Shown here one piece after another: positions 1-64,000 of a DNA stretch of 64,000 bases. The stretch is from Candidatus Aenigmatarchaeota archaeon. Its GTDB lineage: Archaea > Aenigmatarchaeota > Aenigmatarchaeia > GW2011-AR5. The DNA lies in contig JACQID010000006.1 of the NCBI GenBank assembly GCA_016198685.1, forward strand, positions 115,388-179,387. The letters run 5' to 3'. Position numbers and translations under genes: made by a program. The notes beneath the pieces are model-generated. The model did not search any database and was not told the DNA's origin. It saw only the letters and a list, made by a program, of their open reading frames with translations. How positions within the stretch are numbered: the stretch's first letter is position 1; every line of letters begins with the position of its first letter.

Positions 1-1
1 C

Positions 2-1078
2 GGAATCGCATATCATGCCATGGATCAGATGAACAGGCGTGGATTTTTGAAAAAAGGCTTCATCATGAACCAGAACAAAGGCGGAAATATAGGGCCTCTC
101 ACTAAATTTTTCTTCCCGCCCAAACCGCCTTATTTCCCCATAGACAGCTATTATTCCATAAGAAACACGATTTTTGATAATTTCGTTGCGCAAATGATGC
201 CTAAAGATGCCGACATATTTCACGGTTGGATAGGCCACGGAATGAAATCCTTCGAAAGGGCGAAGGCCATGGGAATAAGGACCGTGACGCACGGCGCATC
301 CCTCCATCCGGTAGACCAGAACAAGATACTCGTGGAAGAGTTCGCTAAATACAAAGTAAACGATGCGCCCTTGTCCGCGAAGACCGTAGACAAATACGTA
401 AAGGAACTCAGGAATGTGGAATACATAGCTGCGTCGTGCGACGTCTCAAAGGACAGCTTCATACAAAACGGTTATCCTGAAGAAAATGTTTTTGAAACGC
501 CTTTTGGCGTAGACACTGAAAAGTATACTCCGGGAGAAAAGACAGATGACATTTTCAGGGCAATATTCATAGGCACGGTCGGCTTGAGAAAAGGCCCGCA
601 ATATCTGCTTGATGCATGGACCAAATGGAAGGCGAATAACAAGGAACTTGTTATTCTCGGTCCCATCGAAAGCACTATAGCGCCAATAATGGCGCCTTTC
701 CGCAATTCCAAAGACGTCAGATGGGTCAAATGGAGCGATGATCTGAAGAAGATGTGCAATGACTCATCCGTATTCATATTGCCTGCGCTCGAGGAAGGAG
801 GGACTACGCTTGCGCAGATGACTGCCATGGCATGCGGCCTTCCGTGCATAGTGACGCATGCGACTTACTTTCCCGTAAGGGACGGAAAAGAAGGATTGAT
901 AATAGACGAAAGAGACTTGACGCAGATTAAAGAAGCACTGAAATATTTCAAGGACAATCCTTCCGAAGTCAAGCGCATGGGCAAGAATGCAAGAAAACGC
1001 GCAGAAAAATACACATGGGATTATTACGGGCAGACGCTCGAAAAAATGTTCAAGGAGATTATGGAGAGAGGTTCATGA
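2..1078 (+). CDS. Glycosyltransferase family 4 (5'-truncated at window edge)
   Basis: Frame open from position 2; GT4 motifs FGVD, RKG, EEGG...AMACGLP, YTW near the C-terminus. Confidence 0.85.
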   Translation, partial: GIAYHAMDQMNRRGFLKKGFIMNQNKGGNIGPLTKFFFPPKPPYFPIDSYYSIRNTIFDNFVAQMMPKDADIFHGWIGHGMKSFERAKAMGIRTVTHGASLHPVDQNKILVEEFAKYKVNDAPLSAKTVDKYVKELRNVEYIAASCDVSKDSFIQNGYPEENVFETPFGVDTEKYTPGEKTDDIFRAIFIGTVGLRKGPQYLLDAWTKWKANNKELVILGPIESTIAPIMAPFRNSKDVRWVKWSDDLKKMCNDSSVFILPALEEGGTTLAQMTAMACGLPCIVTHATYFPVRDGKEGLIIDERDLTQIKEALKYFKDNPSEVKRMGKNARKRAEKYTWDYYGQTLEKMFKEIMERGS

Positions 1079-2577
1079 TAACTTTAGGAATAAGCATGCA
1101 TCATGACAGCAGTGCTGCTCTTGTGGACGACGGGCAGGTTCTTGATGCGGCGGCCGAGGAAAGGTTTACGCGCGTAAAGCACGATGGGAATGTTCCTGTA
1201 AAGGCCATTGAATGGCTCTTGCAAAAGCATGCACTCAAGGCGGAAGATCTTGTTGTCACGCTTTCCGAAAACAGGCCTAACCCGTTGTATAATATGGGAA
1301 ATCATTATGGCAATTTGCTTCATATGCCGTTTTACGTCAAGGAGACCGTGCTGAAGACGAATGTGCCGGCTTATCTCAAAAAATTCAAGAAAACAGTTTT
1401 CGTTCCGCATGAACTCGGGCACGCAAGAAGCGCGTTTGGGAGCTCTTCTTTCAATAAAGCCGCGATAATAGTCATGGATGGCGCCGGAACCGACCATGCA
1501 AAAGCCGTTTCAGGGGGCATATTCCATGGCAACGGCAAGGAGATAGAGCCCATTGAATACATGGACATCAAGAGAAGCTTAGGATTTTTCTATGGCGGGC
1601 TGACCGTTGCCCTTGACTTCCAGTTCAACGACGGCGAATGGAAAACAATGGGTCTTGCGCCTTATGGAGGGAATTACATCCAGGAACTGGAAGATTTATG
1701 GAGGAAAGAGAAGTGGGACACTTATTACAGGAACATGCCAAAGATGAAAGCAATCGTGGCCAAGCACAGAAAGGAGGACATAGCTTTCACGGCCCAGAAA
1801 ATACTTGAGGATGAAGTTGTCAGGCTTTGCGACAGGGCAGTTGAGTTAACGGGGACAAAAAACATCTGCATTGCCGGCGGAGTGGGCCTCAATGTCAAGG
1901 CGAATATGCTGCTTGTAGAAAAAGGATACGATGTCTTTGTCTATCCGAATCCCGGAGACAGCGGACTTGCCGTCGGCACGGCGCTGGAGTTCCAACAGGA
2001 GAAAAGAGAGATAGATGCAATTTATTACGGCCCTGATTATGACTTCATTGCGGGCGAAAAAATCGATCCTTCCCAGACGGCGGCAGACCTTCTTGAGAAG
2101 GGCAAAGTCATAGGCTGGTTTCAGGGAAAGATGGAATGGGGCCCAAGGGCATTGGGAAACAGAAGCATTCTTGCAGATCCCAGCAAAGCTGACATGAAGG
2201 ACGTAGTGAACAGAAAAGTCAAGTATAGGGAAGCATGGAGGCCTTTTGCGCCTTCTATGCTGGAAGAAAAGGCAGGCATGTACGTCGAGAATGCAAAAAA
2301 ATCCCCCTATATGATCATAGGATTCAGGGCCAAAAACGCAGAAGAGATACCTGCAGTCGTCCACGTTGATGGAACAACAAGGCCTCAAACTGTGAACAGG
2401 AGCCAGAACAGAAGATACTATGATCTTATCAAGGCATTCAAGATTCCGGTGGTCATGAATACGTCTTTCAACCTTGCAGGAGAGCCGATAGTATGCACTC
2501 CGCAGGATGCTGTAAATACTTTCAGAAAATCGGGCTTGGACGCATTGATTGTGAACGACCGGCTTCTTGAGAAATAA
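1075..2577 (+). CDS. Carbamoyltransferase, NodU/CmcH family
   Basis: HHDSSAAL, AAEERFTRVKH, GEWKTMGLAPYG, AGGVGLNVKAN, EWGPRALGNRS, VHVDGTTRPQ, NTSFN; ATG at 1075 overlaps the upstream stop (ATGA). Confidence 0.92.
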   Translation: MITLGISMHHDSSAALVDDGQVLDAAAEERFTRVKHDGNVPVKAIEWLLQKHALKAEDLVVTLSENRPNPLYNMGNHYGNLLHMPFYVKETVLKTNVPAYLKKFKKTVFVPHELGHARSAFGSSSFNKAAIIVMDGAGTDHAKAVSGGIFHGNGKEIEPIEYMDIKRSLGFFYGGLTVALDFQFNDGEWKTMGLAPYGGNYIQELEDLWRKEKWDTYYRNMPKMKAIVAKHRKEDIAFTAQKILEDEVVRLCDRAVELTGTKNICIAGGVGLNVKANMLLVEKGYDVFVYPNPGDSGLAVGTALEFQQEKREIDAIYYGPDYDFIAGEKIDPSQTAADLLEKGKVIGWFQGKMEWGPRALGNRSILADPSKADMKDVVNRKVKYREAWRPFAPSMLEEKAGMYVENAKKSPYMIIGFRAKNAEEIPAVVHVDGTTRPQTVNRSQNRRYYDLIKAFKIPVVMNTSFNLAGEPIVCTPQDAVNTFRKSGLDALIVNDRLLEK

Positions 2578-2579
2578 GG

Positions 2580-3569
2580 CTATTCAAGATCCTTAAGCAT
2601 CTGTTTGATTCTGTGAACATACGTATGCTTTTGGATGGCTTTCTTCCTTGCTCTTTGCGCCATAGTTTTTCTTTCTTTTTCATTACGCAAGTAATAGTCT
2701 ATAAGATTTAACATTTCTTTCTTTGTCCTGTATGATGCCATCTCGTTCTTCGCGTAGAATAGCCGAAGGTCCGGCCTGTCGTCAACAAGCATGAAGCCCC
2801 CGCAGGCCGGCGCCTCAAATGCGCGCATGGTGAGGCTTCCCATTGACTGCTCCTGATGAGTTCCTATCGCTATCTTAGAAGCGGTGAACACACGGGACAT
2901 GTTCTGGCCGTTAGCGGGGCGCATGGTGGCGGATTTTTTCAGGGATTCACTTTCGCAGTTCTGCCACTCGTTGCCCCATATCTTAAGTCCGAATCTTTCC
3001 AGCCCAGAAAGAAGCGCTTCCCTTTCCGGGTAATATGTGCCTACAAAGCATAGGTTGCTCCCGAATGCTTCGTGTTCGGCTCCTGAAAGCTCAGCGGGCT
3101 TGTGAATTTCAGGGTCGCATGCAAACGGTAGGAAACGCGCATTGTCAAAACCTAATGCCATCAGGCGCTTTTCCATATCTTTTACCGGAGTGAAGAATGA
3201 ATCATACAGTCGTATGCTTCTGGCGACTTTCGGCGACGAATAAAGCGGATGGAAGGGTGAATCCATGCACCAGTTGGCTGTCTTTATGCCGCGTTTTTTG
3301 AGTGATTCTATGGTAAAAGGCTCGAGTACTTCACCCTTGAGGACAAGCACAAGATCAGGCTTCTCTTTTTTTGCAAGAGAAAGAAGTCGTCTGTTAGGAA
3401 GAGCGTCGCCCAGCACGAGCTTGGAAACAGCATGGCCGGGCAGTCCGTATTTGTGGGCTGATGCCAGATAATCATGCGGAATTATTTCATGGCCGAGCTT
3501 GGCCAATGCCCTCATGCAATAATCCCCAAGCGACCAAGGGGCCTTGGAGTGAGATACAATTATGCGCAT
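2580..3569 (-). CDS. CgeB-like glycosyltransferase
   Basis: W.MDSP, LPFACDP, FVGT, TMRAFEAPACGGF, HTYVHR pattern. Confidence 0.8.
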   Translation of the reverse strand: MRIIVSHSKAPWSLGDYCMRALAKLGHEIIPHDYLASAHKYGLPGHAVSKLVLGDALPNRRLLSLAKKEKPDLVLVLKGEVLEPFTIESLKKRGIKTANWCMDSPFHPLYSSPKVARSIRLYDSFFTPVKDMEKRLMALGFDNARFLPFACDPEIHKPAELSGAEHEAFGSNLCFVGTYYPEREALLSGLERFGLKIWGNEWQNCESESLKKSATMRPANGQNMSRVFTASKIAIGTHQEQSMGSLTMRAFEAPACGGFMLVDDRPDLRLFYAKNEMASYRTKKEMLNLIDYYLRNEKERKTMAQRARKKAIQKHTYVHRIKQMLKDLE

Positions 3570-3619
3570 TATTAATCGGATGTTGGCATCCTTTTAAACT
3601 TTACACCATAACCAGAAAA

Positions 3620-5074
3620 ATGGAGGACCGGAAATACATCATAATGGCGCTGCTTTACGCTCTTTTGCTCTTTCCGGCGTATTATGGGTACAAATCCTTC
3701 GGATTACCGGAAACTTCGGTTCTTGCTGTAGATAATGATGCAACATACCTTGGGACGGTGAAATCCGCTTTATGGGGATTTGCGACGCCATGGCCTTCGC
3801 CGGATGTGAGCATTTTTACCGATGTAACCCTTGGCTCGGCATTCGCGTTCCTTCCTGTAACAGCGGCTTGGCTTGTCACGGGAATTGATCCGTGGCCTAT
3901 AATCATATTCCTTAATACGGCGTTCACCTTTGGCTATCTCGTTGTCATACTGAAAATCATGCAGCGTCTGCTTCCCGCGGGCGAGTGGAAATATGCATTT
4001 CCTATCCTGCTCTTTGCCAATGGGATAGGCGGACTGCTTTATTTTCCTTTGCGGGAGTTTGGCGGCTTCACGGAAGCAGGACTGGGCAATCTTTTCTGGG
4101 GCTGGATGACGAGCTCGGCGTTTTATCAAATCTTCACGCTTTTCACCGGTTTTGCCGCCTTGCTTCTTTTTATGGAAGGCCGGAACTATGCAACTACAGC
4201 GTTGCTTTTCCTCACGTTTCTTATATATCCTATAGCAGGCGCGCTTTTTTCCTGCCTTATAATCGCTTATTCGTTTTTTGATAATCGTTTCCCGGCTTCC
4301 TTAAAGCTGGTTGCACCCTCGCTTCTTGCGACTGTTCCCTGGGGATATTTTATTTTATTGAATAGCGCGCCTTACGAAAAATTGTCTGCTTTTTACTCTA
4401 CCGCTATATCATTCCCGCAGAGTTTCATGATGACAGTTGCGATTAATTCAGGAATTGCGATACTTCTTGCCATCTATGCCGTTTCACAGAAAGGTTTCTT
4501 TGACGACAAAAACAGGAAATTCCTGTGCGCATGGGCCGTCACACTGCTTATTGGCATATTGCTTCAAACGGCAATCAAGAAAATTGATGTTGCGAAACTG
4601 CTTGTAATGTATTGGGTGCCTGTCTCGATTCTGGCCGGCATAGGTTTGCCAGGACTTGCGGCCCGACTAAGGCTCAAGGCTGAGATTATATTTATTGCAA
4701 TAATGATACTTTCATTGCCATCGCTCATCCTCTTTTACGCTAATAATGGCGTGGTGGTTGCATCGGAAATGGACCGGGACGTTTATGCTTCGCTAATATT
4801 TCTGCGTTCGCAGCCTCAAGGCATAGTGCTGACCGATCCTCGCACCGGAAGATATGTGCCTTATCTTGCGGAAAAGCGGTCTTTGACAGGCGCGCCTCTG
4901 CCTGACAATGATGCAGAAACTGCATATGAGAACTTTCTTGAGGGTGACATGCGCATATTAGAAACAAGGAATATCACTTACATAATGACAGACAGCATGC
5001 TTGCCGGCAATGGCATCGAGAAAATATATTCATCTGGAAATCGGTCTGTTTACGTTTTCAAGAAAGTTGTATAG
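3620..5074 (+). CDS. Multi-pass membrane protein, possibly GT-C-fold glycosyltransferase/polymerase
   Basis: Many hydrophobic helices, acidic DNDATY loop after the first TM helix, soluble C-terminal domain; glycan-cluster context; start taken at MEDRK. Confidence 0.6.
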   Translation: MEDRKYIIMALLYALLLFPAYYGYKSFGLPETSVLAVDNDATYLGTVKSALWGFATPWPSPDVSIFTDVTLGSAFAFLPVTAAWLVTGIDPWPIIIFLNTAFTFGYLVVILKIMQRLLPAGEWKYAFPILLFANGIGGLLYFPLREFGGFTEAGLGNLFWGWMTSSAFYQIFTLFTGFAALLLFMEGRNYATTALLFLTFLIYPIAGALFSCLIIAYSFFDNRFPASLKLVAPSLLATVPWGYFILLNSAPYEKLSAFYSTAISFPQSFMMTVAINSGIAILLAIYAVSQKGFFDDKNRKFLCAWAVTLLIGILLQTAIKKIDVAKLLVMYWVPVSILAGIGLPGLAARLRLKAEIIFIAIMILSLPSLILFYANNGVVVASEMDRDVYASLIFLRSQPQGIVLTDPRTGRYVPYLAEKRSLTGAPLPDNDAETAYENFLEGDMRILETRNITYIMTDSMLAGNGIEKIYSSGNRSVYVFKKVV

Positions 5075-6082
5075 TTTTTTCCTGAGAATCTTGAAATCAT
5101 AAACTTTCTCTGCTCTTTCCCTCGCTTTGCGCCCCATCTCTCGTCTTATGGCGGGTTTTTTTTGAAGCGATCTTATTTTCATGACAAACCCATGAGAATC
5201 TTCGGCTAGCATGCCGCATTTTCCGTTATCAAGATCGGTTATATTCTCGCCGATTCTTGTCGCAACAATAGCCTTGCCCATGGACATGAACTCCTTCATT
5301 TTGACCGAGCTTCTTGTTTCTGACGTAAAGAACCTGCCAAAAGGAACGAGGCAGATGTCCATCAGGTCTATGTATTTCGGTATCTCTTCGTGTTTGACAT
5401 AATCTACGAATCGGAATCTGGATTCCAAGCCGTGCGTTCTCACATGTGTCTTGAAATCCCGTACACCCTTCCCGTAGCCGACAACAAGGAATTGAGCATC
5501 CTTTATTTCCTGCGCTATCTCGGTCATTTCCTGATAAGCAAACTTTTTGCCTATTTTGCCCACATATCCTGTTATGCCTATGACCAAGCGGCCATTACTT
5601 GCATTTTTGTGACTTTTGAATTTTTCCGTATCGACGCCGTTAGGTATGTAAATTACGTTGTCTCTGCCTTTAATCGAGACAGCTATTTCTTCAAGCTTCT
5701 TGCTAACAACGACAACCTTATCGGCCATTTCCAGGCACTTGAGTTCCCAATAATGTGGGCTCAAAAGTGAAGGCGCATTCAAACGGAAGTCCGTGAATGC
5801 GTCATCCCAATCCGCAACAAGAATGCTGCCCTTCAGCTTCTTGACTATGATAGCGGGAATCGCAGAAGCTGCAAGCGGCGCTGAAGCATAGATTATTTCA
5901 TCACCGCGTATTTTCATAAAAGAGACAACAGCCTGCCTGAGAATCATGATGAGTTTCAGAGGGAAAAACGAAGGCCACCAAGGCTGGCTGATCTTCTTTG
6001 CGCCTTGCGGAAAGAGACCGGAAAGCCTTATCGAGGTCGCGTACTTTTCAGGGAGCGCGTATATGACCGCAACATTCGTCAT
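5030..6082 (-). CDS. Glycosyltransferase family 4
   Basis: IPNGVD, KMKEFMSMGKAIVAT, MGRKARERAEKVYDF. Confidence 0.85.
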   Translation of the reverse strand: MTNVAVIYALPEKYATSIRLSGLFPQGAKKISQPWWPSFFPLKLIMILRQAVVSFMKIRGDEIIYASAPLAASAIPAIIVKKLKGSILVADWDDAFTDFRLNAPSLLSPHYWELKCLEMADKVVVVSKKLEEIAVSIKGRDNVIYIPNGVDTEKFKSHKNASNGRLVIGITGYVGKIGKKFAYQEMTEIAQEIKDAQFLVVGYGKGVRDFKTHVRTHGLESRFRFVDYVKHEEIPKYIDLMDICLVPFGRFFTSETRSSVKMKEFMSMGKAIVATRIGENITDLDNGKCGMLAEDSHGFVMKIRSLQKKPAIRREMGRKARERAEKVYDFKILRKKLYNFLENVNRPISR

Positions 6083-6084
6083 AG

Positions 6085-7047
6085 TTATGCCCCCTCAAAG
6101 CATATAGATTTCCTGTTCTTCTCCCATTGCTCCTTGTACCAGGTTGCTGTTTCGCGCAATCCGTCTTCTATTGAATATCGGGATTTCCAGTTCAGGAGTT
6201 TCAATGCTTTATTGCTGTCCGAATGCATCTGCCATATTTCGTTCTCCCTATACGGAAGCGAAGCTTCGGCCTGGATAGGATGGCCCATTATATCAAGTAT
6301 TTTTTCTACCACATCCTTTATGGGGATGCCCTTTCCGCATCCTACGTTTATTATCTCGCCTTTTGCTTTTCCGGTCTTTGCCGCTGCAATGAGTGCATCG
6401 ACTATGTCTTTGACGTAATTGAATTCTCGTGTCTGCTCGCCTTTAGTCATGCGGAATGTCTGTTTCTTCAGGCACGAGACTATGAGTTCCGGTATTATCC
6501 TGTTTGGCGTCTGCCACGAACCATAGATATTGAATAATCTCAGAACGGTTGCTGGAAACCCGTAAGTATCATGATAGAGCATGGAATAATGCTCCCCTGC
6601 CAGCTTGCCTGCCGAATACGGGGAAGTGGGCCTCGGGACCATATCCTCCCTGAAAGGGGCCTTGTTTACCGAGCCGTATATTTCGGAGCTTGACGCATAT
6701 ATGAAGCTCTTCACGTTTGTGTTTTCCAGTGCTTCAAGAAGCGAAACAGTGCCAAAGATATTGGATTCCATACTCGTGCGAAGGAAGCTTTTTTCCCGAA
6801 ACGGCAGCGTGAACGCTCCAAGATGAAATATAGTATCCGGCTCAAACTGATTTATTGCGTCCTTAAGCTGGGGGTCGGTAAGGCTCATTCTTATGATTTG
6901 CAGGCTCTTCTTTACGTCTTCTACCCTTTCCTCCGATTTTCCTTCATCGACTATAAGTATCTCATAGTTGCCTGCAAGTTCGCGTGCAAGGTGACTGCCC
7001 AGAAACCCAAGACCGCCTGTTATAAGAGCTCTATTCATTTCCAACAC
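6085..7047 (-). CDS. NAD-dependent sugar epimerase/dehydratase (extended SDR)
   Basis: TGGLGFLG, SSSEIYG, YSAGK, RLFNIYG. Confidence 0.9.
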   Translation of the reverse strand: MLEMNRALITGGLGFLGSHLARELAGNYEILIVDEGKSEERVEDVKKSLQIIRMSLTDPQLKDAINQFEPDTIFHLGAFTLPFREKSFLRTSMESNIFGTVSLLEALENTNVKSFIYASSSEIYGSVNKAPFREDMVPRPTSPYSAGKLAGEHYSMLYHDTYGFPATVLRLFNIYGSWQTPNRIIPELIVSCLKKQTFRMTKGEQTREFNYVKDIVDALIAAAKTGKAKGEIINVGCGKGIPIKDVVEKILDIMGHPIQAEASLPYRENEIWQMHSDSNKALKLLNWKSRYSIEDGLRETATWYKEQWEKNRKSICFEGA

Positions 7048-7987
7048 CGGTATATTTCCTGTACCATGCGATTGTTTTCTTCAGAGAATCTTCCATGGCA
7101 AAAGCTGGTTTCCATCCAAGCATTTTCAGTGCTTTGTCGCTGGAAAGATATTGGGAATGGATTTCGCCTTTAATTGACTCCCCCCTGATTATTGGCTCGC
7201 CCTTCATGTTTGCGGCATTCATCATCGCCTTTACAATATCATAAACAGTCATAGGCTTTGAGGATCCGAAATTGAACGCCTCGCCGGCGACATCGTCAAT
7301 TTTTTCTATGATTTTCATATATGCCCGTACTGCGTCTTCCACGTATATGTATTGTCTTACGGGTGTTCCGTCGGTCCTTATTACAGGCGCTTCGTTTCGT
7401 GCTATAGACACGGCTGCCGAAGGCACTATGCGGCTCATGTTCATGTCGCCGCCTCCAAAGATATTGGCAAGCCTCGTTATGACGACAGTCACCCCGTATG
7501 TATTATGATATGCCTGCGCTATGAGATCTGCGCAAGACTTGGAAGCGTCATAAGGATGAAGACCCCTGAGAGGCGTCTCTTCTGTATACGGTAGTTCCTT
7601 CTGATAGCCGTATGCCTTGTCGCTGGATGCCACTACTACTTTGATTCCAAGAAGCCTCGCGCATTCGAGAACATTATAAGTTCCGCGAATATTGGTTTCC
7701 AGAGTTACCACGGGATTTTTATTCGCCTCAGAAACTATCGTTTGTGCCGCAAGATGCACGCAGATATTGATATTATTTTTTTCGATGGTTTTTTTCACGA
7801 ACGTCATATCCCGGATATCGCCCTTTATTGCTGTTGAAAGGCGGGAATCAAAAACCGATCCGGGGTTATCTTTATCAAACAGGGCAAAGACGGTGGCCCC
7901 CTTATTGGCCAATTCATTGGACAACCAGGACCCAAGGAATCCATTGCCGCCAGTCACGAGAATATTCAAGCCTTCCATATTTTCCAC
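7031..7987 (-). CDS. NDP-sugar 4,6-dehydratase (CDP-glucose 4,6-dehydratase-like)
   Basis: TGGNGFLG, HLAAQ, ASSDKAYG, PYDASK; adjacent to a cytidylyltransferase. Confidence 0.85.
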   Translation of the reverse strand: MENMEGLNILVTGGNGFLGSWLSNELANKGATVFALFDKDNPGSVFDSRLSTAIKGDIRDMTFVKKTIEKNNINICVHLAAQTIVSEANKNPVVTLETNIRGTYNVLECARLLGIKVVVASSDKAYGYQKELPYTEETPLRGLHPYDASKSCADLIAQAYHNTYGVTVVITRLANIFGGGDMNMSRIVPSAAVSIARNEAPVIRTDGTPVRQYIYVEDAVRAYMKIIEKIDDVAGEAFNFGSSKPMTVYDIVKAMMNAANMKGEPIIRGESIKGEIHSQYLSSDKALKMLGWKPAFAMEDSLKKTIAWYRKYTGVGNE

Positions 7988-8664
7988 TCCGCCTTACCTT
8001 TGCTCCAAAGATCGTTAAGCATTATATTGTCCTGGTGAGTATTCATGCTTGCCCAGAAGCCATCATGCCTGAAGGCATAGAGCCTTCCCATGGCAGCTAT
8101 TCTCGGAAGAACATCTTTTTCGAGATCATCCCCATCCTTCATCATGTTGAGGACCGATTTGTCCATGACAAAAAATCCGCCATTGATATAATGATCAAGC
8201 ACGGGCTTTTCCTTGAAATCAATTATTTTTCCACGAGAGTCCATTTTTATTATGCCGTAGGGGGATACGAGCCTTACAGCCGTCACGGTCACCAGCGCAT
8301 TGTTTTTCTTGTGGAATGCGTAGAGATCTTCTAGGTTTACTGTAGAAAGATCGTCTCCATAACTCAAAAAGAAGCTATCGCCTTTTATCAATTCAGCGAT
8401 TTTTTTCAGTCTCTCCGACTTTGAGGTTTCCTCGCCTGTATCCACGAGTTTTATATCCCATTCGCTGTTATTGAAATAGCTTTCAATTGCTTCTTTCCTG
8501 TACCCTAGACAGGCAATGAATTTAGTATGGCCGAAATATAAGAAATATTTCATCAGATGCTCCATGATAGGCATGTCACCGACGCTCATCATGGGCTTGG
8601 GAATATTTTCAGTATGCGGTCTCATGCGCATCCCTTTACCGCCGCACAGCATGACGACTTCCAT
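7966..8664 (-). CDS. rfbF: Glucose-1-phosphate cytidylyltransferase-like
   Basis: LCGGKGMR, PKPM, LVDTG, YGDD, FKEKP, INGGFF, HDGFWASM. Confidence 0.8.
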   Translation of the reverse strand: MEVVMLCGGKGMRMRPHTENIPKPMMSVGDMPIMEHLMKYFLYFGHTKFIACLGYRKEAIESYFNNSEWDIKLVDTGEETSKSERLKKIAELIKGDSFFLSYGDDLSTVNLEDLYAFHKKNNALVTVTAVRLVSPYGIIKMDSRGKIIDFKEKPVLDHYINGGFFVMDKSVLNMMKDGDDLEKDVLPRIAAMGRLYAFRHDGFWASMNTHQDNIMLNDLWSKGKAEWKIWKA

Positions 8665-8687
8665 ATCTAAAGCTAATAATAAGCCTT

Positions 8688-9767
8688 TTAATGCCTAACG
8701 CGAAGAACGGAATCGTACAGCTTTTCAAGTTTACCGGCCTGAACTTTCTCGTTGAATTCCCTTTTGATTTTGCGGTTTGCCGCCCTGCCGAAAGCTATCC
8801 TTTTTTTGGCATCAAGAGCAAGCTCTTTCATGCGATCTGCTAATTTTTCTATATCCTTCTCAGGGACCAGAAAGCCCGTTTTTCCGTCATCTATTATTTC
8901 TGGAATATCGCTGTGAAGCGTGGATATGCAAGGAAGGGAAAGAGACGAGGCTTCCATCAGGGTCACAGGCGTTCCTTCCATATCGCCATTCGATGCTCTG
9001 ATACTCGGAAGGACAAAAACGTCTGCTGAAAGCATCTCGTTTCTTACAATTGTTCTTGGCTCTAGAGACGAAAAATTATCAATGAATTTAATGTCCGGAT
9101 AGCCAGCTGCGATCGTTTTGAGCCTTTTTTCCAAGGGTCCATTTCCGACAATCCTTAATTCACAATGTATATTTTTCCTGACTTCAAGAAACGCTTTTAT
9201 AACATATTCAAGGCCTTTCTTTTCCACAAATCTTGCAACAGACAGGAAAAATATCCTGGATTTCTTTTTTCGTTGAATATATTTTTCGTTTTTAACGCCG
9301 AGATGATGAATTTTTATTTTATCTGGAGGGCAACCGAGGGAAATAAGGCGATCTTTCATGTGGTTGCCAAGAGCTAAAAAAAGCTCACCTTGCTTAAACA
9401 ACTCGTTGTATCCATTGGGGCTTTTTTCCGGAAACCCATAGCAATCATAGCCATAGAATGACGTAATCATGGGTATTGCCGCCTTCTTTTTTATGGCTAC
9501 AATAGCGCGGCCTGCCATACCAAAATGCGAATGTATGATTTTTATCCCTTCATGCTCTATTGCGCTTTGGAAGGTTTTTGAAAGGCCAAAGACCTTGAGT
9601 CCAATTCTCTCGGCCGTTGAAAGTGAATATATTTTTGCCTCAGGGAAGTGTTTAGTGGATTGGGCGGCAAGAATGATCGGGCTGTAACGTTTTGCGTTCT
9701 TCACTTGCGAATAGATGAAAGTCTCGGATGGGTTCAGCCATTTGTGAACAAAATGTGCGACTTTCAA
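8688..9767 (-). CDS. Glycosyltransferase family 4 (WcaL-like)
   Basis: SETFI, HSHFG, VARFVEKKG, GDMEGTPVTLMEA, HSDIPE. Confidence 0.87.
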   Translation of the reverse strand: MKVAHFVHKWLNPSETFIYSQVKNAKRYSPIILAAQSTKHFPEAKIYSLSTAERIGLKVFGLSKTFQSAIEHEGIKIIHSHFGMAGRAIVAIKKKAAIPMITSFYGYDCYGFPEKSPNGYNELFKQGELFLALGNHMKDRLISLGCPPDKIKIHHLGVKNEKYIQRKKKSRIFFLSVARFVEKKGLEYVIKAFLEVRKNIHCELRIVGNGPLEKRLKTIAAGYPDIKFIDNFSSLEPRTIVRNEMLSADVFVLPSIRASNGDMEGTPVTLMEASSLSLPCISTLHSDIPEIIDDGKTGFLVPEKDIEKLADRMKELALDAKKRIAFGRAANRKIKREFNEKVQAGKLEKLYDSVLRVRH

Positions 9768-10585
9768 CTTTTACCACCCTTATCAGTCATAGGCGGTGGT
9801 ATTATCGTTCCTTGCAGTGCCGTCTTTTCAGCCTTCAGGTATGATTCCATATCCCCTATGTCTATCCAGAACGGAAGCTTGGTAACGAAAGCCGCAAGCT
9901 TCTTAGTTTTTACCAAAGCCGGAAATACTGATCTTTCCACTTTCTCCTTGCCGCGTGGCAGAATATCATAAACATCGGAGAGTTCCAAGACATAATAACC
10001 CGCATTTGCAAGTTTCGATGCGGAGGATGTGGGTTTTTCAACAAAGCTTTTCACAAGGTCGCATCCGGCCGCCTTTTCGATCTCAGCAATGCCGAATCTT
10101 GATATGTCTTCTTTAGGAACATCGAAAAGCGCAACAGTAGCCGATATCCCTAACTTCTTCCTGCAAGCATCGTGATATTTCAGCATGCCTGCAATGTCGA
10201 TGTCTGTTATATTATCTCCATATGCAACAATTATCTTCTGGCCTTGCAAATGGGTTTTTTCTATTATATGTTTAAGATCGCCGCCTGTCTCTCTTTGCGG
10301 GGTCTTGATAGTTTTTATTAATCCCGCAAATTCCTTTATGTGCTTCACATAATTTTCTATGCTTTTTGCATGGCTCTCGGCCACGTTTTTTTCATCGATG
10401 TCCTCTTCCTCGGATCCATCCGCTATGCCAAGCAAGATTTCATCGATACCAGGGCATTTTGAGATGTTAGTCACGACCCAGTTCAGCACAGGAACCCCGT
10501 GCACAGGTATAAGAGGCTTGGGTATGCCGTAAGTGAGAGGTCTTAGTCTCGTGCCTTTTCCTGCGGCGAGTATGATTGCCTTCAT
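9764..10585 (-). CDS. Sugar-phosphate nucleotidyltransferase
   Basis: MKAIILAAGKGTRLRPLT..PKPL, YGD, FVEKP, WIDIG; start placed at MKAII. Confidence 0.88.
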   Translation of the reverse strand: MKAIILAAGKGTRLRPLTYGIPKPLIPVHGVPVLNWVVTNISKCPGIDEILLGIADGSEEEDIDEKNVAESHAKSIENYVKHIKEFAGLIKTIKTPQRETGGDLKHIIEKTHLQGQKIIVAYGDNITDIDIAGMLKYHDACRKKLGISATVALFDVPKEDISRFGIAEIEKAAGCDLVKSFVEKPTSSASKLANAGYYVLELSDVYDILPRGKEKVERSVFPALVKTKKLAAFVTKLPFWIDIGDMESYLKAEKTALQGTIIPPPMTDKGGKS

Positions 10586-10589
10586 GGAA

Positions 10590-11858
10590 TCACCAGCAGA
10601 TGCCCTCGAAGTCTTTGACTTTGGATGCATCCAGCACTTTCTTCGCTTCTATGATAATTCTGCCCTTCATGGCTGCAAAATCGCGGTCTGTCAAGGAAGA
10701 GAATTCCTTCCATTTGGCAAGTATTAGGCATGCTTCAGCGTCCTTCAGGGCGCTGGCGATGCTGCAGTATGTGACTTCCGGATGGATACGTTTCATGTTG
10801 TCTGCGGCTTTCGGATCATATGCATAAACAGAAGCGCCCTCTTTTTTCAGCATCTCTATGATGGCTATTGCCGGAGATTCACGGATATCGTCTGTGTCTT
10901 CCTTAAACGCAAGACCAAGAATCGCGATTTTTTTGCCTTTTATAGGAGTTTTCTTCTTCAAAAGCTCCACCAGAACCTTTCTCTGCATTGCGTTGGTTTT
11001 CAGTATCTGTTTCATCATGCCGGTTTCGCATCCTATCTCTTCGGCTCTGTGTTGCAATGCCGAAACATCTTTCGGGAAGCAGGAACCTCCAAATCCTGCG
11101 CCAGCTTCTAGGAAATGAGGTCCTATGCGCTTGTCCTTGCCAATGGCGTTTGCCACGTCATAGGCATCTATCCCCAGCTTCTTGCATATATTGCCGATTT
11201 CGTTTATCATGGATATTCTTGATGCAAGAAAAACATTTGATGCGTATTTTATCATTTCCGCTGCAGATAATTTCGTTCTTATGACCGGTGCGCCAAAGCT
11301 CTCGTAAAGCTTTGAGAGAGCATCTCCGGATTTCTTGTCCAATTCGCCTATAACTATCCTATCCGGATGGAGGAAATCTTCAAGCGCCTTGCCCTCCCTA
11401 AGAAATTCAGGATTCATGCAAAGACCGAAATTTTTTGAATGCTTCTGAAGTATTGGAAGAACAATGGTTTCCGTTGTGCCCGGAACAACAGTCGATTTCA
11501 CAACAACAATGTGGTCTTGCTTGGCTTTCATCGCAATGCCCACTTCTGCGCTTGCATCCTTAATGTAATCAAGGTTTATCTTGCCTGAATCATCTGACGG
11601 CGTGCCTACGCAGATGAATGTTATATCACTGTTTTCAACTGCGTAGGAAGTGTCGGAAGTCGCTTCAAGGAGTCTTTTCGAAAGAGCTTCAGAAAGCGCC
11701 TCCTCTATTCCCTCCTCATAAAAATAAGATTTCCCCTTGCTTACAGCATCAAGTTTGGACTGATCCCTGTCCACGCATATTACCCGATGGCCCTTGCTGG
11801 CAAAGCCCGCCGCCGTCGAGAGACCGACATAGCCTGTACCAATAATGGATATATTCAT
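10590..11858 (-). CDS. ugd: UDP-glucose/GDP-mannose 6-dehydrogenase
   Basis: GTGYVG, VVKSTV, NPEFLREG, GFGGSCFPKD, GLAFK..TDDIRES. Confidence 0.93.
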   Translation of the reverse strand: MNISIIGTGYVGLSTAAGFASKGHRVICVDRDQSKLDAVSKGKSYFYEEGIEEALSEALSKRLLEATSDTSYAVENSDITFICVGTPSDDSGKINLDYIKDASAEVGIAMKAKQDHIVVVKSTVVPGTTETIVLPILQKHSKNFGLCMNPEFLREGKALEDFLHPDRIVIGELDKKSGDALSKLYESFGAPVIRTKLSAAEMIKYASNVFLASRISMINEIGNICKKLGIDAYDVANAIGKDKRIGPHFLEAGAGFGGSCFPKDVSALQHRAEEIGCETGMMKQILKTNAMQRKVLVELLKKKTPIKGKKIAILGLAFKEDTDDIRESPAIAIIEMLKKEGASVYAYDPKAADNMKRIHPEVTYCSIASALKDAEACLILAKWKEFSSLTDRDFAAMKGRIIIEAKKVLDASKVKDFEGICW

Positions 11859-11904
11859 GAATATCCTTTTTGCGAAAAGGTTTTTATAGCATCAGAGAGT
11901 GGCC

Positions 11905-12387
11905 TTACTGATTGCAATAGATGGATTTTATTTTATCTATCATGCTGGTTGTTGATTTGCCCGGAACTGCGGGAATTAGAACTACGTTGCCGCCGTTTTT
12001 CTCAACCGCATCCTGTTCAAGAAGAGGAAGCTTATAATCGCCGCCCTTAGCGTGTATAGCAGGCTTGATCTTTGCAAGCCAAGTCCTTGGATCTTTTTCC
12101 GCAAATGGAAAGACGTAATCAACGAATTCCAGCGCAGACAAAAGCTCCATGCGGTCTTCGAGGGCCACTATAGGCCTTTTATCGCTTTTGTATGCCTTTA
12201 CAGATTCATCGGTATTAACGCCGACTATAAGAATATCGCCTAGTTTTTTGGCTTCCTTAAGGTATCGCACATGGCCCGCATGTAGAATATCAAATGCCCC
12301 GTTTGTTGTTATTATTTTTTTCCCTTGGGCTTTCAGATTTGCCGCCATCCCGGCAATTTCGTCCACAGTGCCTATTTTGCCGTTCAT
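11905..12387 (-). CDS. D-glycero-beta-D-manno-heptose 1-phosphate adenylyltransferase (RfaE domain II/HldC)
   Basis: TNGAFDILHAGH, GVNTDESV, KGGDY, GKSTT. Confidence 0.9.
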   Translation of the reverse strand: MNGKIGTVDEIAGMAANLKAQGKKIITTNGAFDILHAGHVRYLKEAKKLGDILIVGVNTDESVKAYKSDKRPIVALEDRMELLSALEFVDYVFPFAEKDPRTWLAKIKPAIHAKGGDYKLPLLEQDAVEKNGGNVVLIPAVPGKSTTSMIDKIKSIYCNQ

Positions 12388-13892
12388 GCGGTAGCCATCC
12401 CGTAAAGTTCCTTTTCCATCATTTCACAGGCTATATGAATTATCGCGGTATGGGATTCCTGTATTCTTGGGGTGCTGTCTGAAGGCACGCGTATCTCCAC
12501 ATCGCAAAGTCCTGCCGCCTTGCCGCCGGTCCTTCCAGTCAGGCATGCCGTTCTTGTACCCATATATTTTGCCTTTGCAAGGCCTTTCAGTACATTCTCG
12601 GAATTGCCGCTTGTAGTTATTCCTACGACAAGATCTCCTTTTGACGCAAGGGCTTCGACCTGCCTTTCAAAAACGCTTGAATAGCCAAAATCGTTGCTTA
12701 TTGCAGTGAGTATTGTCGTGTCGGCATTGAGCGCGAGTGCAGGCAATCCTGCCCTTTCCCGGCCGAAGCGGCCGACAAGCTCGCCGACAAAATGCTGCGC
12801 ATCGGAAGCCGAACCCCCATTGCCGAAAACAAGTATCTTCTTTCCGTTCCTGTAAGTTTCTACCATCAATTCTGTGAGCTTTTCTATTGCAGGAATCTCA
12901 TTTTCCATAACCGCTTTCATTACATCCATGCTTTCCTGGAGATACCGGGAAGCTCCTGTTTTGCCGTTATTCTTGATTTCGTCGGGAGTAACGGTTGACG
13001 TACCCATCTTGCCTACGACTATTCCGGCTGCCTGATTTGCAATGACCGCAGCGTCCTTTATTTCCATGCCTGCAGCGATGCATAGCGCAAGTGTTGCAAC
13101 TACTGTGTCGCCAGCTCCCGAAACATCAAAGACTTCCTTAGCTTGAGTCGGTATAGTCATCTTCCTGCCGGTTTTCTCATAAAGGAACATGCCCTTCTCG
13201 CCTCGGGTTATAAGCACATTTGTGGAAAGCATATTGCATAGAGACTGCGCACATTTCTCGACATCTTCTTCCCCTGTCATTTCCTTCGCCTCCTTCTCGT
13301 TCGGAGTCACGAGAAAAACGCCGTTAAAGAGGCGTACGTTCTTGGGCTTAGGGTCTACTATGATATTTTTCCCGTTCCTTGCGCAGGAGTCATAAAGGAA
13401 CTGCAATACGTTCTCGGTTATCACGCCTTTTCCGTAATCAGAAACTACGATTATGTCCACGAACGGGACTGCCCTTTCTATATTTTTTATCAATGCGCTT
13501 TCCACTGACGTGCCGACTTTGTCGGTTTTCTCGTAATCAAGCCTGAGCATTTGATGCATCTGTCCGAGAACACGCGTCTTTTCTATCGTTGGCCTTCCGC
13601 TGTCGCGCAAAATGCCGGATGTATCTATGCCGGATTTTTCCATCTCTCGCAAAAGCACAGAACCGGAAGAATCAGAACCTACAACGCCTATAACATGCGC
13701 GAGCCCTCCGAGAGACAGTATGTTATTTGCAGTATTTGCAGCGCCGCCCGGAACGAAAGATTCCCTTTCGACACGCACGACAGGTACTGGGGCTTCAGGC
13801 GATATTCTCGTAACATCGCCGTGCAGGTATCTGTCAAGCATCACATCCCCTAATACAAGCACTTTCCTGCCGGCAAGTAGCGAAACGTCCAT
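12384..13892 (-). CDS. Fusion of heptose-7-phosphate kinase (RfaE domain I) and sedoheptulose-7-phosphate isomerase (GmhA)
   Basis: N-half: GDVMLDRY, RISPEAPVPV, SDYGKG, DVSGAGDT. C-half: GNGGSASDAQHF..ELVGRF, TAISND, TTSGNS, TPRIQESH. Confidence 0.9.
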   Translation of the reverse strand: MDVSLLAGRKVLVLGDVMLDRYLHGDVTRISPEAPVPVVRVERESFVPGGAANTANNILSLGGLAHVIGVVGSDSSGSVLLREMEKSGIDTSGILRDSGRPTIEKTRVLGQMHQMLRLDYEKTDKVGTSVESALIKNIERAVPFVDIIVVSDYGKGVITENVLQFLYDSCARNGKNIIVDPKPKNVRLFNGVFLVTPNEKEAKEMTGEEDVEKCAQSLCNMLSTNVLITRGEKGMFLYEKTGRKMTIPTQAKEVFDVSGAGDTVVATLALCIAAGMEIKDAAVIANQAAGIVVGKMGTSTVTPDEIKNNGKTGASRYLQESMDVMKAVMENEIPAIEKLTELMVETYRNGKKILVFGNGGSASDAQHFVGELVGRFGRERAGLPALALNADTTILTAISNDFGYSSVFERQVEALASKGDLVVGITTSGNSENVLKGLAKAKYMGTRTACLTGRTGGKAAGLCDVEIRVPSDSTPRIQESHTAIIHIACEMMEKELYGMATA

Positions 13893-13991
13893 GAAATCAG
13901 ATTATAACTATAGGGAAAAGACTTAAATATTCCTCATACCTTTTCATACCATCTGGGTTATATTATCTTGCACTGTGCGTATAATAGTTTC

Positions 13992-14528
13992 ATGCTAATC
14001 TTCGATGCTGCCGCAGGGGCTATAAACAAACATTTCAATTTCCGCAAGGTACGGATAACGTCTGGATCCGAGAATCTTGCGCGTATAGACGGCGACGAAC
14101 TCATGCTCACGCTAAACGTCAAGGATCCTTTCGTTTCAGAACCTTCCTATGCCGCGCTTATTGCCGTCAGAGAAACATATCTTGCAATGTACGGGCGCGA
14201 CGGTCTGCCGGCAGACTTGCTTGCGAACAGGAGCGTTATAAGGGACGGTATGGGGAAAGAGCTGGCAGGCTACTATTTCTTTCTTCTCATGGAAAGGAAA
14301 AACAAGAATGCCTCGACATTGCGGGAATTTGTGGAACTAAACGTGCCGCATCTGAGTTTTGCCGGTCTCGATGAAGGTCAAGCTGATATCTTCCGGGATA
14401 TAGTAGAGTCATTTACCGTCCCTCCGGAAGCGAAGAAAAAAACGGAAAGGCTTTTCCTTTTATGCAGGGATGCATACAGGAATTACGAGGAATTGAGAAA
14501 AGAAGCCGAGGAAATATGCAAGTCATAA
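13992..14528 (+). CDS. Hypothetical protein
   Basis: Long ORF overlapping the next gene in an apparent operon; no motif recognised. Confidence 0.55.
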   Translation: MLIFDAAAGAINKHFNFRKVRITSGSENLARIDGDELMLTLNVKDPFVSEPSYAALIAVRETYLAMYGRDGLPADLLANRSVIRDGMGKELAGYYFFLLMERKNKNASTLREFVELNVPHLSFAGLDEGQADIFRDIVESFTVPPEAKKKTERLFLLCRDAYRNYEELRKEAEEICKS

Positions 14529-15304
14529 GATATGCGTGGAAAGACTGGAAACCCGTATTCGTCACATCAGCAGGCGGCACTATGCGGTTATTTGAAGAGG
14601 AACTGCGTTTCGTTGCAGGCCGGAAAAGATGTACCGGGTATTCAAGAAACGGAAAGCGTATTGAATGCCCTGAAAGTGCCGAGGCAGGCGAATCAAAATG
14701 TGGCAATTGTATGCTGCGGGATAATTTCTTTATGTGCATCAAATGCACAGGCAATGAGTGCCTTAATCCTGCTAGGAGAGAGGAATGCAGAAAAGAAAAG
14801 TATTTCATTTATCTTTCGGCATTTGACTCGCTGCTAAAAGTCGGAATATCCCAAAGCTACCGGCTTAGGGAAAGGCTGGTGGAGCAGGGCGCGGATTTTG
14901 CAGCCAAAATCGCAGAAGTTCAGGACGGCAAAACTGTTCGTTTAGTGGAGCAAGGCATAGCATCGGCTTTGGGCATAACGGACAGGGTAGGCGGCGCCGA
15001 GAAACAGAAGAGAATATTTGGAGATCCGAATGCCTCGGTAAAGCAGCTTTTGTCCGCCATCTCCCAGCTTCAGAACAGCGGATTCAATGAATATCTCATA
15101 AATCCGGAGATCTACGACTTGCGGGAGTATTACAGGCTCGGGAATGTTCTTTCGTCCCCGACTCCTATAGCTGTCAAAGAAGGAACCGAGATATCGGGAA
15201 AAGTCACCGCTGCCAAAGGCAATATACTGATACTTGAAAACGAAGGCGCATTTCTGTCGCTTAACGCTCACGACATTATAGGAAGAACGATGGAAGGAAT
15301 TTAA
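14516..15304 (+). CDS. DUF2797-family protein (Cys-rich, GIY-YIG-like core)
   Basis: C.G...C..C..C cluster, IYL...LKVGIS...RLVEQGA, KGNIL. Confidence 0.75.
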   Translation: MQVIRYAWKDWKPVFVTSAGGTMRLFEEELRFVAGRKRCTGYSRNGKRIECPESAEAGESKCGNCMLRDNFFMCIKCTGNECLNPARREECRKEKYFIYLSAFDSLLKVGISQSYRLRERLVEQGADFAAKIAEVQDGKTVRLVEQGIASALGITDRVGGAEKQKRIFGDPNASVKQLLSAISQLQNSGFNEYLINPEIYDLREYYRLGNVLSSPTPIAVKEGTEISGKVTAAKGNILILENEGAFLSLNAHDIIGRTMEGI

Positions 15305-15328
15305 GTATTATCGGGATAGTTGTCAGTC

Positions 15329-15961
15329 ATGAAAGGCATCGAATTTATCGCCGGAATAGGTGGCGGGTCAAACATATACGTCATAGACGGAGAATTGCTC
15401 ATAGATACCGGCACAGGTGAATATTTTCAGGAAACAAAAGTGCTGATAGAAAAGACCCAAAATGTTTCTAAACTCAAGACAATAATCAATACCCATTGTC
15501 ACTATGACCATTCAGGAGGAGACAAAAAATTCAGGGACTGGCTCGGAGCGACGGTATGCGCGCATGAAAAAGACAGAAAGGCGCTGGAAACAGGCAACGG
15601 GACACATGCCAAGTTGTTTGGTGCCGTGTCTCGTATAGTCACCGTCGACAAAAAATTGCGCGATGGAGCTAAAATAAAAACGGAAAACTTTTCTTTTGAA
15701 GTCGTTCACACCCCTGGCCATACGCCCGGATCAATATGCCTTTACGAAAGCGAAAAAAAGATACTTATTTCGGGCGATACGCTCTTCGAGAACGGGGTAG
15801 GCAGGAGCGATTTTGAAGGAGGCGATCGTGCAGAGCTTCGTACATCCATAGAAAAACTATTCACGCTTCCTATAACTCATCTTCTCCCTGGACACGGCCT
15901 TCCGAGAAGCAATGGAATTAATTTCTATATAAAGCAGCTTCTCGTGCAAAATATGGTTTAA
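15329..15961 (+). CDS. MBL-fold metallo-hydrolase (glyoxalase II-like)
   Basis: THCHYDHSGG, HTPGHTPGS, SGDTLF, PGHG. Confidence 0.9.
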   Translation: MKGIEFIAGIGGGSNIYVIDGELLIDTGTGEYFQETKVLIEKTQNVSKLKTIINTHCHYDHSGGDKKFRDWLGATVCAHEKDRKALETGNGTHAKLFGAVSRIVTVDKKLRDGAKIKTENFSFEVVHTPGHTPGSICLYESEKKILISGDTLFENGVGRSDFEGGDRAELRTSIEKLFTLPITHLLPGHGLPRSNGINFYIKQLLVQNMV

Positions 15962-16057
15962 TTCCATTTTTACTTCAATATATCGACGTTAAACTGTCTC
16001 ATAATCGGAATACGTCATATCAGGTAGAGTTTTATTCTTTCGGTTGCACATAGTATT

Positions 16058-16381
16058 ATGGCGAGAAAAAACAGAGACTTCAGGTATTATTGGGAGAAAG
16101 ACCGAGGAGAAGAAGCATCTAGCGACTCAATGCAGCCCGTGCCAGTGATGATAACAGAGACCGAAGAAGAAGTCATATTGGAAGCAGGATTGTCCAATCT
16201 TGACGCGGCGTTCAGGAACTCGCGAAAGAAAGCAGGTGGAACAGAAGATTATACAGATGCCGTGAAAAACTTCTTTACTCGTGCACGCAGCTTCACGGCA
16301 AGCGCAGTATACAGCGACGGCGTTCTGACCGTGAGCATAAAAAAACCGGCAGGGAAGAGGCGCAATTCAAGCGCTAAATAG
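16058..16381 (+). CDS. Hsp20/alpha-crystallin-like protein, apparently internally shortened
   Basis: PV.ITETEEEVILEA and A.YSDGVLTVSIKK resemble the first and last alpha-crystallin strands. Confidence 0.5.
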   Translation: MARKNRDFRYYWEKDRGEEASSDSMQPVPVMITETEEEVILEAGLSNLDAAFRNSRKKAGGTEDYTDAVKNFFTRARSFTASAVYSDGVLTVSIKKPAGKRRNSSAK

Positions 16382-17368
16382 TAGCATGCCCTTTTCCTCG
16401 CGGCAAGCTATCTTTTTGCCGGTGAATTTTTCTATGACATAAATGTTAGACTGGCAATGCGGCGTCACTGAAGGTACGGACACGTTCCCTCCCGCTATTG
16501 CAATGTAAGGAAGTATCTGGTCGGCCATGTGCTTGTCCATGCCTGCCGGATTTTCATGCGCCCGGATGAATTCCTCGCATGCTTCTTTCGCAAGGTTTTC
16601 GGCATTTCTTTTTCTTTCTGCAACTGCGCAGGTGCCTATGAAGGAATTTTCGTATTCCGCATATATGTCAATGCCTCCGCCCGGACTCGATGAATCGCAG
16701 TATTCTGCTTTTATCGTGGGAGTGTAAGCTTCCAGAATTTCTTCTGCATGTTGCTTCATTCTTTCTGCAACTTTTGCGTTAGCAAGGCTCGTGCTTGCAA
16801 GAGCAGTACCATACGCCTGCAAAAGTCTGCCTCTTTCTATAATATTGATTTTTTTTAACGAGCATGGCTCCAAGGTGCCTTCTACTAATCCGCCTCCCTG
16901 AGGGTAGAATCCGTGTTTTATGATGGTTATATTGCCTGCATACCCAAACTTTTTTAGAATAGGAATTGTAACATTCTGGATATATCCTACTGATGGCGCC
17001 CACTTGTTGACCGTGCCGCCTTTTATTTTCAGCAATGTTTTGCATTTCATAGCCGGTATCATGATTGCCTGAAGCACAAGAGCAATGGAGCCGGCACTGC
17101 CTACATCAATATCAATACTTGTTGATTTGAGTTCGCCGGGCGTGAAGAGAAGGGATGCCGATCCGGGATAATTACCTTTGACTTTTGCATTGCACAGTTT
17201 GGCTACGGCATCGACCGCCGCAACATGCTGCCTTTGCAATCCTGGATTTTTCCGGCCTGCCCTAATTCTTTCTATCTGGCAAGACTTGCCTGTGAAGGCA
17301 GAGAATGCGACCGACAGACGCACTATGGCGCCTCCTCCCTCGCCATGAGAGCCATCTATCTCTAACAT
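16367..17368 (-). CDS. rtcA: RNA 3'-terminal phosphate cyclase
   Basis: IDGSHGEGGG, IRAGR..PGL..QH, GFYPQGGG, DKHMADQ. Confidence 0.93.
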   Translation of the reverse strand: MLEIDGSHGEGGGAIVRLSVAFSAFTGKSCQIERIRAGRKNPGLQRQHVAAVDAVAKLCNAKVKGNYPGSASLLFTPGELKSTSIDIDVGSAGSIALVLQAIMIPAMKCKTLLKIKGGTVNKWAPSVGYIQNVTIPILKKFGYAGNITIIKHGFYPQGGGLVEGTLEPCSLKKINIIERGRLLQAYGTALASTSLANAKVAERMKQHAEEILEAYTPTIKAEYCDSSSPGGGIDIYAEYENSFIGTCAVAERKRNAENLAKEACEEFIRAHENPAGMDKHMADQILPYIAIAGGNVSVPSVTPHCQSNIYVIEKFTGKKIACREEKGMLLFSA

Positions 17369-17467
17369 AAGAAAGAATTTGGCGGCAAGCTTTATAGCTG
17401 TACAACGAGACAGGCGTGCTTCAAGGGTCCATGCGTATTGTGGGGCTATGGGTTAAATATACGACAA

Positions 17468-18709
17468 TCAAAGCTCAAGCGTTTCGCCGTTTGCCGGCGC
17501 AAATGCTTCCCTGCCGGTCTTTCTTATTTCCTTGGCAAACTGCTCGCAGGAATCGCCATGAACGCATACGACCTGCGACGGGTTTGTTTCTTCTATTATG
17601 CGCATGAGGCCCTCACGGCTGGCGTGAGCAGAAAGCTCGTATTGCTCGACGCGGCAATTAATGTCAAACTTTTCGCCTTCATTGTTGTATACCTTATTGT
17701 TAAGAACGCCCCAGCCCGGAGAGTCCTCCACTAGGTAGCCGGTGAACATAATGCGCGCTTCCTTGTCGTCGGCAATACGGCGAAGGTAAGATATTATCGG
17801 TCCTCCGGAAAGCATGCCTGCAGATGAAAGTATTATGGGGCGGTTCTTCATTGCAGCTGCCCTGCCTTTTTCGCTTCGAACCCACATGATCTTATCCAAT
17901 ACGCCTTGCAGCTTTTTTGCGTCTTTTATCCTATGTCCATGAGAAGACACAATTCCTGTGGCTTTCTTGGCCATGCCATCCAGAGCTATGTATTTCGCGT
18001 ATTTTTCAAGAAGCAGTAGGACTTCCTGTGCCCTGCCTACAGCAAACGCAGGAATAAGGGCGGTCTCGCCTTCAGCTATGACCTCTTCAACGCTTTCAAT
18101 GAGTTTTTCTTCTTCTTTTTCTCTCGGAACGCGGTTGCGGCCTGCATAGGTGCTTTCGGTGACAAGAACGTCCACGCCTTTCGGAAGCCTTGCGCCGCGT
18201 AAAAGACTGGTGGGCTCATTATGAATATCCCCCGTATAGAGCAGGTTCTTGTCTCCTTTGACGAGCACTGAAGCTGAGCCGGGTATATGGCCGGCATCAA
18301 AAAGACTGCAATTCAAATTCCCTGCTTTGAAGGGCTGCCCGTAGTTGATAGTGTTAGTTTGTTTTACTGCCTTCGCCAATTCCACTTCAGAGAATGGCAT
18401 CTTGTAGCCTTCCTTTTTGGCTATCTTGATGGAATCCTCTATGAGCAATTGGGTAAGATTAAGCGTCACATCTGTCATATAAGCCGGAAGTTTCCATTTG
18501 CTGTATAAACGGGGCAGCGCGCCGGAATGATCAAGATGAGCATGGCTAATAACAACAGCATCCGGTTTCTCAGGCGGTAGCGGCGCGTATTCCGGAGGCT
18601 CCGGACGTATCTTCACGCCGTAGTCCATGAGTATGCGCGAATTTCGTGATTCCATAAGCACGGCGCTTTTCCCAACCTCGCGGCCTGCGCCGAGAACTGT
18701 AAGTTTCAT
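17468..18709 (-). CDS. Beta-CASP metallo-beta-lactamase ribonuclease
   Basis: GAGREVGKS, SHAHLDHSG, AGHIPGS, ESTY, PAFAVGRAQE, SAHA, VHG. Confidence 0.9.
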   Translation of the reverse strand: MKLTVLGAGREVGKSAVLMESRNSRILMDYGVKIRPEPPEYAPLPPEKPDAVVISHAHLDHSGALPRLYSKWKLPAYMTDVTLNLTQLLIEDSIKIAKKEGYKMPFSEVELAKAVKQTNTINYGQPFKAGNLNCSLFDAGHIPGSASVLVKGDKNLLYTGDIHNEPTSLLRGARLPKGVDVLVTESTYAGRNRVPREKEEEKLIESVEEVIAEGETALIPAFAVGRAQEVLLLLEKYAKYIALDGMAKKATGIVSSHGHRIKDAKKLQGVLDKIMWVRSEKGRAAAMKNRPIILSSAGMLSGGPIISYLRRIADDKEARIMFTGYLVEDSPGWGVLNNKVYNNEGEKFDINCRVEQYELSAHASREGLMRIIEETNPSQVVCVHGDSCEQFAKEIRKTGREAFAPANGETLEL

Positions 18710-18776
18710 CTAGTTTCACTCTGTATTACGATATCTATTTCAGCGGAGGATATAAAAAGGAAAACAAAGCCAATAA

Positions 18777-19045
18777 TCAAACCATATTCTTTTCTATGAA
18801 ATCCTGTATCTTATCTGCCATTCGTGGATTGAGCGAAATATGTAACCCATAGTCAGGGGCTTGGGCAGGAGAAACCCTTCTTTTATTGGTTCTTTTCCCG
18901 CATCTTTCATCTGTCCTTTGAGATGCTGCGGGACGCCTTTTTGTAGGTTCTCAAAATCCGTATGCTTGCCGCCCCAATACGTATGTCTCGAAAGTTTGTC
19001 AAGAATCAGCGCCTTTAATTTATTTTTATTTATCAGAGGAGGCAT
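18777..19045 (-). pseudogene. Small winged-helix-like protein (WGGKHT motif) with a 1-bp frameshift
   Basis: Frame 1 reads ...YWGGKHT..NLQKG.P..KEGFLLPKP; a shifted frame continues DYGLHISLNPRMADKIQDFIEKNMV* to a stop at 18777, consistent with one base lost near 18856. Confidence 0.55.
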
Positions 19046-19084
19046 GCAAATTTCACTCCTCTGGAAATACTTCGGGACCAAAGT

Positions 19085-19144
19085 CCGAAAATATTTATAT
19101 TATTCATAATTATGAATATTCAAACTTATCTATTCAAAGTTTGA
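19085..19144. promoter_or_regulatory. Divergent promoter with BRE/TATA and palindromic operators
   Basis: CCGAAA-ATATTTATA; perfect 18-bp palindrome TATTCATAATTATGAATA (19101-19118); TCAAACTT/AAGTTTGA inverted repeat (19120-19144). Confidence 0.6.
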
Positions 19145-19159
19145 TTCTTTAGTTATATA

Positions 19160-19495
19160 ATGTCAAAAGAAATGGAACCATCGCTCTTTGTGAGATTTTT
19201 CGGGAACGCTCCTATAGTGAAGATAATGGATTTCCTGATAGAGAACAGGCTTTTTGATTATTCAAAAACGGAAATAGCGCGGAACGCCGGCGTTGGCTGG
19301 AGCACCTTGCATGGGATATGGGGAGAACTGGAAAGGAACGGCATAGTCATAAAAACGAGAACCATAGGAAGGGCCGAGATGCACAGGCTCAACACGGACA
19401 ACCTGCTCGTGAAAAATTTCATAGAGCTTGACAGGAATTTTTCAAAGTCATACGCTGCCAGAATGGACGCAGGAAAGGATAGAATAGAGGCGTAA
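19160..19495 (+). CDS. Winged-helix transcription regulator upstream of the cas operon
   Basis: KIMDFLIE...YSKTEIARNAGVGWSTLH HTH followed by wing TRTIGRA...LN. Confidence 0.8.
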   Translation: MSKEMEPSLFVRFFGNAPIVKIMDFLIENRLFDYSKTEIARNAGVGWSTLHGIWGELERNGIVIKTRTIGRAEMHRLNTDNLLVKNFIELDRNFSKSYAARMDAGKDRIEA

Positions 19496-19498
19496 TGC

Positions 19499-19648
19499 AT
19501 GGCGCTGAGAAATTCCTTTGGCTTCCTTTCCGGAGAAGATATAGAAGAACTGCAACAGCGCATGAGAAATATCCGGAAACAACTATCGAAAGACGTGGAA
19601 AGGCATCTAATACACTGTATGCGGCAATCAACGAAGATAAAGCCTTAA
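19499..19648 (+). pseudogene. 49-aa ORF resembling the C-terminal part of an archaeal VapB-type antitoxin
   Basis: MALRNSFGFLSGEDIEELQQRMRNIRKQLSKDVERH...; no N-terminal DNA-binding part and no toxin follows. Confidence 0.35.
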
Positions 19649-19694
19649 TAAGGTGGGAAATTTCCTTTTTAAGTTTTCATTAGCAATCATTTTA

Positions 19695-20435
19695 ATGAGG
19701 CTTATTCTTTCTTTGAAAGCGGAAAAGGACATGGCTTATGATCAGAAGTATTTCGGCAAAGCGCAGGGACTTATTTACGGTCTCCTGAAAGGCGGCCCGT
19801 ACGACAAGCTGCACGACAAGAAAGGCTTCAAGTTTTTCTGTTTCTCCAATGTTTTTCCGACAAAGAAAGACGAGCCAATAAAGGAAGGTTCTGTGAAGAG
19901 CTTCATAATTTCGTCTCCTGACAGGAATTTCATTTCCGCCTTGAGCGATGCAGTGCCTGTAGGCACCAAGATAGAAATAGGTGAAATGCAGTTTTCATTG
20001 GTCGGAAAGAAGACTGTCCAGCCGAAATTGACCGGCGACTGTAGGATAAAGATAATGACCCCCCTAATACTCCGGATACCCAAGCGCATGTACGCGGAGT
20101 ACGGGATAGAAAACAACTACAATTACACCTACTGGAGGCCCCAGACGGACGTTAACGCTTTCCTTAAGCAGTTGTCGGACAACGTATACAAGAAATACAA
20201 CGAGTTCCACAAGACGGACGTCAAGGAAGACTACATCTTCCAGCAGTTTATGTTCAGCGGCAGCCATCCGATTCACCCCATAATTGACCAGATTGAGCAG
20301 ACGATAATAGGCAGCTACTGGACTTTCATGTTCCAGGGCCTTGGCGAACAGCAGCGCGCCCTGCTCGAGTTCGCTCTTGACTCTGGGTTCGGCGAACTCA
20401 ACTCTATGGGATTCGGGTTCGGGAATGATGTGTGA
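19695..20435 (+). CDS. cas6: CRISPR-associated endoribonuclease Cas6
   Basis: LHD..GFKFFCFS, ISSPD, C-terminal G-loop GFGELNSMGFG. Confidence 0.93.
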   Translation: MRLILSLKAEKDMAYDQKYFGKAQGLIYGLLKGGPYDKLHDKKGFKFFCFSNVFPTKKDEPIKEGSVKSFIISSPDRNFISALSDAVPVGTKIEIGEMQFSLVGKKTVQPKLTGDCRIKIMTPLILRIPKRMYAEYGIENNYNYTYWRPQTDVNAFLKQLSDNVYKKYNEFHKTDVKEDYIFQQFMFSGSHPIHPIIDQIEQTIIGSYWTFMFQGLGEQQRALLEFALDSGFGELNSMGFGFGNDV

Positions 20436-20456
20436 ATAAAAGGCAGCTGTGAAACT

Positions 20457-22250
20457 ATGATTAAACAATTGGTTGAATTTGTAGAGAAATTCCCTGCAAG
20501 AAGTTGGGGAGTAGAACGACTCAAAAACGATCTCGAGCGGTCAAAAAAGAACTTTTTCTTTGCAGTTAATACCAGAGATGACATAAAATACAACGATTTT
20601 CATATAGTGGGGATAGAAAATCCATTTCCTAAAGAAAAAGAGCTATCAAAGAAATTCATCGGCTTGGAGAAATGGTCAGAACAAAACAAAAGTTTACTGA
20701 AATATACGGAGTTTCGTCCATATAGAAAGCCGATAGGGAGTCATAACTCATGTTTAGGCAGTAATAGCGGGCTTGGAACAATAAGTCTTTCGCACTTTGA
20801 GCTGGAAAAAGGGAAAAAAGTAGATGAAAAACTTTCTATGCAGAAAGGGATTAGAGACGAAATCCTCAAAGTTTTTAACGACAAAAAAACTGGCAAAGTC
20901 GTTGCGCATATGCGGGCAATAAATGACGGAATTTTTCAAAATTTAAAAATTAACAGAGGAAAATTAGAAGATTTGTACACCGATTTTTTCAATGACTTAT
21001 TTACTAAAATACCCGAAGAATCGTATAAACAAATATTCAAACACGAGGTCGTAATTTTCAATGATGTAATTCTGGGAATAAAACCACAAGATCGTGTGAA
21101 AAATGAGGATGACGCAGAATCATTTATATATCCTAAATATTTTAATGGTCAGAATAGTAAAAAGCCATTTTTAATAGAATCTAGAACCCGTCCGATTAAA
21201 CGGAACTTGTTAATATCGAAAGCGGATCAAGAAAGAATACATGAATTTATGGTTAAAATACTTCCGGATATAGGAACGCCTTTCATTTTGCCTTTAGAAG
21301 AAAAATTGCAGAAAAAGATGGCTGGAGATATTGCATATAATGAAAAAAATTTCTTTAAAACAGTAGAAAATTTGTTGGATAAAAAAGAGGGAAATAATGG
21401 AACAATTGCAGACAGATTTGATTTCTATTTTGTAGACCTGAGAGCCGGAAAAATATGTTTTTTTGATTATGTATCCAATTATCGGTATGATTTCCAGAAC
21501 CCTTTTTATGAAATTTTCCCGTTGGAAACGAGTATAAAATCGACACAATTTAATAGAAGGAATCTCAATGAAATATTTTCTAGGTTATTGGGTCAAAATA
21601 AAAGCCTTTCGTGCATCCCATGGGCCGATATTCCGAAAAACATGAATACTTCAAAGAAATCTGCATACATCCGGCTTCGGGAAAAAATGTTTGAAACAAT
21701 ATATCTTGGAAAAGCAGTATTGACGGAATATGAAGTGGCAAATCTATGTATTATGTTGATTGAAGATAGTATAATTAATGAAGATCATGCCAAAGTCGGC
21801 CATATTACAAATGATTGTTTAAATTTTTTTATTAACTCTTATTTGTATACTGTTGGAGGCGAAAATATGAGGGAAGATGTAATATCAAAAGCAAAAAAAA
21901 TTCAAGAACAAGTGTCCGGTAAAAAATTTAATCCTATTAGCAAGGAATCAGCGTTTTACTTATTGGGAAGGCTACTCAAAAGACTATGCGATAAATCAGA
22001 AACGTCTAATGAAAAATCAAGACTTCTCCAGCCGATAATAAACACTCATACTATTTCAGGGCTTAATAGAGTTGTCACTGAAAAATTTGTAGAGAAATAT
22101 GCCTATAAAATCAGTGAGAATGATATTGAAACAGCGGAGCTTATAAATAAAGTCCTGCCGTTTTTTGCAGAACAAGACGGAGAAGAACCTATCAGAGATC
22201 TTAAACTATGGCTTTATGCTGGGTTTTTCTCTAATATGAAAGAGGTGTGA
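20457..22250 (+). CDS. cas8b: Type I-B large subunit Cas8b (Csh1-like)
   Basis: Position between cas6 and cas7; N.KKPFL motif; helical C-terminus FYLLGRLL...KYAYKI...YAGF. Confidence 0.78.
   Translation: MIKQLVEFVEKFPARSWGVERLKNDLERSKKNFFFAVNTRDDIKYNDFHIVGIENPFPKEKELSKKFIGLEKWSEQNKSLLKYTEFRPYRKPIGSHNSCLGSNSGLGTISLSHFELEKGKKVDEKLSMQKGIRDEILKVFNDKKTGKVVAHMRAINDGIFQNLKINRGKLEDLYTDFFNDLFTKIPEESYKQIFKHEVVIFNDVILGIKPQDRVKNEDDAESFIYPKYFNGQNSKKPFLIESRTRPIKRNLLISKADQERIHEFMVKILPDIGTPFILPLEEKLQKKMAGDIAYNEKNFFKTVENLLDKKEGNNGTIADRFDFYFVDLRAGKICFFDYVSNYRYDFQNPFYEIFPLETSIKSTQFNRRNLNEIFSRLLGQNKSLSCIPWADIPKNMNTSKKSAYIRLREKMFETIYLGKAVLTEYEVANLCIMLIEDSIINEDHAKVGHITNDCLNFFINSYLYTVGGENMREDVISKAKKIQEQVSGKKFNPISKESAFYLLGRLLKRLCDKSETSNEKSRLLQPIINTHTISGLNRVVTEKFVEKYAYKISENDIETAELINKVLPFFAEQDGEEPIRDLKLWLYAGFFSNMKEV
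21867..22250 (+). CDS. cas11: Internally translated small subunit Cas11 (in frame within cas8b)
   Basis: GGAGG at 21855-21859 followed by an in-frame ATG at 21867, giving a 127-aa helical product. Confidence 0.6.
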   Translation: MREDVISKAKKIQEQVSGKKFNPISKESAFYLLGRLLKRLCDKSETSNEKSRLLQPIINTHTISGLNRVVTEKFVEKYAYKISENDIETAELINKVLPFFAEQDGEEPIRDLKLWLYAGFFSNMKEV

Positions 22251-22254
22251 AAAT

Positions 22255-23169
22255 ATGGATAAGAAAGAATTCAATAATTGGGCAGTAGGTATATCGGTCG
22301 TGCGTTCAATAAACGGGAATTTCAATGCAGACATATCGAGAATGCCAAGAACGCTTCCTGACAAAAAAGGAACAATATATGCAACTGACAAGGCACTCAA
22401 ATATTGCATAAGAAACTATTTGGTTAATGCTAAGAAGGCCAAGGTCTTTATGTGGAGAAGGCAGAACGATAAGCGTGAGCCACTGAACATAGATGAAAAT
22501 TTCAACGTATTATTCAAAAAAGATCCCAAAAGAAGTACCAGAGAAGAAATACTTAATACCCTTCTTACGTGTATTGATGTAAGACTCTTTGGATGTACAT
22601 ATGCTGGAGAAAAAAATAATATTGCGATACACGGGACAACCCAAATTTCATACGGAGTGAATGGTATTCAAGATAATCTTGTTTACTCAAATCAAATATT
22701 AAGTCCGTTCCAAAACTTGAAGAAAGGCGATACGACCCAAGCAACAATGGGCGATGAGTCAAAGGCCCTTGATGTCTGTTATGTGTATGACTACAACATA
22801 AACCCAAACAATATTGGCGCGGATAATGAACAGAGGCTAACTGAAGATGATGTCGAAACGTTTAAGGAAGCTTTGTGCAGGGGAGTAAACAGTGTTAACA
22901 CGACCACAAAAATCGGTTCGGAAACGCTGTTAGTAGTATACGTAGAATTGAACAAGCCAAAAATGCTACAAAATCTGAAAAAGCTTATTCAAATATCAAA
23001 GGACAATGAAGGAAACGTGGCCATAAATATTACTAAACTTGTGGAATATCTAAAGAAATTTGATGGCGATATAGTAAAATCGCAAATTTTTCACGAAAAG
23101 GAAAAAACAAATGTCGTGAACGAAGAGAAATGGGGCAAACTTAAAGAAACAGACCTATTCGGCGAGTGA
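22255..23169 (+). CDS. cas7: Type I-B Cas7 (Csh2-like)
   Basis: NFNAD..RMPR, YATDKALKYCIRNY, IDVRLFG, TTTKIG. Confidence 0.9.
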   Translation: MDKKEFNNWAVGISVVRSINGNFNADISRMPRTLPDKKGTIYATDKALKYCIRNYLVNAKKAKVFMWRRQNDKREPLNIDENFNVLFKKDPKRSTREEILNTLLTCIDVRLFGCTYAGEKNNIAIHGTTQISYGVNGIQDNLVYSNQILSPFQNLKKGDTTQATMGDESKALDVCYVYDYNINPNNIGADNEQRLTEDDVETFKEALCRGVNSVNTTTKIGSETLLVVYVELNKPKMLQNLKKLIQISKDNEGNVAINITKLVEYLKKFDGDIVKSQIFHEKEKTNVVNEEKWGKLKETDLFGE

Positions 23170-23175
23170 TTAAAA

Positions 23176-23928
23176 ATGAGCAAAGTACTGCAGATCTTAG
23201 TTAGTTCAGAGTTTGCTCTGTTTAAACGGAATGACAGTAACGAATTTGCTCTTACATACAATTTTCCCCCGAAAACCCAGATTCTTGGATTACTGGGGGC
23301 AATAATTGGTCTTTCGGGCTATTCTAAGAATGAAAGTAAAGCCGATTTTTATGAAAAACTTAAAGGCTTCAAAGTGGCGATAATACCTGTAGACGAAAAT
23401 AATAAAGCTGTTACAGAACCACCAAAAAAGACTGTTATAACATACAACAACTATCATGGATATGGGAGTATGGAAGAAGGGGGCATACTTCAGGTGAGGG
23501 AGCAATTATTGATTGAACCTAGATATAGAATATTTATTTTTGGGGAAGGCGAGTATTATGATAAATTAAAAAAGAAACTGGAAATGCACGAATATTTTTA
23601 TACGCCTTACTTGGGAAAAAATGAATTTCTTGCGGTAGTTGAGTATGAAGGAGAGAAAGACGCGATAAAAACAACGAAAGGAAATATAAAAATTTCAAGT
23701 ATTTTCTTGAGAGATTATGGCATATTTGCGATGTCCGAGCGAGGAAACAGGAATGAGATACAATTTATTATTGTGGAAGAATACCCTGTTTCATTCGATA
23801 CAAATTATTTGTATCAGAAAAAAATCGTTATATATTCGGACGGCATGCATATTCCGAACTATGAGAAGGTAGAAAAAGACGGTTTTAGAATACTTGAAGT
23901 CGAAGGACAGCATTTATTTTTTATATAA
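23176..23928 (+). CDS. cas5: Type I-B Cas5
   Basis: FALFK, TYNFPPKTQILGLLGAIIG, EQLLIEP.YRI, PYLGKNEF. Confidence 0.9.
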   Translation: MSKVLQILVSSEFALFKRNDSNEFALTYNFPPKTQILGLLGAIIGLSGYSKNESKADFYEKLKGFKVAIIPVDENNKAVTEPPKKTVITYNNYHGYGSMEEGGILQVREQLLIEPRYRIFIFGEGEYYDKLKKKLEMHEYFYTPYLGKNEFLAVVEYEGEKDAIKTTKGNIKISSIFLRDYGIFAMSERGNRNEIQFIIVEEYPVSFDTNYLYQKKIVIYSDGMHIPNYEKVEKDGFRILEVEGQHLFFI

Positions 23929-23947
23929 ATATGAACAGGATAATTGT

Positions 23948-26596
23948 ATGCTGGAAACTTTATGGGCGTATGAACATATATTTCCTAAAAACGTTTTAGA
24001 GAATATATATGCCCATACAGATGACGCTGGAAATTATGAATCCATGGAGATGCACGGGGAAAGAACTCTTTCTAAAGCAAATGATATTATCTCAAAACTG
24101 CATCTTAGTAATATTTTGACGACGCTGAACGGTAAATTATACACAGAACTCAATAGCAATTGCCCCAATGACACTATGAGTCAGGAAGAATTTAATTCTA
24201 ATATGAAGGTACTTCTGGGAACCATTATTTACCTTCACGATATTGGAAAAATAAATAAAAAATATCAACATGAGAGGCTTGAAAATAATGGTGGAGGAAT
24301 TGACGGGTTCATAAATTCTTATCATAGCGCTTATGGGCATATGCTAATAAATCAACTTTTGTTCTCTAAAAAATTGGACACGCCTTTTTATAAAAATAGC
24401 AGACTTGAATTTTGTGCTATAGTGCTTACGACTATCATCAATAGACATCACACGCCATTGCTTGATGTAAAACAATCACCTAGATATAATAGTAGAGGCG
24501 TTTGGGACAATTATAGTAAGCAAATAGATGAGAATTCAATAGGTTTAGCGAATGCTTGCAAACAATCTATTGTAGGAGAGTTTGATATAGAAGTTGAACA
24601 GAACAATAAACACATGTACTCTCAATACTTGGAGAATGGGCGAATGCCCGATAGTATGTTTTTTATGTACAAACTATGGTATTCTATTCTTGTTCAAGCG
24701 GACTGTTTTGCTGCCGAATTATTTTCAGAAAAGAAAGAACCCGAAATAAATTTCATTGACAAAACATTAATGGTGGAGTTGCAGAATAATTTTTATTCTA
24801 CAAAAGAATATAATAGTGAACTCGGAAAAAAAGATTACCTTTTGGGTATGCCAGTAGAAAAAATTGAAGACATTAATGCTCTTAGAACAAGGATGCTATT
24901 AGAGGCTTGCCATACACTTAGAAAGCATGGGGAGAAAAGAATCTTTTATTTGGATGTTCCAACAGGCGGCGGCAAGACGAATATATCAATAAAGCTCGCA
25001 CTTGATTTAGTGGGAAAAGAAAATCTTGTCAGAATAAATTATGTGTTTCCTTTTGTTAATATTATAGAACAAAACCATAGCGAAATAGAAAAAACTCTTA
25101 GGCAGGAGGGAAAGGATACGATATCAAAAATATATATGCTTTCTGACTGGGGGTTTGACGGGGAAACAGAAAAAGAGAACTTTAGACTCAGAAATCAGAG
25201 GTTTCTAAACTATCCGGTGAATGTAGTATCCAATGCAAATTTTTTTAATATATTCCTTAAAAATTCAAAGAAGGCGACTATCAAGATATTAGAATTATGT
25301 AACAGCGTTGTGATACTTGACGAAATCCAATCATTGCCTAATAAAAAATGGATTTATTTCGTAACGTTATTGAAGGGACTTTCAGAATTATATAATATAT
25401 ATTTCATTATAATGAGTGCCACATTGCCAGATTTACGATTATTATTGGGCGAGGAAGGGAAAAAACAGTTTGACGCAATCAATCTATTAGCTCACCCTGA
25501 AATTTATGCAAAACATTCGCGAATGAAGCGGGTTACTTATCAAATAATGAAAGATGCCGATCCAGAGAACGAAATTGATGAAATATTTAAAATATACAAA
25601 AATATAATTGCACAAGAAAAATACAAGAAAATACTTATTGTTGTTAATACCATCGCGGATAGCATAGAAATATATAAAAAAATAGCGAGCCCTAAAGGGT
25701 TCAAAGTATTTCTTCTGAATTCTGCAACTCTGTCTCATAGAAAGAAGGAAGTAATCGATAGCGTAAAATCCGAGCAAAACGTCATTTTGGTATCTACTCA
25801 ATCTGTTGAAGCTGGCGTGGACATAGATTGTGATGTTGGTATAAGGTCCGATGCACCTCTTGATTCTATAGAGCAAGTTGCTGGTAGAGTAAACAGAAAT
25901 GGAGTAAAATCCGTTAAATTATCAAAAGTTTTTGTAGTGCCTTCCAAATCGAAAAAGAATGTCTATGCGGAAGATATTAGAAACATGTTTGACATAACTG
26001 GAGTTAATGGCTTAGATTGTGAAACTCTGTTGCTGAATCGGGATTTTGATTCCTATTACAGAAAAATAATGGAGCGTGTTCTGGAAAGAGAGGATATGAC
26101 TAAAACGAATAAATCACAATTGCTGGAGCCTATGAATAATCTTGAGTTTGATACATTGAACCGACAAGATTATATCGAATCTAAAAGTTTCTCAATTTTC
26201 TTGCCTGTAAAAATAGATTTGAAATATTTTACAAAGCATATGGAATTTATCAATCGAAATAATCTGTCAATAAATGGTCATCTTGACGGTAAGAAAGTTT
26301 GGGAATTCTACATTGGCAATAAAGATAGTAGATTCATTGGCGCTAATAACATGAAAAAAATGCAAATATTGATACAAAGCTTCTGCATCAATCTGACGGA
26401 GCCAAAAAGCTCGAAAAATACATTGAATTTTAGAGAGTTTATAAAATCTTCTCTTAATTTTGCTCAGGAAAGCGAACAAAATATTCTATTCGCGGACGAA
26501 AATTTTGTAAACAAATATTTTGATGAAAATTTTGGTTTGGATATACAAAAAATAAGAAACGATTTCAAAGAATCGAGAGATATGACCATTATCTAA
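23948..26596 (+). CDS. cas3: Cas3 HD nuclease-helicase
   Basis: YAH, LHDIGK, HH, QAD (HD domain); PTGGGKT, DEIQ, MSAT, EAGVDID, QVAGRVNR (SF2 helicase). Confidence 0.95.
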   Translation: MLETLWAYEHIFPKNVLENIYAHTDDAGNYESMEMHGERTLSKANDIISKLHLSNILTTLNGKLYTELNSNCPNDTMSQEEFNSNMKVLLGTIIYLHDIGKINKKYQHERLENNGGGIDGFINSYHSAYGHMLINQLLFSKKLDTPFYKNSRLEFCAIVLTTIINRHHTPLLDVKQSPRYNSRGVWDNYSKQIDENSIGLANACKQSIVGEFDIEVEQNNKHMYSQYLENGRMPDSMFFMYKLWYSILVQADCFAAELFSEKKEPEINFIDKTLMVELQNNFYSTKEYNSELGKKDYLLGMPVEKIEDINALRTRMLLEACHTLRKHGEKRIFYLDVPTGGGKTNISIKLALDLVGKENLVRINYVFPFVNIIEQNHSEIEKTLRQEGKDTISKIYMLSDWGFDGETEKENFRLRNQRFLNYPVNVVSNANFFNIFLKNSKKATIKILELCNSVVILDEIQSLPNKKWIYFVTLLKGLSELYNIYFIIMSATLPDLRLLLGEEGKKQFDAINLLAHPEIYAKHSRMKRVTYQIMKDADPENEIDEIFKIYKNIIAQEKYKKILIVVNTIADSIEIYKKIASPKGFKVFLLNSATLSHRKKEVIDSVKSEQNVILVSTQSVEAGVDIDCDVGIRSDAPLDSIEQVAGRVNRNGVKSVKLSKVFVVPSKSKKNVYAEDIRNMFDITGVNGLDCETLLLNRDFDSYYRKIMERVLEREDMTKTNKSQLLEPMNNLEFDTLNRQDYIESKSFSIFLPVKIDLKYFTKHMEFINRNNLSINGHLDGKKVWEFYIGNKDSRFIGANNMKKMQILIQSFCINLTEPKSSKNTLNFREFIKSSLNFAQESEQNILFADENFVNKYFDENFGLDIQKIRNDFKESRDMTII

Positions 26597-26722
26597 TTTT
26601 CTGCGTGCAACGACACAGAACCCATACATTTTCTTATTTTTCCGCTTCAAACACGGCAAAAATGATAGGTCTGCCGTCCAAAAACAAGAAAGGCTTAATA
26701 AATTTTAATATTATGATAGATT

Positions 26723-26808
26723 ATAGTAATCAAAAATGATAACTTTAACGTATAAAAACACTGAAAATAATGTTTTAATAGTATATAGTAATCAATATTG
26801 ATTACTAT
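26723..26808. promoter_or_regulatory. Two 24-bp palindromic operators upstream of abiEi
   Basis: Perfect palindrome ATAGTAATCAATATTGATTACTAT at 26785-26808; 20/24 copy ATAGTAATCAAAAATGATAACTTT at 26723-26746; TATA-like TTTAAA at 26823-26828. Confidence 0.75.
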
Positions 26809-26849
26809 GATAAAACAAAGTATTTAAACAATGGCACGAATATAGAAAT

Positions 26850-27551
26850 ATGAAGACGATAGAACTCCTGCAGAAGCTAAGAACTATGCCAGTTTTCACG
26901 GTAAATGATCTCTCCCGCATCCTGGGCAAAAGCGACAAATACGTGAAAGTTGTTGCGTACAGGCTCTGCAAACAGGGTCTTGTGAAGCGCATTGAGAGAG
27001 GGAAATATACCGTATATGACGATGCTGTGGAAATAGCGTCGTACATAACAACGCCTTCTTACATAAGCTTCTGGACGGCTCTTCGCATATACGGTCTTAC
27101 CGAGCAGCTACCGTCAGACGCTATGGTAGCAGTAACGAAGCCCAAAAAAGAGATAGATTTTGGGGGCACGAAAATAGCGTTTGCGAAAACGCGCCATTTC
27201 TGGGCGTATGGCAAGATGCGCTACAGAGAATTTGACATATTCATTGCAGACAAGGAGAAGTCCGTGATAGACAGCATGCTCTCGAAAAATACGCCGTTTG
27301 AAGAAGCGGCCAAGGCAATCTTGAGCGGCAAACTGAACTATGAAAAGCTTGTGGAATACGTTCGGAAGACTAAAAATCAATCGCTTGCCAAACGCGTTGG
27401 GTATCTCATGGAGAAAAATAAGGTTGATGCCAATGGACTCCTCGGCATGGTCGGGACATTGTATACGCGCTTAGACACATCGAGGAAAGTCAAAGGGAAG
27501 AGGGATTTCCGTTGGAAAATAATCGTCAATTCGGATGTGGATAAAATATGA
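26850..27551 (+). CDS. abiEi: Type IV TA antitoxin AbiEi
   Basis: N-terminal wHTH (VFTVNDL...RL.KQG.VKRIERGKY), PSYIS..TAL..YGLTEQ.P, ADKEKS.ID, KRVGYL. Confidence 0.88.
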   Translation: MKTIELLQKLRTMPVFTVNDLSRILGKSDKYVKVVAYRLCKQGLVKRIERGKYTVYDDAVEIASYITTPSYISFWTALRIYGLTEQLPSDAMVAVTKPKKEIDFGGTKIAFAKTRHFWAYGKMRYREFDIFIADKEKSVIDSMLSKNTPFEEAAKAILSGKLNYEKLVEYVRKTKNQSLAKRVGYLMEKNKVDANGLLGMVGTLYTRLDTSRKVKGKRDFRWKIIVNSDVDKI

Positions 27552-28330
27552 TATCTTTGGAAGAACTGAAATCGAAGGCAAAGTTAAAGGGGCTCGGGTT
27601 AGGAAACGCCGAAAAGGATTACCTGCTTGACTTGGTGCTTTTTTGGATATCAAAGAATACGAGAGACGAACTTATTTTCAAGGGAGGGACATGCCTGTAC
27701 AAGTTTTACGGTCTGGGACGGTTTAGCGAGGACGTGGACTTTACCGCGGCGAAGCCAATAGACGTCGAGAGGTTATTGCAATCTATAACATCGGGCATAG
27801 AGCAATTCGGGATAAACTGCCATGTCAGGGAAAAAAGAGAGCCCTTCAATTCGGTTCTTGCAACCATTAGATGCGAGGGTCCCCTTTACAACGGCACGCC
27901 GCAGACGTATTCAAGCGTCAGGATAGACATAAACAAGAAGTCCAGCATAGACATGGCGCCCGTGCTCAAGAGCTACTCTTCCATATATACTGAAATTCCA
28001 TCATTCTCCATCCTGACGATGCAAGAGGGCGAAATAATGGCGGAAAAGGCGAGGGCTATCGTGACGAGGAACAAGGCCAGGGACTTGTATGACTTGTGGC
28101 ATCTTATGACAAAAGGCATAATTATAGACAAAAACGTGATAGCGAAAAAGCTGGAATACTATAAAGCAGAATTTAACTATGCGGAATTTGAAAAAGCGGT
28201 AAAGGAAAAGGAATCCGTGTGGGAAAGGGATCTTAAACCGCTTATAAGGAATTTGCCGGACTTTAATGAAATCCAAAAATCTGTACTCTCCGAGGCCAAA
28301 AAATGGAACTCCCGAAAGAAGCGTCAGTGA
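27548..28330 (+). CDS. abiEii: Type IV TA toxin AbiEii/AbiGii nucleotidyltransferase
   Basis: EKDY, FKGGTCL...RFSEDVDF, AEK.RA, RDLYDL; ATGA overlap with abiEi. Confidence 0.92.
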   Translation: MISLEELKSKAKLKGLGLGNAEKDYLLDLVLFWISKNTRDELIFKGGTCLYKFYGLGRFSEDVDFTAAKPIDVERLLQSITSGIEQFGINCHVREKREPFNSVLATIRCEGPLYNGTPQTYSSVRIDINKKSSIDMAPVLKSYSSIYTEIPSFSILTMQEGEIMAEKARAIVTRNKARDLYDLWHLMTKGIIIDKNVIAKKLEYYKAEFNYAEFEKAVKEKESVWERDLKPLIRNLPDFNEIQKSVLSEAKKWNSRKKRQ

Positions 28331-28803
28331 CAGGCGTCCAAGTTGCGTATTACATTATATGCAAACGCAAGTTGTGGCTATTTTCACATAAGATAACGAT
28401 GGAGCATACTTCCGAGAAGGTCGCGATGGGAAGGATGCTTCATGAGGAATCATATGGTAGGAAGAAGAAGGAAATTGGGATAGGCAGCATAAAGATAGAT
28501 TTTATCGAAAACAAAGGCGAAATCCACGAAGTGAAAAAGTCGAAAAGCCTTGAAGACGCCCACGAATGGCAGATGCTGTATTATCTCTATTATTTCAAGA
28601 AGTTGGGTATGGACATGAAAGGGAAGATAGATTATCCGCTCACGCGGCAGAGGGTCGATGTGACGCTCACAGAAGAAAAAGAAAAACAGCTGGAACAGAT
28701 TTTACGAGAAATCCAATCGATAACAGGCAAAGACTCGCCGCAAGAGCCTGTAAAACTCCCGTACTGCAAATCCTGCAGTTATTTCAATTTCTGCTGGTGC
28801 TGA
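28303..28803 (+). CDS. cas4: Cas4
   Basis: YY.ICKRKLWLF, G.LHE, KID, HEVKKS, Q..YYLY, C..CSY..FC. Confidence 0.93.
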   Translation: MELPKEASVTGVQVAYYIICKRKLWLFSHKITMEHTSEKVAMGRMLHEESYGRKKKEIGIGSIKIDFIENKGEIHEVKKSKSLEDAHEWQMLYYLYYFKKLGMDMKGKIDYPLTRQRVDVTLTEEKEKQLEQILREIQSITGKDSPQEPVKLPYCKSCSYFNFCWC

Positions 28804-28940
28804 CAGTTAGCGAGCTTTAAATAATCACTTATGAGCACAGGTTGTGATATGAGCTTATCAAAACGCAATGTCTTGTGTGAGAAAACCATTTATTAAACAA
28901 AGGCGAGAGTAATATATATTTCTGATGCGCAGATGATGCA

Positions 28941-29930
28941 ATGGAAAAGAATTATTACATACTCAAAAGTGGCCGGCTCAGAAGGAAGCAGAATACGGTT
29001 TACTTCGAGGACAAAGACGGTCAGAAGCCGATACCGGTAAATGCGATAAATGCTATCTTCGCCTTTGGCGAACTGGACATAAACTCAAAGCTTCTGTTGT
29101 TTCTCTCGAAAAACAAGATAGCGGTTCATTTTTTTAATTATTACGGTTTCTATTCTGGAAGCTTTTATCCGCGGGAATATCTTCTTTCCGGATTTCTTCT
29201 TGTAAAGCAGGCGGAAAGTTATCTTAACCCGGAGCGGCGGATAAACATAGCCAAAGAATTCATAAGAACCGCATCATTCAATATATTGCAAAACCTTAAT
29301 TATTATGAGCGGCAAGGCAAAGACGTTTCTGCGACCATAAGAGCCATAGAATCGGAAAGAAATAATATAGAGACTGCCAGAAATATACCCGAACTGATGG
29401 GATCCGAAGGGCGAATGCGTGATCTCTATTACCAGTCATTTGATTCCATGCTTCGACCGGGCTTCGAGTTTGAGAAGCGCACGAAGAGGCCGCCGGAAAA
29501 TATGATAAATTGCCTGATTTCTTTCGGCAATCAGCTCCTTTATACGGCGGTATTGAGTGAAATATACCACACCCAGCTCAATCCCACGATATCGTATCTT
29601 CATGAACCCGGAGCGAGGCGGTTTTCATTAAGCCTTGACGTAAGCGAAGTATTCAAGCCGATAATAGTAGACAGGATAATTTTCAATCTTATCAACAACA
29701 GAATAATAAAGGAGGAGCATTTCGACGACAATCTCAAATTCTGTTATCTGAATGAGGCAGGCCGGAGGATATTCTTGTCGCATTTTGACGAGAAAATGAA
29801 AACCACCATACAGCATAAAACGCTGAAAAGGAAAGTATCTTACCGTACTCTTATAAGGCTCGAATGCTATAGGCTGATAAAACACATAATTGAAGGCAAA
29901 AAATATGAAGGCTTCAGGATGTGGTGGTAA
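28941..29930 (+). CDS. cas1: Type I-B Cas1
   Basis: HFFNYYGFYSGSFYPRE, G.EG..R..YY, RPP.N..N.LISFGN, YLHEP...RFSLSLD.SEVFKP, MWW end. Confidence 0.96.
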   Translation: MEKNYYILKSGRLRRKQNTVYFEDKDGQKPIPVNAINAIFAFGELDINSKLLLFLSKNKIAVHFFNYYGFYSGSFYPREYLLSGFLLVKQAESYLNPERRINIAKEFIRTASFNILQNLNYYERQGKDVSATIRAIESERNNIETARNIPELMGSEGRMRDLYYQSFDSMLRPGFEFEKRTKRPPENMINCLISFGNQLLYTAVLSEIYHTQLNPTISYLHEPGARRFSLSLDVSEVFKPIIVDRIIFNLINNRIIKEEHFDDNLKFCYLNEAGRRIFLSHFDEKMKTTIQHKTLKRKVSYRTLIRLECYRLIKHIIEGKKYEGFRMWW

Positions 29931-30193
29931 TGTACGTTATCATAGTCTACGATATCGCGCAGGAGAGGGTTTCCAAGGCATGCAGCCTGCTGAGGCGATA
30001 CCTAAATTGGATCCAAAACTCCGTTTTTGAAGGTGAGGTCTCGGAAAGCGGGCTCCATAAGATAAAACAGGAAATCAAGAAAGTTGTAAAAGAAAGTGAG
30101 GATTCAGTCATTTTCTATGTTACCACGAGCAAAAAAATCGTGGAAAGGGAAGTTCTAGGCATAGAAAAGAATGACACCTCGAACCTGATATGA
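29930..30193 (+). CDS. cas2: Cas2
   Basis: MYVIIVYDI, WIQNSVFEGE, DSVIFY; TAATG overlap with cas1. Confidence 0.95.
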   Translation: MYVIIVYDIAQERVSKACSLLRRYLNWIQNSVFEGEVSESGLHKIKQEIKKVVKESEDSVIFYVTTSKKIVEREVLGIEKNDTSNLI

Positions 30194-30294
30194 TTTTCGG
30201 GGACATTTATATATCGGGCTCACTATCCGTACTTCCCGAAACGTGTTTAAAAATACTCGTGAATATACCATAAATAAGCCGGTTTGCCCCGGGT
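30194..30294 (+). promoter_or_regulatory. CRISPR leader
   Basis: Non-coding ~100 bp between cas2 and the first repeat, with a TTTATATA box flanked by TTTCGGG/CCCGAAA. Confidence 0.75.
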
Positions 30295-31603
30295 GTTTGA
30301 AGAGTACTTTTGTAGTATTGAAATTTACTCCAGGGCATACAGCTTGATCCGGCACAAACTGTTTGAAGAGTACTTTTGTAGTATTGAAATTTTAAGATTC
30401 TCATGATTGAGGTTGTCGATGATGATAAGTTTGAAGAGTACTTTTGTAGTATTGAAATTCGTCCTTCTCGCTCGCTACTCTTGTTGATAACGAACCGTTT
30501 GAAGAGTACTTTTGTAGTATTGAAATCTGAATTTAGATGTTCGCGATTTCGAAGAATTCAAAGGTTTGAAGAGTACTTTTGTAGTATTGAAATGCGAAAC
30601 TTATTACAGCGACCATTATCTCACGTTCATAAGTTTGAAGAGTACTTTTGTAGTATTGAAATTGTGTTAATTTCAGGTGCAGCCACAGACGCATCTGCAG
30701 TTTGAAGAGTACTTTTGTAGTATTGAAATCTTGTTATACCGTTCTCAGTTACGGAAGTGATGGTAGGTTTGAAGAGTACTTTTGTAGTATTGAAATTCGA
30801 CAGTGTTAGATATTGGGTCGCGGAATCTACCGGGTTTGAAGAGTACTTTTGTAGTATTGAAATTCATGCACCCCGATAAGCAAGCCCAAGTATTTGTCTG
30901 TTTGAAGAGTACTTTTGTAGTATTGAAATAAAGAATCTGACGCATGAAACAGGGAATACGCATTTAGTTTGAAGAGTACTTTTGTAGTATTGAAATTCGG
31001 GCGCACCGCCTGCTGGCGCTGTTTCTGAAACGTGTTTGAAGAGTACTTTTGTAGTATTGAAATAGTTCATCGTTCAATTCTCTAAGAGCAAGAATTTCGT
31101 CACGGTTTGAAGAGTACTTTTGTAGTATTGAAATACTGCGAAAACTGCTTCGAGTGCGCCTGACGCAACGCCCAGTTTGAAGAGTACTTTTGTAGTATTG
31201 AAATCAGCACGCCCTTGTCCGTGCTACCAAACTGCCGCTGCGTTTGAAGAGTACTTTTGTAGTATTGAAATTGAGGCCGAAGTTGTAAACAGAAAAGGGG
31301 AAAAACGTTTGAAGAGTACTTTTGTAGTATTGAAATCTGATCGCCTTCAAAGGAGTAGGGCTTGATTTTTCTTTGTTTGAAGAGTACTTTTGTAGTATTG
31401 AAATTACCATAGCGTCATGCTTTCACCTCGTCAAGTAGCCGTTTGAAGAGTACTTTTGTAGTATTGAAATATCAATTTTTCAAGAACATTCTGATATTTG
31501 CTTTTAGTTTGAAGAGTACTTTTGTAGTATTGAAATTATCTCGCCCTGCTTGATTCTATCTCGGCAAAACTAGGTTTGAAGAGTACTTTTGTAGCATTCT
31601 TAT
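30295..31603 (+). CRISPR. CRISPR array, repeat GTTTGAAGAGTACTTTTGTAGTATTGAAAT (30 bp); 19 identical repeats plus 1 degenerate terminal repeat; 19 spacers of 35-41 bp
   Basis: Counted directly; the last repeat (31574) matches for 21 bp and then diverges; ATTGAAA(T) 3' end and leader position give + orientation. Confidence 0.98.
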
Positions 31604-31884
31604 ATCCTGCTGATCTTCTCAGAGAGTTTGCGTTTCTCTATGGCAAAATCCTTGAGAAACCGGTAACCCGCGGCGCTAAGCTCGGCGCCTTTTGTCGTAG
31701 GCTGCAGGAAGCTGCATTGCTGTATTATGCGAAGAGAATAGCGTACCTGTTGCGGAGGAATCTCGGTTATTTTAGACAATTTCAGTATACCCAGAGGGCC
31801 TTGTTCCGACAGTAAGCGCATGATTCGTATGTGCCTTTCCATGAGTTGCAGTTCTTTTTTGACATTCTTTATGATTAAAACCAT
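31600..31884 (-). CDS. Archaeal winged-helix transcription regulator
   Basis: RH.RI..LL...GPLGI.KLS......QVRYSLR.....L.PT.KGA; palindrome ACTATGT-T-ACATAGT at 31888-31902 just upstream. Confidence 0.75.
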   Translation of the reverse strand: MVLIIKNVKKELQLMERHIRIMRLLSEQGPLGILKLSKITEIPPQQVRYSLRIIQQCSFLQPTTKGAELSAAGYRFLKDFAIEKRKLSEKISRI

Positions 31885-31955
31885 GTTACTATGTTACATA
31901 GTTGCACATATTTAAAGGCACGTTTCATAATCAGCAAGGTAATAGAGGTGAAACA

Positions 31956-32189
31956 ATGGAGGCACGTATAAGGCTGAGAGAGCTTAATCCGGTACCCAAA
32001 GGGTGGAAACCCATAGCCACGGTTCGCGTACCGTATGGATGCACGGATTTTACAGACGAGTGCATGCAGATAGCGCGAAACAGGGGATACGAACTTCCGG
32101 TTGCATTTGGCATTAGAATCAGCCATTCGATTCCAAGACCATATGCAGATGAACCGGATCAGAAAATAGTGCAATTTTATGCGCTTTGA
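31956..32189 (+). CDS. Hypothetical protein (77 aa)
   Basis: GAGGTGA SD before the ATG; followed by a T-rich terminator-like tract. Confidence 0.55.
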   Translation: MEARIRLRELNPVPKGWKPIATVRVPYGCTDFTDECMQIARNRGYELPVAFGIRISHSIPRPYADEPDQKIVQFYAL

Positions 32190-32245
32190 TTTTTTCCTTT
32201 TTTTGTCTTGCAAACCAATAAAAGCCTTCCAATAGATGTGATTAG

Positions 32246-33322
32246 ATGGACATCGAACGCCGCATGGAACTGATCAAGCGCCCTCCGACAGAGGAAATAA
32301 TCACAGAAGAAGACCTGCGTTCGCTTCTGCAAACAAAGCAGAAGCCCATGGCGTATGACGGCTTTGAAACCAGCGGGCTCATGCACATAGGCAGCAGCGT
32401 GCTGCGTGCGATTAAGATAAACGACTTGCTTGAAGCAAAAGTTGATTTCACGCTTTGGATAGCTGACTGGTTCGCTTACATCAACAACAAAATGAAGGGC
32501 GATATGGAGCTCATCAAGAAAACAGGTGAGTATTTCATAGAAGGATGGAAAGCATGCGGCGTTCCTGTCGAGAAGGTTCGCATCCTACGCACGAGCGATG
32601 CAGTTAAAGACCCTGATTATTGGAAGGGTGTCATCGATGTTGCCAAAGCAACGACACTACAAAGAACCCTGCGAGCCAGTCCCATAATGGGCCGGCAGGA
32701 AGCTGACATGAAATATACATCACAGCTTTTCTATCCGATGATGCAGACATGGGATCCTTTTTACTTCAACGCAGACATACTCCAGTTAGGCATGGATCAG
32801 CGTCATGCAACCATCTTGTCAAGGGAAGTTGCGCCAAAACTTGGAAGGCCAGTTCCTGTCTGCGTTCACCATCATTTGCTTGCCGGATTGCAAGGCTCGA
32901 CCGGCAGGATGGGTCAGGAGACGGCAACGCTCATGGACGAAAAAATGAGCAAGTCAAAGCCCCAGACGGCAATATTCATCCATGACAGCAAGGAAGAAAT
33001 AGAGGACAAGATAAAGAAGGCATACTGCCCTGAACGCTCGGCAGAAGGTAACCCTATCCTTGAAATGTGGAAATACATAATACTGAGAAATTTCAAATCA
33101 AGAACAATAGAACGGCCTGCAAAATTCGGGGGGAACTTGGATATATATTCTTACGAGAATCTTGAGAGCATGTATTCTGAAGGTAAACTTCATCCAATGG
33201 ACCTCAAGAAGGAAACTATTAATGCGATGGATGAAATCCTCTCTCCTGTAAGGAAGCATTTTGAAACGGGCAAAGCCAAGAAACTATATGAAACTGTCAA
33301 GACGGCGCATATCACAAGATGA
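32246..33322 (+). CDS. tyrS: Tyrosyl-tRNA synthetase (archaeal type)
   Basis: YDGFE.SG.MHIG, YP.MQ..D, LGMDQ, KMSKS. Confidence 0.95.
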   Translation: MDIERRMELIKRPPTEEIITEEDLRSLLQTKQKPMAYDGFETSGLMHIGSSVLRAIKINDLLEAKVDFTLWIADWFAYINNKMKGDMELIKKTGEYFIEGWKACGVPVEKVRILRTSDAVKDPDYWKGVIDVAKATTLQRTLRASPIMGRQEADMKYTSQLFYPMMQTWDPFYFNADILQLGMDQRHATILSREVAPKLGRPVPVCVHHHLLAGLQGSTGRMGQETATLMDEKMSKSKPQTAIFIHDSKEEIEDKIKKAYCPERSAEGNPILEMWKYIILRNFKSRTIERPAKFGGNLDIYSYENLESMYSEGKLHPMDLKKETINAMDEILSPVRKHFETGKAKKLYETVKTAHITR

Positions 33323-33849
33323 TCGCAATAATTCTTCCCGGAAACGGCGGTCCTGACATTGACCGGAACTGGTACAAGAGCGTCAAGAAAGAGCTTGAGA
33401 GCTTAGGAATTCGCGTTGTTCTCCAAACCATGCCGGATCCGATTCTTGCGAGAAAAGAATTCTGGCTTCCTTTCATAGAGCATCATGCTTCACAGAAGCA
33501 AAAAGTCATACTGATAGGTCATTCTTCCGGCGCAGTCGCGATACTGCGTTATCTGGAAACGCACAAGGCCGAAGGAGCGATTATAGCCGGCGCCTGCGTC
33601 ACCGACCTTGGGGACGATATGGAGAAAGCGAGCGGCTATTATGACAGCGCGTGGCAATGGGAAAGTATAAAGAAGAATACGGGATGGATAATCCAGTTCG
33701 CCTCCCGCGACGACCCTTACATTCCGATAGAAGAGGAACGGTATATAAATGAAATGCTGAACACCGAGTATCATGAGTTTGAGGACAGAGGGCATTTCAT
33801 GGATGATGATTTTCCTGAGCTTGTTCAAGAGCTAAGGAAAAAACTTTAG
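33319..33849 (+). CDS. RBBP9/YdeN alpha/beta hydrolase
   Basis: PGNGG, NWY, MPDP..AR, GHSSG, DDPYIP, GHF. Confidence 0.88.
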   Translation: MIAIILPGNGGPDIDRNWYKSVKKELESLGIRVVLQTMPDPILARKEFWLPFIEHHASQKQKVILIGHSSGAVAILRYLETHKAEGAIIAGACVTDLGDDMEKASGYYDSAWQWESIKKNTGWIIQFASRDDPYIPIEEERYINEMLNTEYHEFEDRGHFMDDDFPELVQELRKKL

Positions 33850-34160
33850 GGGAAACTCCATAGGTATCTCGCGTCTATTCTCCCGCCTTTGACAATCACA
33901 CCATCCTGCGCCAATAGCATAATCTTTTTTTCGATATTTGTTCCTTTCGTCTCGCCGGCATAGCCTCCAAGTGTACGGTCAGAACGGATAACCTTATAGC
34001 AGGGGCAGATATCTGTCCGTGGGTTTCTCTTCAATATCTGGCCCACTGCGCGTGGCGAAGTGCCAGCCGCACGGGCTAGTTCTTTGTATGTTACGACCTT
34101 TCCTTTCGGTATTTTTCGCAGTAGCAGAAGCGCCGGATGCAAGTTATTGAGAGGTACCAT
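33846..34160 (-). CDS. ogt: Methylated-DNA-protein-cysteine methyltransferase (single-domain MGMT)
   Basis: IPKGKVVTY..LA, PRAVG, NP....PCYKV, GGY. Confidence 0.85.
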   Translation of the reverse strand: MVPLNNLHPALLLLRKIPKGKVVTYKELARAAGTSPRAVGQILKRNPRTDICPCYKVIRSDRTLGGYAGETKGTNIEKKIMLLAQDGVIVKGGRIDARYLWSFP

Positions 34161-34210
34161 GAACGAATATTCGGCGTGTATTTTAAAACGTTTTCCATCC
34201 AAGGTCTTTC

Positions 34211-34717
34211 ATGAAGCATATTCTTGTCGTACTTGCCGTTCTTGCAGCGGCAGGTTGCATCACAGGGAATGCATTGGACGGGATTGGTGATACTATGGCA
34301 GTTGAAAAAGGAGATCATATTTTCGTCGATTATACAGGAACGCTGGGCGACGGCACGGTCTTCGATTCCTCCGAAGGGAAGGAACCGCTTGAGTTTGACG
34401 CAGGCGCGGGCCAGATGATAAAGGGCTTCGATGATGCGGTCATAGGAATGAAGAAGGGTGAAACAAAGAGCGTGACGATTGCCGCGAAGGACGCTTACGG
34501 TGAGCGAAGTGAGGATAACGTAATCGGCGTTTCGCTGACGAAGATAAGAGACGCAGGCATAATAGACCCGAAAGTCGGAGACGTGCTTTCTATGAGCGGA
34601 CAGCCCGTGAAGATAGTTTCCATTGACGGCGGCATAGTAAGAGTGGATGCGAATCATCCGTTGGCCGGAAAAGACCTGACCTTTAAAATAAAGGTCGTTG
34701 ACATAAGGAAGAAGTGA
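34211..34717 (+). CDS. FKBP/SlyD-type peptidyl-prolyl isomerase with lipoprotein-like signal
   Basis: VDYTG.L.DGTVFDSS, MIKGFD, AYG, DANHPLAGK.L.F; N-terminal LAAAGC lipobox-like sequence. Confidence 0.9.
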   Translation: MKHILVVLAVLAAAGCITGNALDGIGDTMAVEKGDHIFVDYTGTLGDGTVFDSSEGKEPLEFDAGAGQMIKGFDDAVIGMKKGETKSVTIAAKDAYGERSEDNVIGVSLTKIRDAGIIDPKVGDVLSMSGQPVKIVSIDGGIVRVDANHPLAGKDLTFKIKVVDIRKK

Positions 34718-35188
34718 CTACTTTAGCTGCAAAATATGCGATTCTTTGGATTCGTAAAAGCAGAATAATGTGAGAGTCCTTTCCACTTCCGGCATGTTCC
34801 ATAGCGTATCCACGACCCATTTTCCTATCTCCTTTTCGCTCTTTCCCCTTACCTTTATCAACGCGTCATATTCTCCGGTGACGAGATAAGCTTCCTGAAC
34901 TTCCGGCAATTTTGCCAATGCCTGGCCTATGTGTTCGGATTTCATTTTGCCGTCTTTTCTTACATATCTTTTCACCAGTACCATAGCCACGGTAGGCAGG
35001 CCGATCTTCTCCGGGTCCAGTATGGCGGAGAACCCTTTTATCAAGCCCCGGTTTCTCATGCGCGTGATCCTCTGATACACAGTAGTGGCGGGCATGCCCA
35101 ATTTCCTGCCCAAAGTCCTTGTGGACTGGCGGCAGTTTTTTTGAAGCTCGGCCAAGATATCCTTATCCTTCTTGTCCAATTCGTACAT
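34718..35188 (-). CDS. Lrp/AsnC family transcription regulator
   Basis: LD.KD..IL.ELQ.N.R, TV..RI.RM...G.IKG, LVTGEYD. Confidence 0.92.
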   Translation of the reverse strand: MYELDKKDKDILAELQKNCRQSTRTLGRKLGMPATTVYQRITRMRNRGLIKGFSAILDPEKIGLPTVAMVLVKRYVRKDGKMKSEHIGQALAKLPEVQEAYLVTGEYDALIKVRGKSEKEIGKWVVDTLWNMPEVERTLTLFCFYESKESHILQLK

Positions 35189-35313
35189 TATTTTACCCTT
35201 AATTGCGTATATTGTCCATATTTTTTAATCAAATTATTTATATTGTATGTTTAAATGTTCATAGGCACGAAGAAATTTATCATTCCTTCTGCAAATATGC
35301 CGGGTGATAGAAT

Positions 35314-36010
35314 ATGATACCGGTTCTCATGAACTACAGGAATACGGGAAACAGGAAAATTCTGGTCTCGGATTGCGAGGGAACGCTGACGAGAAAGGAA
35401 TTCATGGAGGAGCTCGGCAGGTACGCTACCGGTGAGTGCCTTTCTGGACGGCCGTAAAATTGCGATAGGGGGCTATATGCGGGAGATAACCCGTCGTGGC
35501 ATGACGGGCGAGATGCCATTCGCCGATTCCCTGAATGCAAGAGCGAGGGCCATGGGCGAACGGATGACGCTTGCGGAAATGGAAGACATATGCGGCAACG
35601 TGAAACCAAGAGGGGGACTGGGATATGCATTGGACGTCCTCACCCGCGAAGGCTACGATCTGGCGGTCGTCAGCGGCGGCATATATCCTTTAGTGGAAGC
35701 GTTTACGCAGAGCAACGGCATTCAGGCGGATTACATGGCAGCATCGGGAATTACAAGGCTTGCGGGAAGAATATCCGGAGTGATGCCCCTTACCGATAAA
35801 AGAGAGGTTGTAAATCATTTCAGGAATATCGGATATCAGTACATAGCCGCTATGGGCGACGGGGCAAACGATCGCAGCATGAAGGCCGCCGCCGACCTGT
35901 TTGTCTGGATCGAACCAAAACCGGGCATGGTCGAAACGGGGGACATGGTGCTCTCAGGTAATGATTTAAGTCTGCTGCCTGATATCCTATTAAATTACAG
36001 GAGAAAGTGA
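35314..36010 (+). CDS. serB: Phosphoserine phosphatase-like HAD enzyme (SerB/ThrH), split by a +1 frameshift at about 35440-35443
   Basis: Frame A 35314-35457 carries HAD motif I (SDCEGTLT). The +1 frame carries EITRRGM.GEM.F..SL..R, VVSGG, K and MGDGAND. Lies directly upstream of serS. Confidence 0.7.
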
Positions 36011-36014
36011 TGCC

Positions 36015-37295
36015 ATGCTTGACATAAAGATGATACGCGAGAAGCCTTCGGAAGTAAGAAAAAATCTTGAACGAAGGCATGACCCGTCGATACTTGCGCG
36101 GCTGGATGAAGCGATCAAGGCAGATGCCGAGAGAAGAGACGTGATAAAGCAAGTCGAAGCCCTGAAGAAAAAACGGAATGAAATAACCAAGGAGGTTTCT
36201 TCTCTCAAGGCAAAGGGCAATGACGCCAAGAAGGAACTCAAGGACGCCGGAGAAGTTGCGGCTAAAATATCAAAGCTTGACATTGAACAGGCGAAGCTGG
36301 ACGAAAAAACAAAGCTTCTGCTTATGGGGATACCGAATCTCTTGCACGAATCGGTGCCCGAAGGAAAAGACGATACGGACAATGCGGTCGTCAAGACGGC
36401 CGGCGGCACGCTTGGTTTCACGTTCAAGCCCAAGAACCATCTGGAAATCGCGCTTGCGCTGGGACTGATAGACGAGGAGCGGGCGTCAAAGGTTTCCGGT
36501 ACCGGATTCTTTTATCTTAAGGAAGAGCTTGCCATACTTGACATGGCAATAGTCCGTTATACGATTGATTTTCTTCGAAAAAGAGGGCTCAAACTCATAG
36601 AGCCGCCTTTCATGATGAGAAAGAAGGCCTATGAAGGTGTCGTTTCATTGGAAGACTTTGAAAACGTGATGTACAAGATAGAAGACGAAGACCTGTACAT
36701 GATTGCAACGTCCGAGCATCCTATAGGCGCCATGCTGGGCGATGAAATAGTGCTTGAGAAAGACCTTCCGATGAAATTTGTCGGCGTCTCGCCCTGTTTC
36801 CGTAAAGAGATAGGAGCGCACGGGAAATATACCAAGGGAATATTCCGTGTTCACCAGTTCAATAAGGTAGAGCAGTTCGTTTTTTCAAGACCTGAAGACT
36901 CGTGGAAATTACACGAGGAACTGCAGAAGAATTCGGAGGAGCTTTTGGAAAGCCTTGGCATAAAGTTCCGCGTTGTGAATGTATGCACTGGAGACATAGG
37001 GAGCATTGCTGCCAAGAAATATGATATTGAATTTCTTATGGCAGACGGGAATTACCGCGAAATCGGCTCGAATTCCAATTGCACGGATTACCAAGCCCGC
37101 AGGCTGGGAATACGATACAAGGAAAAAGAAGGCATGGCTGTGAAAGGCTTCGTGCATACATTGAACAACACAGCCGCAGCGACAAGCCGCGTGATGGTCG
37201 CTATTCTTGAGCAGTTCCAGCAGGCGGACGGGTCGGTGGCGATACCGGCAGTTTTGCAGCCGTATTGCGGGTTCGCGGAAATGAAGAGAAAATAG
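36015..37295 (+). CDS. serS: Seryl-tRNA synthetase
   Basis: MLDIK.IR, coiled-coil arm, ATSEH, CFRKE.G, RVHQF.KVEQF, SNCTDYQARR, HTLNNT. Confidence 0.97.
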   Translation: MLDIKMIREKPSEVRKNLERRHDPSILARLDEAIKADAERRDVIKQVEALKKKRNEITKEVSSLKAKGNDAKKELKDAGEVAAKISKLDIEQAKLDEKTKLLLMGIPNLLHESVPEGKDDTDNAVVKTAGGTLGFTFKPKNHLEIALALGLIDEERASKVSGTGFFYLKEELAILDMAIVRYTIDFLRKRGLKLIEPPFMMRKKAYEGVVSLEDFENVMYKIEDEDLYMIATSEHPIGAMLGDEIVLEKDLPMKFVGVSPCFRKEIGAHGKYTKGIFRVHQFNKVEQFVFSRPEDSWKLHEELQKNSEELLESLGIKFRVVNVCTGDIGSIAAKKYDIEFLMADGNYREIGSNSNCTDYQARRLGIRYKEKEGMAVKGFVHTLNNTAAATSRVMVAILEQFQQADGSVAIPAVLQPYCGFAEMKRK

Positions 37296-37347
37296 TAACT
37301 ATTAATTAGTAGTAAATCTTTAAATATTCTGCCTGCCAATTAAATAG

Positions 37348-37995
37348 ATGGCATTCGTGTTCGGTCGGAAAAAGCTTCAGCCGCATTTCAATATTTTGAC
37401 GCAGGCAGAATATGCGGAGAATCTGGAAGAGGCACTGGCCAATCCCCATCAATATGAGGACCGTTCGTCAGGGTATATGCTGACGGAGCTTGGTTTGTGG
37501 GTCGCGGAAAGATTCAAGGACAAGCCTGTCATAGACCTTGCGTGCGGCAGCCCAAAATCCGTGAAAAGGATGTACAGGTTGGCGTCGGTGGCAGGAACGA
37601 GTGACTACCTCGGAACGGATATTCTGGCAACGGGCAGGGGCGCGTACAAATCCGCGGTAGAAGGCGTAAAAGAAGGGATGCCGATGGAGAATTACCCGCG
37701 CTGGGATGTGTCGGACAAGGATATGCTACTTTTCCTGAAAGGACTGGCCAGAAACCTGAAAGGGAACGTATTATTCAACGGCATTGATGACGCGATAATC
37801 AGGAGGGACGATGCCGGCATAAGATACATGGACGAAGTATATTTGCAGATAAAGCGGCATCTTGCAGACGGCGGCATCGTGATAGGTTCCGGAGATTTGC
37901 ACGGCTGGTTGGGACGGTTCGCAGAGCATGAGTTTGAAAGGGTTGAGGATAACGGCCCTTACAGGAACAGCATAGGCATATTCATGGCGAAATAG
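37348..37995 (+). CDS. Hypothetical protein, possible class I SAM-methyltransferase fold
   Basis: VIDLACG, YLGTDI, DML.FL, L.DGGIVI resemble methyltransferase motifs. Confidence 0.5.
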   Translation: MAFVFGRKKLQPHFNILTQAEYAENLEEALANPHQYEDRSSGYMLTELGLWVAERFKDKPVIDLACGSPKSVKRMYRLASVAGTSDYLGTDILATGRGAYKSAVEGVKEGMPMENYPRWDVSDKDMLLFLKGLARNLKGNVLFNGIDDAIIRRDDAGIRYMDEVYLQIKRHLADGGIVIGSGDLHGWLGRFAEHEFERVEDNGPYRNSIGIFMAK

Positions 37996-38068
37996 AGCGG
38001 CATCGATATAGTGCGGCAAATGATTCTATTTATTTAAACATATACTATATTATTATCATTTGAAATAT

Positions 38069-40261
38069 ATGGCGCACACTCTCATCATTTGCGAGAAACC
38101 GACGGCTTCCAAGAGCATTGCCGAGGCTCTTGCAGAAGGCAAACCTAAAAAAATGTTTGAAGAAGGAAGCAAGGCAGTCTGGTACGAATTCCAGAGAGAC
38201 GGCAAAAAATTTGTTACCGTCCCTGCAGTCGGCCATCTTTTTACGTTAAAGCAAATAGGCAAAGGATGGGAATACCCGAATTTTGACGTTGAATGGGTTC
38301 CTTCATTCAAGGCAAACCAGATGGCTGCATTCTCAGAGCCTTACTTCAGGAATATAGAGAAATTGGCATCTGATGCGGGCGATGTTATTGTAGCAACTGA
38401 CTATGACGACGAAGGAGAGGTCATAGGTTTCAACATTCTCAATCTCATGCTTGGCAGAAAAGATGCTGCACGAATGAAATTCTCCACAATGACGAAGGCC
38501 GAGCTTGTTGACAGCTACCTTCACGCGGAAAAACATCTCAATAAAAATCTCATAGAGGCGGGGATGGCGCGTCATTATCTTGATTGGTACTATGGCATAA
38601 ACCTAACGCGCGCCCTTACGAACGCAATAAAAAAGAGCGCCAAGCGATTCAGGATTCTATCAACAGGACGCGTTCAGGGGCCAACCCTCCACCTTTTGGC
38701 ATCGCATGAAAAAACGATAAAACTATTCAAATCAACGCCTTTTTGGCTCATACAACTTAATGTGAAGATAGGCAAAGAAACGCTTCTTGCGGACTACGCC
38801 GAAGACAAGATATGGGAAAAAGCCAAGGCAGAAAGCGTTATGAAGAAAGCCTCTGCCAAGAAAGCAGTTGTAACGGATGTAGAAAAAAAGCTGGTGACAC
38901 AGGCACCGCCCAAGCCTTACAACACTACATCATTCCTTAGCGATATTTACAGGTATTTCGGGTATTCACCCCAGCAAGGCTTGAATATAGCCGAGACGCT
39001 TTATCAGGCAGGATACATATCTTATCCCAGAACTTCCTCGGAAAAACTGCCCCCTGACATAAATTATAAAAAAATTATCAGCGCCCTTGGCAAACAGAAA
39101 GACTATTCAAAGGGAGCAGAAGTCCTTCTTAAAAAAGAACTCAAACCTCATGAAGGTGCGCGTACGGATCCGGCTCATCCGGCAATCTATCCTACAGGCG
39201 AGATTCCGTCAAAAGCGGGCGACAAACAGAAGAAAGTTTATGATCTTCTAGTAAGAAGATTCATGGCGTGCTTTGGCGATCCTGCTAAAAGAGAAAGCCA
39301 GAAAATTATCCTTGATGTAAATGGCGAGGAGTTTCTCATTCACGGAAAGAAGACCATAGAGAAAGGCTGGCTTTCGCTTTATGGAAAATACGCCCAGCGT
39401 GAGGATCAGGCATTGCCTGATGTGAAAAAAGATGATTCGTTGGAGATAGTAAGCGTAGATATGCTTGACAAAGAAACGCAGCCTCCTGCCAGGTACTCGC
39501 AGGGTTCTGTACTAAAGGAAATGGAAGAGAAAAATCTCGGAACGAAAGCAACCCGAGCGCAGATCCTTCAGATACTTTACAATCGTGGTTATGTCATAGG
39601 GAAGAGCATAGAAGTCACAGAACTTGGCCAGCAGCTTTCTGATATACTTGAGAAGAATGTGCCCGATGTCGTCTCGGAGAAACTTACCGGCATGTTTGAT
39701 CAGATGACAGAAAATATTGAACTTGGCAAAGAAAAGCGTGAGCACGTGCTTAAGGAAGCCCAGAAGGAACTATCGAAAATATCATCCGAGTTCAAGAAAA
39801 AGGAAATGAAAATAGGAGAGGAACTCACAAAAGCAGTCATCGCGACACAGGACAAGCAATCGATACTTGGGACATGCAAGGAATGCCACGGCACCCTTAA
39901 AGTTCACAAGCTCTGGAGAACGGGCAAACGTTTTGTCGGTTGCACGGGCTACAAGAACGGATGCCGTGTTGGATTCCCGCTGCCCAGGGAAGGCACGATA
40001 ATGAATACCGAGAAAATATGCGAGGAATGCAAAACGCCGATAATACAGGTATATTCACAGGGGAGAAGGCCGTTTAGAATGTGCCTTGACATAAACTGCG
40101 TAACGAAGAAGGATTGGCTGGATAAAAACAAACTCAAGAAGGCCAAGCAGGAAAGCATAGCGGCTTCCCGGGAAGCCGAGAAATTGAAGTGTTCGTGTAC
40201 CAAAAGCTTCAAAAGTAATAGAGCCCTTAGTATGCATAGAAAAAAGGAGGGTCATGAATGA
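38069..40261 (+). CDS. topA: DNA topoisomerase IA
   Basis: ICEKP, ATDYDDEGE, STGRVQGP, catalytic ISYPRT, LGTKATR, C-terminal Zn ribbons. Confidence 0.96.
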   Translation: MAHTLIICEKPTASKSIAEALAEGKPKKMFEEGSKAVWYEFQRDGKKFVTVPAVGHLFTLKQIGKGWEYPNFDVEWVPSFKANQMAAFSEPYFRNIEKLASDAGDVIVATDYDDEGEVIGFNILNLMLGRKDAARMKFSTMTKAELVDSYLHAEKHLNKNLIEAGMARHYLDWYYGINLTRALTNAIKKSAKRFRILSTGRVQGPTLHLLASHEKTIKLFKSTPFWLIQLNVKIGKETLLADYAEDKIWEKAKAESVMKKASAKKAVVTDVEKKLVTQAPPKPYNTTSFLSDIYRYFGYSPQQGLNIAETLYQAGYISYPRTSSEKLPPDINYKKIISALGKQKDYSKGAEVLLKKELKPHEGARTDPAHPAIYPTGEIPSKAGDKQKKVYDLLVRRFMACFGDPAKRESQKIILDVNGEEFLIHGKKTIEKGWLSLYGKYAQREDQALPDVKKDDSLEIVSVDMLDKETQPPARYSQGSVLKEMEEKNLGTKATRAQILQILYNRGYVIGKSIEVTELGQQLSDILEKNVPDVVSEKLTGMFDQMTENIELGKEKREHVLKEAQKELSKISSEFKKKEMKIGEELTKAVIATQDKQSILGTCKECHGTLKVHKLWRTGKRFVGCTGYKNGCRVGFPLPREGTIMNTEKICEECKTPIIQVYSQGRRPFRMCLDINCVTKKDWLDKNKLKKAKQESIAASREAEKLKCSCTKSFKSNRALSMHRKKEGHE

Positions 40262-40848
40262 GATGCGCTGCACTCGTAATAGCGTGCCTTCTTGCTGCAG
40301 GATGCGTACAACCGAATTTAGAATATAATGGATACGATTTTGCAAAATATGGCCAGAACGGCATAAGTGCTACGGGAGACAAAGTCGTGTATTTTAATCC
40401 TTCTAATCTGCCTGAAAATGCTCTTCCTGCCGATTACATATTTTTCAGCTACGATGACTGCGACAAGTCCGCTGCCGAGCAATTGAAGCATAACGAGACC
40501 CGCATCATGGGACCCTTCAATTGCGTTTTGGGCATGGCAGGCGGTATTTACTCCATGGAGCCTAACGAAAGAATGACATTCGATTTTGGCGAGATGGTAA
40601 TAGAATCATCTTCTGCAATAAAGGATAACAAGCAGGGAAACGGCTATCTTGTGACGTTTGACGGAATGAGCCTTTATTATAACGACGGAGACAGGGTGAG
40701 CGCAGTAGACTCGAACGTTGATATAGCATTCCTCACTTATGGCGGCGCGGCGAATACAATACATCCAAAAATAGCAGTTCCATTAGCCAATGGCGCAGAA
40801 TTTGAGTCTGCGCTTGAAGGTACAGGCATAGAAGTACGCGCAATCTGA
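40258..40848 (+). CDS. Lipoprotein with a degenerate MBL-like fold
   Basis: LLAAGC lipobox; KVVYFNP...ADYIFFS, GYLVTFDG..LY, DIAFL, HPKIAVP, but no HxHxDH motif. Confidence 0.55.
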   Translation: MRCAALVIACLLAAGCVQPNLEYNGYDFAKYGQNGISATGDKVVYFNPSNLPENALPADYIFFSYDDCDKSAAEQLKHNETRIMGPFNCVLGMAGGIYSMEPNERMTFDFGEMVIESSSAIKDNKQGNGYLVTFDGMSLYYNDGDRVSAVDSNVDIAFLTYGGAANTIHPKIAVPLANGAEFESALEGTGIEVRAI

Positions 40849-40904
40849 TTTTCAGCCGGGAAATAATTTGCGCAAAGGGTGCTATTAATAAGTTTTTTGA
40901 CGAT

Positions 40905-41810
40905 ATGATTTTCATGTGGGACAGGAACAGTCTTGTATCTGTGACGCAACTTTCCCGTTCCGACATCGAAGAAATATTATCCGTTGCTTCTTCGTTTGTG
41001 AGGGAGCCACGGGAGTTATGCAAAGGCAAGATACTTGCTAATATATTTTTCGAGCCTTCGACAAGGACTGAGAAAAGTTTTCAGTCAGCAATGTACCGTC
41101 TGGGCGGCCAAGTGCTAACACATAAGGATGCAGGATCTTCCAGAGAAAAAGGCGAAACAAAGGAAGACACCATAAGGATACTTGCGGGTTACGCTGACAT
41201 AGCAGTCATACGCGATGATGAAGAGGGGCAAATCATGCGGTATGCCGCGCTTGCCGGCGTGCCGGCGATCAATGCCGGCGACGGCTCGAATGAGCATCCA
41301 ACGCAATCACTGCTTGATGCGTTTACAATAATGCAGGAGCATGGAAGGCTGGAAAATCTGAGAATTGCATTTCTCGGCGACCTGAAATACGGAAGGACCG
41401 TGCATTCATTGATGAAAGTTCTTTCGCTCTTTCCCGGAAATGAGATGTATTCAATAACCCCATCTTCATTGACTCTCCCTGCGGAAATGCGATTTATCGA
41501 GGCAGGTCATTATGATGTTGAAAACATGGAAAAGGCGCTGAACGAAATAAAGCCCGATGTTGTATATTGTACGCGCGTTCAGAAAGAGCGTCTTAAAGGC
41601 GAGAAAGGAAGTTATATTATGCATCGTGAAATACTTGAGGCTCTGCCGACAACCTGCCGTGTACTTCATCCATTGCCAAGGTCAAATGAAATAAACGCTG
41701 ACATGGACTCGGATCCAAGAGTAATACCTTTCAAGCAGGCTAGAAACGGAGTTCCGGTAAGAATGGCAGTGATTTCCATGATGCTAAAAGCCAAGAAGGA
41801 ACTTGAATAG
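40905..41810 (+). CDS. pyrB: Aspartate carbamoyltransferase catalytic subunit
   Basis: FFEPSTRT, KGET..DT, NAGDG..EHPTQ, GDLKYGRTVHSL, RVQKER, HPLPR. Confidence 0.96.
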   Translation: MIFMWDRNSLVSVTQLSRSDIEEILSVASSFVREPRELCKGKILANIFFEPSTRTEKSFQSAMYRLGGQVLTHKDAGSSREKGETKEDTIRILAGYADIAVIRDDEEGQIMRYAALAGVPAINAGDGSNEHPTQSLLDAFTIMQEHGRLENLRIAFLGDLKYGRTVHSLMKVLSLFPGNEMYSITPSSLTLPAEMRFIEAGHYDVENMEKALNEIKPDVVYCTRVQKERLKGEKGSYIMHREILEALPTTCRVLHPLPRSNEINADMDSDPRVIPFKQARNGVPVRMAVISMMLKAKKELE

Positions 41811-41888
41811 CAGACCAAGCAGCATCGCGCTGCCTCCGATCACCGTTATCACGCTTAATATGAGAAACGCGTTCATGTATTCGTGCAT
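41784..41888 (-). CDS. Small single-TM peptide (34 aa)
   Basis: MHEYMNAFLILSVITVIGGSAMLLGLLFKFLLGF; fills the gap between pyrB and radB. Confidence 0.35.
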   Translation of the reverse strand: MHEYMNAFLILSVITVIGGSAMLLGLLFKFLLGF

Positions 41889-41952
41889 TTTACATCAAGC
41901 AGTTCTAAGACCTTAAAAATATTTAACAGTTTGCTTATTCCTGAGTTCCTAT

Positions 41953-42648
41953 TCAAATTATCCCCAAGAGCTTGACTTCCTTCAACTTGTCTTCTTTGAT
42001 CTCGAATTCAACGCTTTTGCTTTCCGCCACCGAACGGTGTTTGCGGATGATGGCCAGCCGATGACCGGCGGCTTCGGTTTTCTTTATCTCAATGAGCGCC
42101 TTTGACCAGTACTTGCTTATTGTGCGCGATGTCATCTCAATTTTCTCCCCTTCCTTTCCGTCCCCGCGAATCCCGTAGACGTGGTTGGTGACTATGACCG
42201 GAATCTTTAGGGTCCTTGCGATGCGTGACAGCACCGAGTACTGTGTTGCAAGTTGGCGGTTTATGGCTTGGAAATTATCGTCGTCAAGTTCCAACCTATA
42301 GAGCGAAACTATAGAATCCACAACTATGAGGCCGATGCTCTTCTTCTCCATGCTTTTATCAAGGCGCAGAATCTCGGCGTGCTGCTGTTTCCACGAAGTG
42401 GGTTCTACAAAAGATACGTTTTTCAGCAGCTCTTCGGTGCCGCCAAGTTGGAAATATCTGTCAAGGGAGAACGAGCCTTCGGTGTCGATATATACGACAT
42501 GCTTGCTATCCTTCGCGGCCTGTATCGCAGCGCATATTGCAATATTCGTCTTGCCCACGCCTGCCGGGCCGTATAAGTTCGTTATGGCGTCGTCCTCTAT
42601 GCCACCGTCCAGTATCTTGTCAAGCGGCGTATTTGTGGCTATTTTCAT
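41953..42648 (-). CDS. radB: DNA repair protein RadB
   Basis: LD.ILDGG, YGPAGVGKT, YIDTEG, VVDS, VTN.V, KHRS motif; no RadA N-terminal domain. Confidence 0.92.
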   Translation of the reverse strand: MKIATNTPLDKILDGGIEDDAITNLYGPAGVGKTNIAICAAIQAAKDSKHVVYIDTEGSFSLDRYFQLGGTEELLKNVSFVEPTSWKQQHAEILRLDKSMEKKSIGLIVVDSIVSLYRLELDDDNFQAINRQLATQYSVLSRIARTLKIPVIVTNHVYGIRGDGKEGEKIEMTSRTISKYWSKALIEIKKTEAAGHRLAIIRKHRSVAESKSVEFEIKEDKLKEVKLLGII

Positions 42649-42723
42649 AGTTATTTTATCGGACGAAAGGATAAAACAGCGGCGTATAAATTAGCATTCT
42701 TCGTTATACTAATGATTTAAATA

Positions 42724-42749
42724 ATTTAGCATTACGTATAATGCTAAAT
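42724..42749. promoter_or_regulatory. Palindromic operator ATTTAGCATTA-N4-TAATGCTAAAT over the start of the cdc48 operon
   Basis: Perfect 11-bp arms directly after a TTTAAATA box; a further TTAGCATT half-site at 42691. Confidence 0.65.
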
Positions 42750-43101
42750 GGCCATACGGATAGAAATCCGGAAGAGCGGCGGCGAATGCATCATAATAAG
42801 CTTCCATACAAATCCGGAGCGCTTCTCATCGGATTACGAGAGAATAGCGTTCTTCCGCAAGCTTCACGGCTGGAAGCAGACCGTGCCGAGGAACGGGAAG
42901 AATTACGAGTACAGGCGTAACGGCCTGCTGGACAGCGTTCCGCACGAGAAGATAGCGGATTCAGTTTTCCTTGTGGCTAAGGAACACATGAGAATTATGG
43001 AGGAATTCTTCCGTGAATGGGAAGAAAAAGTTGATTATGATATTATGGATGTCGTGCTGAAGGCCAGAAGACAGGGCCATAATAAACGGTCAAATATATA
43101 A
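42748..43101 (+). CDS. Hypothetical protein upstream of cdc48 (possible Cas2/VapD-like ferredoxin fold)
   Basis: IISF...[10 protein letters not shown]...GLL......DSVFLV pattern; co-oriented with cdc48, 19-bp gap. Confidence 0.6.
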
Positions 43102-43120
43102 GTTTGGGAGGGGAATAGTT

Positions 43121-45388
43121 ATGATGGAAGAAGTTATTCTTAATGTAGGCGAATTGACTGAAAGAGCAGACTTTGGCCGAGGCATCGTGAGAATTCCCTC
43201 CAAAGAGATGAAAAGGCTAGGAATAAACGAAGGAGACGTTTTAGAAATCGAGGGAAAGCGAAAAACGGGCGCTATAGCGGTTCGCGCTTATCCTGCAGAT
43301 GTAGGATTGGACATAATAAGAATGGACGGCCTTGAAAGGAGGAATTGCGCCGCAGGAATAGGGGAGTCGGTCAAAGTCAGACGCTGCGAAATCAAGGAAG
43401 CCAAGGCCGTTACGATAGCTCCGGCGAGAAAAGGAATCATAATCCATATGGGTGGCAATCTTCTCAAGCAGAATCTTCTCATGCGGCCTGTTCTTACGGG
43501 TGACATCATAATACCGAATCCTGTGGTTCAGGACAGAAGATCACAGAATTCATTGTTTGAACAATTCTTCGGCATGGATTTCGGGGATTTCATGTTCACG
43601 CCTTTCGGGGACGAAAAATTCGTTGTGGTAAGCAGCGAACCGAAAGGCATCGTAAGAATAACGCGCGCAACTGACGTGGAACTCTTGCCTCAGGCAACCG
43701 CGCCTGTCGAAGAAGGCAAGATACCAGAAGTCACATATGAGGATTTGGGCGGCCTGCACGAGGAAGTCAAGAAAGTAAGGGAAATGATAGAGCTTCCGCT
43801 AAAGCATCCTGAGCTCTTTGAGCGTCTCGGAATAGAGCCGCCAAAAGGCATACTACTGCACGGCCCGCCCGGTACAGGCAAGACGCTGCTTGCAAAAGCC
43901 GTAGCTAACGAGAGCGGTGCCAAGTTCTTTGTCATAAACGGACCTGAAGTCATGAGCAAATTCTATGGTGAATCGGAAGAGAATATACGTAAGGTCTTTG
44001 AGCAGGCTGAGAAGAATGCGCCAAGCATAATCTTTATCGATGAGATAGATGCCATAGCGCCGAAGCGCGAGGAAGTGCGCGGTGAAGTTGAGAAACGCGT
44101 AGTGTCGCAAATGCTCACGCTAATGGACGGGCTGAAATCAAGAGGCAAGATAATCGTCATAGGCGCAACAAATATACCGAATGCGCTTGATCCGGCATTA
44201 AGAAGGCCGGGCCGCTTTGATCGGGAGATAGAGATAGGCATACCCAACAAAGAAGGAAGAAGAGAGATATTGCAGATACACACAAGGGGCATGCCGCTTT
44301 CCAAAGACGTCAACGTAGAAAATATAGCGTCTATAACCCACGGTTATGTAGGCGCGGACATACAGGCGCTCTGCAAGGAAGCTGCAATGCATGCATTAAG
44401 ACGGGTGCTTCCTGATATCACATCAATAAAGGAAGATAAGCCAATAGATCCGGAGATAATAAAGAAGCTCACGGTAACGGATGAAGACTTCAATTATGCT
44501 CTTAAGATGGTGGGACCTTCGGCAATGCGCGAGGTTCTGATAGAAGCTCCGAATGTGAAATGGACCGACATAGGAGGCCTTGAGTATGTCAAGCAGTCAT
44601 TGATAGAAGCTGTTGAATGGCCCATGAAGTTCCCTGAATCATTTAAGCGCTTGGGAATACGCCCGCCGACAGGAATACTGCTTTATGGCCCGCCCGGATG
44701 CGGAAAAACGCTGCTTGCAAAGGCCGTAGCAAGCGAGAGTGGGGCCAACTTCATCTCAATAAAAGGACCGGAATTGCTTTCCATGTGGGTGGGCGAATCC
44801 GAACGGCACATACGTGATGTCTTCCGCCGTGCAAAGCAGGTATCCCCAAGCGTAATATTCTTTGATGAAATAGATGCGCTTGTGCCAAGACGCGGTTCCG
44901 CAGGAGATACGCAGGCCACGGAGCGTGTAGTATCGCAATTGCTCACGGAAATCTCCGGATTGGAAGACCTGCATGATGTAGTGGTACTGGCCGCAACCAA
45001 TAGGCCTGACATAGTGGATCCTGCCTTATTGAGACCCGGAAGATTTGACAGGCAGATACTTGTGACCACGCCCGATGAAAAGGCAAGGCTGCAGATATTG
45101 AAAGTCCATACGAAAGACATGCCGCTTACAAAGGATGTATCCCTTGAAAGGCTGGCAAAAGAGACGGAAGGATTCTCCGGCGCGGATCTTGAGGCTTACG
45201 TCAGGGAAGCTGCAATGAATGCCATGAGAAAGGACATAGATTCCAAGGAAGTCACCAGAAAAGACTTTGAATCCGTATACAAGGAAATGAAGCCTTCTGT
45301 CAGCGAAGACATGAACAAGTATTACGAGAACACGATGAAGAAAAAGAAGCAGCAGAAGATGGAAGAAGATGTCATTTACACGGGCTGA
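43121..45388 (+). CDS. cdc48: CDC48/VAT AAA+ ATPase
   Basis: N domain plus two AAA modules ([31 protein letters not shown]); C-terminal YTG. Confidence 0.97.
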
Positions 45389-45399
45389 TTTTTTTATTT
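45389..45399 (+). terminator. Oligo-T archaeal terminator
   Basis: TTTTTTTATTT immediately after the cdc48 stop. Confidence 0.45.
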
Positions 45400-45508
45400 C
45401 AGGACTTTTTCCATTAAAATATCGCCCGTCTCTCTAAACGTGTTCTTTTTATGAAATTTTATAGCCAGGGAATTTCTGTGCGCAAGCATGTACAAATGCG
45501 TCACGCCA

Positions 45509-46198
45509 CTATTCAATTTTATCGTGTTTTTTCAAATTACATTTAGCACAAAGAATTCTAACGTTTTTTTCAGTAATACTACTTCCACCCTTAGAAAATG
45601 GCAAATCGTGATCATAATGTAAATTTTTGGTGGAATCGCAAAGAACGCATGTACCTTTGTCTCTTTTCCAAACTGCAATTTTAACACCTGTCGGTATAAG
45701 TCTATTGTGTTCCTCAACATCTTTTCCTTTAGGTATTTCAATATGCTCATCAACAGGCTCAAGTATAAATTTTATAACTTTTCTACTATTTGAAATTCTT
45801 GTTTCATAATTAATCAGGGAAAATAATCCTTTCTCCGACCAAATTCCAGAATTTAATTTTTCAAAAACAAGTATTTTTTCAGGAGAAATCAACCCTTTTT
45901 TATAATCCTCAACAGCTTTCACAAATTTGCCATTTTCTGTCAATGTTCCATTATCAGTCCATATTGGTTGATCAATTTTCTTTGGTTCAGGATTCTGTTT
46001 GGATTTTGGAACATCGTGTCCTTCATAAATTAATAAATTTTTAACCATGTCTATTTCATCATCGTAGGGAGCACCCGGTCTAACAGACATTAAAATAACA
46101 GAAATTCCTTTTTTGATATGAAAATTCATTCCTCTTTGAATAGTATTTAGATGAATCTTGTTGCACATTTCACGATAAGATAAAATTTCATCTTTCAT
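45509..46198 (-). CDS. HNH endonuclease with a putative SRA-like N-terminal domain
   Basis: C-terminal RD..C..C...LHYDH..PFSKGG....N...LC..CN; N-terminal SVIL...PYDD...LIYEG; AT-rich. Confidence 0.75.
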   Translation of the reverse strand: MKDEILSYREMCNKIHLNTIQRGMNFHIKKGISVILMSVRPGAPYDDEIDMVKNLLIYEGHDVPKSKQNPEPKKIDQPIWTDNGTLTENGKFVKAVEDYKKGLISPEKILVFEKLNSGIWSEKGLFSLINYETRISNSRKVIKFILEPVDEHIEIPKGKDVEEHNRLIPTGVKIAVWKRDKGTCVLCDSTKNLHYDHDLPFSKGGSSITEKNVRILCAKCNLKKHDKIE

Positions 46199-46237
46199 AT
46201 AATCATTAATTTATCTGAAGTTTATTAATATTTCTAA

Positions 46238-46378
46238 ATGGGCGTCCGGTTAATTATAGGCATAGATCCGTACGAATATGAATGGAAAAGAGACAACGTG
46301 AAGATGATACGTTGCGATGCAACAGATTACGATCGCGTGGCTTTACTATTATGCAGAATACATCCTCCTGATTCATAG
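46238..46378 (+). pseudogene. Short ORF resembling a methyltransferase fragment
   Basis: IIGIDP...NVKMIRCDATD resembles SAM-MTase motifs II/III; 46 aa only. Confidence 0.3.
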
Positions 46379-46393
46379 TAGCTGTAAATCGGT

Positions 46394-46927
46394 TTACTTG
46401 TGATACTCCTTCCAGACTTCAACAAACTTCTCAAAGTTTGTAAGAATCTGGCGGCCTTCCATGCCGAGTTCCGGATTGAAGCAGACCACAAAGAATGGGT
46501 TCTCGGCTTCCTGAAGGATTTCATATTCATAGGCTTTTGATGATGCTATGACGTTGAAGTTCTCAGGTACTGACGAGAATCCGAAGTTGGAAGCTTTGCC
46601 GGCTATGAAATTCTTTTTCATATCGAGCGTTAACGGGCAGGGTTTCTTTATCAAGACAGTTTCAGTCTTGCCGAATTTCATCGGGGTTACTTCGGCTTCG
46701 TAAGCCGCGCCAATGAAGAGTCCGCCTGTGCCTATTCCCAAAACAGGAACTTCGGATTTGTCGAGAATATCGAGATTGGCTTCCATGTTTTTAGGGTCGC
46801 CATCAGAGAGTATGTAGCCGCCGGCCTTGGCTTTCAGCGCCTCGGCAGGTTTCATAATGATGTTTTTCGATTTTAGAAAGCGCGAAATTTCCTGTGCGCC
46901 TGAGCCGTTGTCAACTATCACTATCAT
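46394..46927 (-). CDS. Glutamine amidotransferase class I-like protein, catalytic residues lost
   Basis: IVDNG, GYILS.G, PVLGIGTGG (no Cys), FNPE (no His), ILTNF. Confidence 0.65.
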   Translation of the reverse strand: MIVIVDNGSGAQEISRFLKSKNIIMKPAEALKAKAGGYILSDGDPKNMEANLDILDKSEVPVLGIGTGGLFIGAAYEAEVTPMKFGKTETVLIKKPCPLTLDMKKNFIAGKASNFGFSSVPENFNVIASSKAYEYEILQEAENPFFVVCFNPELGMEGRQILTNFEKFVEVWKEYHK

Positions 46928-46978
46928 ATTCCCACTGATTTTATTTCATGAACAACCTTTTTATATTAAATTTATTTC

Positions 46979-47857
46979 TCATAAAGTCGTTACCAATGGT
47001 TCAGCGCCCACAATTAGCGTGTGTTCATGCTGGCTGACCATCCCGGTTTCTCTAAGAGGCGGATACTCATATAAAATTCCTTTTTCTTTGAGCTCGCGCA
47101 GAGAGAGTCTGGTCTTGAATAATGAATCAAAAGGCAGCCATCTTTCTGCAAACGGAAGACCGCCAAACTTATCCGCAAACTCCATGGCTTTGCGTGCGTC
47201 CATGTTGCGTATGGGCTTCTTGCCGGTAAGCATGTATATGAGAACAGGCGATGATTCTTTGACGAAGCCGCGGCCGTCTGTTGCAAATGGTTCTATGGCA
47301 ATTGCCTGCCCTTCCTTGAGACTCACGTTACCTGTTACTGCTATGTTAGGTATCTGGGGTGATGCGTGCAGGAAATATCTGTCAAGGCCATGGCCGGTAA
47401 GATTTGAGACGGGCTTGTATCCGCATGATTTTATTGTCTCTTCTATCTTAGTTGATATTTCTGAGACCTTTACGCCCGGCTTCACAATTTTTATGGCTTC
47501 TTCGAGAGCAAGGCGGGATGCATCGGAAAGCTTCTGTAGCTCAGGAGAAAATGCCACGGTTTTTGCCGTATCAGCAACGTAGCCGTCTACATGAACGCCT
47601 ATATCTATCTTGAGTATAGAATTTTCAGGTATTGCGGTTGTATCGTTCTTGTATGGAGTATAATGTGCAGCTATTTCGTTTAGGGAAAGATTGGCCGGGA
47701 ATGCAGGCTCACCGCCAAGCTTTCGCGTTTCGGTTTCTATGAACTCAGCAAGGTCAAGAAGCTTCACGCCTGGTTTTGCTTTCTTTGCTGCTGCGTCTCG
47801 TACATGCGAAGCTATCTTTCCGGCTTTGATATATTTTTCCTTTACGTCAGAATCCAT
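46979..47857 (-). CDS. map: Methionine aminopeptidase type II
   Basis: AFP, AAHYTP, DIGVHVDGY.AD, NLTGH, AIEPF, QHEHT. Confidence 0.96.
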   Translation of the reverse strand: MDSDVKEKYIKAGKIASHVRDAAAKKAKPGVKLLDLAEFIETETRKLGGEPAFPANLSLNEIAAHYTPYKNDTTAIPENSILKIDIGVHVDGYVADTAKTVAFSPELQKLSDASRLALEEAIKIVKPGVKVSEISTKIEETIKSCGYKPVSNLTGHGLDRYFLHASPQIPNIAVTGNVSLKEGQAIAIEPFATDGRGFVKESSPVLIYMLTGKKPIRNMDARKAMEFADKFGGLPFAERWLPFDSLFKTRLSLRELKEKGILYEYPPLRETGMVSQHEHTLIVGAEPLVTTL

Positions 47858-47930
47858 GGAGTTAGTTGATGGGTAAAGCTTAAAAAATGCGGCTTATCAG
47901 CTTTAAAAAAATTATTTCAGATGTAAGATT

Positions 47931-48611
47931 ATGTTTGACAGGGACCATGGCATAATAATATCTTGCGACATTTCGTCAAAACAAAAACTAAAGCAGCTTG
48001 TTGCATCAACATGTTTCATAGATGGAATAGTAGGGTACAAACTTGGTTTTGTCTTGGGCCTAGAACTCGGGCTTCTCAATGCAATGGACGTCATCAGGGA
48101 TGAGTGCGAGTTGCCGGTGATATATGATCATCAGAAAGCAGCTAACGACATACCCGGCATGGGCATAAAATTCGCTGAGGTGATGAAAGCCGCACGAATG
48201 GATTCTGCCATTCTTTTCCCTTTTACAGGAATTGAAGCCGAGAAAAGTTGGATAGCCGCGCTTCAGAAAAACGGCATCATGCCCATGGTCGGCGGAGAGA
48301 TGACGCATCCGGGATTTTTCGATTATATTAAACAGGACGCTCCGGAAAAAATATATTCAGTTGCAGCATCGATGGGAGTGGGCTTTTTTGTCGTTCCGGG
48401 AACAAAACCGGAGAGAATAAAGGAAATAAGTCAAATGTTTCCAGAAAAGAAGTTCTGTTTTCCGGGCATAGGAACGCAGGGCGGGGACCTTGCGAAGGCA
48501 TTTGAAAGCGCGCCTGGGTCTTCCTATGCCATAATAGGCTCAGCAATCTACGACGCAAAGAACCCTTCAGAAAGCGCAAGGGCGTTTGCGAGCATAGCAA
48601 AGAGGTTCTGA
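47931..48611 (+). CDS. pyrF: Orotidine-5'-phosphate decarboxylase
   Basis: ISCD, GYK, YDHQKA.NDIP, MTHPG, PGIG.QGG, IIGSAIY. Confidence 0.88.
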   Translation: MFDRDHGIIISCDISSKQKLKQLVASTCFIDGIVGYKLGFVLGLELGLLNAMDVIRDECELPVIYDHQKAANDIPGMGIKFAEVMKAARMDSAILFPFTGIEAEKSWIAALQKNGIMPMVGGEMTHPGFFDYIKQDAPEKIYSVAASMGVGFFVVPGTKPERIKEISQMFPEKKFCFPGIGTQGGDLAKAFESAPGSSYAIIGSAIYDAKNPSESARAFASIAKRF

Positions 48612-48612
48612 T

Positions 48613-49320
48613 ATGGACAAAAAAGATTTCCTGCAATTGTTACTAGAAAAAGGAGCCATGCGCATGGCCCAATATGAAAAAGACTTTTTCGTATTCAAAA
48701 GCGGCAGGCGCTCGCCGAACATGATAAACCTGCGCGGAATGACAGACGGCGAATCGTTGGAGGGACTGAAGAAAGCGTATGCCGATCAAATCAAACAGCT
48801 TCTTGACGAAGGCAAGATAGAGGACTTTGATTTTATATTCGGACCTGCGTATGCTGGGATAAGCCTTGCCTGCCTTGCGTGCGAAGGGCTCTACGAGCTT
48901 CATGGCATGAACAAACGCTACCTTTACGACAGGAAAGAAAGCAAGGGATACGGCGACAAAGCAATGGATGATGCCATAGTCGGCGCGGGCCATTTCACAC
49001 CCGGCGCGAAGATATTGATGATCGATGACGTCATAACTACAGGCAGCACAAAGACAGATGCAATGAAAAAACTGGAAACGCTTGGTGAGCACAAAATTGT
49101 CGGGCTTGTTCTGGCCGTCGACAGGCAGGAGAAGCTTGGGGATGCGGAACGCGCCGAGGAAAAAAGCGCCACAGAGCGACTGGAAGACGCAGGCATCAAG
49201 GTATTTCCGATATTAACGATGAAGGATATTTTCAGCATCATAAACGAATATCTTACCCTTCAGGACAAGATAAACTGGATCGAATATTACAGGAAATACG
49301 GGGCGGTAAAGCTTGGCTGA
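48613..49320 (+). CDS. pyrE: Orotate phosphoribosyltransferase
   Basis: KSGRRSP, FGPAY.GI, DRKE.K.YG, IDDVITTG, VDRQE. Confidence 0.93.
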   Translation: MDKKDFLQLLLEKGAMRMAQYEKDFFVFKSGRRSPNMINLRGMTDGESLEGLKKAYADQIKQLLDEGKIEDFDFIFGPAYAGISLACLACEGLYELHGMNKRYLYDRKESKGYGDKAMDDAIVGAGHFTPGAKILMIDDVITTGSTKTDAMKKLETLGEHKIVGLVLAVDRQEKLGDAERAEEKSATERLEDAGIKVFPILTMKDIFSIINEYLTLQDKINWIEYYRKYGAVKLG

Positions 49321-50236
49321 TCTTTCCGTGAAAATGGCCGGCATGGATTTTCGTTCCTGTATATTCAACGCAGCAGGACCTAAAGATGTCACGCTGAAGG
49401 AACTCGAAACAATAGGCGCATCGCGTTCTGCCGCCATAACCATGAAATCGTGCACAAAGGAGCCGCGGCAAGGCAACGAGGAGCCGCGATATTACGCGCT
49501 TGACATGGGTTCTATAAATTCCATGGGATTGCCCAATCTTGGGTACAAGGAATACGTGAAGTTTCCTTCTTTGCTGAAGAGTTTTGGCAAACCTGTAATA
49601 GCAAGCGTTTCAGGACTATGCCTCGAAGATAATATACAGATATTGGAAGCATTCAATGATTCGGAAGTTTCGGCAATCGAATTGAATCTTTCATGCCCCA
49701 ACATCAAGGGAAAGCCGCAGATAGGGTATGATTTTGCCCAGATGGACGAGGTGCTTAAGGAGGCTCTGAGAATATCTAAAAAGCCCATGGGAGTGAAGCT
49801 TCCGCCATATTTCGATTTCATACATTTTGAAGAAGCTTCAGGCATACTTAAGAGACGGAAGCCTGCGTTTGTCAGTTGCATCAATTCAATAGGCAATGCG
49901 CTTGTGATAGATGCGGAGAAAGAAGCTCCTGTCATAAAGCCGAAGGGCGGATTCGGGGGATTAGGAGGCGCGTATATAAAATACACGGCTCTTGCAAATG
50001 TAAGGAAGTTTTATGAAATGATTGAGATGCCCATCATAGGAGTAGGCGGCATTTCCTCAGGGAAAGACGCATTCGAGTTCATACTGGCAGGTGCATCAGC
50101 TGTGCAAATAGGCACGGCATTCATGGAGGAAGGACCAATGATTTTTGGAAGAGTTCATGATGAATTAGCTTCGTTCATGGCAAGAAAAGGTTATACGCGC
50201 CTTGATGATTTTCGCGGCAGACTCAAGCAGGCATAA
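49313..50236 (+). CDS. pyrD: Dihydroorotate dehydrogenase, class 1A-like
   Basis: KSCT, INSMGLPN, LNLSCPN, KLPPYFD, GGLGG, GVGG; no pyrK nearby. Confidence 0.92.
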   Translation: MADLSVKMAGMDFRSCIFNAAGPKDVTLKELETIGASRSAAITMKSCTKEPRQGNEEPRYYALDMGSINSMGLPNLGYKEYVKFPSLLKSFGKPVIASVSGLCLEDNIQILEAFNDSEVSAIELNLSCPNIKGKPQIGYDFAQMDEVLKEALRISKKPMGVKLPPYFDFIHFEEASGILKRRKPAFVSCINSIGNALVIDAEKEAPVIKPKGGFGGLGGAYIKYTALANVRKFYEMIEMPIIGVGGISSGKDAFEFILAGASAVQIGTAFMEEGPMIFGRVHDELASFMARKGYTRLDDFRGRLKQA

Positions 50237-50333
50237 TATGGAATATGATAGGGTCATACTTTGACTATGCAATCGCAAGAAACTATTAGCATAGGGCAAG
50301 CAGGCATGAATATGGAATATGATAGGGTCATAC
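50224..50333 (+). repeat. 36/37-bp direct duplication of the pyrD-stop/pyrC-start junction flanking a 37-bp insert
   Basis: CAAGCAGGCAT(-/G)AATATGGAATATGATAGGGTCATAC at 50224-50259 and 50297-50333. Confidence 0.9.
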
Positions 50334-51487
50334 ACGGAAGGATAGTCGATCCTGTAACCGGCGTTCAGGAAGCTTACATAGGCATAAATGGAGGAATAAT
50401 CCGGAAGGTTTCAGGCAAGGAATTGCGTTCTCCTGACATTACCACGATATTGCAGGATCATTATATTTTTCCGGCATTCATAGACCCGCACGTTCATTTG
50501 CGCGAGCCCGGATGGGAGCACAAGGAAGATTTTCTTACAGGCAGCGAGGCTGCGCTCAATGGAGGAGTTCATACGGTGCTTGACATGCCCAACCTTCCCG
50601 AACCGGTGACAACGCCTGAAAGATTGCTGAAGAAAATCACGCTTTCCCGGAAAGCGAAAGTGGACGTGCGCCACTTCGCAGGGATTGGCAAGCTTGATCT
50701 TATACGGGAAAACGCAAGGCTTGCCATAGGATACAAAATTTACACTGCCAAAAGCACAGGCGGCATGATGCTTGACTGGGAAAATGCCGAGAAAGCATGC
50801 CGCTTGATTGCGGCCACAGGCAAGCCTGTGACATTTCACTGCGAGGACGAGATGCTTTTTACCCAAAATGAATTTCATGGCGATGCGCGGCCCCCTGAAT
50901 CCGAGGTTTCCGCGATAGTGAAAGCGGCTGATTTGATAAGAAAAACCCACATAAACGGAAATATAGCTCATGTATCGACAAAAGAAGGGCTGGCGGCTGC
51001 TAGGGAACACCAGCTTATGCATGAGATAACGCCTCATCATCTCTATTTCAACAGGGAAAGCGCAGCAGGCCCGTTGTTTAAAGTGAATCCGCCTTTGCGT
51101 AGCCGGGCTGACAATGCAGCTTTACTGGATTCTGTACGTCATGGAGAATGCATGCTGGCAACAGATCATGCGCCTCATACTATTGCAGAGAAACTTTCAT
51201 CCAATCCGCCCTCAGGGATGCCGGGATTGGATACTTACGGCAATTTTGTTCTATGGCTGCTGCGAGCAAAATATGTCAGCCCGTCTGCTGTTGCCAAGAT
51301 AACGAGCTATAATGCCTCTAAATTTTTCAGCATAGCCGGCGGGCGCATAGCAGAAGGTTTTCCTGCAAAGTTCACTGTTCTTGGAACAGAAGGCGAAAGT
51401 ATCATAAGAAATGCAGACATGAAGACGAAATGCGGCTGGACTCCGTTTGATGGAGTCACGTTCCCTGGAAAAATAATACGCCTTTAG
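50312..51487 (+). CDS. pyrC: Dihydroorotase
   Basis: DPHVHLREPG, DMPN, FHCED, AHVST, HEITPHH, KVNPPLR, TDHAPH, GWTPFDG. Confidence 0.94.
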   Translation: MEYDRVIHGRIVDPVTGVQEAYIGINGGIIRKVSGKELRSPDITTILQDHYIFPAFIDPHVHLREPGWEHKEDFLTGSEAALNGGVHTVLDMPNLPEPVTTPERLLKKITLSRKAKVDVRHFAGIGKLDLIRENARLAIGYKIYTAKSTGGMMLDWENAEKACRLIAATGKPVTFHCEDEMLFTQNEFHGDARPPESEVSAIVKAADLIRKTHINGNIAHVSTKEGLAAAREHQLMHEITPHHLYFNRESAAGPLFKVNPPLRSRADNAALLDSVRHGECMLATDHAPHTIAEKLSSNPPSGMPGLDTYGNFVLWLLRAKYVSPSAVAKITSYNASKFFSIAGGRIAEGFPAKFTVLGTEGESIIRNADMKTKCGWTPFDGVTFPGKIIRL

Positions 51488-51639
51488 CCGAATTTTCCAA
51501 GGATGGTATCCAATTCATCCAGTACTATAACAAGAATGAGTGCCAGTATGTTGAAAGGCACGTTATGCACAGCAACAACGTATAAATATACAAGTGTGCC
51601 TGTAGGGAGATTTTTCACAAAACCCGAAATGATGCCCAT
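51484..51639 (-). CDS. Small membrane protein (51 aa)
   Basis: MGIISGFVKNLPTGTLVYLYVVAVHNVPFNILALILVIVLDELDTILGKFG; fills an intergenic gap. Confidence 0.4.
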   Translation of the reverse strand: MGIISGFVKNLPTGTLVYLYVVAVHNVPFNILALILVIVLDELDTILGKFG

Positions 51640-51698
51640 TATATCACATTGATATATGCAAGTGTCTTTAAATTTTATTGAAGAGAGTAAAAAATGAC

Positions 51699-52430
51699 TT
51701 ATTTGGACAGCATTTCTATCAATTCTTCTGCGTATATATGCGAAAGATCCGGAATAACCAATGTAGCTCCTGCGGTCTTTACGGCATCTTCAGTTGTATA
51801 TGCATTGGGGACTGCAATTCTTATTCTATAGCCTGCGTGGGTCGCGTCTCTGATTCCTGACGGAGAGTCGTCTATGGCAGCAGCCTTTGAAGGGTCTATT
51901 TGTGCCCATCGTGCAGCTGCAGCATACTTATTTTCAGTTGTTCCATGGACTGACATGACATGACGAAGCTGATTCCATAACTCAATTCCCGGATACTTGA
52001 GAATGCGTTGAACAATGTCATGGTCTTGACTTGATGCAGCACCTACAAAAATTTTGTTCCCATATCGGGCAGACAATTCCCTTACAAAATCTGCATTTCT
52101 AAAGTTAGGGGATAACTGCCCGTAAAGGAATTTTTCTATTTCCATTTTTCGCTGTTCTTCAATAAGTTGATTTATTTCTACTTGGGTGAGTTGTTCTCCT
52201 CTATGATCGCCAATAATTTTCGCAAGCGTTCCTATACGTTCATCCCTGGATATGCCGACCTCGTTTATCACGGTTTGAGCGTAGCCTTCTGGAACATAGC
52301 CAACCCAATGCATGGCAAGGTCACCATAAGTCGTATTTTTCAATCCTTCAGCGTAGTGATGGACTTCATCAACGTCAGTAACAACGGAGAGTCCTTCCGG
52401 AACATATAACGCAGCAGCCATTATATCCAT
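51699..52430 (-). CDS. HAD-superfamily phosphatase (beta-PGM/CbbY-like)
   Basis: TDVDE motif I, ASS, K, IDDSPSGI..A..AG. Confidence 0.75.
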   Translation of the reverse strand: MDIMAAALYVPEGLSVVTDVDEVHHYAEGLKNTTYGDLAMHWVGYVPEGYAQTVINEVGISRDERIGTLAKIIGDHRGEQLTQVEINQLIEEQRKMEIEKFLYGQLSPNFRNADFVRELSARYGNKIFVGAASSQDHDIVQRILKYPGIELWNQLRHVMSVHGTTENKYAAAARWAQIDPSKAAAIDDSPSGIRDATHAGYRIRIAVPNAYTTEDAVKTAGATLVIPDLSHIYAEELIEMLSK

Positions 52431-53323
52431 CTATTGTGCATTTTACGATATTCATGGAGCGGTATGCTGCGCCTGTCAACGAAGCCGTTTTCTATCGGGG
52501 CAAATGCTTCGGATAAAAGAAGTTCGTCTGGGCTTATGCCCACAAGCTTGCCTTTCTGCATCGTATAGATTTCGGAAGTCAATCTATTATTGTCCAAGCC
52601 TACAAGATAGATGCCATGGCTATGCGGGACAGCGTCCAGCATTCGTGTATTGGGATTGAATTCATCCTCGCTGTGATGAAGCGATACATCCATATTTTTG
52701 AGTTCATCGCCGCTGAAGTGATATCCATAAACAAGTTGAGCATTATTTTCTGGCAGCCAAAAGAACATTCTCGGATCATCTGCCAGTTGCTTGCCCTCGA
52801 CAGTTACCGGCGAGAGAAGCCCTTCTGGCATATATTGAGATGTTGGGCTGCCCTGCAATCTGTAGTCATGGCTCTTGATTGTATCGGCAAATGGCATTCC
52901 AGTAATTTCACCGCCGAGGAAAATTCTGACAACTTTGCCGTCAGGAGTCACAGGAAGAACTTCTTCAGATAGTTCTTCTTTTGCCACATTCAAAGGATTC
53001 TGCAGATGCATCTTGGGAATATAGCCTGAAACGAGCTTCAAGACATTATCTCCAGACGGCCTTTGTTGGCGGACAAGCATAAGATAGGCATCTCGGCCTA
53101 TGGCTATTGTAGTTATGACTGAAATACCCGGATACACCGGATTATTTTGGCCTGTCGTTGATGGGCGGCTAACGGGGGTTCTTCTCGATCTCATCTCCTG
53201 AAAATCAAGAGTTTCGTCAACATGCGTAAGATTTACACGATATTCTTCCCTATCCGCAAAGTATCCTGCAAATGTTCCGTCTGGGCGTTTGCTGCCAAGA
53301 GGATTTGGAAGTTCGTAGGTCAT
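52421..53323 (-). CDS. Nudix-like hypothetical protein
   Basis: LVRQ.R...VLKLVSGY....L..A.EELSEE resembles a divergent Nudix box; also LLLSEAF. Confidence 0.6.
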   Translation of the reverse strand: MTYELPNPLGSKRPDGTFAGYFADREEYRVNLTHVDETLDFQEMRSRRTPVSRPSTTGQNNPVYPGISVITTIAIGRDAYLMLVRQQRPSGDNVLKLVSGYIPKMHLQNPLNVAKEELSEEVLPVTPDGKVVRIFLGGEITGMPFADTIKSHDYRLQGSPTSQYMPEGLLSPVTVEGKQLADDPRMFFWLPENNAQLVYGYHFSGDELKNMDVSLHHSEDEFNPNTRMLDAVPHSHGIYLVGLDNNRLTSEIYTMQKGKLVGISPDELLLSEAFAPIENGFVDRRSIPLHEYRKMHNRWI

Positions 53324-53353
53324 AAAAAGTATATTTTCAGAAGCTTTTTATTC

Positions 53354-55648
53354 CTAACCAAATCTTTTGAGCCCGTTAGCAAGAAGCTCTTGCTGCTTGT
53401 AGCCAAGCGTTTGTAGAATGCGGAACGCCGCTGGCAAGATTTGATTATTGATGTAATAATCGGCATCATAGTCATCCTTACCCGTCTTGTATGCAAGCTC
53501 TGCACGGTCTGATATGGAGCCTGCGCCCTTCTTTATAACATAGCTGAATATCGTGCCTTCTGCGGCAGCTTTTCCTTCCTCGTTAAGTTTTCGCGCGATC
53601 ACGGAATGTATATTTTTGGTTTTGTACTGGCCGGCCGAGCGGGAGAGTTGCGTGCTTATTGCTATCTCATCAATGTCGACTTGCCGGTTCTTTACCTTCT
53701 TGACAGTTGTTCTGACGGCTTCAAGCGCTTCTTTTTCCTTTCCTTCAAGGACCAATCTAATTACTTCGCGCTGGAGGCTCTTTGCAAGATCGCACCAATC
53801 GCGGCGCACGGCTTCGAGACCGCGCAGGGTTATAATTCCTTTCTCATCCATAAGCGCATAGCGCTTCTTGGCAGTGTAGCCTTCAAGTTTTTGCGGGATA
53901 AACATGCCTTTGATGTAGAATCCTTGCAGATCCAGTTCCATTATTCCAGGGAGGCTTGCATTTATTTTTTTCAGAAAATCTTTGGCGCTTTTTTTGATGT
54001 CTTTTTCGTCAGCCAGCTTGACAAAAAGGGAGTCCGTGTCGGCGTAAATGACCAAGAACCCGTATTTTTCCGCTTCATCTATTGCCTGTTTTATGTAATG
54101 CCTGCCATAAGCAGCCGAGGATTCAGCGCACTCGTAACTGTACCATCTGGCTTTAGGATTAATGAACATGCCGTAGGTTGCATTCGCCAGTATCTTTAGA
54201 CTGAACTGTTGTTCGTCCAGTTCTTTTCTATTCTTGGCATTCTTTATCTTCTTCCTTATCTTGCCTCTTTCCTCCAGTATGCTTTCCACCATTTCAGAAA
54301 CGAACCCTTTCTTGTCGGCGCAAAACTTATAACGGAATCCGGGCACGTGATTGTATTTCTTGCATTTGATGTTCAGCATCTCTGGTGATATATTGAACGT
54401 GACTATGACGCTAGGATACAAGGAGCGGAAATCGAACACTCCTATGTTCGAGTGAAGCCCTTTCATAGGCTCCTTCACATAGCCGCCTTTTATCGGAACT
54501 TTCGCCCGCCTTCTTTGTATTTCAGCATAGTGGGCAGGGTTCGGGGAAATCATGTTCCTTTCCGCCGCCTTACGGATAAGATACCATTCGGACAAGGCGC
54601 CAAAAGTCATGCGTGAGCAATCGAAAGGCAATTGGCCTGAAACTCTCGATAACGTGAATATTTGCGTGAGAAGATTCTTACATAAGTCAAGCGTGAGCAG
54701 GGAATCGTTCATGCAGTAATCTTCCATCAATTTCCTCTTGTTTTTCCACATGTTTGCCAGCTCTTCCAAGGAAATGGACTCCTTGCCTCGGCCAAGAATT
54801 TCTCGTGAAACTTCGTCAAGCGTGAATACTTCAGACTGTAATTGCTGAAACATCAGGCGGCTGACAAATGCAAAAAGATCAATATGTATGCGCCCTTTTA
54901 TCTTGGCCGATGATGTCCACATGCTTTTTCTGAAATACAGAGAGCTGCCATCTCGCGAGAGCATTAGTTTTATCTTATTTGCCTGAGATCTTTGATTGAG
55001 GATGTCGAAATCAAACAAGTCTCCGTTGTAGGTGGCCACTATGTCCGGATCGCGCTCCAAAAATGTCCTACTTATTTTTTCGAGCACAGCCTTTTCATCT
55101 TCGGATGAAAAGACTTCTCTGTAGCCTATGTTATCCGCGGCGCTGAACATCACTATTCTGCCGTCTATGACTTCGATATCCAGTGCCATAATCTTGGGCT
55201 GCCCAAGGATCCCGTTCTTCGTTTTCTTGATACGTTCAGCTTCGATAACCGTTGCGAAGCCTTCCCCTTTGCGTGACGGACCCTTGATGTCCAGCCATTC
55301 AAGAGGATAGATTCCCTTGTCGATCAGGTAGCGTTTGTAAAGATTCAAAGAATATTCAAAACATTCGGTCCTGTCTTTTATCATCTCTCTTACTTCTGCC
55401 GGACGCTCGCAGTAAATCTTATAGAAAGACTTTTCCCTTCCGTTAATGATTTTTTTTGTCAGCTCGGTTCGTTTTATTTCTTTTATTTTTTCCAGTTCCG
55501 CCTTGAGACCCTTCTTGCAAAAGGCATAGAAATATGGCTCTATACTGTCCAGAACCATTACGGAATTTCCTTTGTCGTCTGTACCAAAAAGACGGACGTT
55601 TGGCTTCTCACTTGACGAATAATCTGCATCGAAAAGGCAAAACTTCAT
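53354..55648 (-). CDS. polB: Family B DNA polymerase
   Basis: DIE, YNGDLFD, YCMND exonuclease motifs; DFRSLYPS, KILANATYG, YADTDS, KKRY polymerase motifs. Confidence 0.95.
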   Translation of the reverse strand: MKFCLFDADYSSSEKPNVRLFGTDDKGNSVMVLDSIEPYFYAFCKKGLKAELEKIKEIKRTELTKKIINGREKSFYKIYCERPAEVREMIKDRTECFEYSLNLYKRYLIDKGIYPLEWLDIKGPSRKGEGFATVIEAERIKKTKNGILGQPKIMALDIEVIDGRIVMFSAADNIGYREVFSSEDEKAVLEKISRTFLERDPDIVATYNGDLFDFDILNQRSQANKIKLMLSRDGSSLYFRKSMWTSSAKIKGRIHIDLFAFVSRLMFQQLQSEVFTLDEVSREILGRGKESISLEELANMWKNKRKLMEDYCMNDSLLTLDLCKNLLTQIFTLSRVSGQLPFDCSRMTFGALSEWYLIRKAAERNMISPNPAHYAEIQRRRAKVPIKGGYVKEPMKGLHSNIGVFDFRSLYPSVIVTFNISPEMLNIKCKKYNHVPGFRYKFCADKKGFVSEMVESILEERGKIRKKIKNAKNRKELDEQQFSLKILANATYGMFINPKARWYSYECAESSAAYGRHYIKQAIDEAEKYGFLVIYADTDSLFVKLADEKDIKKSAKDFLKKINASLPGIMELDLQGFYIKGMFIPQKLEGYTAKKRYALMDEKGIITLRGLEAVRRDWCDLAKSLQREVIRLVLEGKEKEALEAVRTTVKKVKNRQVDIDEIAISTQLSRSAGQYKTKNIHSVIARKLNEEGKAAAEGTIFSYVIKKGAGSISDRAELAYKTGKDDYDADYYINNQILPAAFRILQTLGYKQQELLANGLKRFG

Positions 55649-55678
55649 GATTATGTTTCGTTTAGGATGGTAAAAAGG

Positions 55679-58447
55679 TTAGCGCCAGTATTTACTTGTT
55701 CTTACGAACGTTTTTTCTGCTTCGAGCACATCCTTGTATAAACCGCTTCGTTTGACATGAAGCCTTGCGAGTATGCGTGCTGCTGTTTCCGGCCCAACGC
55801 CGCGGCCGGCCATAGCTTCAACTGCCTTCTTTCCGTAAACTATCACGAGGTCGGCCGTGCGGCGTAGGCGGGCGAACTCCTTCATTTCCTCCTCTGTCAT
55901 TTCTTTTCGTGTCTTCTTTTTCTTAATCAGTGCCTGCGCATCGGTGTTGTTCTTATGAGTCACGGCGATCAAATGCGCCCCGCATTTTGGGCATTCAGGC
56001 TGTTTTTCCACGTCTCTTACAGACGTTTCTATGGAATAATCATAGCAATTCATGCACAGAAGCCTTACTCGGGTTCCAAGAAGCCTGCGCTTGAAGATTT
56101 TTTCTATTTCTTCTGCAGGGAGTGCGGGCTTCATTATTTCCGAGAACTGATGAACAAGGCCCAGCTCCCCGAGATGCGACAGCCCTTCGCGCAGGACAAG
56201 CTTGATGCGTCCCTCTTGAATCGCGAGTATCTGGCGCTCTGCTCCTGCGATATCCATCTTCTCGAGGAAAAGCTCATTCATGGCCTCTTTGTATATGGGG
56301 GATTCTGCATATGCCGCTATGAGTTTATTGAGATGTATGCGCTGGAAATCGGCGCGCTTGGTTACTGCCCCGAAACGTTTGGCGACATGCAGGAAGCGCC
56401 ACTTGAACATCGAGCTTCGTTCCAGCTCGCTGCGCAGGACAGGTTCTATCTCAACCGCTTTTTCAAGCAATTGTTTGACCTTCTCTTTTGTCCATGCCGC
56501 TTGAAGCATTATGCGGTAAGGGTCTGTCTTGATATTAACAGATATTCCGGTTTCTCTGCTTATTGTCGCTGCAAGATAGCGGCCTATCGTGTCGTTGATG
56601 AGAGAGCCGGATGCAGAGTGTATGATGACAAAGTCCTTGTAGCTTTCTATGAGGAAGTTCTCGTGGTCAGGCACGAAATCCTGCCTGGATATTATTTCCT
56701 TCATCTTCTTTGCTGCCTCGTAGTCGGTTCTGCATTTCTTCATGATTTCATTCTCATCATGCGACTTGACAAAAGAACGCAATCGACCGACATCCTGCGC
56801 AACTTCGAAAGGCACGGGGATAAGTTCGCCTTCCCATGCAGGAATGGCGCTTTCTATGTCCTGTATCGGCTCCACTACAACCCGGTCTTTTTCCACCTGC
56901 ACGACTTTCCACGCCCGGCCTGAACATATGAATTTCTCTCCGGGAAGCCCGTGTTCCGCTACGAATTCCTCATCCAACGAACCTATGGGTTCGTTGCCGA
57001 TGATTGAAACTACCCGGTATTGCCTTGTGTCCGGAATCGTTGAAAGATTTGTAAAATAGTAATTCCATGCCTTCATTCTTCTTTTTATTACAAGGTCCGC
57101 AGGCGTTTCGTTTATCCATATCATCCTGAGGCTTTCCATGAAACGGACAACTTCTGTGAATTCTCTTTCAGTGAGATTCCTGTAAGGATAACTTCTTTTT
57201 ACTAGGGAATACATCTTGGACAGAGGCGTTTCATATTCGTCCATTGTCATGCCGATTATCTGGTTGCCGAGTACGTCCAGCGCCATCTCATGAAGCTTTA
57301 TCCCTTCGAGCCTTTTTTCTGCGGCAAATTTGCCTACTATGGCAGATTCAAAAAGATCCTCATCGCCGGACATTATGATGCCCTTGCTTATGCGATTTAT
57401 GTTATGCCCGCTTCTGCCTACACGTTGGATAAGGCGTGCTACTTGACGAGGCGACATATACTGGACTACCAGATCAACTGCACCGATGTCTATGCCGAGC
57501 TCAAGCGAGGAAGTCGCAATGAGGCTTTTCAGTTCTTCCTTCTTGAATGCGATTTCGCTTTTTATTCTGCTTTCCTTGGAGAGCGAGCCGTGGTGCACAG
57601 CGTGCTTGAGTTCCTTGTCAAGGGTAGCGAGCCTTGACGAAAGTACCTCGGCGGTTTCCCTTGTATTTGTGAATATGATGACGCTCTTGTGGGACGTTAT
57701 AAGTTCCCGCAGCCTTCTTAAGCGCGCTGTAGTTTCGGGTCCTATAGCAAGCTCCTCAGATAATTCCATGTCCTCTTTTTTTGGATTTGCGAATTCAACG
57801 CTTATGTCATATTGTTTGTCGGCATCGGCCCGAATTATGATCGTTTTGGGCCCTATAAACTCCGCCACAAGTTCGGGGGAACCTATAGTTGCAGAGAGCC
57901 CTATTCTCTGGAACCCGGAAGAAAGTTCCCGTAATCTTTCCAAGCCTAATGCAAGTTGGATTCCTCGTTTGCTCCCGACGAGTTCGTGTATTTCATCAAT
58001 AACGACATAACGTACATTTTTCATATGTTCTCGGAATTTTTTTCCAGTAAGCACGGCCTGGAGCGACTCGGGAGTGGTTATCAAAATTTTTGGGGGCATA
58101 TCGCGTTGTGACGTCCTTTCCCTTGCAGGCGTGTCTCCATGCCGGACTGCTATTTCAACGTCCAGCTTGTCTCCCCATGAAAATAACCTGTCAAGAAGGT
58201 CTCGATTGAGGCTTCTCAATGGCGTTATGTAAAGAGCTGCAACAGGCGGCAGCTCCTTCTGGCTTATCATGTCAAGAAGAGGCAGAAATACCGTCTCGGT
58301 TTTGCCCATGCCGGTCGGGCTGATTATAAGGACATCGCTTCCTTTCAATATTTCAGGTATCCCCATCTTCTGGGGCAGCGTAGGCTCAATGAAACCTTTC
58401 TCTTTGATGAGTTTCTGCATCTTTGCGGAAAATAAGTTGAAGGGCAT
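55679..58447 (-). CDS. lhr: Lhr-family SF2 helicase
   Basis: PTGMGKT, TTPESL, DEIH, LSAT, HHGSLS, SLELGIDIG, QRVGRSGH, IPAWEGE, C-terminal Zn finger. Confidence 0.93.
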   Translation of the reverse strand: MPFNLFSAKMQKLIKEKGFIEPTLPQKMGIPEILKGSDVLIISPTGMGKTETVFLPLLDMISQKELPPVAALYITPLRSLNRDLLDRLFSWGDKLDVEIAVRHGDTPARERTSQRDMPPKILITTPESLQAVLTGKKFREHMKNVRYVVIDEIHELVGSKRGIQLALGLERLRELSSGFQRIGLSATIGSPELVAEFIGPKTIIIRADADKQYDISVEFANPKKEDMELSEELAIGPETTARLRRLRELITSHKSVIIFTNTRETAEVLSSRLATLDKELKHAVHHGSLSKESRIKSEIAFKKEELKSLIATSSLELGIDIGAVDLVVQYMSPRQVARLIQRVGRSGHNINRISKGIIMSGDEDLFESAIVGKFAAEKRLEGIKLHEMALDVLGNQIIGMTMDEYETPLSKMYSLVKRSYPYRNLTEREFTEVVRFMESLRMIWINETPADLVIKRRMKAWNYYFTNLSTIPDTRQYRVVSIIGNEPIGSLDEEFVAEHGLPGEKFICSGRAWKVVQVEKDRVVVEPIQDIESAIPAWEGELIPVPFEVAQDVGRLRSFVKSHDENEIMKKCRTDYEAAKKMKEIISRQDFVPDHENFLIESYKDFVIIHSASGSLINDTIGRYLAATISRETGISVNIKTDPYRIMLQAAWTKEKVKQLLEKAVEIEPVLRSELERSSMFKWRFLHVAKRFGAVTKRADFQRIHLNKLIAAYAESPIYKEAMNELFLEKMDIAGAERQILAIQEGRIKLVLREGLSHLGELGLVHQFSEIMKPALPAEEIEKIFKRRLLGTRVRLLCMNCYDYSIETSVRDVEKQPECPKCGAHLIAVTHKNNTDAQALIKKKKTRKEMTEEEMKEFARLRRTADLVIVYGKKAVEAMAGRGVGPETAARILARLHVKRSGLYKDVLEAEKTFVRTSKYWR

Positions 58448-58513
58448 AGTAATCTCTGGATATAATATAGGCGATAAAGATTAAAGCGGGACGCGGCAAT
58501 GGCAATAAATGCG

Positions 58514-59215
58514 TTATTTGATCGCCAAATCGCGTATTGGCCCAAGGTCAGTGCCGTCCAAAAGCACGGCTCTTGCATCGTGAATATGCCTTGCTATCGG
58601 ACCCATGAACTGTTTTGTTTCGTTGACCGGCTCCTTGCCCGACAGTTCGTTGAATGCTGGCATTATTATAAGGTCGTGAGTTTTCTCAAGTTTCACTTTG
58701 CCAAGAATCCACGCGGGTTCCACATAAATTGCCCCGAACCGGTCGCGGAATTTCACCCCCGGATGATTATGCCCCATCACTATCGTGCGTTTCTTCGTTG
58801 CAATATTTCGGTGACCATGAGTAAAAATATAATCATCTACGGAGAAAGACTTTTTCACTCTGACACGCTCCTTATCCTCTATGAGCGTTTCTATACGTCC
58901 GTCATGGTTCCCTTTCGTTATGATTATTTTCTCAAAATCAAGCTTCCTCAATATTTCCGGAACCTCGCGCTGTTCGGCATAGGAAATCCATGGAATACTG
59001 TGCTTGAAATCCCCTGCAACTATCAAATTTTTCGTATTGGTCTGTTTTTTTAATTCATTGAGTTTCGCGGAAAGCCTGCTTATTTGTGATGGAAGCGAAA
59101 CGCCGGCCTTGGCAATCTCTCTGCTTATGCCAATGTGAAGATCCGTTATCACGAGATATTCACCGACAAACAATGCCGGCTCGTTATATACGAACATAAA
59201 CCTAAGTTTTTTCAT
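58514..59215 (-). CDS. Calcineurin-like metallophosphoesterase (Lhr-associated)
   Basis: DLHIG, GD.KH, GNHD, HGH, GHNHP, PAFN. Confidence 0.9.
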   Translation of the reverse strand: MKKLRFMFVYNEPALFVGEYLVITDLHIGISREIAKAGVSLPSQISRLSAKLNELKKQTNTKNLIVAGDFKHSIPWISYAEQREVPEILRKLDFEKIIITKGNHDGRIETLIEDKERVRVKKSFSVDDYIFTHGHRNIATKKRTIVMGHNHPGVKFRDRFGAIYVEPAWILGKVKLEKTHDLIIMPAFNELSGKEPVNETKQFMGPIARHIHDARAVLLDGTDLGPIRDLAIK

Positions 59216-59296
59216 TTCATTTAAGCAGTAGAATATTAAATATTTTATTTAATAATCATATAAATCTTTTAATAATAGTGAAAGCGATATAACAGC

Positions 59297-59707
59297 ATGG
59301 GAAAAGCAACTCTCGGCATGGCTGCAGTCTTTTTGATGCTGCCTTTTGCATATGCCCTCCAGCTTGATGTAGGCAGCGTTGAGATAACTCCTGGCGGAAT
59401 TGTGGAAAAAGTAATATCGCAATTCCCGTACGGAGGAATAAAGGGAACTGCCAAGGCCCCTGTCGGAGGCACGGATCTCATACCGGACTCTGTGTGGCTG
59501 CTGCCGGGCAATTATACAATGGAGCAATTCAAGTATATTGAGTTGCTTTCGTTGCCGTCGGCCCTTAACCTCACAGGCAACTGCAAAACTTCCGTTTACT
59601 ACAACGATACCGCCAGCGTGCACGCATACAAAGTAAGCGTCAAAGAAGACGGAAGCTACTGCCTTGCCGCGACAGAAGGGACATACAGGGTAGTGGTGGA
59701 GTATTGA
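59297..59707 (+). CDS. Secreted hypothetical protein
   Basis: N-terminal signal peptide (AYA); beta-rich mature part. Confidence 0.55.
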   Translation: MGKATLGMAAVFLMLPFAYALQLDVGSVEITPGGIVEKVISQFPYGGIKGTAKAPVGGTDLIPDSVWLLPGNYTMEQFKYIELLSLPSALNLTGNCKTSVYYNDTASVHAYKVSVKEDGSYCLAATEGTYRVVVEY

Positions 59708-59847
59708 ACCTCAAAGCCGCGTTTCTTTTGGCCCTACTGGCCCTCGTTTTATTTTATCTGCAGCCCACAGGACATGTAGTATTTGGATCGCATGAATCTG
59801 GCATGGTCACAATAGAAGCCGGGAAAATAATAATCGTTAATTTGTAA
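59704..59847 (+). CDS. Small membrane-anchored protein (47 aa)
   Basis: TTG start overlapping the upstream stop; TM helix followed by TGHVV. Confidence 0.4.
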   Translation: MNLKAAFLLALLALVLFYLQPTGHVVFGSHESGMVTIEAGKIIIVNL

Positions 59848-59849
59848 TT

Positions 59850-60401
59850 TTATGAAAATGTCTTCAGTATATCTGCTCGCGTGATAATGCCTTCTGTATG
59901 ACCCTTGCTTGCTACGAGCAGGCAGGAACTATATTCAAGCATGGCAGTCAGCATACCAACATCTGCATCCGGTCCTATGGTCGGAGGGGCTTCGGACATG
60001 ACGTCATTGACGCTCATGCGGTTCGGATCATTGCCTATGGATGACGCAATATCCTTCTCGCTTATCAATCCTATGACTTTGCCGTTTTCCAGAACCGGAA
60101 GCTGGGAAATACCCCTTCTTTTCATGATTCTTGCCGCATGCGATACCGTTTCAGATGGGGAGATAAAAATTATTTTTTTTGACATAATATCCATGGCATG
60201 GAAAGCGCCTGAGCTTTTCTTTGATGATTCAAGCGCCGAGAATATTTTTTCGGCCTTTGAAAAGGACGGATCGGTTTTGCCAGTTTCAATTCTGGCAATA
60301 AGCGGCTGGCTTATGCCGCTTACTTCAGAAAGCTTCTGCTGCGTCATGCCGAGGCTTTTTCGTATTCTTCGAATGTCCGCCAGCTTAATATTTTTATGCA
60401 T
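59850..60401 (-). CDS. HTH_3 plus CBS-pair transcription regulator
   Basis: RKSLGMTQQ.L...SGISQ.LIARIE.G..DP, then two CBS domains (ISQLPV, GIITRAD). Confidence 0.9.
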   Translation of the reverse strand: MHKNIKLADIRRIRKSLGMTQQKLSEVSGISQPLIARIETGKTDPSFSKAEKIFSALESSKKSSGAFHAMDIMSKKIIFISPSETVSHAARIMKRRGISQLPVLENGKVIGLISEKDIASSIGNDPNRMSVNDVMSEAPPTIGPDADVGMLTAMLEYSSCLLVASKGHTEGIITRADILKTFS

Positions 60402-60405
60402 TTTA

Positions 60406-60442
60406 GCATATTCTTTCTGATAAATATAAATAAAGAATATGC
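60406..60442. promoter_or_regulatory. Inverted repeat GCATATTCTTT-N15-AAAGAATATGC in the divergent promoter
   Basis: 11-bp perfect arms flanking an AT-rich TATA-like core in the 52-bp intergenic region. Confidence 0.65.
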
Positions 60443-60453
60443 CATAAAGACAA

Positions 60454-61593
60454 ATGGAAAAGAACTATTTTACTTCCGAATCGGTAACCGAAGGCCACCC
60501 GGACAAGTTGTGTGACCAGGTATCCGACGCAATACTTGACGAAGCATTGCGACAGGATCCTGAGAGCAGGGTGGCCATAGAAACGGGCGCCAAGAACGGC
60601 GGTATAACGGTTTTCGGTGAAATGACTACGCGTGGTTACATAGACGTTTCTCGTGTAGCACGAGAAGTAATACGCAAAATCGGATATACCAAATCCGAAT
60701 ATGGCATAGAATGGGAAACCTGCTCAGTATGGACCCAGATAACTGAGCAGTCTCCAAACATTGCCCAGGGTGTTGACCAGAAGGAACAAGGCGCCGGGGA
60801 TCAGGGAATGATGTTTGGCTATGCATGCCGCGAGACAGATGAATTGATGCCTTTGCCGATAACGTTAGCGCATAAGTTAACCATGCGCCTTGCCGAAGCA
60901 AGGAAGAAGGGCGAGATATCATACTTAAGGCCTGACGGGAAGTCGCAGGTAACAATAGAATACGTTGACGGGCTTCCGAAAAGAGCCGATGCAATAGTAA
61001 TTTCAACGCAGCACGATGATGGAGTGCCGTATGAAAATATAAAGGCAGACATACTGGAGAAGGTCATAAAACCCGTTTGCGGAAAATGGATGGACAACAG
61101 CACAAAAATATTTATAAATCCTACAGGCAGTTTTGTTCGCGGCGGACCCTACGCTGATGCAGGCCTGACAGGCAGGAAAATAATAGTCGATACATACGGT
61201 GGCATGGGCCGACACGGAGGAGGCTGCTTCTCCGGAAAAGACCCTTCAAAAGTCGACAGGTCCGCGGCATATGCTGCCCGTTACGTGGCGAAGAATGTTG
61301 TCGCGGCAGGTCTTGCAGACAAGTGCGAAATCCAGATTGCTTATGCCATAGGAGTTGCCGAACCAGTTTCCGTCTTTGTTGACTGTTTCGGGACAGAAAA
61401 AATCAGCAAGGAAAAAATCTCGGAACTCGTTAGAAAGCATTTCCCCCTCAAACCGGCTCAAATAATATCTTCATTCGGCCTGAAAACCCCTATATACCTC
61501 AAAACCGCGGCTTATGGTCATTTTGGAAGGCCGGAATTCCCGTGGGAAAAAACAGACAAGGCCGAAATTCTTAGGAAAGAGACAGGCATTTAG
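60454..61593 (+). CDS. metK: S-adenosylmethionine synthetase, bacterial type
   Basis: [54 protein letters not shown]. Confidence 0.97.
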
Positions 61594-61642
61594 TCTTTGC
61601 CAATATTTAGCTATTTATATTGTCCTTGCTAAAGATGTACTT

Positions 61643-62101
61643 ATGAAAGGAATTACGCCTGTCATCTCCACAATATTGCTGCTCCTCATAACCGTTTCTC
61701 TTATTGGCGCCGTATACATGTTCTTTATAAGTCAGACAGAGTTGACGACAAAGGGCGTAGAAGAAGGGACGCAGAATACGCTTAACGCGCTTAACACCAA
61801 AATAAGAATCGTTTTCGTGGAGCCAGGTTCTTCTGGCGAACCCTTAAAAATATACGTCCGAAACACAGGTACAGTTACTATCAGGGACTCTGATACAACC
61901 GCTCCGTCACTTGACAGAATACTCACTGTCTTTGTCGACGGCGTGCCTAAAGACGGGAGCTGGCTAGATTCGAGTGGCAGTTCGGAGACCAACGAGATAA
62001 CCGTGGGAAGCACGGTGCTTTTCCAGACCGATGAAGACATAGATTCCTGCGAGGCAGTCAAGATAGATACGCCAGGGCAGTCCGCAGCAGCAACGTGCTG
62101 A
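61643..62101 (+). CDS. Archaeal type IV pilin/archaellin-like protein
   Basis: Class III signal MKG/ITPVISTILLLLITV; YVRNTG. Confidence 0.85.
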   Translation: MKGITPVISTILLLLITVSLIGAVYMFFISQTELTTKGVEEGTQNTLNALNTKIRIVFVEPGSSGEPLKIYVRNTGTVTIRDSDTTAPSLDRILTVFVDGVPKDGSWLDSSGSSETNEITVGSTVLFQTDEDIDSCEAVKIDTPGQSAAATC

Positions 62102-62920
62102 TCATTGCTGCAAGCTTTTCCAGATTTTTGATATACGAGTCTTGGCTTCTTCAATCTCTGCCGGATCGGCAGATGCAAATCTTCGTTGTATTGAGAAATA
62201 ATTTTCAACGGCAACTGAAGTGGGCAGGGAATTGATTTCCGTTTTGCCTGATGTTACCTCATAAAGCGGCCATGCTTTGCTTTCTACTGCAGTGCGAGCA
62301 ATTTCGACAGAGAGCGATGTGTCAAAACCCCATTTATCAGGGCAAGGTGTCAAAACTTCTATGTATTTTGTGCCTGAAAGAGACACGGCCTTTTTCATCT
62401 TTTTTATAAAGTCCGATGGATGTGAAATCGAAGCTGTTGCAGCATAATCTGCGTAACGGGAAATCACTCTTGCAAGGCTTTCTGAATAGATGCCTGTTGA
62501 TTGATTGTTATAGCAGACATAAATTATATTGCTCTTGGAACGCACCGCGTCCATGATGCTTTCAAGGTGTTCTGTTGTGGCTCCGTCGCCTGCATATACT
62601 ATGACAAGGTCAGAAGTGTTTTTTGATATTGCCCGGGCAACTGCAGCAGCGTTTCTACCTGCACCGACAAAAGGCACGGAAACATAAGAATTGGGATATT
62701 TGGCAAGAAGGGCTATCTCGCCCGATGAATGAACAACTATGCCCTTTCCTACTGCATGCAGGGCTATTTTTAATGCAAGAAGCTCGCCGCATCCTATGCA
62801 GCCGTGATTGCCGGTAATGAAAGTTTTGCCATTTTCCAAGATTTCCTTCAATATAGGATCTATAGAAACTTTTTCTTCCGCGACTTCCTCAATTTCCATA
62901 TCATCTTCCATACATATCAC
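62102..62920 (-). CDS. porB: 2-oxoacid:ferredoxin oxidoreductase beta subunit (divergent)
   Basis: C.GCG, GDG TPP motif, YNN, Y.ATAS, LTPCP..WG, WPLYE. Confidence 0.8.
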   Translation of the reverse strand: MICMEDDMEIEEVAEEKVSIDPILKEILENGKTFITGNHGCIGCGELLALKIALHAVGKGIVVHSSGEIALLAKYPNSYVSVPFVGAGRNAAAVARAISKNTSDLVIVYAGDGATTEHLESIMDAVRSKSNIIYVCYNNQSTGIYSESLARVISRYADYAATASISHPSDFIKKMKKAVSLSGTKYIEVLTPCPDKWGFDTSLSVEIARTAVESKAWPLYEVTSGKTEINSLPTSVAVENYFSIQRRFASADPAEIEEAKTRISKIWKSLQQ

Positions 62921-63348
62921 CCAAATTCCAAAAGACGTTCTAATAACTCTTGTTTCAGTTCTTTATATTTCTTAACAAGCTCAAGCACGCCCTCTTTGAG
63001 CTTGTCTTCCTGTCCTGATACAAAATACCATGTGGAATAATCCCCGAGCTTTTTTGGGAGCATGTAGCGTTTTATTCCCATGCCGCGTCTTGATGCAGTA
63101 AGGAATAGCTCGTTATGTTTGGGAAATTTATTCATCGAAGCTGCAGGCAGAGGACCGTTTTGTTTTATTTCGTCGACGAATGAATTAAGATTCCCCTCAT
63201 CGGGTTTGCGCAGGCCGTTGACCCAATGGTAGCACGCAGAATAGGAAACTCCGAGTTGCCTCGCTATATCTTTTATTGCAATGCCCTGACCTGCCAATAA
63301 GACCGCTTTTTCGTAAAGCGCCGGATAAGCTTGCCTTCCTTGTCTCAT
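62917..63348 (-). CDS. HTH-containing hypothetical protein
   Basis: IKDIARQLGVSYSACYHWV. Confidence 0.65.
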   Translation of the reverse strand: MRQGRQAYPALYEKAVLLAGQGIAIKDIARQLGVSYSACYHWVNGLRKPDEGNLNSFVDEIKQNGPLPAASMNKFPKHNELFLTASRRGMGIKRYMLPKKLGDYSTWYFVSGQEDKLKEGVLELVKKYKELKQELLERLLEFG

Positions 63349-63563
63349 TTTTTCCCTCTACTTCGCATAGCCAGAGTAACAAATACGACTATTATGCCGA
63401 ATAATACCACGGCAAGCGGCTCTCCGTACTCTTCCGTATGCCCGAAGAATTTCATGACAAGGTGAACTGCCATGCCGAACAATTCTGTTCCTTGTGCATA
63501 GAGCAGAAGGTAAATATTTATGAATACTATAAGAGCCACTGCCGCAAGCACATACTTCATCAT
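63345..63563 (-). CDS. Small two-TM membrane protein
   Basis: Two hydrophobic stretches; overlaps both neighbours by ATGA-type junctions. Confidence 0.55.
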   Translation of the reverse strand: MMKYVLAAVALIVFINIYLLLYAQGTELFGMAVHLVMKFFGHTEEYGEPLAVVLFGIIVVFVTLAMRSRGKK

Positions 63564-64000
63564 ATGACCCAATGAGTTTTCGCTTCTCCGGAAAGTCTGG
63601 CAAACATGTCTTCAAAGTCCTTTACCGAAGGCCTTTTCATGACAGTGAAATTCGCAGGAGTAGCAGCTTCCCTCTGCAGGGGCGTTTTGCCTCCTAGCGG
63701 AGCAGAAAAGTCAACTGTAGCCGAGAATTTTGCCTTTGACAATATTTGACTGAGTTCGCTGTACGGGAACGGCCTGAACATGACGATTCTTGCTATTCCT
63801 GCCTTAAGGCCACGCTCTCTTGCCTTGTCGGCGGCTTTTTTAGCCGTGGCAGAGTGTGAACCCATTGTGACTAATATCAAATCAGCGTCTTCGGTTCTGT
63901 AGGTATCTATCATGCTGTAAGGTCTTCTGAATTTGGCATTCCATGTTTCAGAAGCTGATTTGTATACAGTAGCTGCGTTTTCCATTGCCTTGAAATGCTG
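63560..64000 (-). CDS. porA: 2-oxoacid:ferredoxin oxidoreductase alpha subunit, C-terminal part (truncated by the window)
   Basis: YRTEDAD..LVTMGS...AK.A.D..R..G.K.G..R...FRPFP. Confidence 0.8.
   Translation of the reverse strand, partial: QHFKAMENAATVYKSASETWNAKFRRPYSMIDTYRTEDADLILVTMGSHSATAKKAADKARERGLKAGIARIVMFRPFPYSELSQILSKAKFSATVDFSAPLGGKTPLQREAATPANFTVMKRPSVKDFEDMFARLSGEAKTHWVI

Follow-up and report, generated by a model that had tools for sequence, protein, structure and literature searches.

An AbiE toxin-antitoxin pair ahead of cas4 in CRISPR-Cas loci of DPANN archaea

Why does a toxin-antitoxin pair lie within a CRISPR-Cas operon, and does it govern, or safeguard, the cas genes beside it? 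The question is raised by a stretch of 64,000 nucleotides from a Candidatus Aenigmatarchaeota archaeon (the window), which holds a complete type I-B locus on the + strand; in its list of open reading frames, the AbiE genes abiEi and abiEii are placed between cas3 and cas4. In the reading that we favour, with a probability of about 0.6, AbiE has long resided in the adaptation half of the I-B locus, where it heads an operon abiEi-abiEii-cas4 that continues to cas1-cas2 in relatives.

The locus and its AbiE pair

The locus contains the type I-B set of Cas8b, Cas7b, Cas5, Cas3 (helicase, and HD at the level given in Table 1) and Cas6b, as detected by PADLOC and Pfam, and the adaptation module cas4-cas1-cas2 adjoins the CRISPR array, as in type I-B systems. 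The base after the cas3 stop codon, 26597, opens 253 nt of intergenic, non-coding DNA, after which the AbiE pair begins. The host has a tiny genome, of 0.93 Mb. The single abiEii in this 0.93-Mb genome is the one inside its only intact cas locus.

Table 1 Features of the type I-B locus and the embedded AbiE pair (window coordinates).
Feature	Position	Strand	Evidence or remark
cas6, I-B type	19653-20435	+	PF01881 2.6e-12; PADLOC Cas6b 2.8e-47; GC3 0.64, host-like
cas8b	20457-22250	+	PADLOC Cas8b 2e-25
cas7	22255-23169	+	PADLOC Cas7b 9e-33
cas5	23176-23928	+	Pfam Cas5
cas3	23894-26596	+	PADLOC Cas3b 7e-141; Pfam Cas3 helicase; HD match below its cut-off
Interference cassette cas8b-cas7-cas5-cas3	20457-26596	+	GC3 low, 0.30-0.38
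abiE promoter/operator intergenic region	26597-26849	+	AT-rich, GC 0.27
Distal operator-like palindrome, core ATCAAAAATGAT at 26729-26740	26726-26743	.	kept in window, L016, L017, L059
Proximal candidate operator, perfect 22-bp palindrome TAGTAATCAATATTGATTACTA	26786-26807	.	core ATCA-N4-TGAT at -59
TATA box TATTTAAA	26821-26828	+	29 nt before abiEi ATG; invariant in alignments A1, A4
abiEi, antitoxin/predicted repressor, 233 aa (P0001)	26850-27551	+	PF13338; PADLOC AbiEi
abiEii, nucleotidyltransferase toxin, 260 aa (P0002)	27548-28330	+	PF08843; PADLOC AbiEii
cas4, 166 aa (P0003)	28303-28803	+	PF01930 4e-58; PADLOC Cas4b 9e-64
cas4-cas1 spacer, 137 nt, TATA-like TAATATATAT inside	28804-28940	+	sequence reading
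cas1	28941-29930	+	PF01867 3e-93
cas2	29921-30193	+	PF09827 3e-22
CRISPR array, ~20 copies of 30-nt repeat GTTTGAAGAGTACTTTTGTAGTATTGAAAT, last copy degenerate	30295-31603	+	repeat scan

The toxin scored 121 bits against PF08843 (8.2e-35, vs a cut-off of 22.5) and 2e-66 against PADLOC AbiEii, and in a search of solved structures it matched the DUF1814 chains 4o8s, 4ok0 and 6y56 of the PDB. AbiEi was recognised by PF13338 (AbiEi_4, 9.9e-9) and by PADLOC AbiEi (5e-49, residues 2-232), with PF09407 at 0.0026, below its cut-off, and nothing below E = 0.3 when its sequence was compared with solved structures; it has the N-terminal wHTH and the C-terminal domain of a COG5340-type antitoxin. The two genes overlap by 4 nt (ATGA). 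Nucleotidyltransferase motifs I-IV, defined as hGG, DhD with an upstream R, K...R and +DxxD (PMC3985639), are all present in AbiEii (G46-G47; R58, D62, D64; K167, R174; R178-D179-L-Y-D182), and across 58 relatives each of these residues is either invariant or conserved to at least 90%. The Pfam and PADLOC matches and the open reading frames thus bear out what an earlier note on this DNA had claimed, an intact AbiE pair between cas3 and cas4, and the motifs read from P0002 confirm its statement that the catalytic residues of the toxin are intact. Cas4 is likewise intact, with four cysteines and a RecB motif (invariant C20, C155, C158, C164, D66, K78, Q90 and Y94). Compared with the related locus L016, abiEi, abiEii and cas4 gave pN of 0.20-0.24 and pS of 0.74-0.85 (abiEi: pN 0.235, pS 0.824), the signature of purifying selection on three intact genes. 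A search of viral contigs found no AbiEii relatives.

Promoter, operators and the coupling of cas4

The distal palindrome lies at -121 (~120 nt upstream of abiEi), and the proximal one stands between it and the TATA box. Of 64 relatives, 44 carry the exact ATCA-N4-TGAT core ahead of abiEi, vs an expectation of 0.004 per 170 nt, and 49 have a TATA-like match at -27 to -38. The position of the TATA box, ~30 nt before the abiEi ATG, implies that the abiEi mRNA would be leaderless. In the Streptococcus agalactiae system AbiEi autoregulates negatively through inverted repeats in its promoter (PMC3985639), and by analogy AbiEi here would bind the palindromes and repress its own promoter.

This organisation resembles the type IV AbiE systems of Streptococcus agalactiae and Lactococcus (Dy et al. 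2014, PMC3985639) in pairing a COG5340-type wHTH antitoxin with a DUF1814 toxin downstream, in the 4-nt gene overlap, in the four nucleotidyltransferase motifs and in the inverted repeats of the promoter. It differs from the systems described in that paper in its archaeal promoter, where a TATA box precedes a predicted leaderless start, in its operator spacing (~62 bp between two ATCA-N4-TGAT palindromes, vs 3 bp between two 23-bp inverted repeats) and in an operon that runs on into cas4 and, in relatives, into cas1-cas2. The studied AbiE is characterised by toxicity, GTP binding and phage defence (PMC3985639), properties that are putative for the pair described here.

Cas4 begins 28 nt inside abiEii, an overlap (28303-28330) that the earlier note had reported and that proved real, and a GAGG at 28291-28294, 9-12 nt ahead of the cas4 ATG, is conserved across the window's subclade. 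The ATG at 28303 is kept in all five members of this subclade (window, L058, L016, L017 and L059). We rejected a GTG at 28327 as the start codon; it is restricted to the window type (window and L058), and L016, L017 and L059 carry ATA there. Across the intact loci the spacing of abiEii and cas4 is tight, with an overlap or a gap of at most 10 nt in 7/7, and six of the seven have no TATA-like motif at -20 to -40 of cas4; the exception is L069, with TTTAAA at -28, and a promoter inside abiEii that drives cas4 is possible. Because the abiE promoter and the GAGG are conserved and a cas4 promoter is not, cas4 is likely transcribed from the AbiEi-controlled promoter. The spacing, the GAGG and the missing TATA-like motif lend indirect support to the suggestion of the earlier note that cas4 has no separate promoter.

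That note had further placed cas4, and perhaps cas1-cas2, under the control of AbiEi. For cas4 this remains likely, given the TATA box and palindromes of abiE, but it is weaker for cas1-cas2 of the window, which are set apart by the 137-nt spacer with TAATATATAT ~25 nt before the cas1 ATG and may therefore have their own transcription start. In L016 and L107, cas1-cas2 are contiguous with cas4, giving a gap-free five-gene operon abiEi-abiEii-cas4-cas1-cas2. The 137-nt spacer is present as a single copy in its own genome. Summed contig depth was high at this spacer in two metagenomes. T-runs (T5 or longer) are frequent within the low-GC cas genes and occur once in the gap between cas3 and abiEi, so that they do not discriminate transcription units.

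Recurrence, exchange and decay of the locus

The order abiEi-abiEii-cas4 was found in seven distinct intact loci of DPANN archaea, which fall into three matching AbiEii/Cas4 subclades; the abiE-linked Cas4s form three clusters that parallel the AbiEii groups. Counted over 81 distinct complete AbiEii sequences, seven have an intact cas4 directly downstream, seven are followed by a cas4 stub, a lone repeat or both, and a further two have cas genes within 4 kb, whilst 55 show neither a cas4 remnant nor a cas link and ten have too little downstream sequence to be classed. With seven intact and seven decayed loci, the synteny is conserved beyond this genome, and the arrangement does not have the uniqueness that would have counted against the earlier note. 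The 55 relatives without a trace of linkage to cas genes show that it does not hold for the clade in general, and the arrangement is a minority variant, as abiE is absent upstream at 24 of 27 Cas4 loci in a sample of the phylum. One locus, L092, has kept abiE-cas4 and lacks cas1.

AbiE moves with the adaptation block and not with the interference block. In a co-occurring strain (L058), abiE-cas4-cas1-cas2 are ~98% identical to the window, whereas the Cascade/Cas3 cassette is different: between cas6 and abiE lies a different I-B cassette, with Cas8b, Cas11b and a Cst2-type Cas7b, homology resumes at 26630, and the match extends over 26630-28799 at 98% and over cas1-cas2 and the array. In place of the 137-nt cas4-cas1 spacer this strain carries a gene for a 446-aa PDC-S01 ATPase (1407 letters separating 28799 from 28941). 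Two independent runs showed contigs with abiE-cas4 that diverged at 26630-26659 from contigs with the cas3 of the window, with a word depth of ~39-44 for the former vs ~7-8 for the latter. In the window, as in L058 and L016, the locus is divided by GC3 into two blocks; the abiE-cas4-cas1-cas2 block has a host-like composition and stays united while the adjoining Cascade/Cas3 genes are exchanged. Other small genes occupy these sites too, the cas3/cas4 and cas4/cas1 junctions in L058 and L039 holding PDC-S01 ATPases, an MNT nucleotidyltransferase and a DUF6036 pair.

In seven lineages (L017, L043, L059, L104, L032, L078 and L018), cas4-cas1-cas2 and the array have been lost and abiE has been kept. 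What is left of the cas genes and array in these decayed loci is a cas4 stub, a solitary CRISPR repeat or both, and their neighbours are housekeeping genes. In four of the seven the junction falls on exactly the first base of the repeat, with cas4 cut at nt 4, 8, 64 or 158. Leader and repeat meet at that base, which is the cutting site of Cas1-Cas2. The coincidence hints at a loss of cas4-cas1-cas2 and leader initiated by the integrase, after which the array would have collapsed to one repeat with AbiE as sole survivor, a reading that we hold to be unlikely. That deletions always spare abiEii is an inflated impression, since searches seeded with AbiEii favour loci in which abiEii is complete. 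An insertion of abiE into the array as a giant spacer was rejected, as no repeat was found upstream of abiEi at the scars and the stub lengths vary. Neither Cas1 nor Cas6 was found in the assembled sequence, complete or not, of G061, G062 and G063, three genomes with decayed loci; this disfavours a solitary repeat served in trans by Cas6 or Cascade.

The same losses bear on the proposal of the earlier note that AbiE makes the cas locus addictive. With adaptation genes and array deleted beside a surviving abiE in seven lineages, and the interference cassette swapped, this proposal finds no support, and AbiE seems to maintain itself without rendering the cas locus addictive.

Competing explanations and significance

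Under our preferred reading, the most likely origin is the insertion of a self-maintaining defence or addiction cassette at the interference/adaptation junction, the same junction that also receives PDC-S01, MNT and DUF6036 genes. The cassette would then have become the promoter donor for the adaptation genes, with cas4, lacking a promoter of its own, transcribed from that of abiE and its translation presumably coupled via the GAGG inside abiEii. If cas4 is driven in this way, the adaptation genes would inherit the low, self-limited expression of AbiEi plus any derepression, and the cassette would preserve itself, not the cas genes.

One could instead suppose that the coupling itself was selected, such that infection or stress relieves AbiEi repression, AbiEii slows the cell, and Cas4-Cas1-Cas2 rise to capture spacers. 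An operon structure kept over ~35-60% protein divergence in three subclades and the gap-free five-gene operons of L016 and L107 speak for this, and it agrees with the hypothesis of immunity-dormancy coupling (PMC3506569, PMC3632139). We nonetheless regard it as doubtful: abiE persists alone after loss of the adaptation genes, the AbiEii relatives without a cas link indicate that AbiE does not need Cas4, and most Cas4 loci of the phylum sample work without abiE. Its stronger form, in which AbiEi is a master switch of spacer acquisition, arrest and adaptation are co-induced, and the adaptation machinery possibly writes its own removal, seems to us unlikely. Much the same judgement applies to abiE as a neutral passenger of an insertion hot spot, in which AbiEi has no influence and transcription of cas4 begins at a cryptic promoter in abiEii or reads through from cas3. 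The varied genes at the junctions of L058 and L039, the hexamer before cas4 in L069 and T-runs that give no clear terminator after cas3 would fit such a passenger; the conserved spacing and GAGG, the six intact loci without a TATA-like motif, and the composition and strain comparison, which put abiE in one block with cas4-cas1-cas2, would not.

Retention of AbiE as a penalty on the loss of cas genes, stabilising CRISPR-Cas in streamlined genomes, is quite improbable. Plasmids are stabilised by AbiE (PMC3985639), the same has been proposed for vapBC in Sulfolobales cas cassettes (PMC4390879), and the only AbiEii of the genome sits in its only intact cas locus, but seven independent deletions took cas4-cas1-cas2 and the array up to the abiEii stop, the adjoining interference cassette was exchanged, L092 lacks cas1, and a cis-linked pair is unable to punish deletions that spare it. 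Most improbable of all is a recruitment of AbiEii as an adaptation enzyme, for example a nucleotidyltransferase acting with Cas4 on prespacer ends and no longer a toxin. Translational coupling and conserved order are all that favours it, whilst abiEi is always retained alongside, every toxin motif is conserved, the pair persists without any cas gene, and nothing here ties AbiEii physically to Cas proteins; a predicted AbiEii-Cas4 complex scored 0.00 vs a mark of 0.32, a result that weighs on neither side.

Cas loci with embedded toxin-antitoxin pairs are already known; the AbiE-cas4 form is new. As with vapBC and other pairs in archaeal cas cassettes (Garrett et al. 2015, PMC4390879), which have been proposed to aid CRISPR-Cas maintenance, the pair lies between functional cas modules. 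Unlike the type II vapBC, this is a type IV AbiE that shares an overlap with cas4 and has been kept together with it in several subclades, and, in contrast to the maintenance proposal, cas genes are not protected by it, as is seen from the decayed loci. With CreTA (PMC8501985) it shares a toxin module in a type I-B locus and a link to CRISPR repeats. CreTA, however, is an RNA pair in which Cascade, guided by a degenerate mini-CRISPR (CreA), represses the toxin and so becomes addictive, whereas both AbiE partners are proteins with a predicted repressor of their own, and solitary repeats occur only where the cas genes are gone. We did not find a toxin repressed by Cascade through an adjoining degenerate mini-CRISPR: repeat searches of the intact loci L016/L057 and L058 matched the array and nothing else, and that of L039 gave nothing but a 14-nt minus-strand match (10224-10237) within the cas1 interval; in the window the repeat scan covered 30100-32400, and 26597-28803 was read by eye. 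The locus also resembles the embedding of small defence cassettes inside other immune systems (PDC/HEC; Payne et al. 10.1101/2024.01.29.577857), and in L058 and L039 the same junctions hold PDC-S01 ATPases, which are among their PDC candidates, but here the embedding led to operon fusion. The text of that paper makes no mention of AbiE, CRISPR-Cas or cas4, and our literature search, within the excerpts available, found no paper joining AbiE to cas4 or the adaptation module.

Since 2012, gene neighbourhoods have been used to argue that immunity and dormancy or suicide are coupled in prokaryotes, but operons on which to test the idea are few, and this locus offers one. A defined toxin-antitoxin pair, its operator and promoter identifiable, lies directly ahead of cas4 (and of cas1-cas2 in relatives), and natural controls exist in relatives without abiE, in those that have kept abiE by itself and in strains whose interference cassette has been swapped. 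The locus also gives a view of how streamlined DPANN genomes lose CRISPR-Cas, and the repeat-precise junctions would represent a new, self-inflicted kind of CRISPR loss if the integrase caused them. In published surveys of DPANN archaea, CRISPR-Cas is under-represented and AbiE enriched (PMC12988326), a pattern that AbiE scars may help to explain.

The type I-B locus and its AbiE pair

The window carries a type I-B CRISPR-Cas locus that is complete, every gene of which was confirmed by Pfam and PADLOC, in a genome of 0.93 Mb (8 contigs, 93.7% complete). The earlier note had described an intact abiEi-abiEii pair between cas3 and cas4, and the open-reading frames, both databases and the motifs bear this out: AbiEii, the only one in the genome, scored 121 bits in Pfam against a cut-off of 22.5, AbiEi matched the full-length PADLOC model at 5e-49, and AbiEii has all four nucleotidyltransferase motifs, which vary little or not at all across 58 relatives. 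In a studied AbiE system, mutating these four motifs is reported to abolish toxicity (PMC3985639). Cas4 retains its four cysteines and nuclease residues. Of Cas1 the genome holds a single intact copy; another, outside the window (G000 contig C2:18320-18718, model positions 162-283), is a fragment interrupted by one TGA and two TAA codons and likely the remnant of another lost adaptation module.

Features of the type I-B locus in the window (GC3 for cas8b to cas3 is one range for the four genes)
Feature	Position	Strand	GC3	Remark
cas6	19653-20435	+	0.64	Pfam/PADLOC
cas8b	20457-22250	+	0.30-0.38	Pfam/PADLOC
cas7	22255-23169	+	0.30-0.38	Pfam/PADLOC
cas5	23176-23928	+	0.30-0.38	Pfam/PADLOC
cas3	23894-26596	+	0.30-0.38	Pfam/PADLOC
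AT-rich gap	between cas3 and abiEi			253 nt
abiEi	26850-27551	+	0.56	Pfam/PADLOC
abiEii	27548-28330	+	0.57	Pfam/PADLOC
cas4	28303-28803	+	0.55	Pfam/PADLOC
gap	between cas4 and cas1			137 nt
cas1	28941-29930	+	0.49	Pfam/PADLOC
cas2	29921-30193	+	0.55	Pfam/PADLOC
CRISPR array	from 30295			~20 copies of a 30-nt repeat

The 28-nt overlap of abiEii and cas4, also described earlier, is given by the cas4 ATG at 28303, which is kept in 5/5 members of the window's subclade, as is a GAGG 9-12 nt before it. A GTG at 28327 was rejected as the start, being unconserved (ATA at that site in the relative loci L016, L017 and L059). Outside this subclade the two genes overlap by 4 nt (ATGA) or 17 nt, or cas4 begins 10 nt behind abiEii, and no TATA-like motif was found 20-40 nt upstream of cas4 in six of the seven intact loci.

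Upstream of abiEi, three elements are common to the window, L016, L017 and L059. TATTTAAA lies 29 nt ahead of the ATG, a position that implies a leaderless mRNA; the other two are palindromes, a perfect one of 22 bp at 26786-26807 and a related one at 26726-26743. In a set of 64 relatives, freed of duplicates and with sufficient sequence upstream, 44 possess an exact ATCA-N4-TGAT core 5' of abiEi, mostly at -59 to -64 (expectation 0.004 per 170 nt, from elsewhere in those loci), and 49 a TATA-like match at -27 to -38. By analogy with the bacterial system, AbiEi would bind these palindromes and repress transcription.

Cassette exchange around the adaptation block

The GC3 values fall into two blocks, which recur in L058 and L016, and on sequence grounds AbiE is part of the adaptation block (cas4-cas1-cas2). 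L058, a contig from a closely related strain in a metagenome, shares 95% nucleotide identity with the window in cas6 and 98% over 26630-28799, has cas1-cas2 in common and identical repeats, yet between cas6 and abiE it carries a different I-B cassette (Cas8b, Cas11b, a Cst2/DevR-type Cas7b, Cas5 and Cas3) together with a PDC-S01 ATPase; its cas4 and cas1 are separated by another PDC-S01 gene. The two strains co-occur and differ in their interference cassettes (window 20457-26629 vs. L058:803-9087), both of which are low in GC3 (0.26-0.38), the backbone being host-like (0.49-0.64). The branch point at 26630-26659 and a 1407-letter replacement between 28799 and 28941 were also found in contigs of two independent groundwater/soil runs. 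In these runs, word depth was 38.9-43.9 for abiE-bearing contigs vs. 6.7-8.1 for those with the window's cas7-cas3; as such depth is summed over all organisms, this shows only that the abiE-adaptation block is in more genomes there than the window's cassette.

The junctions themselves collect small defence genes: AAA_14/DUF4143 ATPases matching PADLOC PDC-S01 (1e-107, 4e-71) at L058:7808-8998, L058:11319-12659 and L039:1934-4439 occupy the cas3|abiE and cas4|cas1 junctions. In two metagenomes the contig depth summed at 28878, within the cas4-cas1 spacer (28804-28940), came to 536-625, but the spacer is single copy in its own genome; it may contain a short element that is widespread in that community. 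In a Woesearchaeota locus (L039:4418-9582), cas4 is followed by an ORF in which the N-terminal half of cas1 is fused to an MNT nucleotidyltransferase. Next come abiEi-abiEii, a TrmB-like HTH with a DUF6036 nucleotidyltransferase, and finally another cas4-cas1-cas2, which is complete. The duplicated adaptation module here encloses three NTase/TA-like modules.

Recurrence and decay of the abiE-cas4 arrangement

The arrangement is not unique to this genome. AbiEii searches gave 41 loci from species-representative genomes and 67 from metagenomes; leaving out 16 duplicates and rows with abiEii off the contig end or shorter than 200 aa, 81 distinct rows remained. Intact cas4 lies directly behind abiEii in seven (window, L058, L016 (= L057), L069, L092, L106, L107), and seven others have a cas4 stub and/or a solitary CRISPR repeat (L017, L043, L059, L104, L032, L078, L018). 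Two (L039, L065) have cas genes arranged differently within 4 kb, 55 have neither cas4/repeat nor nearby cas genes, and ten have less than 300 nt of downstream sequence. In L016 and L107, abiEi-abiEii-cas4-cas1-cas2 form gap-free operons followed by arrays. In L092 (1623-2093) the intact cas4 has no cas1-cas2 after it, a solo Cas4 tied to AbiE. In L131:223-1972 (G104), cas4 precedes a short AbiEii-like and then an AbiEi-like ORF on the same strand, a distant AbiE lineage in reverse of the usual gene order.

Within the phylum, 25 of 371 genomes have Cas4 (27 loci), with abiE upstream in only three, two intact and one a stub, so that abiE-linked cas4 is a minority arrangement; Cas4 was found in 0/43 other genomes of the window's family. 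On the AbiEii tree, decayed loci are mixed with intact ones in four to five subclades, and for four scars the sister, or a member of their small clade, is an intact locus (L059-L016, L043-L107, L032-L092, L104-L106/L107); in a Cas4 tree of 31 rows the abiE-linked Cas4s form three clusters matching the AbiEii groups. Two histories would fit this pattern: a long co-inheritance punctuated by losses, or a small number of captures, all at the same site.

Each scar has a single repeat. Behind abiEii, L017 keeps 100 nt of cas4, the final 14 nt of a repeat of the window's type and a deoxyhypusine synthase gene; L043, between ftsZ and an FKBP gene, 158 nt of cas4 and a full repeat from its first base (7923-7952); L059, 64 nt and a degenerate full repeat (5458-5487), identical to that of L016 at 24/30 positions (next best among 23,832 positions, 19); L104, 8 nt and a full repeat (1329-1358); and L032, 4 nt (ATGA) and a full repeat (1909-1937). 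In L078 the last 17 nt of the repeat supply the final codon and stop of abiEii, and in L018 a degenerate repeat lies 17 nt behind the stop. Repeat-like matches of at least 14 nt were few elsewhere in ~1 Mb of loci. The L043 stub is identical to the intact L107 Cas4 at 52/52 residues (85% nucleotide identity over the shared region); L043 therefore derives by deletion from a locus like that of L107. The genomes of L043, L032 and L018, of unstated completeness, yielded neither Cas1 nor Cas6. As the searches needed a recognisable, complete AbiEii, deletions reaching into abiEii are under-sampled.

In four of seven scars (L032, L104, L043 and, to within ~3 nt, L059) the junction falls at the first base of the repeat. 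This base marks the boundary of leader and repeat, the site of Cas1-Cas2 action, and the L107/L043 comparison showed no microhomology. A Cas1-Cas2 break there followed by array collapse is one candidate explanation, selection for an intact repeat another. Further elements accompany scars in DPANN genomes: ~6 kb upstream of one abiE scar, cas1-cas2-cas4 and a 560-aa Cas12f/Cas14-like gene (PADLOC 1.9e-67; L124:2349-5897, G046 contig C8) look like a type V-F locus, and at L017:1254-3698 an intein with a LAGLIDADG domain splits an S-adenosylmethionine synthetase gene.

AbiE as a proposed promoter donor

The earlier interpretation, that AbiEi controls cas4 and that the pair would couple spacer acquisition to dormancy and/or make the cas locus addictive or back it up against anti-CRISPRs, stands in part. 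That AbiEi controls the transcription of cas4 is likely, judging from the arrangement of genes and motifs. Addiction is disfavoured: abiE was left behind in seven loci which lost their cas neighbours, hence AbiE fails to prevent that loss. A selected functional link between dormancy and adaptation would agree with the conserved operon, but is required by no result here. The general ideas are already in print, both for toxin-antitoxin pairs scattered within cas cassettes (PMC4390879) and for immunity-dormancy coupling (PMC3506569, PMC3632139), and an aquifer survey reports that first-line families including CRISPR-Cas and AbiE seldom co-localise (PMC12259885); our literature search, of main texts, found nothing in print linking AbiE to cas4 or the adaptation module. 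The best-supported reading is that AbiE is a self-maintaining cassette which would now form the adaptation operon's 5' end and supply its promoter.
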